From positions 1,364,001 to 1,428,000 of the forward strand of contig JBHGNT010000005.1 in NCBI GenBank assembly GCA_043228905.1: 64,000 nt of DNA, read 5' to 3'. This document shows positions 1-64,000 of the stretch, piece after piece. Positions within the stretch are counted from its first letter, which is position 1; each line of letters starts with the position of its first letter. The stretch is from Azolla caroliniana (taxonomy: Eukaryota; Plantae; Polypodiophyta). Both the position numbers and the translations under genes were made by a program. The notes under the pieces were generated by a model. That model saw only the letters and a list, made by a program, of their open reading frames with translations, ran no database searches and was not told the origin of the DNA.

Positions 1-899
1 GACCTCTGCGCCAATTATTACATCAATAATTATTCATTCATGTAATATGATTGCATTTTGATGTTTAATAGTGTCAATATTGATCCTTCTATTAGGTTGG
101 AGTCTCGACTATGTTCGTTCTTTTATTACATCGACAATTGAATGTAATTGTGTAATTGAGTACCACAACCTGTTCTTAAGCTGAAAGAAAAACAGATTTT
201 GCGGCTATTGCAATGGAGGTTGGTTATACGCCTTATCTACAAAGGGGCTGTCTTAGGTCATCTGGCCTGACAACACCTTAGGGGGTCCACCTTGCCAAAG
301 ATACTCGCTATTGTGCAGACAACAAGGGTTTTTTATACTGTCGTGCGTTGTTTCAATATTTATACTACTTTTGTGAAGAGAGACACATAAGCTGTTTACA
401 ATTTTCAGCCTCCAGTGAGCAAACAAGGAAAATAATTCTGGGGTCCAAGATTTCCATGTCAAAATTCTAAGGATGTGGAAGTATAGCTGTGGCCAAAATG
501 CTTCTGCTGTAAATGATATCTTCATGGTGTTCATTTTTGCACAAACAACATGCCTTGTGAAAATTGAATCTAAAATTAATCAAGAAGCTGGAAGTATAGT
601 TCACTGTTGGGTCATGAAACTGTGGAGGGTTTTAATCATTGATGATGCATTTTGGTATTTTGATGATGAAGAGTTTTAACTAAGTGGGATGCATCTCACA
701 ATTCCTTGTCATTGAGATTACATACGAAGGTTAAATTTTGTATCTAAGCATCACAATGAGGTCTAACTTCTGGGAACGATTACATTTTGGGTGAGCTTAA
801 TGTTTTTGTGGATCACTACCAATCCACAACTAGACAAAATCTTATGGGTGCACCCAAATGCCATGGTTAGAACGTGCTTGGATCAAAGGTTCTTACGGA

Positions 900-2640
900 A
901 GATATGGGTCTTGAATACATTCATTAGAGACAAGGCCACACCTTCCAATTCGTAGAATGCTTAGAAATTTGGAATTGATTGTATATTATGTACAATAATT
1001 CAGTTGTGCTTGGGCTTGTAGATATCATCATTCATCGTAAATTTCCTTAATGACCAATTCTAACTTGAGGTTGTAATACTTACACAACCTTTACACCTTG
1101 TTCAACATTAGCTAGGTTGGCTTGCATTGTGTTTCAGGTCTTCTTTTCTAGAGCATTTGATCATTAAATGAAACAACTTTGAGACAAGTTTTTGCTTAAT
1201 CTTCAAGTTATAGAGGTTGCATTCACATTTTGCGGGTTGCTCTAATGATGGTGCTTGATTTCTATGTCCCTACATTCGTCAAATCTCGTTTTAGAATATT
1301 TTTAGTGAACATTGTATTAGGTTAGTGTTGCATCTAGGCAAGACATAACAATTATCATAATTTGTTTGCCTCTTTTTTGTGGAGAATATAGTAATGTGTT
1401 AAAATGCATATGATGAGATGCTACTCACTAAATTGTAAGATATTGCATGCATGTTTAGTGCCTGCATTATGGATTTACTTGGGCATAACAATGCAATTAA
1501 GGTTGCTTCTTATTGCATTATGTTTTATGAATTGGTAAAAAAATGCAGTTTCCTCCAATATAGGTGTAATAAATGATGCTTGGATTGGCAAAACTAAAGC
1601 CAACATAATGCTAAATTAAATAAAAGGGAACTCTTTAGTTACATAAGGAAGTATCAGAAGACAATAGTAGGTTTAACACAAATCATGGAAAGTTGGTGTT
1701 GAATTGGAATGGGTTTGCTATATTGGAACTTCCTTATATAATCAATCGTCTTAGTAGTTTGCATGGTTGCCACCTAGCTAGAATGTATATTGGCCATTAT
1801 AATTAACATATGTACAAAGTGTTAAAGTCTAGAGATGAGAATCAAGATGGTTCAATTTCTTCAAATGTTGTATGACATCTTGTATGATCTTAGAGTCCAA
1901 AATAATGTCAACCTTTCACATTACAAGCCTAGTAGTCATTAGCCATCCCTACCTAACAAAGGGCAATTCCCAGAAGTTACAAAATGATCGTGTTTCTTGC
2001 ATACATTTGGAATCTGATCACTATTTTAGATTGAAAATATAGGGTTGTTAAAACTAAAGAATATGGCATTATTTTCAGTAGCAATCTTTTCCTTAAATCT
2101 CAACAAATCTTGTATGTTGAGATCTTCTATTTCGACTCCAAGAGATTCACTTTACTCTTTCTCATGATGTACTCTATTCAAATTGTCACCATCCTGACTC
2201 ATCACTAGAAGAATATAAGTTCTGAGTTAGGGGATCATGTATTGTTCTTATGAAGTTATGTAAAAACCGGTAGGCCATTCATGAAGTTGGATAATCAAAA
2301 CCTTGGTCCATAAGTAATCTTTGGCCAAATTCATGAAGTTATGTTTTGTCTTGATCTCCCTCCTCGTATGTGTCTTCATTTGGTGTTCCATGTATCACTT
2401 TTGGAACTTTATGTTTCGGGTTGTATTTTGGATGATCTTATTCCTCTCCCATGCTCTTGTTGAGCTTGTCGATAGTCCAAAATATGCGGTGGAAACCATT
2501 TTGAACTCCAAGGGTGTGCGCAAAAGATCATGTTATGTTGCCGATAGGTTAGAATATTTATCTAGTGATCGAAATTGGGAGGTTACAGAGAATCTCACTA
2601 ATCGCAGAGGAAAATGTATATGTGGTTACATGGCCTAATA
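900..2640 (+). mobile_element. Decayed Ty3/gypsy (chromovirus-like) pol remnant
   Basis: Integrase C-terminal motifs RPFMKLDNQNLGP (~2272) and VFHVSLLE (~2383), followed by a chromodomain-like segment YAVETILNSK...RNWEVTENL (ORF 2321..2638). The upstream part is full of stops and the left boundary is uncertain. Confidence 0.65.
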
Positions 2641-2825
2641 TTAATCTGTCATCCCGACCGCGCCTTTGGTAAGTAATTTGTGAGTGCCTATGGTCATTTT
2701 GACACCATGTTTTACATCAAGCTCATTCGCATAGACTTAAGTGATGCATTGTAGGGGTTCATTTGTAAGTTTGTAACCCTACCTACCTTCATCTCCTTCA
2801 TATCCCCCACTCAACCCATACTATA

Positions 2826-2828
<3 letters not shown>

Positions 2829-2919
<91 letters not shown>
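2829..2919. repeat. Compound (CT)n(AC)n microsatellite upstream of the DCD gene
   Basis: Seen directly. Confidence 0.95.
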
Positions 2920-2923
<4 letters not shown>

Positions 2924-3255
2924 CTATACATAATATAATCTCTTCCTTCAAACGTTCAGGCTCTGGCCCGTTCTTCGTCTTCTTCATCTGCTTTACCTTG
3001 TGCTGTGTGCTTCTGCCTCTGCTTCGTCTCGTCGTCCAGTGTTCGACACAGACCTGCGATTCTCTGATAAGGATCGGAAACGTCTTCGGAGTTTGCAGAG
3101 ATCTATCCGTTTCCCCCGTGATCCATTCATCTGTCCATTTTCTATCTGTTGTTGTGGAGTACACCCCAAAGGTTATCTTTTTCCGTATTGTCGTTACCCC
3201 CCTACCCTCGACGTCGCAGCGCTGTATCCCCATCCCCGTTTCATCACTTTCAACC

Positions 3256-5786
3256 ATGGCTAGAGGTCGGAAGCTCAAGCGTAGAGGTTATCAGTCTGAT
3301 CCATCAAGATCTGTGGAGAAAAAGATGGTTTCAGCCCCACAAAGTGATGGAATATCTTCAGAGAAAGAGGATTCGTTGCTCAAACGTAAAGCCGAAGAAA
3401 CTGCCCTTGACATTTCAAAGAAAGAACAAGATGCTACTCTTCTGACAGATGTTGTTGCGTCGGAAGAAACTGATAAGGACACTCCCAGGGATAAGGAACG
3501 ACGCAGAAGGAACAGATTCAAGGGAAGCAAGAGTCGAGCTTCATCTATTGGAGAGAGCGAGGAGGATAAGGTGAAGGAGAGAGGAAAGCAAACTGAACGG
3601 AACTTTGTTAAAGAGAAAAATGATTTGGCAGGATTGATCTCCATGTGTAGCAATGAAACTAAGAAAGACTGCTTCAAGTATCGTGTGTTTGGCTTCCCTG
3701 AGGCGAAGAAAGATATGGTTGAAAAGGTTAAGAAAGGAACCAAGTTATTCCTCTTTGACGTTGATAAGAGAATTCTATATGGAGTTTACAAGGCAACCTC
3801 TACTGGTGGTATCAATTTGGTTGAAGAAGCATTCAAGAATTCATCTCGCAAGTTTCCAGCTCAGGTCCATACACAGTGTCACATACACACACATACCTAC
3901 ACATACACAGATGCAGGCACATGCACATGCACATGCACATGCACAGACAGATACAGATGTAGATACAGACATAAGGACATGAACATATCTATACATATAA
4001 AACACCTACATGAGAGCGTACACACACAAATATATATGTATATATATAGATTGGAATTTTGTTGAGTTTAACAAGAAGTTACCACATTATCCACCATTTG
4101 TTTTAAAAATGTGACAGGTCAGGTTCCAAATTCACAAGGACTGCATGCCACTTGAGGAGAGCGTGTTCAAGCAAGCAATAAGGGCGAACTATTTCCAAGG
4201 AAGCAAGTTCAAGTGTGAATTGAATGATGAGCAGGTAGAATATTAGATCACTAAAATCACATAGCTTCATGAAAGGAAAATGCAAAATGTTGTTCAAACC
4301 ATAGTCACATAGCATCATAAGTTTAGGATAAATTAGTATTTTATACTGAACATAAAGAAAGCTCTCCAAATATTCACAGTATAACTATTAAAAGCACTGT
4401 GGGATGTAAGTCGTATTTGAATACTGAACTGTCAACATGTGCATCATGGGTCTAAGCTCATATTTCTGTTTCAAGTCAGGAACGTGTAAAGGGTTTTCCA
4501 TCCACTAGACTCATGTAGTGTAAACTTAGGATATAGAAAAGAGAACTGGTGACAAATAGCATTCCATATTTACTCACAAGTGATTTTGGTTTGTTTTACA
4601 TGCTGTTACAATCTCCGGTACCCAAATCAATCAAAATTTCTAGAAATCTAGTTAGCTTTGGGGAACGAAGTTTGTATACTCAATACAGATCCATGAATTA
4701 TATCAGAAGATTGATTATAGAAAAGCCCTGTGGTGGTTGATGCTTGGATCAGGCTTTCACTAGCTTCACAAAGTTCCAAGGTTTTGTGTTGGATATAGTG
4801 CAAACCATTCCGAAAAATCAAATTTAAAGGCTATTGAAATGTAGTAGGATGTGGCTTGTACTAAATTGTTAACTGTGCATCCTAATGCTAAGCTGTTTAT
4901 ATCTTGATTTCAGGTTAGTAAACTGTTAAGGCTCTTCCGACCACTAGATTCCAGGGGTCTACCAACTCCAAAGCCAAGAAAGGAAGTGAAGAGAGAATCA
5001 ATTTACAAGTCAAATCCATCTCGGGGTAATGTCCGAGCCCTAATGGAGGTAGAATCCCCTGCACGAAATGCTCCTTTACTTCATAGAAGGGAGCAACTCA
5101 ACCCTAGAGAGTATGTATATGCAAGGGAGGATTTCCTTGGGCCGTCACCATATACAGGGCAGGATGTCCGTGCGCCATTGGCACATGCAAGAGATGATTT
5201 TGTACGCATGCCATCACCCACATATGGAAGGGAAAATATACCTGTACCATCATTGCCATATGCAAGGAAGGATGTACGCTTGCCACCGTCCTCATATGTT
5301 AGGGAGGATGTGCGCATGCCGTCATCGTCATATGTAAGGCAGGATGTACGCATGCCATCATCCTCATATGCAAGGGAGGATTCACGCTTGCCATTGTCCT
5401 CATATGCAAGGGAGGATGTTCGTGCCCCTGAGATGCGCATGGAAGCTGAAGCTTTAGCTTTATATCGAGAAAGACTTCAGCTTAGGCAGCTACAAGATGC
5501 CCACTTAGAGTCTCTGGGGAGGAGGGCATCCTATGCATCTGACCCTATGGCATCAGATGTTTCACTTTCCCGAAGAAGGTATGTAGAAGATAATGCTTAC
5601 ACCACTCAACAAGCCTTGATGATACCCAGACTGCCCTTGATCCAAGACCAACACCTCTATAGAGACATTGACTATCAGAGGGAGATTCCTTCTAGAGGTT
5701 ATGGTGATAGCGTGCGAGGAATTTCAGGAGCTTTGGCATATGACCCTGCACCTGGCTTCTTGCATCATAGGAGTTACGGAATATGA
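3256..5786 (+). CDS. DCD (development and cell death) domain protein with a repetitive C-terminal tail, ~532 aa
   Basis: Exons 3256-3864, 4118-4234 and 4914-5786, all GT-AG and phase-consistent. DCD motifs: [23 protein letters not shown]...[16 protein letters not shown]|VRF...[17 protein letters not shown]|VSKLLRLF. The ATG at 3256 is in a good context (accATGG). Confidence 0.9.
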
Positions 5787-6049
5787 CTCCTACCTAATAC
5801 ACTCAATAATGTCAGGGCTAATCAAACTTCATTCTTGCGAAGTCTGGTATGTTAAAGTCTGTTTTCAACACAAAGGACCTTGAAGTTCTAGAATATATTT
5901 CATGTAGCTTGATTTTCCAAGAGCCCCACTTAAATGAGATTATGCAAATCATTTGGTTATTTCTCAAAATGGTAATCTCCTCCCTTCTCTCTCAAATTTT
6001 GTAGAAAGGTCGACTTTGATCCAAAGGCCATCTATTCTAGAATGGGTAA

Positions 6050-7660
6050 TCAATCACTGATGTAATATACATTTCAATTTCTGGTTTCTCCAGAAGCTTT
6101 TAACCTACCAATGAAAAAAGATGAAATTGTGAGTGAAATGACTCATTTTGTTGTTTTCCCTTTTGTTGGGAATGGAGAAATTATTCTGAGTTGGTTACTA
6201 GCAAAGATCAAATGTTACTTTGGAGATCCTCTTTTTATCTTTCTACCTGAATATTGATATGATCTCCACTAGTATAGAGTGAATTAGAAGTTGGAAGAGA
6301 GAAATAAAAGAAAAACTTCATACTAGTAGATGTGTTGGTGGAGGAAACTTGGAGGTGTAGATCAATCTACGTATTCAAACTGCAGCATTTTTGAATGATT
6401 GAAAGGAATTAACATCATGTGCCCATGATTCTCGACAATGTTAAGCTTCTAATTATCTAAAATATCCAGAGGTATTTTTGCAATGGATTGTGATATGTAA
6501 ACAACTAGAATCAATTACTAGAGTGGTTGTTATCTAGATGAGTTACAGTCCTTATGATTTAAGCTGGAATGGTTTGGGCTGTAGCCTGTGTATAGACCTT
6601 TTAAGATAAAAATTTGAAGCTTCCCTCTCAAACAACAAAGTAGTGTATGTCGTAAATTGTTGTTCAATGCTTGTTGAAGGTCTAGTTTATTATCACAAGG
6701 TCTCACAAAAATATGTCGTTTTGAGCCTAAATGTGAAACTTCTAATCTAACATCATAAACATGTCATAGCTATACCCTAGAGTTCTCACCATACTTGTTG
6801 TCTTACCAATTTGCCCATACCCATGTGGATAGTGCTCAACCTTGGTTCTTGTTGTATTAGTTGCCCTTGAACTAGAGAAGGTTCAACTTTTTGTTGCTCA
6901 CTCTTGACAAACATGGGTCTAACCTTAAAGACTCATGAGTGTAACTATCCTCAATGATGAGCCATCCTTCCTAATGTTATAGTCTGATGATTTATCCTTT
7001 TATGTATATATGGCACATAGATGACTCAAAGAGTGGAGTCAATTATGTAATCATTCCTCATGCACTTGGAATAAATTACCATTAGGAGAAATACTAGAAA
7101 ACTTATTTAGATGCTTATATGTAAGGGTGCTTGTATGCCAAATGCTGAAATTGCAACATGGTATTGGATGTTGAAACTAGAGATACTAATTCACATTTGG
7201 TTTCACTTGCCTACCAAAAGATCCTACTATTCTTACAACAAGAAGGGGAAACATTTTTCCAAGATATACTCACTCTCTTGAAGTAGTTTTTCGCAATTGT
7301 CTTGATGCGAACAATTAGGTAACTAGGTTAATGACAAGGAAGAGTTGGGAGAAAGCAACTTACAATAACATTATTATATACAATGATTATCAAGAAACCT
7401 CTAGGCATCCCACAATGTTTACAAAAATTGCAAGTTCAACGGTGGCTAGTATTGTTCAGTCGATCACCTTAGCGGTGTAGTATGCTTTGTGTATGGGTTG
7501 ATATATGGGAAAGTGTCATTGTATAGACAAAGTGGAAACTAGAATTTGTAACACTCAATATCCCACTTGCATTCATGAGGACAAAGAACTAATTTGAGGA
7601 AGGATTGATATGAAGACAATGATTTTTATGCATACCAATTATATATGAGGGAGGAATCAT
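6050..7660 (+). mobile_element. Highly decayed Ty3/gypsy-like remnant
   Basis: CpG-depleted coding-like texture ending in QYPTCIHEDKELI (~7560), which resembles the gypsy integrase terminus FPxLEDK. A purine tract gagggaggaa follows, then tgt. Boundaries approximate. Confidence 0.35.
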
Positions 7661-8268
7661 GTGTTGATAAGTGCCTAACATAGTCGAAACATCTATACAA
7701 TGTACACCAAATTGCGTTATTGGGAGAAACAATTATGACATCTCACAAGCCTAAGGGCACGCATCCTAGGTTTCACAAAGGAAAGGGATCAATAAACATG
7801 TGTATAGGTGTAGGATAAAGGGGCACATAGCAAGTTGTCCCTTAAACAATGTGTGTTGCATGAGGGAAGTTGGGGAGCTTCTTAGTATATATGAGATTTC
7901 AAGGGCACTCCATTTTCCGTCTTCTCCTAAGTGGCTCTACATATTGCCATTGGTGCCTTTGAATAAGAACACGGTGTTGAACTTCATATCGATTCCCGGT
8001 TTCTTGCCATTGGTTGGATCATTGGTGGATGAGACACATACAAGGGCACACCAAGGCAGTTGGTTGAATTGAGAGGTGTTTTTTCTAAGGGAACAACGAA
8101 GCTTCAAGTGGACGGATGGTAGCGATTCTGTTAGGGAGAGCGTGCACGCATGGGTGTGGGCTTGGGCATTGGTAAGTGAAGTGTGTGTATTTCATTCATT
8201 TATTCATTGTGTATGGGATTTCATTCAGCCATTGTGGGCGAATTAGAGGAGGACACGTTGGCAGGGAA

Positions 8269-8353
8269 GGGATAGAGGTAAGGAAAAGTGTATGGGATTT
8301 CTCATCCACAAGCTCTTTACTGATAGATAGGGTCTATCTCATAATCCACCAAT
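8269..8353 (+). promoter_or_regulatory. Candidate light-responsive GATA motifs and CCAAT box of Lhcb4
   Basis: gggatagag (~8269), tgatagataggg (8321-8332) and CCAAT (8349-8353), 130-210 bp upstream of the ATG. GATA and CCAAT motifs are typical of Lhc promoters; function is inferred. Confidence 0.4.
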
Positions 8354-8481
8354 CCACACTCACAGACACACACACACACACACACTCTCTCTCTCTCTCT
8401 CTCTCAAAAAACAAAGAAGGAAGAAGGGAAGGAAGGAAGCTAAGGAGGAAGAAAGAGACAGAGCAGAGACCTTAAGGAGCC

Positions 8482-10244
8482 ATGGCTGCCACCGCTACCA
8501 CCTCACTCAGCTCATCCTTCTTGGGACAAGAGCTAACACACAATGTCAAGACATTCAGCAATGGCTCTCGTGTGGTGGCCCTGTTCGGAGGTAAGAAAGC
8601 AGCTCCCAAGAAGGCCCCTGCTGCCTCCAAGAAGAAGAGCTCCAATCCCGACCGCCCTTTATGGTACCCTGGTGTCAAGGCCCCCGAATGGCTTGATGGC
8701 TCCCTAGTCGGTGACTACGGCTTCGACCCCCTCTCCCTCTCCAAACCGGCCGAATACCTCCAATTCGACTTCGACTCGTTGAACCAGAACCTCGCCAAGA
8801 ATGAGGTTGGCCAAGTCATTGGTACCCGGATCGACAGCACTACCGAGATCAAGGCCACACCCTTCCAACCTTATGGTGAGGTGTTCGGCATCCAGAGGTT
8901 CCGAGAGTGCGAGCTCATCCATGGCCGCTGGGCTATGCTCGCCATCCTCGGTGCCCTGTCCGTAGAAGCCTTCACAGGAGTCACATGGCAAGATGCTGGC
9001 AAGGTAGGACTCCTGATCTTGCTTTAAATATTGGTTTTCCATAAATTCTTACATCTGGAGGACCAGGCAGTAGGTTTATTATTGGGAATTTTCTGGATCT
9101 TAGTTAGCAAAATCCAATGTATTTTGTCTGGATCATGTTTTGGGTTCTAGATCTTACCTAGTAAGAATGAATGAATGCATCATACCAGATCATGTTACTG
9201 GTTCTATATCTTTAGTTAGCACGAAACAATGCTTTGTTTGGGTTCTAGAACTTTAGTTAGCAAGAAACAATGCTTTGTTTGGATTCTATATCTTTAGTTA
9301 GCAAGAAACAATGCTTTGTTTGAGTTCTAGATCTTAGTCAGCATGAATGAATGCATGGTCATTATCTAGATCATGACCATAAAATGCAGCATTGCATTTA
9401 GAATATCTTGTGTTGTTTTTAGAGTTCTATATATCTGGTTTCATTTTTCACCATAAAATGCAGCATTGCATTTAGAGTATCTTGTGTTGTTTTTAGAGTT
9501 CTATATATTAATTAGTAGCATCAAATGCCACATAAATTTGATGCACTTGCTCAGCTAGTAAAGAGATTCAGGAAGAAACCGATGCTTCAGTTCCACCAAT
9601 CTATGTATGCACACTAGGGGTAGGGGACATTGGTTAATGAACAAAAGGCACAAGTAGTTGAAACGTTTTATTGAGAGTGACTTAGAACACATACATGTCT
9701 AATCTAGTTTCAAAGTGATTTGTTGTTAAATTCATTCCCCATCCTTTGGTAAATTCATTCACGATTCTATCCCAATTCTCTCCATTGTGCATATCATGGG
9801 TTAACAAGTTGAATGTGAACTAGAGTTTGAGCTCTTAGTATCTTGTTATCTTGTCCTTTTTTTTGGTCCGTATATAACTAGGTGGAACTTGTCGAGGGTT
9901 CATCCTACTTCGGTTTGCCGCTACCATTCTCCATCTCCACTCTATGCTGGATCGAAGCTCTGATTATTGGTTACATCGAGTTCCAAAGGAATGCGGAGCT
10001 TGACCCTGAAAAGCGCATCTACCCTGGTGGCAAGTACTTTGACCCATTGGGCCTTGCTGCGGACCCAGAGAAGAAAGAATTGTTGAAATTGGCAGAGATC
10101 AAGCACGCGAGGCTCGCTATGGTGGCGGCTTTAGGATTTGCAGTCCAAGCGGCCGCGACAGGAAAAGGTCCCTTGGATAACTGGGCCACCCACTTGAGTG
10201 ACCCCCTCCACACCACCATTATTGACACATTCTCCTCCAAGTGA
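8482..10244 (+). CDS. LHCB4: Chlorophyll a/b-binding protein CP29 (photosystem II minor antenna), 294 aa
   Basis: Exons 8482-9003 and 9882-10244 (AAG|gtagga ... tag|GTG). Transit peptide, DRPLWYPG, the CP29-specific insert [13 protein letters not shown]...[36 protein letters not shown] and the C-terminus [18 protein letters not shown]. Confidence 0.97.
9200..9510. repeat. Intronic tandem repeats (~41-bp unit x3 and a ~57-bp segment x2)
   Basis: ttagttagcaagaaacaatgctttgtttg... three times in 9200-9340; ccataaaatgcagcattgcatttag...ttctatatat at ~9377 and ~9451. Confidence 0.85.
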
Positions 10245-10899
10245 GCTAGTAGGCCCTTTGGTGTACACCACACCCCCACCACCACCACCACCACCACCTT
10301 GTTTCAACTTTTTCCTCTCCCTCTCTCTCTCTCCTTCAACTGATGACTTGTGATGTGTCCAAAAGTGTATTATCCTTTGTAACTAGTTTTGAAATGCTTA
10401 CCAATGTTTGCCTTTCTTATTTGTCTCTCGTCCACAACAACTACACTTGGGCTTGCAGTTTCCCTACACTTTGGAAAGATGCACATCATAAAAGGAGTTA
10501 AAATTTTCGTATCTATAGTGTTAGAGAACTAACTACATTTGATGTTAATAAGGTTTTGTTTGTAAGACTCTTCTCTTTATGTCATTCCATTACTAGTTAT
10601 ACAATTTTAGTGCGTGTTAAACACATATTTTTTTGTGCATTCCAATACTAAAATGCAGAGAGACAAGCTTATTTGTCATTTTGTGCATGTTAGCTACACA
10701 ACCACCACAACACTTCAAAGCCATGATATTATGTACTGTTATTGAATTCCTGATTGCATTGTATTAGCACCTGAGATGGTTTCAAATCATGATGGATATA
10801 TGCATTAAACATCTTCTCTTGGATTTCTAACCCAAGTTGTAGCATGATTGAAGGCATAGAACCTAAGCTAATGTGAAATTTTTAACAATAATAAATTAC

Positions 10900-13100
10900 T
10901 TCCATAATTGATTAATTGTTTTGTTTTGAAAAATTAGGGTACTCATATACAGAGAGGATGTTAATTAGAATGGAATGCAAAATTTGTGTCATTTTGAAAC
11001 ATTTGTTAGGCATTGATGTTATATGCTAACTAATGGTAAGATCAAAGTCAATATTTGGTGGCACAATCATTTTGTATTAGGTCTTGTTTCTAGGACACTG
11101 TGTCAAGACAATTGCTATTACATTGAGTTGCATAACATATCAAAGATCATCTATTTCATGGGACTAGTTCAAGTGGGAATCCAAAGCAAATTGGTTGTCA
11201 ACATAACCATAGCATCATTGTATTGATGGCATATGAGCAAGATCCTTTTGAAATATGACTCAACACTCCAATGTACAGATATCCATCTCCATTTCAAGAA
11301 TTGGAATGTACTAATCCATGGTTGTAGTTTCATAATGGGTTTAATGCTAGGCTTAAAAGTCATGATCGGCTCAATACTCACTACTTTGCATAATCACGCG
11401 GTATCTTGAGAAAGGGCCACACATTGTTTACTACTGGTATCTTTAGCACCAACAATGGATATTTCTAGTGCACTTGGTTTACATATCATAGGAATGCCCA
11501 AAAGCAAAATAAGCTCCCCCATTATTATCTAATAAGATTTGATACTTATTGACGTGCCATCCTGTGTTGTGGACCATTCATGACAATAGGAAACATGTGC
11601 TTCCAAGTGTGGGGGAAATCGTCACCTTCTTCCTATTTTCTGGGCATTTTTTTCAAATCAGAGACCGATAATTCTTCAATAGGGTCTAAGTAAGAACATG
11701 TATTATCTACAAAATGATAGGAATTAAAGGATGGGATTAAAAATTATGCACATCAATCGGATTTTATTCAAACACGACATCATGCCTATGCTAATCTGGC
11801 TACAATACTTGCAATATATGTTAATTACTTTAAATGAGTTATTCATCCTGCAATTGTTTATGAGATGATAGGAGGATGTCATGAGTTTTATGATATGATT
11901 GGATATATTGTGCACAATCCTAATCATGAATAAGATGCGGATTTGATAGAGGTTGGTGTGGATATGGTTTTTGAGGCCATCTTCCTAGTGGAACTAGATT
12001 CAGTTTTTACATGTGATTATTGACCTCTTGTACCATTGCTCCATTAAGTCTCCTTGATGACTATAAGCTTAAGTTGAACAAGAATTGGAAGTACATAATT
12101 CTTAGCATGGATTGTGGTCCATATTTGAAGGTACTTGCCATTCTAAATTGCGACACTTCGCAAAGGTTTTCATTTGGATAGTAGTAATTGGGCTTTACAT
12201 TTAATATTAGACCTAAAAAGACGTGGATTAAGAATAGTCAATTGCTTCTTGTAGGTTTTGCTTGATCATTAACCAAATTTGTACGCGTTTAGTTAGAGAC
12301 AAACGAAGAAGTGTAGTAGTAATGGAGGACACAAATGAATGAAGACAAGAACGAGTTCATAGACTTGGGGGTTAGTGCGAAAAGCTCCACATGGATTCTA
12401 AAAACTATAAAGATACTTGTAGAAACCGTTTTTGTTTTATTGCCGGACATCTTAGAGAGCTTGAGGTAGAGCTTAAGCTTCTCCTACTATATATCTCTTG
12501 CTAAGTTATAGTTACTTTCTTGATGTTCTTGCTGATTGAAGTAAAGCACCGAGGAGATTCCATGTACATTCCATCTTAAGCACTTAGGTCAATTGTAACA
12601 TGCCACACTCTAGTTCTAATGCAGTTGATTTGTGCTCCTCTTCTACTTTCACATCTCTTTCCTTAATCTTCAATATTAAGTGATTAAGAGTGTTTTCGGT
12701 AGGTTTAACTCATTCATGTGGATTCGATATTAGGTTTACAACGTGCATAGTTTACTCAATTTCATTTGTTAGAATTTAGTAGATGTAGGAGTAGATTGAC
12801 ACCCACTTCAACTCGTCTCACAAACAATAGTGTGGAGTCACGTTGTCCTAACTAGAACGACATGAGATTCTTCCCTTGTGCCTATCTATCCTATTGGCAA
12901 TTGACTAATAGTTTCCACCAAAGGAAAAGTTAGAGGGAGGCTCCATGCCATCTCTTTTCCATGCAGTCATCATTTTGTATACAAATTGATCACAGTTTCC
13001 ATGACAGTTACCATTGGGAGGATGGTGTTTTCTATACAAATTGAACAAGATGACTCTCGAATACATTATTTCAATCTCCAGACTAATCATAAACTTGGAA
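10900..13100 (-). mobile_element. Decayed Ty3/gypsy pol remnant
   Basis: Minus-strand KLQP..KWRW...YNDAMVML..WIPT (11169-11381) resembles the integrase core LLQPL.IPEWKW...YDAIWVIV..HFIPT. The rest is frame-broken; boundaries approximate. Confidence 0.45.
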
Positions 13101-13321
13101 TTCCACGCAAATCCAAAACAGCTTTGCCCAAGAGTTATGTAGAATTCAAAATATATTCATTATATTTACAAATAGTTGAATAATGTTCAGCCTTATTCTT
13201 TGGTGCCCACATTATTGGGGTCCTGGGGATCTCCAACAGCTTCACACAACATACATAGGAGAGACATAATGATAAGAACCTTTACACCATCTCCATACTA
13301 ATCACACTTCACTAGTGCCTC

Positions 13322-14821
13322 TTAATTAGGTCCTCTGCTTCTATCTCTTATAACAGCTTTCAAAGGGTTCTTCATGATCCATGCAAACTCGAACTTCTCA
13401 GAAAGATCGACAATCTCTCCGGGATGACTTGTGCACCACTTGAATTCTTGGACCATACGAGCAATGAACAACTGCAAATGAATGGTGGCAACCCCTAATC
13501 CCGGGCATATCCGCCGTCCCACGCTGAAGGGTAACATGGTGATCTTGTTTGTCCCAGTTAGGTCCACATCTCGGGACAACATTCTCTCTGGTCGGTATTC
13601 TAAGGGCTCATCCCAAATCTCGGGATCCCTCGAGATGGCCGTGACCGAGAAGTATACTGGCATGCCGGGCATGATGTCGTAGCCTCCCAGCTTGCAAGGT
13701 TGAGAGACAGAATGTGGAAGAGTGACATGGCCAGGTGGGTGTAGCCTTAGGGTTTCTGTAATGGTTGCTTGCAGATAGGGAAGGTTGGGGAGGTCTTCCT
13801 CTCCGATGAGCCGATCTTTATCCCCGATCACTTCACAAATTTCCTCATGAATTTTGGCTTGGATGAGTGGGTTCTCAACAAGGTGAGCCATGGTCCATTC
13901 TATAGTCGCCACCGTGGTGTCTACGCCCCCTACCAAAAACTCAGAGCATAAGGTCACCATCTTGTCCATGGAGAGCTGGGTAGAGGAATCCTCATTCTGC
14001 AACGCAAATAAGGTTTCTAGATAGTTCCCTGGAGTAAGCTCCCCTAGCTTTGCTAGCTTCTGGTGCCGATCGATGAGAGACATGAAGAGTTTCTCCTGCT
14101 TTGCGCGGACGGCGCGTTTCTTTCGCAGCAAGAAGCCATCGAGAAAGTGGAGGACAGGGAAGAAATCTGATGGGGCACTTTTCTGCGAGTAGGACAAGGT
14201 TTCATGGAGCATGGACGAGACATGAGAGATGGTGGAGGCATCTGGGAAGAAGCCGAAGCACATGAAGAGAAGAAGCTCAAACATGGCAGATCTACAGAAT
14301 TCATGGACAGGAACTGGGGCCGAGGCGATAAGGGATTGGCGGAATCGGGCAATCATTCGATCGAGCACCTCATTCCGGGAATGCTTGAAACCCAAGGTAT
14401 TGGACGGTGACAATGTTCCTGATACGAGGTTTCGTCGCATGAAGCGCCAATAGGGACCATCAGAAGAGGAAACGCCATGGAAACTGCTGGTGAAGATCTT
14501 TCTTGAAGGGATTCGAGGGCGGGCCGCGAAGATGGATCCTTTCTGGAGGAGGGCCTCATGAGTAAGGGCGGCGGAGGCAACGAATATGAAGTGAACCCGG
14601 CCAAAGCTGAGGGCAAAAACAGGGCCCAGCTTTTCCTTCTGAGAAGAGATGAAGGAAGAGGACAAGAGGTGAGGGAAGAGGTGAGAGTGTCCAAGGAGGG
14701 GCCAAGAAGGGGGGCTCGGAGGTAGCTTAATTCTTCTGGAAGAGAAAGAAGACCAGGTGATAAGGGCAACAATTAGGATGAGGAGGAGAAGAAGAAGAAG
14801 AAGAAGGGGACTAATCTCCAT
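13322..14821 (-). CDS. Intronless cytochrome P450, CYP71 clan, CYP77/CYP89-like, 499 aa
   Basis: N-terminal membrane anchor, LPPSPPSWP hinge, I-helix EFLVGGVDTT, ETLR (ExxR), YRPERM and heme motif PFSVGRRICPG. The segment DLTGTNKITML before the heme motif and the lack of introns are typical of CYP77/CYP89. Confidence 0.9.
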   Translation of the reverse strand: MEISPLLLLLLLLLILIVALITWSSFSSRRIKLPPSPPSWPLLGHSHLFPHLLSSSFISSQKEKLGPVFALSFGRVHFIFVASAALTHEALLQKGSIFAARPRIPSRKIFTSSFHGVSSSDGPYWRFMRRNLVSGTLSPSNTLGFKHSRNEVLDRMIARFRQSLIASAPVPVHEFCRSAMFELLLFMCFGFFPDASTISHVSSMLHETLSYSQKSAPSDFFPVLHFLDGFLLRKKRAVRAKQEKLFMSLIDRHQKLAKLGELTPGNYLETLFALQNEDSSTQLSMDKMVTLCSEFLVGGVDTTVATIEWTMAHLVENPLIQAKIHEEICEVIGDKDRLIGEEDLPNLPYLQATITETLRLHPPGHVTLPHSVSQPCKLGGYDIMPGMPVYFSVTAISRDPEIWDEPLEYRPERMLSRDVDLTGTNKITMLPFSVGRRICPGLGVATIHLQLFIARMVQEFKWCTSHPGEIVDLSEKFEFAWIMKNPLKAVIRDRSRGPN

Positions 14822-14825
14822 AGCT

Positions 14826-14921
14826 TCCTCTGTCTCTGTCTCTGTCTCTCTCTCTGATGATGATGATGATGATGATGATGAAGGGTATTCTAAAACAGAG
14901 CTCTCTCTCTCTCTGTATCTC

Positions 14922-14971
<50 letters not shown>

Positions 14972-15030
14972 GGTACTCTAAAACAGGGGTCTCTGGATGA
15001 TGGAGGGTCTCCTAAAACAGAGCTCTCTCT
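14826..15030. repeat. Compound (CT)n/(GAT)n array with three copies of a GGGTxxTCTAAAACAG unit, upstream of the P450
   Basis: gggtattctaaaacagagctctc, gggtactctaaaacaggggtctc and gggtctcctaaaacagagctctc, each preceded by (gat)n. Confidence 0.85.
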
Positions 15031-15751
15031 ATGTATGTACTTTAGTCTATGTACATATATGAAATACATAGATATAGATCATTAGATGCATAGAATGAAT
15101 GAATGAATGATATTGGGAGGCTTTTTTTGTCAAAAAAAGGAGTGTGTGCTCTTGGAACACACGACACTCCATATTCATTCATTCTAAGGATTTCATTCGA
15201 TTTCTAAGGAGCGTAGTTTCGTGGCACAAGCACGAGGATCGACGTCTACATGATATACAAGATCGAACAATATTTGTGTGTTGCCACAACATTTCAAAGG
15301 AGGTGCCTAGAGTTACGAGGAGGAAAGTGTAGACCATGTTGCACCCATGGTCTTTCTAAATCATAAATGGTTATTAAGGGCACGTTTCTAGAAAACGAAT
15401 TTCACCTTTGCACCTTTGAAAACGAATTTCACTGGGCTCTTATCTTTGAGTTTTATACCACATTTGGTGACTCCGAAGAATGATATGAACCTCCATTTAC
15501 AAACTCTAGAGACTACATACAACAAGGCTCTCTTGCAACCCTAGCCTTACAATGTCAAAATAATAAAACAAACATTGAAGTAAAGGCCACGATGTTAAAG
15601 AATGAATGCATTATACACACATAAATCAGTTAAAAATCTAGTCAACGAATAAATAGTTTGTGAGCAATTGGATACAGATCTTGGGACATCCTTTAGCAAG
15701 TAACAAACGCTCATTCAATAACACCAACAATTAGCAGACCTAGGTGAGTTC

Positions 15752-15891
15752 TAACAATTGGCAAATGTTTAAAAATTTTTGAAACTTAAACCAAACCACG
15801 AAACAATTCAAATTAAATCTAACCGAACTAAACCATTAAGCTGCAGTTTCAAGGTTTGGTTCAGTTCAAACCCAACTGTTGCCAATTGCTA
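15752..15891. mobile_element. hAT-type MITE, 140 bp
   Basis: TIRs TAACAATTGGCAA / TTGCCAATTGCTA (12/13 match), 8-bp flanking duplication gtgagttc / gagagttc (7/8) and internal AAACC/GGTTT motifs. Confidence 0.6.
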
Positions 15892-16887
15892 GAGAGTTCG
15901 CCCCCGGAAAATATCTTCAAACCTTATTTGCCATGCTAAATGACAAACACTCCGTGGAGTTCTCAATGGTGCGCTCAACCTGGTGAGATTATTGATCATT
16001 CCAAAAAGTATATCTCCCATAGGAATTCTTTGAAAGCTTTTATCAAGAGATAGAAAGGAAATCATAATCAAGAGTTTCTACTAGTGAAGTATACTTTACT
16101 TTTTACTGAGATGTGCCCATGCCTAGCATGGTGATGTATGTAACAAACATGACGATTAGGTATTTAGATTATATTGCTTCAAAACTTGAGCAAATATATT
16201 TGAAAGCGACACGACACTCCATAGAACTTCTGAGTTGGAGCAGAAAAGAATAAAGAAATTGGGCGGTTGGGTTGATTTCTTTGTTTATGAAAATCACTCT
16301 TTCAAATGATTGTCATCGAATTAAAAACAGAGGAAGAAATATCCACAACTTTAGGATATGTTTCAACCGAAAACAAACTTACAATAAAGAGAGGGGGCCC
16401 TTGGGGGAAGGACCAAAAGGCAAGAGATACAAAGGAACCTCTTTCTTTCTTTCTTTCTTTCTTTCATCATATATAAAGATAGATAGATGGGTAGGTAGGA
16501 TAATAGATGGATGGAGCAAATCGAAGAAAGTAAGTATTATATCATATTTATATATATATATATATTTACTATACAGTTATAGGTGTATATGTATCTATGT
16601 ATCCATATCTATGATGACCCTTCATGCCCGCATTATATATATTATATATATACATGTACATCGTAATACAGATTATGTAAATGTATATATATATATATAT
16701 CATCATCATCATCATCATTTGAGCCTTGACTGGAGAGAGCAGGCTACATAAGCCACTTGTCATCATTTGATTGGAGGAAACCAATCTAACTCTATATGAA
16801 AACCTTCTGTAGAAGATACGAAGGCAGAGTAGTTTGGTTGCTTTTTCTGGTTTTCTTGGGGGGGGGGGGGGGGGGGTTCAACTCTTT

Positions 16888-19800
16888 TTATCTGCATTCT
16901 CTAAGCAAATACAGTGATGGGCTTGGTAGCTCTGCAGAAGTTGCATATATGAGTTGGTTTGCTTCGCCTCTACCTGGAGTTAGAAGGGAGGGTCCATTCC
17001 ACGGTGACAAATCCACCTAAAACATAACCACAATTCATCCACATTTATATATATACAAAGACACAATAAAAATAGAAGTTATAACACAGAAGATCAGAGT
17101 ATACAAATAAACACATAAAAGAAAAAGAGTTAAAACACATGAAAAACAGAGTATATATATACATATATACATATATAATATAAACGTAAGAAGAGAGTTA
17201 AAACACATAAAAGAACAGACCAAAATACCGTTCCTCTATGTGTTTCAAACTAGTCTTTTCTTATAATGTAAATGGCAGACATACCAGAAGAGATCCCGGG
17301 GAGCATAGAGACATATCACCATATTGCTTCTCATTGGCTACAATTCGGTTCTCTTTTCCATCACTTTCTGTTCCACTATGGAACTCGTGTTCAGCTCGTT
17401 CTTCTCCTTCTTCATCTTCAGCTTTTCCAACCCTACCTGACAATATCTGTTCCGCTTCCATGTATGCTGATGCACTATGCTGACTTAAGTGTTGCATCAA
17501 GCTCAGGGCATCAGCCTCATAGTCTCCTCCACCAAAAGGACTTGGCAAGTCCTGTGATATTAGAATGAGAAACAAAGGAAAAACTTGTTATGGGTTAACT
17601 AAAAGAAATCATCGGCTAAAACATATCTTTCCATACCTCTAGCATAGAGCATATTCCCTCTTGTCTTGCAGCTGACATTGGGGATTTCCAACTGATCAAA
17701 GGTGAACATAATGCCCTATGGTAACAATACACCCACATACACATCTCTCTCTGGCTCAAGAGCAATATCATACATGATATGCAAAATCAATATGGCCAAA
17801 ATAGAAAAACATATACAAATATATATATATATATACATAGAGAGAGAGAGGATTAATAAAAAGAAATATGGGGAATGCCAAAGCAAATGAAAGGTAACAC
17901 ATACATGTTAAGGTTATCTAACTCGGCAATGCAGTTGACCCAATCCTGATTCAAGCCACGCAATGATGTTGACATGGTTGATCTCGACATGAGCAACTGC
18001 AAGTCAACTTTCTCAGAAGATCTTGGGACTACAATTGACAAAGATGACCTGGGTGCACCATTCTTTACATTTTCTTGGACACCATTAAAAGACCCTGGAG
18101 GTCGTAGCTGTTGCTCATTGACATCATGTTCCCCAAGCACGTCCAAATCCTCGGTCTGCAATTCATAAGAAAGGAAGCATATTATACAAGCTTTCTTGTA
18201 GTTCATCTTCAATCACACATTTATCATATTTTGACAACTGAGGATGATAAAAACGTTCTTGAAGTTCTCACACACAATTCCATGGGATTCACACTGGTGA
18301 TACCTTCACATCTTTATCTTGGATATTGTCCCTAGGAACTTGCGCAGTTGGTTCTTTCATCTCAGACTCTGGCCCACCATTGGATACTTCCATATTGCAT
18401 AGTACCCCTGTTCTGGAACTGAAGCAATCCTTGTTGACAGACACTCTACAACGAGGCTTAACCATCACTTGAGCTTTGCTTTTCAAACAATAAGAGGGTG
18501 AAACAAGGGTTGGTCGTTCCCCCAACAGCTGTGATCTAGATGACACCAAAGGTGTGGAAGCGCCATTAATCTTGTCGGAAGATGAGGATTCATGTATAGG
18601 AGGACTGTTTCCTTCCCGAGGTCTCTTCCTCACGATAGACGGTGTACTACCAAAGCTTCTTGCTGCAATCCGAAGCACAGCTTGCGGGCTATTTGCAGTA
18701 CCCTCAGTAGAAGAAGGCGAACTCCATGGACTACTTGAGCAATTCACTTGAGAGAGAAGCATTTGCCGAACGCCAAGAGGACTATATGCTTGTTGGATGT
18801 ATCCACTGCTGATCACATCATAGTTATTGAAAGGAAGGTCCATGTTAGGGAACTTGGGAGGTTCATAGAATAGAGCCTCTGCCTCCATTTGATCTATACA
18901 AGGCATATTCATAGTTGAATTTGCCACCTCTTCATGAATGGGCCATTCCATGGGGTTTTCAGTTTTTTCCTTTACTTCAACATTTTCTAATCCGAGGTAA
19001 ACAATTCTTCTTGAGTAATCGTCCAAGAGTATATCTTGCTCATGTTTAACAGATATCTCTCCTTGCATTATCATTGGATCCTTCAACAAAGGGATGTCCA
19101 TGAGCTGGAGACAATCATCAGCATATGCAGGTAAATCAGACATTTTACTAATTTGGTTTTCCTTCTTCCTAGATTTGCAAAGCCCATGTTCAGGACTTGA
19201 AAAATGGGAAGAAGAAGTAACCGGGGAATATGAATGCACTTGCTCTTTGTGTACATTATTGGCTTGAGTTTTTGCTGATGAACCCGTCGGAGATTCAAGT
19301 TGTGTAGACGACTCTATACAATCTAGATTTATTGAACAAAACTCATCCAATGTCCCTATTAGATCATGATTATGATGATTATGCCCATCTATCTCAGAGT
19401 CCATTGCATTGATATTGGACTCATCTGGGGAAGGCTGGATACATGATGCTGTCTCCATGTATTGGTACTGCTGTTTTACTGGAAAGTTCGTTGACGCTCC
19501 TTCTATCATATGTGTCCATGTATGTAGATGGTTCCCTTGTGAAGCTTCCGAATTCTGAGAATGGAATTGTGCCATTTTGGGGTCATTCACATTTCCTTCT
19601 TCTCTTTCATCTCCCAATGTGTTTCTCACATCAAATCGCTTACTCTGGGTTTGCACGTAGTGGCAAGAGTTTTCTGATTGAGTATGGAAACTCGACTTGG
19701 TCCTTTTAGCTAACTCTTTGTCCAATCCAGAGTACCCTTGGTGCAGAAGCTGTATATTATCTGTAGCAAGATTCAGAGCTTGTATATCCATAGCTTCAAT

Positions 19801-21404
19801 TGCCATTGTGGATCCACCAACAGAACCGTATGAATCAAGTTTCTTCTTAATGGAACTATTCCAGTGGTTTTTAATAGCATTATCTGTCCTGAAGAAAGTA
19901 ACCAGATCCCAGTGTATGTATATCAATCCAAGTAGCATTTTTAAATGACATGTATATTATAGTAAGAATAAACGTAGAACATAGTGGTTTTGATTTTAAA
20001 GGTAAACTCTCGCCACATAATGAAATAGTGATAAATAAGAATGAATTGATGACAGAAAATGGATTACCTTCCAGGAAGAAATTTTGCAATTTCAGCCCAC
20101 CGATTACCATAAATTCTATGAGCTTGGACAAGGGCAAGCTCCTCTTGTTGAGTCCATGCCTCCTTCTTTATGTTTGGGTTGAGATGATTATGCCATCTAT
20201 TCAGTCCACAAATGATTATCACGTGTTAACATTTCTTAATCATCTCAATATCATAGCATAACACTTTATTTTCGTTGAAACAGGGTATAGAGCATTTAAA
20301 TGAAATATTTTGAAAGGGAATAATAGACCTTTCTCTACATTGCTTCCCAATACGACCAGGTAATGATTGTGCGATTACCGACCATTTCTTTGCCCCAAAT
20401 TTACCCACAAGTTCTACAATTCTTTCATCCTCCTGTCAGAATTCCATGGTAAGATAGATGGTCACTATTCTTATACCGATTATAGCCTAACCCAAAAATT
20501 CAATTAGCTCCAAATTGAGTTAGATGATAGTGTATACCTCTTTTGTCCATGGCCCCTTCACAAGATCAGGATTTAAAACCTTTTGCCACCGATGCAAACA
20601 TTGCACATCCGTTCGATCCGTGAAATATTCCGCTGAGGAAACACGTCAATATTTGACATGAAGATATATAACATACAGTAAAAGAGATAATTGGAGATTA
20701 TGGTGTAAGTGTTTTCTTATGATCTTCATTGAACATATACGAAAAAGAAATGTTCATACCAATCTTTTTCCAATTCTTTCCATTATAGCATTGCACTGCT
20801 CTCCGAAGGGTCTCATCCTGATCATAGAAAACTATTAGATGGGGGCAATAGCTCAACAGGTAGATATCCTTGTGATGAAAGTTCTCTTATATGGTTTAAC
20901 AAAACATGGTTCTTCAAATTATGTAATAGTGTTCATATAATGATCTTTATTTTGCATGATTCAAAGAGTGATCACATCATGATTCCCGGTGAAATCATAA
21001 CAGTGAACAATGGAATGATATCACCACATATTGAAATATAGAGAAGTACGATGGAAATACCTCTTCTGGTGTCCATCCACCTTTAGCTGACTTCCTTGTG
21101 GGGCCACCAGTACGACTGCAAAGACATTATTCACATTTTCTATCATCAAGTGGTGCACGTGATTTGAAGAACCAAGTAAAATAACAACAGTCATTATCAA
21201 TCATCAAAGAGCGTAGAATGGTGAATGTATATTCATGCGTGTGTATCTGTATGTAATATGTATATGAGTATGTATGGAGACTTGCCCTTTCACTGGAGGT
21301 AAGCTATGAATAGCACTGTCACTACAGTCTGAGAGAGATGAGCATGATTGATCTGGTCTCTTTTCTTCAGATACACAAGATTTCTTCACATTATTTAGTG
21401 ACAT
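16888..21404 (-). CDS. MYB3R: Three-repeat MYB transcription factor (R1R2R3-MYB), long C-terminal form, ~956 aa
   Basis: Coding exons 21404-21286, 21115-21061, 20817-20760, 20632-20538, 20432-20329, 20196-20068, 19888-18304, 18155-17905, 17715-17637, 17551-17285 and 17016-16888, all phase-consistent. Motifs: GRTGGPTRKSAKGGWTPEED, RTDVQCLHRWQKVLNP, GRIGKQCRERWHNHL, GRTDNAIKNHWNS, LFYEPP, YSPLGVRQM, SPQAVLRIAARSFGSTPSIVRKR, WKSP, DALSLMQHLS, SPSLYLLRECR. Confidence 0.95.
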
Positions 21405-22043
21405 TTCCTCCCCCAAGTATGTAAATGAATATATTGCATATCCAGCTCAAGCAACAGTATTCATTCGTCTTCTTCTTCTGTAAGGACTTCACAGCAAAAT
21501 GGAAATCAAAATAGACTTTCAAAAAGGACAAACTTTTGGAAGAATGTGCATCCTTGAAGATGGTTTTTCTTATTGAGCAACAGTAGCGTTTCGATTGTCT
21601 TGCTCTTTTCTTTTGAAAGTTAAGGCTTTGGATGAGATCTTGGCAGACAGATGAAAGCGAGGAGAATGGGGGAGTATGCAGAGGCAGTCGACATGGATGG
21701 ATCTAAGAGGTGAGTGGGTAAAATGTGGTTCCTCTGTGTGTGATCAAGCTTCTCTGTAGAAGAAGAAGAAGAAGAAGAAGAAGAAGAAGAAATCGTTGAG
21801 GTTTTGAAACAGGGGAGGTGGGCGGGCATCATGACTGTATAAAAGGAAAAGGAAGCCCATTATCCATAGCCGCACAGAGAGGACATGAAGAGCCCGTGAG
21901 GTGCGTGAGACGAAGATGAAGGAAGACACTCAAAACAAAATACATCATAATAATAAAAAGAGCCTTTAACAAAAATAAAACAAAAATGTAATTTCATAAA
22001 AAAAAAACCTTTTGTTCCTTCTTCTTCTTCTTCTTTTTTGTTT

Positions 22044-22107
22044 TTCAAATCTCAACGGATCTCCGACCGGCTATCACCGGTTGCGAAGTGGGCTTTTCCG
22101 GTTTGAA
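22044..22107 (-). promoter_or_regulatory. MSA-like (AACGG) and CHR-like (TTTGAA) motifs in the MYB3R promoter
   Basis: TTCAAA 22044-22049, ctcAACGG 22051-22058 and TTTGAA 22102-22107, within a CpG-containing patch. Confidence 0.5.
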
Positions 22108-22234
22108 TAACCTCCCCCAAGTCAACTAAAACCAACATAATTACTAAATTATGTTCTTCTCCTCAACTAACAACAAAACCAACTCCCAATACACACTTAC
22201 TCATAATCAATCAATGAATCTTATCATACACACA

Positions 22235-22279
<45 letters not shown>

Positions 22280-22284
<5 letters not shown>

Positions 22285-22649
22285 TATTGCCTTTCATTAG
22301 GAAAGAAAAAACACTACCATGACTCTAAGTGACAACAACAACAAAGTAGAGAGTAGTTCTAGGGATCTCAATACTACTACAAACTTAATCCCCACCCTCC
22401 ACACCAATTCAAATGTCGAATATGATGACATGTTGACCTTGTAGAGTTGCATCTTTTCATGCTTGAGAGATTATGTGACTTCTCTAACCTTGTCAATTGC
22501 CACAAAAGAAGTCCTTTTAACGTTATAACATATTTTCTCACCCCAACTTGTGAATCAAAAGTAAAGGCACCCCCGCATATTCCAATTGAACCATCGCCCC
22601 TGATACCCTCAATAACTCTAAAATATTATTGAATAAAGATCGATCGATC

Positions 22650-22650
<1 letters not shown>
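22280..22650 (-). mobile_element. 5'-truncated LINE 3' end (same family as 35460-37545), flanked on both sides by (CT)n
   Basis: Collinear with 35461-35800, e.g. shared caattgccacaaaagaagtccttttaac, tattttctcaccccaacttg and acaccaattcaaatg. (CT)n tracts at 22237-22279 and 22652-22681. Confidence 0.8.
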
Positions 22651-22680
<30 letters not shown>

Positions 22681-22685
<5 letters not shown>

Positions 22686-22735
22686 TTAGCTTACCCTAAT
22701 GGTAAGTCGTTTACACTACTATTAGCACTACATAT
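22681..22735 (+). mobile_element. 5' half of a tRNA-like SINE, cut by the copia LTR
   Basis: cataattagcttaccctaatggtaa...tttacacta...ttagca.tacat matches the reverse complement of ~61186-61235. Confidence 0.6.
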
Positions 22736-23232
22736 TGTTGGAGACAAAGGTCGTCAATGCGGAAGATCTGATAGCATTCGATTGGAGTTGAATACCTGCG
22801 TATGACAGTTTGTAGATCGTGCACCGAGATGGAGAGAGAGAGAGAGAGAGAGGCACAAGAAGACTCTTTATTCCAATAGACAAGAATAATACAACCAACC
22901 TTACAAAAGGGTTACAAGGTCACTATATATAGTGACCGACTTAGGGCAACTACCATTTATGCTAATTACACAAATGGCCCAGACTTGATCTATAGGAAGG
23001 GATAGTGTGAATACGTCCATTATACACTTGTATTCGACACTCCCCCGTAATGGGCGTATACATGGGTTATCTAAGATTACAGGTATAAACCTAGGTTCTC
23101 GGACATATCAGTTTTGTTCGAGTCGGCAGGGTCCGAAGGCAGAAGACCGAACTGGTCGGGTCGGAAGAGTTGAAGCCGATCGTTAAGGAACTGATGCCGG
23201 TTGTCGGAAACCATCCTGCGTTGCGTCCGGCT

Positions 23233-26200
23233 CTAACCGGACTGGTTTGTCGTTACGCCCATCTGATGCCGAAGGGACCGAAAGCGGTCTGCCGAAAGAC
23301 ACTTGGTCATTCCATCTGCGACATTGTCGGTTGTGGATATTTTCTCTAGACCGATTTTCCCTGAAATGACGCAGTCCCGAACGAAGTGATATCGAACGTC
23401 GATATGTTTGGAGGCGTTGTGGTGAACCGGATTTTTCGACAAGGCAACAGTACCTTGACTGTCGATGTAGATAACTGGGACCGAGTTATGGTCGACTTGT
23501 CGAAACGTGTGCGCCAGCCGACCGAGCCATAAAGCTTCTTTTGCAGCGTCGGACGCAGCTACATATTCGGCTTCGGTCGTTGAGGTCGCTGTGCACTCCT
23601 GAAGTTTCGACTTCCACGAGATTGCTCCATTGCCGAATTTGAAGCAGTATCCGGTTGTTGATTTCCGACTGTCTATGCAGCCGGCGAAGTCCGAGTCGGT
23701 GTAACCGACTACGCCTGAGGTTGAGTTCGGACCGAAAAGAATGCCGTGGTCTTTTGTGCCAGCCAGATATTTGAACACATGCTTGACTGCGTTCCAATGC
23801 GATCGGCCAGGATTGTGCATAAATCTGCTAACGACTCCTACGGCATGAGAAATATCAGGCCGTGTCGCGACCATCAGGTACATAAGGGAGCCGACTGCCG
23901 GTGCATACGGTACCGACTTCATATCTTCCCCCTCCGGACCGGATGTAGGGCAGTCTCGCTGAGAGAGCCGAAGATTCATGGGGAGCGGGGTTGAAGCAGA
24001 TTTGGCTGATTGCATGTTGAAGCGTTCCAAGACACGTCCGATATAGTCGGTCTGAGACAAAAAAAGATGTCGTTGATCGCGATGCCGACTAATCTTCATG
24101 CCAAGTATGTGTCGTGCCGGACCGAGGTCCTTCATGGCAAACTTCAACCGCAGTTGCCGAATGAGATCGGCAAGTTCGCCCGCGTGGCGTCCAGAAATTA
24201 GCATGTCGTCCACGTAAATGATGAGGAAGATGGGTGATCCATCTTGAGCTGTGTTGGTAAAAAGACAATGGTCCTCATCGCTTTTTGAGAAGCCGATCGA
24301 TTGGATGAAGTCGTCGAACTTCTTGTACCATTGTCGCGGTGCCTGTTTGAGGCCGTATAGACTCTTCCTGAGTCGGCAGACTAGATGTTCTTGGCCAGTT
24401 GCCACGAAGCCTTTTGGCTGCTCCATATAAATTTCCTCTTCAAGATCACCATGGAGGAATGCTGTTTTGACATCTAGCTGAATCAGCTCTAAGTTGTCGG
24501 CTGCCACTACGCCGAGTAGAAAACGAAGGGTTGTCATTTTCACCACTGGTGAAAAAATCTCGTCGAAGTCGACGCCATATTCTTGTCGGAAGCCCTTCGC
24601 AACTAATCTGGCCTTGTACTTTGGGGTGGTCGAATCAGACGTCTCTTTTAGTCGATAAACCCACTTGCAAGGAAGAGCACGTCGGTTCCTAGGTAATTCG
24701 ACCAGATCCCAAGTCTTGTTTGCCCGAATGGAGTGCATTTCCGACTCCATCGCCAGATGCCAGGTGGCGGAATCGACAGATGTCGATGCTTCTTCGTAAG
24801 ACGTCGGTTCGCCGGCGTCGGTGAAGAAAATTCCAGGAGAATACCTCTCCGGAGGTTGCGACAGTCTCTCGGATCGTCGAGGTATGATTGGACTGGTCGC
24901 ATCGGGTATCGAGTTCGGATGGTCCGAAAGCGGACTATTCTGCTGTGCCGAGTCGGAGTTGTCCGAGTCAGTAGTGTAAGGTTCAGCTACCCGTGAAGCT
25001 GACCGTGTGTTAAGAGCGGGGCCTTCTTGAAGGGTCGGCACATCGGAAAATGTTACCCTTCGGACTTCGATCGGTGTTTCGACTGATGGAGTCATAGCCG
25101 ACTCGTTGAACACAACGTCCGAACTTCGAACGATTTGTCTGCGTTCGGGGTCCCAGAGTCGGTATCCCATTTCGCCGTCTGATCCATATCCAAGGAAAAT
25201 GCATTTCCTGGACCGAGGTGCAAGTTTTTGGCGATCATCTTTCGGAATAAGGGCGTACGCCTCGCATCCGAAGATCCTCAGCTTGTCGTAATTCGGCTTA
25301 CTGCCGATCCATAGTTCCTGAGGAATTTGAAGTCCTAGAGGTCTGCTTGGCGACATATTGATTATGTGTACTGCCGTGAGTAGCGCCTCTGCCCAGAAGC
25401 CATCCGACAGTCCGGAGTGTTGGAGCATGGAAATTATCCGTTCTTGGATTGTCCGATTCATGCGTTCGGCAATCCCGTTTTGCTCCGGACTGTGTGGTGC
25501 CGTAAATTCACGTCGGATGCCGCGTTGTCGGCAGAATTTGACGAATTCTTCTGATTTGAACTCTCCCCCATTGTCTGTCCGAAAGCATTTCAGTTTTCGG
25601 TCGGTTTGATTTTCTACCATAGCGAGCCAATCTGAGAAGATCGAGAAGACCCGATCTTTGGTGCGAATCGGATAAGCCCACACCTTTCGAGTCGAATCGT
25701 CAATAAAAGTGACGAAGTAAGAGGCACCGCCGAGAGACTGATGCGGCATTGGGCCACAGACGTCCGAGTGGACTAAGTCGAGAGGTCTCGTGTCTCTTGG
25801 TGCTGATGTCGGGTGTGTTGCGGCTGCTTGTTTGCCATACTGGCAATGTTCGCAAAATTGATGGTCCGAGAAGGAGAGTTTAGGGATGTATCCGGCTCTA
25901 GATAGATGCGTAATGCCGGCCTTGCTGAGGTGTCCTAATCTTCTGTGCCATAGTGATGACACAGGAATATCCACCAAAAACAGGTTACCCTCTCTGAGCG
26001 TAACATGTAACGGATACAGTGAGTGTATCTTGGGTCCTCTGGCAAGCAGGAGGTTCCCCCTGTGGAGTGTCCACCCTCCCGAAGAGAAACCGGCACGAAT
26101 GCCGTCTTCATCTAGTTGTCCGACTGAGATCAATGGCCTTGAGAGCTCGGGTACATGTCGGACATTGTGAAGTACAAGTGTAGAGCCACCTGTAAGGTTG

Positions 26201-27591
26201 AGCTCTACTGTGCCGATTCCAATGATGTCATAGTGTTGCGAGTTGCCGACTCGAACTGAGTCGGAGTGACGGATCGTATATTGCCGAAATTGGGATCGAT
26301 GAGGAGTCATGTGAAATGACGCGCCCGAATCTAAGAGCCATGTGCTCGATTCTTCAGTCGTGAGCAGAACTTCTGATCCGACTGGATTTTCGATTGATAG
26401 TATATTCGGGTCGTTTGGTAGCACATCAGCTGAGAAGCTGACGTAATTGATCTCCTCATGCCGGCCACTCTTCTTGTCTGATTTCTGAGACTTGTCGTTC
26501 TTGTTCTTGAGTGCGCGGCAGTCGGCTTTGATGTGTCCGGGTTTCTTGCAGTAGTTGCAGATTCGGTTATCCCGTGACTGGCTCCGTCTTCGCTGATTGT
26601 TCGGCGGTCGTGAGGAATCTCTTCCTCGTATGTTCGATCGGTCTGTCGAACCTTGTACTACATAAGCGTCGTCTGTTGAGTCTTTGGCGAAAGACTTTCT
26701 CCGAGCTGCTTCGGTCAGGATTGCGCTCGTGACTTCGGAGTATTTGACAGCCGTGGTTGACGCGTTGCACACGGTTGTGACGAAAGTTTCCCATGATGAG
26801 GGAAGGCTACTCATGAGTATCATTGCTCTGAGTTCATCCTCGATTGCCGTCCCCTGAGATGAGATTTGGGAGCTTATGCTTTCGTACTCATTAAGGTGTG
26901 CTTGAACCGAATCAGATTCTTTCATCCGCAAGTTGTAGAGACGCCGGATCAGAAACATCTTCGTTGCGGCGACCTTCTTTTCGANNNNNNNNNNNNNNNN
27001 NNNNNNNNNNNNNNNNNNNNNNNNNNNNNNNNNNNNNNNNNNNNNNNNNNNNNNNNNNNNNNNNNNNNNNNNNNNNNNNNNNNNAGACGCGTTGCACACG
27101 GTTGTGACGAAAGTTTCCCATGATGAGGGAAGGCTACTCATGAGTATCATTGCTCTGAGTTCATCCTCGATTGCCGTCCCCTGAGATGAGATTTGGGAGC
27201 TTATGCTTTCGTACTCATTAAGGTGTGCTTGAACCGAATCAGATTCTTTCATCCGCAAGTTGTAGAGACGCCGGATCAGAAACATCTTCGTTGCGGCGAC
27301 CTTCTTTTCGTAAGTGTCCGACAGTGTTTTCCACAGTTCGAATGCTGTCGTACACGATTGCACCGTAAAATATACCGATTCCGATAGGTGCATCCGAATC
27401 GTGGCGCGGACGATTCTGTCCAGCTTCTGCCACTCAATTGGTTTGTATCCTTCTGGAGGTTCTTCATTTTCGATGGGATCGATTTGCCCCTTGACTATGA
27501 GATAGTCCTGCATTTGCTCCTTCCAGAAGTTAAAGTTCGATCCATCGAACTTTCGTAGACTCATTTCTGACGAGCCGGATGTTGATGCCAT
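23233..27591 (-). CDS. Copia Gag-Pol polyprotein (~1343 aa after removing the gap artefact)
   Basis: Zinc knuckle CNYCKKPGHIKADC, protease DSGAS, integrase WHRRLGH...CEHC / HSDVCGP / TDNGGE / QNGIAER, RT LDVKTAFL / YVDD and RNase H YTDSD...SKHIDVRYH. No stop codons. Confidence 0.97.
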   Translation of the reverse strand: MASTSGSSEMSLRKFDGSNFNFWKEQMQDYLIVKGQIDPIENEEPPEGYKPIEWQKLDRIVRATIRMHLSESVYFTVQSCTTAFELWKTLSDTYEKKVAATKMFLIRRLYNLRMKESDSVQAHLNEYESISSQISSQGTAIEDELRAMILMSSLPSSWETFVTTVCNASXXXXXXXXXXXXXXXXXXXXXXXXXXXXXXXXXXEKKVAATKMFLIRRLYNLRMKESDSVQAHLNEYESISSQISSQGTAIEDELRAMILMSSLPSSWETFVTTVCNASTTAVKYSEVTSAILTEAARRKSFAKDSTDDAYVVQGSTDRSNIRGRDSSRPPNNQRRRSQSRDNRICNYCKKPGHIKADCRALKNKNDKSQKSDKKSGRHEEINYVSFSADVLPNDPNILSIENPVGSEVLLTTEESSTWLLDSGASFHMTPHRSQFRQYTIRHSDSVRVGNSQHYDIIGIGTVELNLTGGSTLVLHNVRHVPELSRPLISVGQLDEDGIRAGFSSGGWTLHRGNLLLARGPKIHSLYPLHVTLREGNLFLVDIPVSSLWHRRLGHLSKAGITHLSRAGYIPKLSFSDHQFCEHCQYGKQAAATHPTSAPRDTRPLDLVHSDVCGPMPHQSLGGASYFVTFIDDSTRKVWAYPIRTKDRVFSIFSDWLAMVENQTDRKLKCFRTDNGGEFKSEEFVKFCRQRGIRREFTAPHSPEQNGIAERMNRTIQERIISMLQHSGLSDGFWAEALLTAVHIINMSPSRPLGLQIPQELWIGSKPNYDKLRIFGCEAYALIPKDDRQKLAPRSRKCIFLGYGSDGEMGYRLWDPERRQIVRSSDVVFNESAMTPSVETPIEVRRVTFSDVPTLQEGPALNTRSASRVAEPYTTDSDNSDSAQQNSPLSDHPNSIPDATSPIIPRRSERLSQPPERYSPGIFFTDAGEPTSYEEASTSVDSATWHLAMESEMHSIRANKTWDLVELPRNRRALPCKWVYRLKETSDSTTPKYKARLVAKGFRQEYGVDFDEIFSPVVKMTTLRFLLGVVAADNLELIQLDVKTAFLHGDLEEEIYMEQPKGFVATGQEHLVCRLRKSLYGLKQAPRQWYKKFDDFIQSIGFSKSDEDHCLFTNTAQDGSPIFLIIYVDDMLISGRHAGELADLIRQLRLKFAMKDLGPARHILGMKISRHRDQRHLFLSQTDYIGRVLERFNMQSAKSASTPLPMNLRLSQRDCPTSGPEGEDMKSVPYAPAVGSLMYLMVATRPDISHAVGVVSRFMHNPGRSHWNAVKHVFKYLAGTKDHGILFGPNSTSGVVGYTDSDFAGCIDSRKSTTGYCFKFGNGAISWKSKLQECTATSTTEAEYVAASDAAKEALWLGRLAHTFRQVDHNSVPVIYIDSQGTVALSKNPVHHNASKHIDVRYHFVRDCVISGKIGLEKISTTDNVADGMTKCLSADRFRSLRHQMGVTTNQSG
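26985..27084. other. 100-N scaffold gap with a 225-bp unmerged contig overlap
   Basis: 26759-26983 is repeated at 27086-27310, and each contig end carries one extra non-matching A. Confidence 0.95.
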
Positions 27592-28563
27592 CAGATTCGG
27601 TTTCGGTTGACGAAGCTCGGTTCGGAGTTGACTACGAACCTTGTTGGAGTGCAGCCGGTTGGCTCACCCGATATCGTTCTAGTCGGATTTGAACCCGAGT
27701 CGGTTCGGCTTCGGATATATATATTGTTGAACTTGCTCAAATTGACTCCGGTAACTTGAGGGACAGAACCGACTGGTCTTCCCGAATGTTGCCGAGTCGG
27801 AGTGAGCCCGGTTCGCTTCCGAATATATATGCCAAATGCCGATTATTGAAACCGATTGTCTGGACCGATTCTGCTTCGGGTGACTGCAGCGACGAGAGAG
27901 ACGGATCCAACTGATCCTCCCGAATGTCGATCAGCCGGATGAAGCACGAATTGGGGTTGTTGTCTTGAGACCGATCTGCACCGAGTGGTTACAATGAGCG
28001 GCGAGCAGCGTTTGATGACCTCTTCGGATGTCGTTTAACCGAGTGGAGCACGATCGTGTCAATGTTGCACAAGGGGATTTCACCTCGAGCGGTTACGATC
28101 ACAAGGAACAGAGTACAACCTGCTGGCTTACTCCAAGCGAAGATGATCTAACGCGATGAGATGCAAGCCTCGTTTTTTTTTTCTTCTCTCTTCTTCGAAT
28201 GGCGCAGGAAACCGAATGCTGTGCAGGCTGAGACGACGGCCGACAGCGGGATGAAGGACCGAATACTGTGCAGGCTCTGATACCAGATGTTGGAGACAAA
28301 GGTCGTCAATGCGGAAGATCTGATAGCATTCGATTGGAGTTGAATACCTGCGTATGACAGTTTGTAGATCGTGCACCGAGATGGAGAGAGAGAGAGAGAG
28401 AGAGGCACAAGAAGACTCTTTATTCCAATAGACAAGAATAATACAACCAACCTTACAAAAGGGTTACAAGGTCACTATATATAGTGACCAACTTAGGGCA
28501 ACTACCATTTATGCTAATTACACAAATGGCCCAGACTTGATCTATAGGAAGGGATAGTGTGAA

Positions 28564-31500
28564 TACTGCAAGAAACCCGGACACATCAAAGCCGACTGCC
28601 GCGCACTCAAGAACAAGAACGACAAGTCTCAGAAATCAGACAAGAAGAGTGGCCGGCATGAGGAGATCAATTACGTCAGCTTCTCAGCTGATGTGCTACC
28701 AAACGACCCGAATATACTATCAATCGAAAATCCAGTCGGATCAGAAGTTCTGCTCACGACTGAAGAATCGAGCACATGGCTCTTAGATTCGGGCGCGTCA
28801 TTTCACATGACTCCTCATCGATCCCAATTTCGGCAATATACGATCCGTCACTCCGACTCAGTTCGAGTCGGCAACTCGCAACACTATGACATCATTGGAA
28901 TCGGCACAGTAGAGCTCAACCTTACAGGTGGCTCTACACTTGTACTTCACAATGTCCGACATGTACCCGAGCTCTCAAGGCCATTGATCTCAGTCGGACA
29001 ACTAGATGAAGACGGCATTCGTGCCGGTTTCTCTTCGGGAGGGTGGACACTCCACAGGGGGAACCTCCTGCTTGCCAGAGGACCCAAGATACACTCACTG
29101 TATCCGTTACATGTTACGCTCAGAGAGGGTAACCTGTTTTTGGTGGATATTCCTGTGTCATCACTATGGCACAGAAGATTAGGACACCTCAGCAAGGCCG
29201 GCATTACGCATCTATCTAGAGCCGGATACATCCCTAAACTCTCCTTCTCGGACCATCAATTTTGCGAACATTGCCAGTATGGCAAACAAGCAGCCGCAAC
29301 ACACCCGACATCAGCACCAAGAGACACGAGACCTCTCGACTTAGTCCACTCGGACGTCTGTGGCCCAATGCCGCATCAGTCTCTCGGCGGTGCCTCTTAC
29401 TTCGTCACTTTTATTGACGATTCGACTCGAAAGGTGTGGGCTTATCCGATTCGCACCAAAGATCGGGTCTTCTCGATCTTCTCAGATTGGCTCGCTATGG
29501 TAGAAAATCAAACCGACCGAAAACTGAAATGCTTTCGGACAGACAATGGGGGAGAGTTCAAATCAGAAGAATTCGTCAAATTCTGCCGACAACGCGGCAT
29601 CCGACGTGAATTTACGGCACCACACAGTCCGGAGCAAAACGGGATTGCCGAACGCATGAATCGGACAATCCAAGAACGGATAATTTCCATGCTCCAACAC
29701 TCCGGACTGTCGGATGGCTTCTGGGCAGAGGCGCTACTCACGGCAGTACACATAATCAATATGTCGCCAAGCAGACCTCTAGGACTTCAAATTCCTCAGG
29801 AACTATGGATCGGCAGTAAGCCGAATTACGACAAGCTGAGGATCTTCGGATGCGAGGCGTACGCCCTTATTCCGAAAGATGATCGCCAAAAACTTGCACC
29901 TCGGTCCAGGAAATGCATTTTCCTTGGATATGGATCAGACGGCGAAATGGGATACCGACTCTGGGACCCCGAACGCAGACAAATCGTTCGAAGTTCGGAC
30001 GTTGTGTTCAACGAGTCGGCTATGACTCCATCAGTCGAAACACCGATCGAAGTCCGAAGGGTAACATTTTCCGATGTGCCGACCCTTCAAGAAGGCCCCG
30101 CTCTTAACACACGGTCAGCTTCACGGGTAGCTGAACCTTACACTACTGACTCGGACAACTCCGACTCGGCACAGCAGAATAGTCCGCTTTCGGACCATCC
30201 GAACTCGATACCCGATGCGACCAGTCCAATCATACCTCGACGATCCGAGAGACTGTCGCAACCTCCGGAGAGGTATTCTCCTGGAATTTTCTTCACCGAC
30301 GCCGGCGAACCGACGTCTTACGAAGAAGCATCGACATCTGTCGATTCCGCCACCTGGCATCTGGCGATGGAGTCGGAAATGCACTCCATTCGGGCAAACA
30401 AGACTTGGGATCTGGTCGAATTACCTAGGAACCGACGTGCTCTTCCTTGCAAGTGGGTTTATCGACTAAAAGAGACGTCTGATTCGACCACCCCAAAGTA
30501 CAAGGCCAGATTAGTTGCGAAGGGCTTCCGACAAGAATATGGCGTCGACTTCGACGAGATTTTTTCACCAGTGGTGAAAATGACAACCCTTCGTTTTCTA
30601 CTCGGCGTAGTGGCAGCCGACAACTTAGAGCTGATTCAGCTAGATGTCAAAACAGCATTCCTCCATGGTGATCTTGAAGAGGAAATTTATATGGAGCAGC
30701 CAAAAGGCTTCGTGGCAACTGGCCAAGAACATCTAGTCTGCCGACTCAGGAAGAGTCTATACGGCCTCAAACAGGCACCGCGACAATGGTACAAGAAGTT
30801 CGACGACTTCATCCAATCGATCGGCTTCTCAAAAAGCGATGAGGACCATTGTCTTTTTACCAACACAGCTCAAGATGGATCACCCATCTTCCTCATCATT
30901 TACGTGGACGACATGCTAATTTCTGGACGCCACGCGGGCGAACTTGCCGATCTCATTCGGCAACTGCGGTTGAAGTTTGCCATGAAGGACCTCGGTCCGG
31001 CACGACACATACTTGGCATGAAGATTAGTCGGCATCGCGATCAACGACATCTTTTTTTGTCTCAGACCGACTATATCGGACGTGTCTTGGAACGCTTCAA
31101 CATGCAATCAGCCAAATCTGCTTCAACCCCGCTCCCCATGAATCTTCGGCTCTCTCAGCGAGACTGCCCTACATCCGGTCCGGAGGGGGAAGATATGAAG
31201 TCGGTACCGTATGCACCGGCAGTCGGCTCCCTTATGTACCTGATGGTCGCGACACGGCCTGATATTTCTCATGCCGTAGGAGTCGTTAGCAGATTTATGC
31301 ACAATCCTGGCCGATCGCATTGGAACGCAGTCAAGCATGTGTTCAAATATCTGGCTGGCACAAAAGACCACGGCATTCTTTTCGGTCCGAACTCAACCTC
31401 AGGCGTAGTCGGTTACACCGACTCGGACTTCGCCGGCTGCATAGACAGTCGGAAATCAACAACCGGATACTGCTTCAAATTCGGCAATGGAGCAATCTCG

Positions 31501-32381
31501 TGGAAGTCGAAACTTCAGGAGTGCACAGCGACCTCAACGACCGAAGCCGAATATGTAGCTGCGTCCGACGCTGCAAAAGAAGCTTTATGGCTCGGTCGGC
31601 TGGCGCACACGTTTCGACAAGTCGACCATAACTCGGTCCCAGTTATCTACATCGACAGTCAAGGTACTGTTGCCTTGTCGAAAAATCCGGTTCACCACAA
31701 CGCCTCCAAACATATCGACGTTCGATATCACTTCGTTCGGGACTGCGTCATTTCAGGGAAAATCGGTCTAGAGAAAATATCCACAACCGACAATGTCGCA
31801 GATGGAATGACCAAGTGTCTTTCGGCAGACCGCTTTCGGTCCCTTCGGCATCAGATGGGCGTAACGACAAACCAGTCCGGTTAGAGCCGGACGCAACGCA
31901 GGATGGTTTCCGACAACCGGCATCAGTTCCTTAACGATCGGCTTCAACTCTTCCGACCCGACCAGTTCGGTCTTCTGCCTTCGGACCCTGCCGACTCGAA
32001 CAAAACTGATATGTCCGAGAACCTAGGTTTATACCTGTAATCTTAGATAACCCATGTATACGCCCATTACGGGGGAGTGTCGAATACAAGTGTATAATGG
32101 ACGTATTCACACTATCCCTTCCTATAGATCAAGTCTGGGCCATTTGTGTAATTAGCATAAATGGTAGTTGCCCTAAGTCGGTCACTATATATAGTGACCT
32201 TGTAACCCTTTTGTAAGGTTGGTTGTATTATTCTTGTCTATTGGAATAAAGAGTCTTCTTGTGCCTCTCTCTCTCTCTCTCTCTCCATCTCGGTGCACGA
32301 TCTACAAACTGTCATACGCAGGTATTCAACTCCAATCGAATGCTATCAGATCTTCCGCATTGACGACCTTTGTCTCCAACA
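28564..32381 (+). mobile_element. Ty1/copia copy 2, 5'-truncated (zinc knuckle to 3' LTR), inverted relative to copy 1
   Basis: Reverse complement of 22736-26553: mirrored coordinates sum to 55117 and the translated ORFs are identical. The frame is open 28564-31884 but has no ATG before the protease DSG. PPT 32071-32077; LTR 32078-32381. Confidence 0.97.
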
Positions 32382-35300
32382 CCCACATGATTAACTCCTT
32401 CCGGGTGGCCCCATGCCCTATTGGTGCAGACCATAGCTTCCTATACTTTGAGCTAAAATGTGACACCTCCAACGCCACCAACTCTAATCAACCAAACCAT
32501 CACACCACAATGCTTTCACACATGAGCTCTCTAACATCTACTCCTAACATGTTCAAGCCCATCTCTCCTCTCTTGATTCTTCCTTGCCTTTAGAGAACCT
32601 CACTCCAGAACCACACATCCTTCACTCAGCATCAATTAGTAGCTTCCCATACACGAAACACTCCAATCAAAGTAGAATAGGGTATATGCCACATAATAGG
32701 TGGTATGGTGAGGATTGTAGAGACTTGTATAAACAACTTAAATTGTCGCGACTTAATGGTACTATTTCCTCAGTACAGGCTCACAAAGAGATGCGCAAGA
32801 TGACACGTCGTGAAAGACAAGCTTGGGAAGCATCTCAATATTGGGAACTCCACCACATGCACATGAGTAGGGACTACGCGCTTGCATGGAAGAGACTACG
32901 AACGGAGACCACAAACACCCATCGAGGATCCCAACACTTGACACACATATACAGAGAAACTCTCGCACGTCCCGAACCAACCACCCATTCCAATGCCTTC
33001 CACACCTCGACCTATCACGGGGACACTTTTCACGACCTCTAGGGTCATGAAGGTCATAAAAATATTACAACATAGGAAGTCCATGGACCACACAGGATTA
33101 CGAGCCGAACACATCATATATGCTCGAGAGTGCCTAGCTCCTTTTCTCACTCTAATCTTCAACCGTGCCCTCGCCGAGGGTTTTCCACCTCAACGGACCA
33201 TGAACATAGTGGCCCCTATACATAAAGGAGGGGACCTAATGGACCCAAATACATATAGGACCATTATGATAGGTCATACGCTCGCTAAATTATATGGTGC
33301 AATAATGGAAGCAAAGCTCAGCGATATGGAAACCGTAAGTCTTTGAGCACTTGAGCAAGCTGGCTTTAGACGAGCATTCTCCACTATTGATGCTTAATTG
33401 ACCAGACGAAGGCTCGCAATAAGAAATTATATTGTTGCTTTGTGCAAAGCCTCTTTTGACACAGTTCCTAGGGAGCGATTGTTTGATAGGATTAAAAGCT
33501 TGAAGATACCAAATGACATTATATGGGCCATCTATGCTCTATATGAGCAAGTCTTTGTGTTCGTAAGATGCCTAGATGGCCTATCTGATTGCTTCACCAA
33601 CACCATTGGTGTAAAACAGGGTTGTCCCCTATCCCCGACTCTTTTTGGGATCTACATTGACGAGATCACTTATTTTATTGCTCGTAAGGGAGGCAACGGA
33701 GTAGCCATTAGGGGTACGCAAGTTAGTCTCTTACTCTACGCAGACGACATAGTTTTGCTCTCAGAGTCTGAACACGACCTACAAAAGCACCTTAATGCCC
33801 TAGATGACTTTTCCACACAACGAGGACTGGTATTGAATCTAGCGAAAACTAAAGTCCTTATCTTTCATACATTGTCTCGAGTTAGGAGTAAATGTCACCT
33901 AATCCTCTCTCATAAATCAATTGAGGTAGTTGGATCCTATGTATATCTGGGAGTCACTTTTAGTGCTCGTTCAGGTAAATTCTCGATGATCCAAGCAGCC
34001 AAAGATAGGCTAACGAGAGGGTATGCATCCCTCTCACTCTTAGAGAGACAATGCCACCAAGCATACTTCAAGAGTCACGGACTAAGGGATGGTTCTTCGA
34101 CTCATTGGTGACCCTTTCCCTCATGTATGCATCAGTAGTCTAGGCTCCATGTCTACCATCTTTCATGTGGACGCAATTAGAGAGACCTTTGGTGACGATG
34201 TTATCACTTCAACTCCGAGCAAATCGACAATACCACATGACATTATTAGAGTAGAGTTCAATTTGCCCCCGATATTAGTAGAAGCAATTTTCCAACTGGT
34301 AATTTTTATTCATAGGATACATAGCCAACCGCAAGATAGGTTATCCCGTCAAGCTTGCATCCTGATCCCTATATGCGTCCGGAGATACTAGCTCTTGGTA
34401 TAGCATTGTAGTGAGTTGGTTACTTGCAAATGGCATAGACATTAATAACTTACCTCCCCTCAGCACAACCATGGGACTAATCAAACTTTAATCTCTCATG
34501 AGGACCGTAATAAAGTAATACGCCAAGAAATATGGCAAATTTACACCCGATATAAATGGATCACCCCACGAGAGCCACTCCCATCTAAAATGTTGTACTA
34601 TAAGGAACACTTGATGCACTTCTCTAAGTTAGGTTTTATTACATGACCAAAATATCTAGAGATACATTCTTATCAAATGCACTAAGGGTGGTTATTAGAC
34701 AACTTAAGATATCATCTCACCAACTTGAGATTGAGAATGGTCGTGCTAATAGAGTCACATAGAGATAGAGGATGAGTATCACGTTACATGCAAGTGTCCA
34801 ACTTATGCCGAGATAAGGGCGGAATACCAAGACATATTAGGACCCTCTCCAAACTATTAGATACACCGGATATAAAGAGACTAGGTAGGTATGTCTTAGA
34901 GCTAAAACAACATAAGGAGAATAAACTACAAAGTGTTAACCATAACCTTTTTAATATTCACCAACATGTAGCTTATGTAATTTTTCAGGAACAAGGGGAG
35001 ACAATGAATGTAGACACACCGACACCACTCGGCCTCTCTCTTGATGAATCAGAAATGCAAAGAACAACCAGATGCCCTCGGATGTCGGGCTTCAAAGCAA
35101 CTCGACGTGGAGTAGAAACAATTAAGAAGATAAGGGAACGTGAGCTACGCCTCCTAGAAGCTATGGTTGGGGTACCTTTTACATTGGGACCATGGCCACA
35201 CCACATCGAAACCCTTTGACCTCCCGCTTCTTTTCGAGAGACTTTGATGGAAATGAAACTAGGCCTAGTAGAAAGCCATCGAACATGTTTTTTACTAGAA

Positions 35301-35445
35301 CTCTTTAGCTTAAGTTCTATTTTTATTTTTATTTACTTTCGATAAATGGGTAAATACCCCATTTTTGTTGTAAACCAATTGTCTCATGGGCCAATTTTGG
35401 TCTTAGAAGACATTAATATATCTTCCTCTCTCTCTTTTTCTTTTT
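32382..35445 (+). mobile_element. Decayed non-LTR retrotransposon, RTE/RTEX-like, 5' part missing
   Basis: End of the endonuclease (PIGADHSFLYF), PIHKGGD..DPNTYRTI, RT motifs GVKQGCPLSPTLF / LLYADD / YVYLG, and C-terminal ISSHQLEIENGR...EDEYH...KCP. Several frameshifts; ends at a short (CT)n. Confidence 0.8.
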
Positions 35446-35459
35446 CTTTTCGAAAATAA

Positions 35460-37540
35460 TGGCTTTCATTATGAAAGAAAAAACACCGCCATGACTAATT
35501 TACTACAAAGTATAGAACCCTTCTATCTAGGGATTTAAAGAATACTATGACACCAAACTCAATGCCACCCTACACACCAATTCAAATGGCGAATATGATG
35601 ATATGTGACCTTACAGAGTTCTCTCTCTTCCTAGTTGAGATTTCGTGACTTCTCTAGCACCGGCAATTGCCACAAAAGAAGTCCTTTTAACTTTAGAACA
35701 TATTTTCTCACCCCAACTTGCGAATAAAAAATGAAGGCATTGTGCATATTCCAATTGAACCATAGCCCCCAATACCTCAAGAACTCAAAAATAATGTGAA
35801 AATGAGGCATTGGTTTATTGTTCTCCATATGTGCAAAAACCCAACTAAAGGAAGTTACACTTACTCCTGTTAGAGACATCCACACTAAACTGATACAACT
35901 CCAAACCATCCTTGCCATCGGGCATGAAATAAATCGATGCCTACTATGTTCCAATTGCACAGAACAAAAGAAACACAATCCTTTAGTAATGTTTCCTTTT
36001 TTTAATGCATCCCCTAATGGTAAAGCTCTAAGAATAACTCTCCAAATAAATACATTGGCTCATAGCATCAATCGAGAACACCAACTTGCCTTGATCACAT
36101 GAAGCCACCAAGTAATGGGCTTATAAAAACCCCATATCTTTATAACCCTTTCTTCCAACCACTTATGTTTGTCAATCAACTCGTGATAAGCAACATTCAT
36201 TGAGATCATAGTTAATCTCTTATTTCTAACAAACCTTCAATCAAGCTCATACGAAGATAGTATTTGTTGCGACTTATACCAAATAAAGTTATAACCTTTT
36301 GGAATACGAAAGGTTGATCTTATTGTTCGAAAAGCCATTAATCTTCTTTGTGAAACCAACATAGCATCCTTAACTGTTACCAAACCCAATCTAGCCATCT
36401 GATTAAATTGAAGGTTAAGAATTTGTTTACCTTCCCACCTCAACAACCTTGATGTTGCCAAAACCTCCATTTGTAATGAATTGGCACATCCCCTTTCTTG
36501 TGGGGGATGCCATTCCCCAAAATCCAACATGCTTTGCCAAGATCTCAACAAATGATTAACTATCATAGACCCTACACATAGACCAAAAAATAAATCGATT
36601 GAAAGTAAATCGACGAGCCACCATATGCTCATATAGATTCAATAGGGATGCCCCACCAAGACGCTTCAGAGTACAAACATGATCCCATGGCAACCACGAC
36701 AAAGCACTTTTCCCTTTTCTTTTCCATAACAACATTCACATCGAGCGTAACATTTCAAGAGCTTTCTTTGACCATGGGAGCAAAGGAAGATAATAAGATA
36801 CCATAGAGACCATAATCGATTGGACCACCGTAAGTCGTACATGAAAAGGCCAAATTTGAGACCTCCAATATATGAACTTTTCCTCCAACCTTTTGGATAC
36901 CCCCACTCAATAAGTTTCACATGAGAAACTTCCACCCCAATTGGATATCCAAGGTGACGACAAATCATACCACGATGGACTATCCTTCCTGACCACCCCA
37001 ACCCTAACATATCTTGTTCTGTACATGAAATGAGGACAGATTTATGTATATTAATTCTCAACCCCAAAGCATTTGAAAACAATTCCCACACATCTCTTGT
37101 CTTACTAATATTTTCCCGATTAGCTGCCAAAAACATAATATGGTCATCTGCGAGAGCTTGAACAATACATGGCTTCCTTGATGGTAACCTTAGTCCAAGC
37201 AAGTCTTCCTCCATAGCCATATTGTGTAACTTAACAAGAATAGGATGTGTCACAATAGTGAATAGTAGTAAAGGACTTACCGGGCATCCTTGTCTAACTG
37301 ACCTCCGAATAGAAATCGGTTGTGTTACTGCTCCATTAAACATCACATGTGAAACCGAACTCTCCCCTAATGTGTATATCAACTTAGACATACGATCACC
37401 AAAACCCATATGAGACATCAATTGATTTATAAATGACCAATCCACATTATCATAGGCTTTCTCGATATCCAATTGTAGCAACACTAATTCTTGTTTAGAC
37501 TCCTTTGTATAGTCAATTGCCATGTGAAAGTTGCTAAGGA

Positions 37541-37545
<5 letters not shown>
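35460..37545 (-). mobile_element. 5'-truncated L1/Tx1-like LINE (RT to 3' UTR), frameshifted
   Basis: LDIEKAYDNVDW, VRQGCPVSPLL, LADD, HLGYPIG and a zinc finger CFFC...HRFISC..ARMVW. (CT)n lies on both sides (35445-35455, 37544-37580). Confidence 0.85.
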
Positions 37546-37582
<37 letters not shown>

Positions 37583-38747
37583 ACGTAAATTTATGCTTGT
37601 GTTAGAACTTAGAACAACATGACAATACATAAAACCCTTGCTATCTCAACTACTTTAAAAGCATTGAGGTTCATTTGGCAAAGGAATCCCTTTTTAAGGC
37701 ATTGTAATACTAAATGACATAAAGACAAATCCTATGGGGTACAAGGTTCCCTCAAAGCATCGCTAAGAAAACTATCTAATCAACTTTCCTTTTTAGCCTA
37801 AGTACTTGTTGTGGTACTCTACAAAGTCCATCAAACAATAACTCATACACCACATACCCCAATAATTAAATTTGTAAGGGTGGAGCTCTAACGCTATCAT
37901 CAAAAACGCATAAAAAAAAATGAAAAAGTAATCTTAGCTAGTGATGCCCAAATTTGTAGCATTAATAACCCAAATGGCCCTAGTAACTAGGCACGTAATC
38001 AACCTAGATTTGGCATCCAATTCTTTCTCCACATTCTGCCAACTCAAGCATTGTAATAACTTATAAGAATCAATGTGTATAACATTCATGGCATACTAAT
38101 TTTGTCAATTATATCACCTCACTCAGCCCACCATTAAATTTACATGTAAAATTGCACCTTATAGACCAACATAAAAGTGACATGATGTGTTCCTACATGA
38201 AAACCCATGTGCGACATTTATTGGGCAACAAGAACCAACCAACATTATCATACATCTTTTGTATTTCTAATTATACGCTTACACTTTCTTGTTTTGATTC
38301 CTTTCTATAATCCAGGATCATTTTCACATTCAAAATATTAGGAAGGATGTACCTTCCAGAATTACCCCATATTGCATTAAATGAACAAATAAAGACAACA
38401 TCTTTTGAAGTCAATTGCTACTAATTTGGCAAAAATCTTGTACAACTCATCCACTTATCATATCATACACAAGAGAGACAACTTTTGGTAGAAGCTTGAT
38501 TGGACCAAATTTTCATGAATCAAGCATTTTACTAGAACTCCGTATTTCTTGGAACAATATTGTAATAGAACCTTTAAGTTTTTCAACAAAATCCTTACAA
38601 AACTAATAATACATCCCAACTAGGGCTTTTATCATATGAAAGATGTGGCAAGAGACCACCTTGTCTTCCTTTATATATTCTTCCAAGGTAATGTTGTGAC
38701 ATGTTGCCTAATCCTGTCTGTGATTGATTAAAATATTGTCAATCATG

Positions 38748-39344
38748 GGGTGTACACATGGGGTTTTGTGAGATGGGGAAGATTGGCTAAGGAAATTCAA
38801 AACTATGAAAAGGAGTATGGTGAGTTCCTTCTCCTCTCCGATGGGAGACATGTATTGGAGATCTCGGATATTACATCAGTTCATTGTTTGGAAGAGGATA
38901 TGGTCTGGTCTACGATATCTTCTCTAGTCGTTTCGGTATTGTGGAAGGCTAGATGTAAATGTGTATTTCAGAAAGTTAAACAAAATGCGGTTGACTTAGT
39001 CAAAGAGGTATCGTTAATGCTCGTACACACTTTAAGAGGTCAATATGATGCAATAACTGGTGAGCCTGAGGTTGTGATTCGTAGACAACAACAGTTTCGA
39101 GAATTTTGGAAAAACGTTGAGGTTTTCATCTCTTTTGGAGAAAGAATAAAGTGGAGATATGCTCCACCAAGATGGCTTTTTCCACCCCCCATCTTGGAAC
39201 AACTTCCATGAGGGCTTGTGATACTTGACATTCTGGTTGATGTGGATATAACGGTTGTAATATATTGTATGAATTCGTTGTAGCCTTTCGGCATCTTTCC
39301 ATTAATACCAAGGTGAACCTTCTTTTAAAAATAAATAAATAAAT
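38748..39344 (+). mobile_element. 5'-truncated L1-type LINE 3' end with a 17-bp target-site duplication
   Basis: TSD AAATATTGTCAATCATG at 38731-38747 and 39345-39361, A-rich tail (aaat)n, TT/AAAA target context and the ORF2 C-terminal motif LWKARCKCVF. Confidence 0.85.
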
Positions 39345-41548
39345 AAATATTGTCAATCATGCTTGGTTCATCTCATCATTTAGGAAACACTCTTTACCTA
39401 AAAGAGCTTTGTGAAATGTTGAATACAATTACGACTAATTCCTTAGGGATTTGTACTCAAATTACAATCAACCTCTAGGAGGCACACAACCTGTGAAAAA
39501 AATATGTATTTGATCATTGTGGTCATATAATTCTTGCTTCATGCCCAACACACGAGATTGTTGCTAATTACAAACCTCAAGATCTTGCAAACTTGATTCG
39601 ATGTAACATGAATATCCAACAATAAATCATTGATTGGGAGTGAGACCAACAATACATTACAATGTCCTAATAAGGCTTGTATTAACCTCACCTTTTCGTT
39701 TGCATATTGATGTTGGAGAAATCACATAATAATGGGTGAAGTGTTAAATATTAGAGAAACAAACGTCCCATGAAGAAACAAGACGAACATCAAGTTGTCT
39801 TCTAAACTCCCCCGCCATACATATGGAAAATAATCATGACCAAGAAAGGAAACATTAAATCTAAGTGGTTGTCTTGCCAATAAAGATCGAAACCTATCCA
39901 TTATTTGATGTATGCATCCCATGACAAGGGGGAAATGATGAGATAATTAATCCCCATATTCACTTGCATTGTCAATGCTTCTAACAAAAATGTCTCCATT
40001 TGATTCCGTATTTGTCCTTATTGCACTAATTGAAACGTATAGCCAAATTTGGTTCCATAAATCAAACTCCACGCATCACACCTTAAGACATCTGCAACAA
40101 AAAAATCCCAAACCTCACTTGGTGGAGCATCCTTTAAACTATCCATTGAGGTAGTTTGGAGCATATTAGAACACATATTAAAACCTTGTTAACAAAAAAT
40201 TTAGATTTCGAAGATGGAGAACTTGATTTATAAAGCATCAAAGTTCAATATGTTGAACGACATTTTTTGTGCATAATACAAACAACCCATACTTGTGAGG
40301 TTCCCAAGTATGTTAATTGTCAAAGGAACCGAACTTTCAATTACCTAATATGTCGTTGCACCTCAAATTGTGCCTCAAATTAGGCTTTACACAATCACCA
40401 ACATGGCATAATCCCCAATACCTAAAGAACTAATAAAATATTCAAAATGTGACCAATTGAAAGGAAAACCCAAGTCTATTTATCGAAAGACCAATTGGAA
40501 TGGGGTTTTGGAATCCTATTAGAATTGAACACCAACAAAGTAATAAAGTGAAGCATATTGAGTTCTAGTGACTATAAGCCAAGAAACACGTTCTACCAAG
40601 GACATCAATAATACCAACACATGCTCTACCATATATTGCCACCAAATTCTAGACTTGATAATTCTCCACTCTCTCATAACCAACCCTACTCGCCATCTAA
40701 TCATGCTAGTAAAATAACCTATGATCAATACCTTTTGTTTTTACTTAGAGAAGACACCTATTTCATACAATGGTCAAATCAACCTTATGTGAAGGCTCAA
40801 AGATATTTGTATTTTAGAATCTCTCACGTTCAATCAACAATATACGCTTTTAGGGAATGACCAATCACTAGATTCTCTCACACTCAATTAAAAAAAATTA
40901 CTTGCAAGCATTACCAACCGCTAGATTTATACTTACTTTTAGGGAATGCTTACATGATTCTAAAATGTGTACATAACAATGGGTACCCCGCATTGGTAAA
41001 TAATTTATACTATTATTTTCTTTCATCTTCAAGTAACACAAAGACAAACAACTTCCTTAAAAGAGATGCTCTCTTCCTTATAAGAAACAACTTATTATCT
41101 AGATTCCACACCACCCAACCAATCAATCATCCCCTAACTAAGTGAATTTCATTTGGTTTTTGTGGATGATATATCAAGGAGCATGCTCCATATTCTATGT
41201 GGATGTTTGACCCTATGTCTAACTTAATTTTTACCGTTAGCTATGAAGAAAATCGTATTCCCTTATTAATCCTATCTTTAAAATCAATGCCCAAAGTTTC
41301 CATTAGAAATGCTAAAATTTCGAAGGTTATTTCTCGTTGATCACACTATCCGTATTTGGTGGAGGTTATTTCTCTTGATTGACTTATATATGCTTCACAT
41401 CTCATTTCTATTTATTGGTCATTTGGAAAGTGTGTCTTCATATTTTGTTTTATATTTCATTCTTCCATGATGCATGTATTTTCATTGTGTTTTCTTGTGT
41501 TTCTGTACGTGTGGCTATAAGTAGTGAAGGAACGGTGAGATGGAATAA

Positions 41549-41556
41549 GAACAACA

Positions 41557-41611
<55 letters not shown>
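41549..41611. repeat. (GT)n microsatellite
   Basis: Seen directly. Confidence 0.95.
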
Positions 41612-41612
<1 letters not shown>

Positions 41613-42328
41613 ACGCGGGCGTGTATATTTGTAAAATGAGAAAGGGAAGTTACCAACTTACCAATGATGGTAGAAGTGTTGTGACACGGAATTTGAGATA
41701 GAAGCAAGGCTTGTCTAGCCAATACATGTGAAGATAAGGCTAGTACGTCATGTCGGCGCTAGTAAATCATGAATATGTGAGATCAAAGTGGTTCAAGTTG
41801 ACATAATAGTCATTCGTGTGGCTATTGTGATCCTTTGGGTAGACTAACTGTGTAACACATATAAATATAGTGCCGACATTCAGACATCATGCACAATGCA
41901 CATATTGGAACCTACAACATCAATCCAAGAGGGGGTAATAACACACCGCTTCCTTTCTTAGAGGAGACAAATATCTACAACCACCTTAACAATGTTTGGG
42001 AATATTTTGCCTATCTCATGCAATTTGTAGGTTTATCAATATAGAAAATAAATGATATAATGTCCCTAGTTAATCAATCCTACATTCTAATTGCATAATA
42101 ATCAGGTTCACCCACATTCTCTTGGGTTGTTGTACAGTTTATGGAGAATATATAGGATCTTGCCGATTTTATGTTCTATACTTTGTTTGCTTACGACTTA
42201 GTTATCGTGTTGGGGACTTCATAAGGAGTTCCAGGGAAGAAATTACGAAAGAGGTTATGATGGGTGATGATAGTCAAACCACCCCCGATACCAAATTCCA
42301 AGAGATTCATCACCCAAACAAACTGATT

Positions 42329-43388
42329 TGTAGTGTCGGTGTTTACAAGGGATGAAGATTAATAGGACTTCCCAAAAGTCTAAGGAACTCTTGGCTAAAT
42401 TTGTTACCCGAAGGCCCAAGAGTCTTGAGGGCCCGAAGGATCGCTCGGGCATTGCTTCAATCGAAGGTTCGGGTGATGTACTAACCGCAGCTTCGGGTGA
42501 ACCGAACCAAACCCCTCTCTGAGAAAGAAGAAGGAAGGAAGCGTTCGATCGTTCGATCGCGCGCTCTTCTTCTGCAGAGAAGGGGTGGAAAGGCGAACGA
42601 AAGGAGCAGCCAACCAACTGATCCCCTCCCTCCGACCGACCCTGACACAGCAGAAGCAATCACGTGACTGATCGCGCTCTCCTCTGCAGAGAAGAAGAGA
42701 AAAGGATGACCAAGGAATCCGAGCCCCGCCATCGACTCCGAGCCTAGCTAGGCTCGGGTTCCCAACCCTAGGTTTCACACTACACATATACATACACAAT
42801 TACTCGGTCATAAATTGTCCTACACGTATAATCCAAACACTTACATATATGTTCACTAACGCACTTAGACAATCACATGTATACAGTCATTTGTATATAC
42901 CTATGCATACAGTCACCTAAAACCACAAAAACACACTTACACAACAACACATGAGTTGAGTGTGCACACTCCCTTATTATTGTACAAGCACCTGCTTATA
43001 GCTACTAAGATAATACACATCTATGTACATATTCGAGTGTACATGCTCTTCGAACAAGGTTGCATTACTCATTGAAGGGATTCTCTTGAACATTGATTTA
43101 GCCCACCAACTAGTATATCTGCACTAGTCAAGAAGGGAAGGTTTGATTGTATCATAACAAAGTTCAAATCCATCTTCCTTGGTTCGGGTGTTCGGGTCCC
43201 TGGTGGTGTTGCTCAATTTCACATGCTCGGCAATTATAGTTGGGTTTTGCCGATAAAAGTCGCGACCTCGGGTTGATATGCACTAGGGCCAAGGAGTGTA
43301 GAGGGGGTTTCTCAATCAAATTCCTTTGCCTTTGAGCGCAACGGTGCCTCGCCCAACCTAATTAATTCCTCCAACTATCTCTACTACA
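42329..43388. mobile_element. Candidate solo LTR (~1.06 kb)
   Basis: Termini TGTAGT...ACTACA with a CpG/GC-rich core at 42400-42780 and no coding signal. The flanking 5-mers tgatt / agaat match only 3/5. Confidence 0.35.
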
Positions 43389-44734
43389 AGAATTTGTGTA
43401 TATCAATCAAAAATCTTGTTGCGCCAGTGGTTCTTGGTGATGATAAGAAAAGCGCAAAGGTGATGAGGGGTAGGGGAATGAAACAAACAAGATAAAAAAA
43501 ACAATCTTCATTACAAATTATTGTGATCGTGGTGTTAATTTTGTCACTTTAAAGCAACACAAACATCATTTACGCAATGGAATAGACATAACGTATTGAA
43601 AAGGTATAATATTACACATCTCGTACCAAGGCACCAATTGCTTCACATTTCTGAAGTGAAGTAAAACCCCATTTTGTTATCGTTGATTCAAGGAATTTGC
43701 TTTCCATTAGAGAACTAGTGAATGGGTTATTGTCTTTTCTCATTTAACAAAAAATAACTAAGCAATCAATATTCAAGCTTGCACGTTCACTTTATTTCAT
43801 GTGACAAATCTCAATCTTCGATTATTTCCATAGGTCGACCCTCTTTTCCTTTTTACGACACAAAGGGCCAACAATATCAAACATAGGTTGACACCTTAAA
43901 AAAATCATTTGCAAAGGCACAATAATAATGCATCTTAAATCAATGTTTTTTCTATTCGTATGTTTTACTTTTCTCAAATGTACATCATGTGCCTTATACC
44001 TAGTTAATCAACCATTTAAAAATTGTGTAAGAGAGAATCTATGAACATACTTATTGTCTAGTTTATATCGTTTGAATTTACTAAACAAAAAGATTTATAT
44101 CGGATTAAGATGTAAACATTATCATCAACCTTTTTGGATTCATTTGCATGTACTTATGTCTCTACGATAAAGCCAAAAAGAAAAAAACATTTGATGCTCT
44201 TAAATACATTTCTTTTGTCAGCTTATGGAGTTTAAATTGTTGAGAGGCTGAAAAAGAAGATAAACTATAACCAGCTCGTGATTTCATCCAAGGTTTATGA
44301 TCCTAAGGCTAGGTAGTTTGGACTGATGTTAAATGTTTGAAGAGCAACCTCTTTCAATGAAACATGCAAATTCATTCGCAACATGAGTTGAATGCATCTC
44401 CAATATATATTATCTATGTGTGGTATACAAAGTCATATAGGATGAAAAGATGACAATGCTAGTCATTAAAAGATTAGACACAATAACCACACACATAAGT
44501 TCTTGTGTATGAGAATCAAAACCTTCTAATAATTTTCATGGCATACAAATAAAATATGTCAATTATTGATTGTCATAAATTAAAAAAGTGTTTGAGAAAT
44601 TGCATAAATAAAGTTACGATGATTTGGAAGCTTGCAACTAGAGATTAATGACTTTTACCTCCTAACTTCCTTAAAAACAAAGTTGGTCCGAGTTTTTTCA
44701 TAAGTATTCGGATGTACTATGACAAGTACTACAG

Positions 44735-44778
<44 letters not shown>

Positions 44779-47700
44779 AGAAGTGGCATTTTTGTTTTTC
44801 AAAAACAAAAAGAGGTCACTCATTCCCTCCCATTTTCAATATATTTCATAAGTCACTTTAAACTATTGTGAAGTAAATGAATCCTTTTGTAAATAAATAA
44901 TAAATCACTATCACAATCCATATTAGTTTAAAGTAGAGTTACCCCATCTAACCCTAAGGTTTGCAAGTGGGATTGGGCTCTCAAAATACCACGATAATTT
45001 ATTTTGACACATCACCTTATCAAGGTTTGACTTGAAGACCTTATGACCATTATCTCAACATTAGGCCCACTTCAATCATAGCAAGACGAGGGCCACCTTA
45101 GGCACTTTGGCAGTGCCATCATTGTTACCTTTGGTCCCATACTTAAAGACCTTTTATGTTCACATCAAGTTTGTGATTTTACTTTGTATCAACTATCAAA
45201 AGAGAATGAGTGAACAATAACGCAATACCTTGTTGTCTATTTGGTAGTCCAGTTTTGTACATAGGAACAATATAAAATTTGGGATATAGATAAATATAAA
45301 TCTAACATTTTGTCATTCAAGAAGATGTTAAGTCTTGAATATCAATGAAGCATAATTATTAAGACCTCATTTCCTACCATAGAACACAAATGTTTTTTTT
45401 ATTGTTGAACTATCTTGTTAGTACATAATAATGCATCAACATAAGTGTTTGTTACAATTCTAGCAACTTAGAAAACCCAAATAACGTGCAATTACTTTAA
45501 TTAATCAAGGTTTAGATCTTGGTTAGTTGATACCTTGATAGTTTGCACTAGAATATTAATAGATGTCACCCAATAATATGATTGAACCAAAGTTATAGGC
45601 TCAACACCCCTGGCCAAATCACATGTATAAACATTTATGCTCACGTAAGTTCTTCAAGTTGTCAAGGGGAAATTTCCCCTATATAACACCTACGTAAATC
45701 CCTCCTCTATGGTGGTTAGATAGATAGATATTTTGCACATCCATATAGAGGCCAATATTGACCCATTGGACCTAAATACAAAAGTTTCCTTCATGTGCGT
45801 CTCCTTCCTAAGAAGGGATATTCATGGTTGAGGGGGATCCTAAACTCCATCTTTTTCTTAGGTCATGAATTGATGATCCTTATTGATCATAGACCAATGT
45901 ATGGCTTGTTGGCTACATATCCAGATTCTACAAGATGAGTCTGCCCCTTATGAGCATCAAGTTGCATTTGCAAAACAACAAGTTGTTATACCAGATGGTT
46001 GGATTTCCTCTACATCAACAAAAACGTTTTTCTTTTCTACTGCCAACTCGCAAATTTGTGCTTGAGGGCCATAGTAATCACCAACCAATATTTTGAATGG
46101 ATTTCAGAGAGAGGAATGTTTCACCATATGTAAAGGTGACATTCGATAGCTATATCTTTACTATGTGAACTCAATCTAAGGATCCCCTAAAGATTTAAAC
46201 ACGACTCAATTACTTGCTTGAATAAAGGCATCCTTCTTTTATTTAAAGTTACAAAACTTGGAATGGCGAGTAACATTTGTTGTCTATTTTACCCAAAGTT
46301 GAAGAGGGTGGTGTTTTGGTACATGTATGAATTGATGAAAATGGAAAAAGAATAACATAGTGTTATGAGTGTATACATAATGACATCATAATGGATATCT
46401 ATTAAGATGCTAGGGTCATGAGCTTGATTGTACTTACTACTAACACATCCTAGATCTACATTTAGTCCATAAACTAGTTAGGTTGTGCTAATCAAATGAC
46501 CATTCATTCGATGGCTATCGGCCATTATTTGGCCAACACATGCTCTACTAGGTATGATTACCCAAAACTCGTGAAGGCACACACCTTTATGCTTATATAT
46601 TTATTGCCAAAGAAGTTGCTTAGGGAACCATATTAAAGAGCTATAAGTTGGGACGCAATCAATCAAAAAATGGACATCCATGATCATAATAGGGGGGAAC
46701 AAGTGCTATGGTACTTGTCAACCTTGGGTCTACGAGCAAGAAAGAAATATTGTGGTTGACCATCAAATATCACAAGAAGGTCGAGGGACATATCGAACCA
46801 ATAAGCTTTGTAGTCTACTCCCGAGGCATAGGTAATCGAGATGCGGTTGACATAATTGTTGTTCTAGAACGAATGAATGCAACAAGTCTTTGGGGCTCTA
46901 GTGCATAAATCAACCCATAGGTGATTGCTACCCATAGAGAGGTAGTGATTGGTGTAGTACCAATAAAGCAACCCTTAGGTAATGGCGAGACCATGGTTTT
47001 ATGAAAGAAGACAATGGTCGGCAAGATGGGCATGACAGAGCGAGTGAGGCAGACACACCACTTACGAATAGCCATGTCCAGAGTGTCCCCATAGGCATGT
47101 CCAGAGTGTCGGACAAAGGATGATATATGAGTGAGCTTTTAACCATGAAGAGGAGAGGAGTGTATGTGTGTGTGATTCATGGATTGGATGGATGGATGAA
47201 TGGGGCTTTGAAGTAAAGGTATTCATTCATTCACTCAACAATTAATTACCTATGTACATACATACTTTTTAAAAGACACATACACAAACAAAACACAGAA
47301 GAAGAAGAAGAAGAGGAGAGAGGTGAAGAAGAAAGAAGTGAAAGTGTTTCTGTGCCCTGTCCTGTGCCTTCCAATCTCTCTCTCTCTCTCTCTCTCTCTC
47401 TATTATTTTTCTTATTCCTTTTTTCCTTCAGTCGATTTCGCCACATTTTTCTCTGAGCGGTCGATCAGTTCTTCCTCCTTCCCTTGCTTCTAAATTTGGT
47501 CTGCATTCGCTCGCGAGGCTTTTTTAGCACAAAAGGGGAAATCAGTACTCTCTGCTTCTTCTCCTTCTCACAAGGCTAAAGGTATTTTACATCCCTCTCA
47601 TGGTTACGGCGTTTCTCTTCAGATTCCTTCATTTCGTCTTAAAATCCACCTAGATCCTGCGGTCGTATGATAAAAAAAAAGAAAGTTTCCACTTCTATCA

Positions 47701-47905
47701 CTTCCTTCCCCCATCCCTCTCTGTTTTGTTGATTCAGGTCCGAATCCCAATCTGACCTGATCTGATCTCATTCAATTTCCGCAGCTCTGCCCTTATTATT
47801 ATTATTCTTTGTTGTTATTGTTTATTCATCATCGAAGAAATGTCCTATTTTGGGCATGGATAGAAGAAGAGAAAGAAGAGAGACCATTACTAAGGGGAGA
47901 AAGAT

Positions 47906-50520
47906 ATGGCTTCATTCAAGCTGACGAGAAATTCATCTTCATCATTGTCACGTTCACCAACTATTCAATCAGGTATTGACAGTTTATCATGTCTAGAAGA
48001 AGGGGTCATTTCTTCAGGAAGTAGTAGAATAGATCGAATCTGGCAAGAAGAGTTGGCTCGCAAACACTCAGCCGAAAGTTCGCTTCACATGCGAATGGAA
48101 AGCCCACATTCACATCGACATGGTATAGAAATCCATGAAGAAAATGTTAGTCCAGATCATGAAGGTGTTCGCCCAAATCATGAAAATGGGCGTCCAATTC
48201 ACATAGACGTCCACCCAAATCACAAAGATGGGCGCCTGAGTCGTGAAAATGGTCGTCCAAATCAAGAGAATTTCCGCCCGAATCATACCCGAATCATACC
48301 CATCTGGGTCCACACACAACGGTTCAAACCACGCATTTTGCTCCCTATTGTAGTTGTCATTATTTTCCCCTGTGTCTACTTCTACGCACATTCATCACCA
48401 CATCATGGACATAGTAACCATCTCCCTTTACCATTCGATGGTGATGGGTTTGACTACTTTGCCCTAGTTTTCTTTTTCAGCGCTGTTCTAATATCCATCC
48501 GAATTGCCTACCCTCGCCTCAATTTCATGTACAGAATCCGAAGCATGTTTAGCCAACAGCAAAGGCGTTGTTTCTCGATCTGGTGGTTGAAGCCAGTCAC
48601 AAGCTTTCTCGTTTCGGATAAGACTGACAAAAGAATGTATGAAAGGACATCGTCAGTGACGTGGACAATTGGGTCCAAGGGTACTGGTATTCGGGATGGA
48701 AAAATGAATGACAAGTTGAAGAATGCAAGGGAAGGTGTGCAAGTCTATAGCAATGGTGATGTGTATGAAGGAGAATTTCATCAAGGTCGGTGCTCAGGAA
48801 GTGGGGTGTATTACTTCTACATGAGTGGAAGATATGAAGGGGATTGGGTGGATGGAAAATATGATGGCTATGGAGTAGAGACATGGGCTCGGGGGAGTCG
48901 CTATCGGGGTCAATATAGGCAAGGATTGCGGGAAGGATACGGTGTGTATAGATTTTATACAGGAGATGTATTTTCTGGAGAGTGGTCCAATGGCCAAAGT
49001 CATGGATGCGGTGTTCAAACTTGCGAAGATGGAAGCCGTTATGTTGGTGAATTCAAATGGGGGGTAAAACATGGCCATGGTTACTACCATTTCAGGTAAG
49101 TTCCATGCTGGTTGTGCTATTTGTTTCTGATATGTCTAATTCATCCTTTCAAAGAACTTAGGTTGTGTAATGTTTTGAAATTTGATGAAGGTTCGTCTTA
49201 TTATTTCATAAGACTTTTGTGGTGAGAATGCTTTGAAGTTGCATCCTGAGAAGTTGGAAAAATCTAATGTTATTAGAAACCATTATCAGGAATGGTGACA
49301 CTTACGCTGGAGAGTACTTTGCGGACAAGATGCATGGGTATGGTGTGTATCAATTCTCGAATGGTCATCGATATGAGGGTGCATGGCATGAGGGAAAAAG
49401 GCGAGGACTGGGGATGTACACTTTTCGGAATGGTGAGATACAAGCAGGGTATTGGCATGCTGGAATGCTGCAGACACCAAGCACCCAAAATCCAGGGCAA
49501 GGTGCTGCCGTTGCTGTGAGCCACTCTAAGGTCTTGCATGCTGTACAGGTACAATTCAAGATCGCCTCATTTTTCTGTACATGTTTGTTGGTAGGTGTCA
49601 CATTATGTTCATGATTTTGATTTGGAATTTTGTTTTTGTCACAAAAATGCAGAACAGGTTTCGTAAAAGTAACTGAAGCATCATCATATATGATATGCAT
49701 TCTATGATATAGGATGTTTGAGTGCTATATATGATGCATGATGTATATGGTATGGATGGCATATTATATAATGTATGATATGATATGGAAGTAGCATTGT
49801 GTATAATGTGGAAGTGGGAACTTCATTTTTGAATAATGTTTCATTAGGGAGTTTCTTAGAATTTGTAGAAAATCTAGTGAGTGTTCTAATTACTGAAATT
49901 CAACGTGTCGGGAATTGTTAGTGAAAATTTTGATTTTTTGTACAAATTTTGATTTTTTCTAATACCTATAGGATCTAGATTTATATGTATTTGTGTGTGT
50001 ATATATGCATACACATACATACATATATGTATGTATGTGATGAATGTAGAGCTTCATTTAGCCATTTATAGTGGGGTTGTTCAAAATGCTTTTATTGATT
50101 GGTGAATGACAATCAAGAAGGTTGAAAGGGAAAAACCAAGATGAAAAAAAGAAGTTTGGAAAGATATTTGGATTAGTTAATTTGTCCACGTCACTGGATC
50201 GGAAGTGAGAGCTCCTTAAGGTGTTTTTTTGTTTGCTTGTGCATATCCTCTTGAAGTACACAAATGCGTGCAATGTTTTAATTTCTTCGTAGCATTTCCT
50301 ATGCTTATGGTAGCTTTTATTAGTTATGTCCTTTGCTTATGTGTGAATTCGTTGGGTTCAGGAGGCCCGACATGCAGCCAGTAAAGCATATGAGGTACCT
50401 CATGTTGATGACCGAGTAAATAAAGCAGTGGCTGCTGCGAATCGAGCAGCAAATGCTGCAAGGGTTGCCGCTGTCAAAGCTGTCCAAAGCAAGGTCTCTG
50501 GTCCAGCTTCTCCCCCTTAA
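47906..50520 (+). CDS. Membrane-anchored MORN-repeat protein (plant MRF1-like family), ~535 aa
   Basis: Exons 47906-49095, 49290-49548 and 50362-50520, phase-consistent. Two hydrophobic segments, seven MORN repeats (YEGEFHQGRCSGSG, YEGDWVDGKYDGYG, ...) and the conserved tail VNKAVAAANRAANAARVAAVKAVQ. Confidence 0.93.
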
Positions 50521-51526
50521 TCATATGGGTTGATTTTTTGTGTTACTTACTGTGGAGTCCCCTCCTCAAAAAGTCCTTCACAAATGAGAGACAAATGGCC
50601 TCTCACACATGTTTGCCAAAAAAAGCCTCTCTATATTCCATTCTGGGTATAAAGGTGCTTGTGAAATATAGTATAAGATGCGCCTCCTGATTGGCCTTTC
50701 ATTTCATCTTCATGAGATGGGTGCATTCCTCCAAGATGAGCGTTCAGTGCATCCCATTCCATCGGTAAAAAAGCAGGGAAAAAGTAATGTTTTCTCATGT
50801 TGCCATATCTTTTGATTGGTGGCATTTTAATTTGAAGTTTTGTAACATTATCATAGCTGGGTTTTTTGTTTTTTCTCTTGTAGATATTAAACAAAACTGA
50901 AAAAGAAAGTTTGCCAAAAACCCTTTGGCAGAGTTGGGGAATTTCTATGCATGTTTTCTTGAGTTGTGCCAAATCTTGTTAGGGAAATTTAGCATATATT
51001 GACTGGCGAAGAAAAGTAACGTGTAGTGATTTATGTGGTCTGACAATGGAAGACTGAGATTATATCATTCTTCACACTTTTATAGAATGTGAAATATAAC
51101 TCAAAATGCGGAGTCTGGTAGTCATTCTTGAGAAACCATCATTTTTGAAAATGATACCATCAATACCCATCATTTCCCTGTAAATTGATGTGGTACAAAT
51201 GTGAAATATAACACAAAATGCAGAGACTAGGAAGAAACCATCTTTTTTTTGAAAATGATACCATTGTTTCTCTGTAAATTATGGTCAAACGTATTCCTCA
51301 AGATCAATCATTCTAGCGTCTGGGATTTTTGATGGGTTTGTGCCATTTTAATGCCACGTGATAGTGCTGTAAAAAAAAATCAGGGAGCTGGATCTTATCT
51401 AGAAAGCTGAATGCCCCTGATCAATTCAGTTAGCTAGTTTTTGCCCATATAGTAATGTCTCATAATGCATTGTCGTCCAAATTGTTGGTTTCATCATCAA
51501 ACAGCTGCTTCTCACATAATTTCCTA

Positions 51527-51945
51527 ATGCATTTAGGATGCTCAGACCAATAGTGAAAATGGAATCTCAAAACTCTCTCCCATGTGCAACTAACAATTTT
51601 CTTGTTGAAATTTAATGGTTTATACGTGGTGGAAAAGATTAGGTTGATTTTCTTTGTAAGATCCAATAATACATATCCATATTTCATCATGCTCGTTAAT
51701 TGATGATGCATTTAGGATGCTCAGACCAATAGTGAAAGTGTAATCTCAAAACTCTCTCCCATGTGCAACTAACAATTTTCTTGTTGAAATTTTATGGTTT
51801 ATATGTGGTGGAAAAGATTAGGTTGATTTTCTTTGTAAGATCCAATAGTACATATCCATATTTGACAATGTAATATGATAGGAAGGGTTGTAAGATTTAA
51901 TAATACATATCCATATTTGACAATGTAATATGATAGGAAGGGTTG
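51527..51945. repeat. Local tandem duplications (179-bp period x2, then a ~42-bp segment x2)
   Basis: atgcatttaggatgctcagaccaatagtg... at 51527 and 51706; tacatatccatatttgacaatgtaatatgataggaagggttg twice. Confidence 0.9.
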
Positions 51946-52827
51946 GTTTCATGGGCTTAATACAATTTAAAGGAATAATAGCCACTCTCCCACTTCCATT
52001 TAAAAATTTAGCCTTCATGCTTATAATCTTTACTTGTTTTGGAGCTTATATCCTACATGAATGGTGCAAGCATTAAAAATATATTGCATGCAAAGAGTTG
52101 CATATTCAAACAATGCAAATATTTGCGAATATGATAATTAGTTATTTGGTAGTTATTTGTGTTTAGTTTTGTTATTGTTGTCCTTTACATTGCGTGCTAT
52201 TGGAAAATATTCGATGTATGAGATCAACGAAGCTATATTCTCTTGAAGATGTTAGCATGCTGATTCTTGTGGATTCATACACGTGTTTATGTCTATTCTT
52301 TGTTATGCTTTGAATGATTCCCTAAACGCATATTGATACTTGTACTTCATTTGATTTCTTTTGCAATCCTAGGGTTTTGGGGGATCAACCAAACTCTCAT
52401 TGAGCCCAAAACTTATCTAGAAGAATCCTTTCCATGCTTTGGCTAATTTTTGGAAAGACAAATATAAGATGGCCTTGATTCACGGTTCCGTCTTAACTCT
52501 ATGGATGTCAATTCATTCCAATTAGTTTTCAAAGCACTCTATTTTAGAGATTTATATGATATACAAAATATGATATTATGATCACAATGCACATTCACTT
52601 CTATGATTTAGTATTGTTCATGAAAGCTCGAATTCTAATTATTTCTAAAAAATGATACCAAATTATGTGTTTGTTTTCGACAACGGATCATAAGTACATG
52701 GTATCATTATGTAATAAAATACAAAGTATGCAATGAAAAAAGTTAATTCATCTCATCATGTCTCCATCCCAAAACCACAACAGGTATAACTGAAAAAATG
52801 TTTTATTTTATCTCCACATCAATTGTA

Positions 52828-53178
52828 AGATCCTGATTTGTTAATGAGAGAGAACTTAAATTTCAATTAGTTGGATGAGTTATTGACAATTATCCAAAAT
52901 GATCCATGATTTGTTAATGAGAACTTAAATTTCAATTGGTTGGATGAGTTATAGACAATTATCCAAAATGATCCATGATTTGTTAATGAGAACTTAAATT
53001 TCAATTGGTTGGATGAGTTGTAGACAATTATACAAAATGATCCATGATTTGTTAACGAGAACTTAAATTTCAATTGGTTGAATGCGTTGTAGACAATTAT
53101 ACAAAATGATCCATGATTTGCTAACGTGAACTTAAATTTCAATTGCTTGGATGAGTTGTAGACAATCATACAAAACTC
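52828..53178. repeat. Minisatellite, 69-bp unit x ~5
   Basis: Unit gatccatgatttgttaatgagaacttaaatttcaattggttggatgagttatagacaattatccaaaat. Confidence 0.92.
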
Positions 53179-56100
53179 ATGTGTACAAACACATTTGTTG
53201 TTGTTATTATTATTATTGAGGGCAATAATCATATTTTTTTTATAGGTAGATGCTAATCTCTGATATAGTTTACATGATACTTGAATCAAGTTCTACAATT
53301 ATTTGTATGGACATCTCAAGCTATCAAGTTGAGCTATAAAAGTCAATGATGATAATCCAACATTCATGTCAATATCGTGAATGATTGGGCAAAATACATC
53401 ATTATTTACAAAGTATGCAAATAAACCTTCAATGCATCATCAATTCATTACATTTGGTGAGAAATTTTGCTTGGATTAAGTACACAGTGTATGGAATGTG
53501 AATGTACATCAATAAGAGGATATTATGTTATGCATTTCATGTATATCCCTAACTTTATGTCCACTAAATTGACATTTTCATATTCACGTCTTCTTGGAAA
53601 GTTCTCATAAACATTGAGCCATAACGTTCAAGAATAATCCACTCTTAAACTTTCATTGAAACAAGTCCCACCATTTCCTTCGATTTCTTGTTGAACATGA
53701 AATAAACCTTCTTTGACACGGTGTTGTACATTCACATGTCTTGCATTTTGGTATTGGGCAGAAGACCCTTTAAAAATTTAGGTGGGTTTTTGCTTAATAA
53801 GAAAAAGGCATATCTAGACTTTGAGAGTGAGTAAGCTAATTCTATTTGATTCTTCTCAAGGTATCACTATTACAATTTTTCTTGTCATCTTTAGTAAATG
53901 CTTAATTCTTCACATACTATTTCTCATGGTGTCCTGCTTTCTTTGGGTACAAAGGTGATGATGTGCTCTAGAGGATGTTTACAATACTATACTTGATAAA
54001 ATTATGGCCATCCTTATTTTATGGTTGGAAAAAATTACATTGGAAAAATTGTACTGTGAAATGAATAGAGATACATGCTCTTTTTTCCTTCACACCCATG
54101 CAACATTTGTGTTGACATGCTCCACTACCTTCATATTTTTCGTGATTTCATATAAATGCCTGGTGTGTTGTCTACCATGCATGTTATGTTGGTTCAATTA
54201 AGCATGACGTGTTTCATATCAGTTACAGATCAATTATGTATGTTTTATATACTTGTTGAAAGAAATTAGGAAGGCATGCTCTTCGTATTCCAAGTTTGAA
54301 ATTTAGTCTTTTTTGTCAAGAAATGAAAACCTAGAATCTAGAAGGCCAAAACATTATAAATCCTTTTATTTTTCTCAAAGTGTGATCGTGTGGAAGGATG
54401 GATGGTGTAAGACTTGCTAACTAATTTATAAACATAGTATGATACTTAAAAGATGCATTAAATGTGCCAAAAAAAAAACTTTGTTCTAGCAAAACATTTT
54501 CTTATGGCTTTGCATATACGATGGAGTAGCGGTCACTTCGCGGTCACTTCCAAGGTGATAACATTTGCTTATTTGGTGTTGTTTTAGAAAGGTGAACGAT
54601 ATAGTTGAGTAGGCTCTTCTTCAATTCGAGTTCTTTCAATTTGTACATGCAATTAAAAGCTTAAAATTTGACCATCGACCTACCAAGGTAATGAAACCGT
54701 TACTTTTTCATAATGTCTTATTTAGCGTATGGGTTATTCAAATTAGGATCATGCAATAGATATTCATCAAAATAACTATGTGGCCATAGGGAGTATTACT
54801 CAAGTTTGCTAAACATTTTGAGGGTAAAACCATTCTAAGAGGCAAGCTTGATATAAACTTCCAAGTTAATGGATTAGCTAGAATATGAGGTTATACGTAG
54901 ATAAATGGAAAAACTTCCAAGCCTAGTATACACTTCCTAGTATCAATATGAATATAAGGTAATACATCTCACACTAATACAAGAATGGACAAGAAGAGAA
55001 TGTATATCTAATCATTCTGCATATGCAAAAGTAATCAATAGAAGTTTCTCACTATTAGTGTATGAAATCACCATATACCATTTGAGCGGCTATGTGCTGT
55101 TTTATTTAGATCATAGTAGAATGATCTAATTACAACATCGTTCTTTTACATATTGTTTTACCAATTTATTTAGTTGCCCAAATGTTCACAAATTCAATTC
55201 CAAGCATACATTCTCCAACCCCCTCGTGTTTGTCTAACTCATGAATGCCTAAACTAATAGTTTCTCTTAGTTTTCCATGTTGAGCAAAATAGAACAATAG
55301 AAAGGCTTTATCATGCTCATTCACTATACATGTGTTTCACAAGGAGACAATTGACCATACTACAACTTCCTCATCTTAAATTTGGAATACGCTAAAGATG
55401 TTTGTTTTGTTTTCATTCATAATGTTGTAGCCGTGCAAACCATAAACGTTTAATGATGCATCTAGTTCATGACTCAATTATAAAAATGATTCAAGAAGAC
55501 ATAGTGGAAGGAATCACAAAAACTTCGTAATTTTCTAGAAACAAACAAAGCACATTGGTTTTTTTAGTATAATAAGCCTTGTGAAGTATTCCAATATTAT
55601 ACGCCTTGACCACGTTTAAGTAGTAGTGATTTGTATCACGTCAAGCAAACCATGATATTATGTCATGTCAATTAAAAATTACTTTGCAGTCCCAAGGGAT
55701 TTCTTCACTTGCCTCTTGAGTTATACTACTTGTAGAAACATTATATCTTTGAATAAGGAATATTTGAGCTAGTTGTATAAATAACTGCAATAAAAGTTAT
55801 TTAAGTTGTAATCCAATGGTACCTGAGATCATATTCCCTCAAAAAGCAGCAATAATAAATACATATAAATATCTTTACTCTTGGGAGGAGTCCATAGTCT
55901 AAGACCAAAAGATTTAACCCATATTATATCCTTCTCAACCCAAAATATTCAAGCATATGGGTGACTTTACAAAATCTCCAATGCATTGTGTCAACAATGA
56001 CTAGAATTCAAATTGTGTTCTAATAAGGGATCTTGGAGTTGGCATTGTGATATTTTAGCTCAATATTAATAGACCAATCACATGATGCAACACCATACAC

Positions 56101-56925
56101 TTCATTACAAATAAGAATAGCACATGTGAGACTAAGGCCCATGGGGGAATATGTAGACAATCACTACAACTAGTAACAAGGGAGGGAGCAAGGGAACACC
56201 ATCACTAAGCTCTACCCCTAATTCATGTCACATAGTATTTAGTTGGAGCTCTAATATTCTATATGAAATAGCCTAGGTATCAAAACCCAAGCTACATACT
56301 TATTCACATGAATCAGTTTGGTCAATGAAATTCACAAGTCACCTCCAAACAACCAGCATAATTTAGAAAATTCCCTCCCCTATAGTTTTCCCAAGTATGG
56401 TTCATCAATCTAATATTGTTCCCGCATGTTCCATATTTCTCAACATCACGTCATTGTTGCTACAAATACAAATTAGCAATCACACCAGGCAGTGAGTGAT
56501 ATAGTGCATCAAAATGTTTTATAAGCTTGCTTTTCAATGTCCATACAACCTTTAGCTTTTTTGCCATCCTCCCCCGCTTTTGCCATTTGTAACAAAGTTA
56601 GAACTTCAGACAAAAAATAAAACCTCGAATGGATGAGTGTGACATAGATTAATACTTTCAAGTAAATGAAAGACAAAGAAAAGCATGGACAAAATCAAGT
56701 AAAGGCTTTTACTTTTAGGGCCAGGCATTGTGACAAAGCTCTTGTGAACTAGATTTATATTGCTTGAAAATCGAGTGTAAACTGTCATTTTGAGTAGTAT
56801 CCTTAACATTTTGAGAGCATATAGAATTTGTCAAAGATAATCTCACAATATATTTTACAAAAGATGTCAAGAGTTCGTAAAAAATCCAATTACAGTTTCC
56901 ATATAAATAAGGGTTTCCAGCCCTT

Positions 56926-59900
56926 TCATTCCTGTTTTGGTAAAATTACTGTAGGCATGGTCATACCACCCGACACGACAATCTCTGTCAACAAAAAAAA
57001 ATGCCATACGAGTCAAGCTATGTTCCAACAAGAACAAATAGCATGGAACTGGATCAAAATATATCACAAGATACAATGAAATCACATCTGCTGGTGGTAA
57101 CCTACCGATGCCCTCACGAACTGAGATGTTTGGGCGGATGATGTCCTTCGAGCTTACAAGGAAAATGTCCCCGAGATACAGATGATTTGTTGGTATATAC
57201 ACACTACACAATTCTTCTTCACTTGTTGCTGTCTACACAACATAGAAATTGTGCTGGGGATGAAACAATGTGGAAAAAAAAGGACTTGGATCGGACAGAG
57301 AACACGATAGATATAGATAATGATGCCTTACCTGAAGTGTAAGAGATGACGTGATGAAACCAAACACATACTCCCCAGCACGCGGATGGCGGATTATTGC
57401 AACTTCTTTGAAGGCCCTTGAATTTTGATCTGTGTTAACAACAAATAGATTAAATAGAAATAATTATATGCTAAATATTCTTGAGTCCTCATGCACTAAG
57501 GAATGGGAAGAACACAAGAAATACCGCTAACTTTTTGGATATTTCCAGAAGAACCAGACCTGGTTTGCAAAATACCCTGTTGTAGTAGTACTACATTCTC
57601 AAGAGCCCAGGGATATTCTGTTAGATTTTCTGAAGGGACTGAGAGGTACACAGGTAAACATTTCAAAAAGATGGAAGGATATTCAGACAATATCCAAAAA
57701 GTTAAGAGGTAGTTTTTGGTGTGTTCTCCCAAAAGAAGTTTTTTGCTACATTTTTATTACCTGGTGAAATGGCAGCACTAATTTGCTTAGACGCAGAGTA
57801 GATATGTCGAACCAATGGCATCTTTCTGATAAACCACTCACCAATGGAAAGAATTGATGCTCCCATCCATGAAGAGAAAAAGATCCCAACAACAAATATA
57901 AAGATGATCGATGTAACAAAACCTAAGCCTTTCCAAACCGACACAACACCAGGGCATTAACACCATAACCAATAGCAGAATATTCAATATACTAAGATTA
58001 ACTACTTTTAAGGTGAATGAGTCACTCCTCTCAAATATTCATGCCTCCGAAATAGACTATTTAAGCTCAATATTTCAACATCAAATTGGAAATTTTTCAC
58101 AATTAATCTCTACCAATTTACAAGATAGTTTACCCTTGTTGCAACTAAAGAGTTAATTAATCTTAAAGTATCCTGTGTGTTTCTTAGATAAACCATGAAT
58201 ATATTTTGATATGCATGTAAATCTTGAAAAGGCATTACAAATATAAGAAATAAGCATATATTTCGTTATTAGTTTAGTTTTGTAGAAATGAAAGCCATTT
58301 CTGACATGCACTTCTTATATGCTGAAGTAATGATGCCTCTCGAGTCTCAAAATGGCTTTGAACCTCTATTTTGATTATGTTTTTTTTGTCAATGCACTTT
58401 GTTACATCTTACCAAGCCCATGTTTTCTCTATAGAGAAAATATTTTCAATGTTCTGATTTTGTATGCCCCTAATTCATGTAAAATTCTAAAGCAAAGTAA
58501 TTGAAAAAGAGTTTTATTCTTTCTTAAATGATGAAGTATTTTGAAGGTCTAATATCAAACTATTTACCAAATATATGTATCCCAAGCTGTGCATAGAGAG
58601 GTGAGAAGAACCCATCCACAAACTTTACAAACCACCAAGTTATATAGAAAGTGATTGTGATAGGAAGCAGGATCACACTGCAAGAAACGTCAGCTTTTTA
58701 ATCAAGAGAGATATTGAAACTATAAAAAGTGTGACGTTGATTTATTTATTTTTATCTGTTGATTGTCTTACCATCCACTCATGAATTTCTTTGAGGCCCA
58801 GCTTCGAAGCACACCATGAAATGCCTAGAAAAACATAACACGGTATCTTTAGAGAAGCATGGGGGGAATGCACGTTATCTATAAAAATAAAAATTCGTTT
58901 GCGCAATTAACTCAATTGATTAAACCTTATAAGAAATCTGGATGATGATGGCAAGAATAAAATCACCTTCCCTGCCACATGGGAAATTGGATTTGAAGAA
59001 TATCTGGATGTCCATATAGAGGAAAAGAAAGGGGCAGGAGAATATGACTCAATGTATTCAGCTAAATTGAAAGCCCTCCACATGAAATGGAGAAAATCCC
59101 CACATTGAACTAAGTTTCAGCACTATTGGAGAAGTTACCAAGGGCAGTTAGGTGATATCGAAGAGAGCAAGATGTGCAATCATGCTGATGTGCACATGCT
59201 CACACACATGAATATACGAACTGGGCGTTGTCTGAATATTGACCCCGAGAAAGATAGTATGAACGAGAACATGTCACCATACAATTACCTCATATATGAT
59301 GACATCGGGCATGATTTTCTGGAGTTTCTATAACTGGCAGATCCAAACAATAAAATTCAGAAACTACACGATGCTCTCAACGAAACAGGAATTTTCTTGG
59401 GGGATATTGGCAAGATGCAATTACCAGCGGAGGAGACAACATTGAAAGACCTGCGGAATGACGTGTGGTCTCCTATGCTGCACACTAGCATCAAATCCTG
59501 GCCATGTCCCAGCTAAGGGGAAGGAGAAACTTGCTTTCTACAGGCAAAGAAAAGCAATGTTAGGGGAGAGACACAAATTGGAATTTACCAGCTGAGGAGC
59601 CACCATGAGGAATGCTGACCAGGAATGACAAAGGAGAGAGCGAGTGCCGGGATACAAGGCAGCACACAGGCCATACCAGCACGAGGATCATTGCTGGCCA
59701 TCTCCATGCAGACTGAGAATACCCAAATACAGTTGGTGTAATTTTTCCTTGCCTAATTCACCAGACCGACCGAGATCCAACATGGTGTCCTCTCACCATC
59801 ACTCATCCCGTACATAGTAGGTATGCACTTTGTGCATGTAAAACCATCTCAAGGAAGTCATTACCAATTGTGAAGTCACCTCGTGCATGAAAAAATCATT

Positions 59901-60731
59901 ATTATGGATCTTCCAAAATGCCTGGTTTTTTTAATACTGCGAGAATTATTCACCTTGACAATCTCCGATAATTCTAGGGGTATCCAAAATCCAAATGGAT
60001 GGATTTCTATCGTCCCAATCACTTTAGACCACAATTCTAAAGTTGTCAAAGAATTTAATATGAGATGAAAGCAAAAACAGATTAACATCCATATACTACA
60101 CATTTCAGCATGATCTTAGGCCTGACTCACCCTCCATGGACCGAACTTGCAACCCCATGTCCCACCAAAGGAGGCTACACGTCACATGTCTGGATAGGAT
60201 ATATGGTCTCTGACCTAAAGGCTGCCATATCTGTGGTCATGCTTTGAGTCGGAAGGCACAAATATATCTTTCTTTTCTTTTCCTTCTTCTTCTATTGGTA
60301 ATGTGCGTTCTTTTATACGATCAAATTACCTCTCTCTAACAAGATCTCTTGAAAACAAATAACTAAATTAATTCTAAAAAAATTTAATAAGAAATTATAA
60401 TGAAACTTAAAATTCTAAAAATAATAAACTAATGATAAATCAATCAATCTGATAAGATAGATAATAAATGAGTAGAGCCAGTAAATCAAACTAGATAAAT
60501 TAATTTGTAAATAATCAATGATAAAAACTAAAATTGAAGTTTTTGGGATAAAAAAACTAAAATTGAGAAAGTAAATTAATGGTAACTAACAGAAACAAAA
60601 TACATATAACTAACCTCCTGGCTGGAATAAGGATCGGAGCTTGACGACTTGTTGGGGTCATGGGGGTCTTGAGGAACAGGGAGGAGGTGTTCTCTGTCTG
60701 TGGTAGTGAGTCTGGATCCATCATCACCCAT
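56926..60731 (-). CDS. COV1/LIKE-COV (DUF502) Golgi/TGN membrane protein, 243 aa
   Basis: Exons 60731-60615, 58824-58772, 58677-58568, 57928-57761, 57429-57332, 57232-57106 and 56984-56926, all GT-AG and phase-consistent. Motifs: WASKKFMSGCVILLP, FVDGFFSP, GEWFIRKMPLVRHIYSASKQIS, AFKEVAIIRHPR, YIPTNHLYLGD, SVREGIEIVVSGGM. Confidence 0.95.
57505..57730. mobile_element. MITE-like fold-back element in LCV intron 4
   Basis: ~40-bp imperfect TIRs gggaagaacac..taactttttggatatt / aatatccaaaaagtta..gtgttctccc. No TSD found. Confidence 0.6.
58920..59516 (+). pseudogene. Unidentified decayed reading frame, antisense within LCV intron 1
   Basis: 198 codons in one frame with only two internal stops (TGA at 59106, TAA at 59331). 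Confidence 0.5.
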
Positions 60732-60748
60732 CCCTCTCTCCCGAATTC

Positions 60749-60786
<38 letters not shown>

Positions 60787-60871
60787 CGTCTCTCTCTTTC
60801 CGCTTACTAATAACTTGAAGGAACAGCTTGTTTGTGTATAGCTAGAGAAACAGAGCATCTCTCCATAGCTG

Positions 60872-60906
<35 letters not shown>

Positions 60907-60990
60907 CTACACGTTTCGAAGCCTTTTTTCTTCCAGATTACCTCTCAACGACTCGATGTGTCACTGTACGTTTCATTCTAAGAAGGCGCG

Positions 60991-61033
<43 letters not shown>

Positions 61034-61035
<2 letters not shown>

Positions 61036-61145
61036 GAGAAATTGGTAAGGTTGCCCAATGGACACTAGATGGTCGTGGGTTCAACCCCTACATTCCACAG
61101 TCATGGCATCTACTGAAATAAGAGATATCTATGGAATAAGTAAGA
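61034..61145 (+). mobile_element. tRNA-like SINE candidate
   Basis: D-loop-like aattggtaagg and B-box GGTTCAACCCC (61078-61088), bounded by (GA)n. Confidence 0.4.
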
Positions 61146-61151
61146 GAGAGA

Positions 61152-61235
61152 TGAGAAAATTGGGGGGTTTTGAACCAAACCTAAAATGTATTGCTAATAG
61201 TGTAAATGTTTTACCATTAGGGTAAGCTAATTATG
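61152..61235 (-). mobile_element. tRNA-like SINE (more complete copy of the family at 22681)
   Basis: A-box-like TACCCTAATGG (61224-61214) and B-box GGTTCAAAACC (61176-61166), 37 nt apart. GA/CT repeats on both sides; second copy in this window. Confidence 0.6.
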
Positions 61236-63779
61236 ATGAGAGAGAGAGAGAGAGAGAAGTTGCTAAGCATTTGAGTTTATGTTGTGGCAAAAAGAAAGGA
61301 AAAGATGGGAGCTACATGGATTTCAATGGGATTATCCAGCTCTTGCCCCACTAGGCCACAGGCTCGATTCATCACTTACATAGGTGATTCATGATAATTG
61401 GATTCAGATATGCATTTTAATGGCTCATCACTTACGTAGGCGATTCGTCAACACTGGATTTGGATATGCATTTGATGGCTCGTCACTCTTCGTTACTGCA
61501 AGACATGATGCATCAACAAGAGAAACCATGAACCTATATATATACATATACATATATTGTGATGCAACTTTTTATTGAGAAAGAAGGATTGTTGCATGTG
61601 AAAATTAAGATCAAGGCATCTTGGTGGCAATTTCTCAATCGGCAACATCCTTTTACACTCTATATGCACTTAGTTGATAAGATCTTGGCAAGAAGCTTTG
61701 TCTTATCTTGAATGCGCACCATCAAATAATCAAGAGCAATGTAATTCATTGTAGAAGGGATTACGTGTTTTTCTTCTCAAATGTTACATTCGAAACTTTG
61801 AGATCGTAACCCTAATTGCAACTCAAATGTTTGTTGCAATTAGGGTTGTTAGAAGTGGGTGATCTAGTTTATATGGAATCTCAAATGTTGTTAGAGTTTG
61901 ATGATGCTAAAAGATTGTCATGTACTCCACCAAACTATAGCTTTATTTGGTTAAAGTTGCCAAGTATAGAATTGTTTTAGGGGTGTTTGCCTATAAAGAC
62001 AAATCGTCAACCTTCTATGGATTGGTGTTCGAAGGGTGCTATACAATTGTCAAAGGTAAGTACTACTAATATGTTATATCACCATTCCATAATGTCACTT
62101 TCATGTCTCTCATTTGAAGCACCAATTGAAAATGAGTGGAATGTCGGCAACCTTGATGCAGGGTAGTGAAATATGTTGCAACATAATTGGTCTTCTCAAT
62201 TGTTGTTTCAATCCGAAGTGTTCATTTGGAGAGTGATAATTGGGGGCCTTGCTTTCTTGAAGAAAGGAGTGACAACATGCACATGTTTCTTTTTCATCTA
62301 TTCAATTGGATGATGATATACATTGTTTCATTCAATGCGCTATTGCGCATGCTATTCAAAAATATTTATTGGAAATAAAGGAAGTTTTGTCTTTCTATTA
62401 CCTAATGTCTTGACAATAGATCTTTCACAATATGTATGTGCAAATGGGCCACGTATGAGCCAGAAATCAAGACGTAAATCATTTTCCAATTTTTAAGGTT
62501 TGGGGGGTCGCAACATAATTGGAATATGCGCCATGTATTAATGTTTGATGGTAGACATTGAGTCAATGCATTCATTATATAGTCGAAACTTGAAAGGCAT
62601 ACTTGCGTGGCAACTGTGGATGCTAGAGCATGTAGGGATTGTTTGATCATGTGGGTAATCGACTTTTTTTATGGCATTGGGGAATGTCCCTCTCCCTTGT
62701 AAGGAGGGCAACAATATTGTAATGGTGGCTTTTACATACATATAAATTACAATTAATTTAATTATGCGGTAAACCATAAAAAAGGAGATTTGCCTATGTA
62801 AAACATTCCATGCATGTATGTTTGAGAATATTTGTTGTAATTGAGGATGCACATTGTGCCATTTAAAGCGAAATGTCTATCTAGATAGTTCACGATTGCC
62901 CAATGTTGTGAATGCAAGCTTGAATATGCTCGAAGGTGGAGTGTTAGTACAATGCAAATCGCGAGCTTGTCATTGAGAAAGTAGAAATAGGTTGAATAAT
63001 ATTTTTGTCTACGTAATAGTAAATCAACTTCAAACCTGCTACCAACTATTATTATCCATCCTTGCATGGAGAGTGGGTGGAGAGTATGGATTTATTGGAG
63101 GGAGAGACATCCCTCATAATATTTTTGAATGTGTAAATGGCTAGCTAAAGAATCAAATCAAGAATTCGTGATGTTGTGAGTAGACATGGAGAAGACATAT
63201 GATTAAAAGAATCACATTCTCATCTAATTGTTGGGCGCGCTCCGAGAAGGGGATAAATATCCCAAATTCTAAAAGGGACAAGGTGGGTGTCGCCCAGGTT
63301 GGAAGTTTGCGTCAATGACAAAGAAACACAACAAATCCATAGTGACCAAATGGTTGCCCATGAATTTGGTTTGTTAGATAGGGAATAACATAATTACAAG
63401 TATCATGGAATGTTTATAAAATAGTAACACTTAAAAAAATGTTGTCCAAAGAAATGGAATTTAAATGTCAATCTTGCTTTCCTTGGTGAGTAGTCAATGA
63501 TTGCAATGCTTAGGGCCCTCAAAGCAACCCGAGTGAAATGCATCTGGTGTTGCTTTGTATTCCAGAAACAACAAGCATTAGAGCACTCGAAGCAACCTGA
63601 GTGAAATGCACAAGGTGGCACTTTGTGTTCCGGAAACAACAAGCACGATCATCTATATGCAATCATATCCTATATTGTATACATATCATGAAAATCGACT
63701 TAGAGCATGTCAAAGAAAGACTCCCCATCCTGCAAGGTCATTCGTGGACCACGCATAGATTCTCTGTGTTGTCTGTAGA

Positions 63780-63942
63780 CACTATATGTGTATTATGTAT
63801 ATATTGTTAGGAACTCTAAGCTAATCCCAACTATATATATCTATATCATATATGTATACACACACATATACATACATACATATATGTGCATATATTGTTA
63901 GGAACTCTAAGCTAATCCTTATTCGTCTTAGAGTTCCTAACA
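63780..63942. repeat. Direct and inverted copies of tgttaggaactctaag in a TA/CA-rich tract
   Basis: tatattgttaggaactctaagctaatcc occurs twice; the second copy pairs with cttagagttcctaaca (63927-63942). Confidence 0.75.
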
Positions 63943-64000
63943 CACACATACATATACGAGCGCACGCACACACACACACACAATGTATGTATGTATGTAT

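Follow-up and report, generated by a model that had tools for sequence, protein, structure and literature searches.

Results

Two copies of a young Ty1/copia element in the scaffold

The window analysed here, a stretch of 64,000 nt, covers a gene-rich region in which a pair of copia copies (C1 and C2) lies ~2 kb upstream of a MYB-type gene. The features of the pair and its borders, in window coordinates, are as follows.

22731–22735, no strand: left host flank CATAT, within short dispersed LINE-tail repeats
22736–26553, minus strand: arm 1, the 3' 3818 nt of C1 (element positions 1712–5529), in the left contig
22736–23039, minus strand: C1 3' LTR, 304 nt, TG...CA ends, TATA at nt 109, AATAAA at nt 168
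23040–23046, minus strand: C1 polypurine tract GGGGGAG, directly upstream of the 3' LTR, read from the sequence
23233–27591, minus strand: C1 gag-pol ORF, listed as 1452 aa; 109 codons are artefactual (gap and duplicated overlap), leaving a real 1343 aa
26759–27310, no strand: scaffold join, a 100-N gap (26985–27084) between identical 225-nt contig ends
28274–28285, minus strand: primer-binding site (PBS) TGGTATCAGAGC, initiator tRNA-Met type, 2 nt past the LTR end, single copy in the window
28288–28566, minus strand: C1 5' LTR, 279 of 304 nt, with the outer 25–28 nt of U3 absent
28564–28566, no strand: joint J2, antisense LTR nt 26 fused to sense gag nt 1712 with a 3-nt microhomology, TAC
28564–32381, plus strand: arm 2, identical with C2, 5'-truncated, from the gag CCHC zinc knuckle to the 3' LTR tip
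32071–32077, plus strand: C2 polypurine tract GGGGGAG, same as in C1
32078–32381, plus strand: C2 3' LTR, 304 nt, identical to the C1 3' LTR
32382–32386, no strand: right host flank CCCAC, running into a decayed RVT_1 (LINE-like) element and different from the left flank

C1 runs on the minus strand from 28566 to 22736 and comprises an intact gag-pol of 1343 aa together with a tRNA-iMet PBS, a polypurine tract (PPT) and a 304-nt 3' LTR. Its gag-pol matches Retrotran_gag_2, Pol_BBD, gag_pre-integrs, rve (398–499), SH3_retrovirus and RVT_2 (755–1000) above the Pfam cut-offs and also contains a protease-region barrel, and its integrase lies upstream of RVT_2. C2 encodes 1106 aa without stops and carries Pol_BBD, gag_pre-integrs, rve, SH3_retrovirus and RVT_2. 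The characters that define Ty1/copia elements are present, i.e. an integrase before an RVT_2-type reverse transcriptase, a copia-type gag, TG...CA LTRs, a PBS beside the 5' LTR, which is incomplete, and a PPT beside the 3' LTR. By its sequence, the element is a very young Ty1/copia family member; C1 is nearly complete and, with promoter, PBS, gag-pol, PPT and 3' LTR in place, can probably still be transcribed.

The locus holds three LTR copies. The domain search and the LTR comparison confirm the anatomy proposed in the first-pass annotation, namely a young, intact copia element with three LTRs of which the 5' LTR is truncated. As a correction, the C1 5' LTR is not 100% identical to the 3' LTRs: it differs from both of them by one CG-to-TG change (22938 G vs 28490 A). 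Besides C1 and C2, no further copies of the family were found in the 64-kb window. The best protein relative is only 57% identical, and a 30-mer from the LTR/PBS had no match among the metagenome contigs searched.

The 3.8-kb inverted repeat depends on a scaffold join

Using a repeat search and a direct string comparison, we found that 22736–26553 and 28564–32381 (3818 nt each) are 100% reverse-complementary with 0 indels, in agreement with the two arms first noticed from the letters. The arms are separated by 2010 nt as assembled, and complementarity breaks off exactly at each end. The spacer, which had been put at ~2.0 kb, or ~1.7 kb minus a gap artefact, and described as carrying gag, the PBS and a truncated 5' LTR, indeed contains the N-terminal part of gag, the PBS and the 279-nt 5' LTR of C1, and it shortens to 1683 nt once the gap artefact is removed, if both contigs belong together.

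The sole gap of the 64-kb window (26985–27084) lies inside this spacer. On its two sides, 26759–26983 and 27086–27310 are 225 identical nt at the contig ends with an offset of 327 = 3 × 109; translated separately, they give the same 75 residues in one frame, and the Pfam profile Retrotran_gag_2 is covered from 8 to 146 on one side of the gap and from 75 to 168 on the other. Because the contig ends overlap by 225 nt and the offset is a multiple of three, frame and gag profile are continuous, a reading based on coordinates, on translating each side separately and on where the Pfam profile aligns, and not on a merged, consensus or repaired element sequence. We conclude that the 100-N gap is an artefact, as first suggested, and that no sequence is missing, provided that both contigs belong together. 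The left contig (to 26984) is an ordinary element with nothing abnormal, while the right contig begins at element nt 1507, stops short of the arm-1 side and shows nothing past nt 1711. Because the arms lie in different contigs and the abnormal joint lies in the right contig, the 3.8-kb repeat depends on a correct scaffold join.

One abnormal joint and unlike host flanks

J2 (28563/28564) is the only abnormal joint and lies in the right contig, 1.48 kb past its start. Its sides are 1.7 kb apart within the element and show no mirror image. Because the microhomology is just 3 nt, the assembler cannot have made J2 out of a shared repeat, and because the sides are distant and not mirror images, a single-read fold-back does not fit.

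At the outer borders, a 5-bp target-site duplication (TSD) around the pair is absent (CATAT vs CCCAC), a comparison of outer flanks that presupposes a correct join. Of note, this test covers the outer flanks of the pair, and the TSDs of the single copies are lost with both 5' ends. Because the outer flanks share no TSD, the pair is, given a correct join, not one concerted integrase insertion; PMC1950507 takes a missing TSD as a sign of separate events rather than one integration. A misjoin of two loci would equally give no TSD and non-contiguous host flanks, which counts against a rearranged pair. In an empty-site test with paralogues, the expected continuation of the left host repeat was found nowhere in the window, a result that is uninformative on adjacency. 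Two RVT_1 elements to the right of the pair show no mutual similarity by tblastx or blastn.

Three further arrangements were considered and rejected. The flanks could have been LTRs of an older element enclosing the pair, and the 380-nt repeat in question (22246–22625 and 35421–35793, 78%) is a LINE 3' tail that follows a (CT)n run and gives a weak zf-RVT hint. A chromosomal fold-back (inverted segmental) duplication is excluded, as the arms extend precisely to the LTR tips and no further, and the flanking sequences are not mirror images. Nested insertion of one copy into the other is incompatible with a left flank that is host repeat and not gag, and with a right flank that is not the missing 25 LTR nt.

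Possible origins of the head-to-head pair

We favour, at a probability of roughly 55%, the reading that the pair is a real but accidental head-to-head rearrangement of a very young Ty1/copia family, of a kind already known. In this model, C1 and the 5'-truncated C2 of the same element would have been fused by one non-homologous joint with a 3-nt microhomology. Because both outer ends are exact U5 tips, they come from reverse-transcribed DNA and not from chromosomal duplication. The history would most likely have been two-step or non-concerted. In one version, a break at the 5' LTR tip of one copy would have been end-joined to a partial cDNA or to another family member nearby, with the intervening host DNA lost; in the other, a template switch during reverse transcription would have preceded capture without integrase. 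In either case, the locus would be without a selected function. That the sole gap in 64 kb falls in the spacer suggests that the structure itself broke the assembly, and the match of the contig ends over 225 nt in the correct orientation and frame supports a rearranged pair. The dependence of the 3.8-kb repeat on the scaffold join counts against this reading, as does the distribution of changes: the arms have 0 differences in 3818 nt, yet the 279-nt 5' LTR has 1, and by our own arithmetic the chance of a single change landing in the LTR at equal age is about 3.5–7%. Such an imbalance is in line with collapse or polishing of the assembly, with gene conversion, or with a second arm that arose later.

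A scaffold misjoin is a possible but rather unlikely explanation. The left contig would then be an ordinary full-length copy from elsewhere, or from nearby with unassembled DNA between, and the right contig a single element whose 5' segment (nt 26–1711) was inverted in place, so that the locus would hold no 3.8-kb repeat but just an inverted pair of the 279-nt LTR. Consistent with this, spacer and arm 2 together make up one exact element (nt 26–5529), with no part missing and none present twice, the right contig opens at nt 1507 and does not reveal what follows nt 1711, the left contig is normal, no TSD is shared and the host flanks are unrelated; both contigs also stop inside the element, as expected if a multi-copy repeat halts the assembler. 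However, the overlap of the contig ends is perfect in orientation, position and frame, and a misjoin requires an inversion with one break just 25 nt from the element tip in addition to a scaffolding error; that no other family copy lies within the 64-kb window also speaks against it, although this blank means little. Twin priming belongs to the target-primed reverse transcription of LINEs and yields 5'-inverted LINE-1 insertions, which have the same outcome as the in-place inversion described here (5' segment inverted, microhomology joints). Because the cDNA of LTR elements is made in particles, the mechanism cannot be LINE twin priming. We regard it as clearly unlikely that J2 is a chimera produced by sequencing or assembly at the end of a contig, in a genome with ordinary copies only. 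Single chimeric reads can persist into the consensus at contig ends, and J2, beside the only gap of the window, is 1.48 kb into the right contig; yet its two sides come from the same family, which would be improbable in random ligation unless the family were very abundant, its asymmetry matches neither a missed-adapter nor a template/complement fold-back read, and a graph misjoin cannot arise from a 3-nt overlap.

We also considered that the pair arose in one step, with a near-finished minus-strand cDNA snapping back or switching template onto itself and integrase inserting the resulting composite with two U5 ends. The plus strand would then read as minus-strand DNA from the U5 end that stopped 25 nt before completion, followed by a copy of that strand which begins at gag nt 1712 and returns to the strand's 5' end; each tip is an exact U5 end, the break lies near the template end, and a 3-nt microhomology suits a jump of reverse transcriptase. 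The outer LTRs are 100% identical, which is one criterion for template-switch complexes in PMC1950507. The three-LTR copia complexes of Sabot and Schulman 2007 (PMC1950507) are similar in having three LTRs, two internal regions of the same family and identical outer LTRs, but they are direct tandems with a shared middle LTR and a 5-bp TSD, whereas the pair here is inverted, its middle LTR is truncated and a TSD is absent. In that study, TSD presence separates one-step from two-step origins of complex copia insertions. Here, the lack of a flanking TSD of copia length (CATAT vs CCCAC), an argument that holds only if the join is right, and the non-contiguous host flanks stand against a one-step origin. 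Moreover, the arms and the LTR pair would share the same age, but change sits only in the short LTR. Altogether, we consider a one-step origin highly improbable.

Discussion

A possible role of the repeat in silencing

It had been suggested from the letters of the locus that such a repeat might act as a natural silencer, i.e. be transcribed into a long hairpin RNA whose siRNAs would shut down the copia family in trans, in the manner of Mu killer. We judge this role to be very doubtful. In its favour, if the join is right, a perfect 3.8-kb repeat takes in the LTR, pol and a portion of gag from a seemingly autonomous element; transposons arranged as long inverted repeats are known to give rise to siRNAs (Mu killer; proposed for EVD, PMC11624286); and the lone LTR difference is a CG-to-TG transition, the type that methylation of the site would lead one to expect (n = 1). 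By contrast, the repeat exists only if the scaffold join is correct, and from LTR orientation and the positions of TATA and AATAAA no LTR promoter reads both arms. The only inward-pointing LTR promoter is that of the C1 5' LTR (TATA at LTR nt 109), which drives transcription into arm 1 and hence in the direction leading away from arm 2; the 3' LTRs of the two copies point outwards. Because no LTR promoter is directed through both arms, a hairpin RNA would need an outside promoter. A minus-strand transcript from the right would reach the AATAAA of the 5' LTR ahead of arm 1; a 3.8-kb hairpin RNA would be possible only if plus-strand transcription entered across the left flank from an outside promoter. 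The combined scenario, in which one reverse-transcription accident (a snap-back with two U5 ends) would now make a read-through 3.8-kb hairpin whose siRNAs silence their own family, is in our estimate highly improbable.

For Mu killer, siRNAs and heritable silencing were reported (Slotkin et al. 2005, as cited in PMC11624286 and PMC3440606), and in the account given in PMC3440606 the locus is thought to be transcribed via read-through from a flanking gene. In Mu killer, a portion of an autonomous transposon with terminal repeat and coding sequence is duplicated in inverted orientation, with a possible multi-kb hairpin, as would be the case here if the join is right; but Mu killer derives from a DNA transposon (MuDR), whereas the locus here is an LTR retrotransposon whose structure depends on a scaffold join. 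A second parallel is EVD/ATCOPIA93 of Arabidopsis, likewise opposite-orientation copies of one active copia family at one locus, for which an antisense nested insertion is discussed as a possible source of an LTR hairpin starting transcriptional silencing (PMC11624286). There, a full copy sits cleanly nested within another, while here a gag-truncated copy and a copy without its LTR tip meet at a non-homologous joint.

To what extent the pair informs on silencing depends on the join. If the join is wrong, the locus is a caution against reading perfect kilobase palindromes across scaffold gaps as biology. To our knowledge, natural inverted copies are one proposed silencing trigger, and concrete loci are few. 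How silencing of a newly active LTR retrotransposon sets in is still debated (PMC11624286). If the structure is real, the locus would offer a clean test case, with an apparently autonomous copia copy fused to its own inverted copy; and if both the snap-back and the silencer reading were true, it would give Mu killer its first counterpart among LTR retrotransposons, in a fern.

A perfect inverted repeat built from a young copia element

The first-pass annotation described an inverted repeat containing three LTRs, and we recovered both: arm 1 (22736-26553) and arm 2 (28564-32381) are 3818 nt each, 100% reverse-complementary with 0 indels, separated by 2010 nt, and lose complementarity abruptly at 4/4 arm ends, and the inverted pair 28288-28566/32103-32381 together with the direct pair 22736-23014/28288-28566 makes three LTR copies. 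Arm 1 is part of C1, a minus-strand copia copy, and arm 2 is C2, a plus-strand copy that begins in frame at codon 238, within the gag zinc knuckle, and ends at the 3' LTR tip at 32381. No further copies of the element were found in the 64-kb window. C1 comprises the following features:

28566 to 28288, minus: 5' LTR, 2 nt before the PBS
28285 to 28274, minus: PBS TGGTATCAGAGC, single copy in the window
PBS to gag ATG, minus: leader, 696 nt
27591, minus: gag ATG
23233, minus: gag-pol stop
Between the stop at 23233 and the 3' LTR, minus: PPT GGGGGAG
23039 to 22736, minus: 3' LTR

The leader (27592-28273, minus) is unusually long, and GC-rich motifs recur in it, each with a short TA run after it. 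Both coding stretches contain 0 stops and match Retrotran_gag_2, Pol_BBD, gag_pre-integrs, rve, SH3_retrovirus and RVT_2 (Pfam); because this domain set has integrase ahead of reverse transcriptase, the predicted protein is a Ty1/copia polyprotein. Elsewhere it is most closely related to plant copia polyproteins (≤57% identity), and neither exact protein look-ups nor one metagenome scan gave a match to the element.

The LTR is 304 nt long, begins with TG and ends with CA, and carries a TATA box at nt 109 and AATAAA at nt 168. Because LTR nt 1-25 are present only in the two 3' LTRs, the C1 5' LTR is truncated, as had been proposed, by its outer 25-28 nt, but its promoter is retained. This 5' LTR differs from both 3' LTRs by a single base: immediately upstream of the TATA box, a CG of the sense strand is changed to TG. 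Thus, there is 1 difference in the 279-nt LTR pair versus 0 in 3818 nt between the arms; were all parts equally old, the chance of the sole change lying in the short LTR would be about 3.5-7% (our own arithmetic), a mild indication that the second arm arose later, that gene conversion acted between the arms, or that assembly or polishing homogenised them. This age comparison does not discriminate between origin models.

The scaffold join and the abnormal joint

The sole run of N in the window (26985-27084) marks the scaffold join between a left and a right contig and is bordered by identical 225-nt stretches (26759-26983 and 27086-27310); the gap-adjoining bases 26984 and 27085 mismatch the other copy. 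Because the copies are offset by 327 (3 x 109), the minus-strand ORF 23233-27591 is in frame across the gap. The same 75 residues are translated from both sides, and the sequence to the right of the gap covers positions 8-146 of the Pfam copia gag profile, that to the left positions 75-168. The identical ends, frame, shared residues and profile positions support that the contig ends overlap and bracket no missing sequence, in agreement with the suspected gap artefact, an overlap judged from coordinates, separate translations and profile positions. Without the artefact, gag-pol has 1343 aa and the 2010-nt spacer shrinks to 1683 nt, matching the ~2.0 kb and ~1.7 kb originally estimated.

The left contig (to 26984) holds host flank followed by nt 5529 to 1281 of an ordinary element, with nothing abnormal. 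The right contig (from 27085) opens at element nt 1507 and is antisense as far as nt 26; past the single abnormal joint J2 (28563|28564) it resumes in sense from nt 1712 and reaches the end of the element. J2, which lies only 1.48 kb from the right contig start, thus links antisense LTR nt 26 to sense element nt 1712 through 3 nt (TAC, 28564-28566) common to both sides. J2 is unlikely to be an assembly product, because a 3-nt overlap cannot mislead an assembler, because it is not of the mirror-image type left by missed-adapter or fold-back reads, and because a random ligation chimera would rarely link two pieces of one family.

Because the right contig never shows the element beyond nt 1711 on its left side, the 3.8-kb repeat is real only if the scaffold join is right. 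The spacer plus arm 2 is exactly one element. Taken by itself, the right contig therefore fits equally well a lone element that has its 5' 1.7 kb inverted and to which the left contig was wrongly attached; the missing target-site duplication (TSD), the unrelated flanks, and the ending of both contigs in the element interior would suit this reading. Against it stand the contig ends, which overlap perfectly over 225 nt with orientation and frame both correct, the lack of any other element copy in the window, and the location of the sole gap in 64 kb within the inverted structure. We conclude that the head-to-head structure, resting on the scaffold join, is probably real.

Origin of the pair

The repeat terminates on both outer sides precisely at an LTR (U5) tip, and each outer end is derived from a reverse-transcribed DNA end. 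A chromosomal fold-back duplication is excluded, since it would also have copied flank, yet the repeat stops at the LTR tips. The adjoining 5 bp read CATAT to the left of the repeat and CCCAC to its right, so the outer flanks share no TSD. In three-LTR complexes of cereals, a TSD served as the criterion for integrase-mediated insertion of composite cDNA (PMC1950507); by that criterion, its absence here argues against one such insertion. A one-step snap-back of minus-strand cDNA would yield exactly the observed strand, but because it predicts the missing TSD, we regard it as very improbable unless the join proves wrong. We favour, with a probability of roughly 0.55, a head-to-head pair that is real and arose either in two steps or through non-concerted events. 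In these inferred steps, the DNA end-joined to C1 may have been either an incomplete cDNA or another copy of this very young family lying nearby; the 3-nt microhomology would have served the joining at a break at the tip of the C1 5' LTR, and host DNA would have been lost.

Short dispersed repeats derived from LINE tails make up the left flank, and the right flank leads into a decayed RVT_1 element. A 75-nt piece at 22660-22733 recurs inverted at 61186-61257; the left-flank continuation predicted from this paralogue was not found anywhere in the window. A ~380-nt dispersed repeat (22246-22625 and 35421-35793, 78% identity) is preceded in both copies by a (CT)n run and, because its right copy continues (minus) into a weak zf-RVT match and the RVT_1 ORF 36666-37523, is the 3' tail of a LINE that ends in a microsatellite. 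The decayed RVT_1 elements 33398-34111 (+) and 36666-37523 (-) are arranged tail-to-tail immediately to the right of the copia pair, and tblastx detected no similarity between them.

Genomic context and transcription

The surroundings in the window are gene-rich, placing the copia pair in a euchromatin-like context:

2998-4065, plus: DCD-domain ORF
8482-9027, plus: chlorophyll a/b-binding fragment
13322-14821, minus: intronless cytochrome P450 ORF
47906-49099, plus: MORN-repeat ORF

A tandem array of about 6 units of 69 nt (52781-53194, 79-96% identity) lies near a tandem duplication with a 179-nt period (51527-51945). The region 18289-20408 (minus) is probably a multi-exon MYB-type gene: its 549-aa ORF has no Pfam matches and is similar to ESM Atlas clusters of plant MYB proteins (score 0.95), and a short ORF just upstream (20229-20408) has a Myb DNA-binding domain (E 1.4e-06). 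The copia 3' LTR (22736-23039) lies ~2 kb upstream with its promoter pointing the same way as this gene, which could therefore be affected by LTR read-out or by spreading methylation.

The sole inward-pointing LTR promoter, that of the C1 5' LTR, directs sense transcription of arm 1, in the direction leading away from arm 2, and is expected to give normal genomic RNA; the promoters of both 3' LTRs point outwards. A minus-strand transcript from the right would meet the 5' LTR AATAAA ahead of arm 1. Both arms would be spanned only by a plus-strand transcript from the left flank, for which no promoter was identified. For this reason the proposed hairpin silencer role, analogous to maize Mu killer, is structurally possible but unsupported; the promoter geometry somewhat disfavours it, and we consider it very unlikely. 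An antisense nested EVD insertion in Arabidopsis resembles the copia pair in that the hairpin silencing idea was raised there too, likewise as a proposal (PMC11624286). The locus itself belongs to an already known kind, that of rearranged or inverted LTR-retrotransposon copies.
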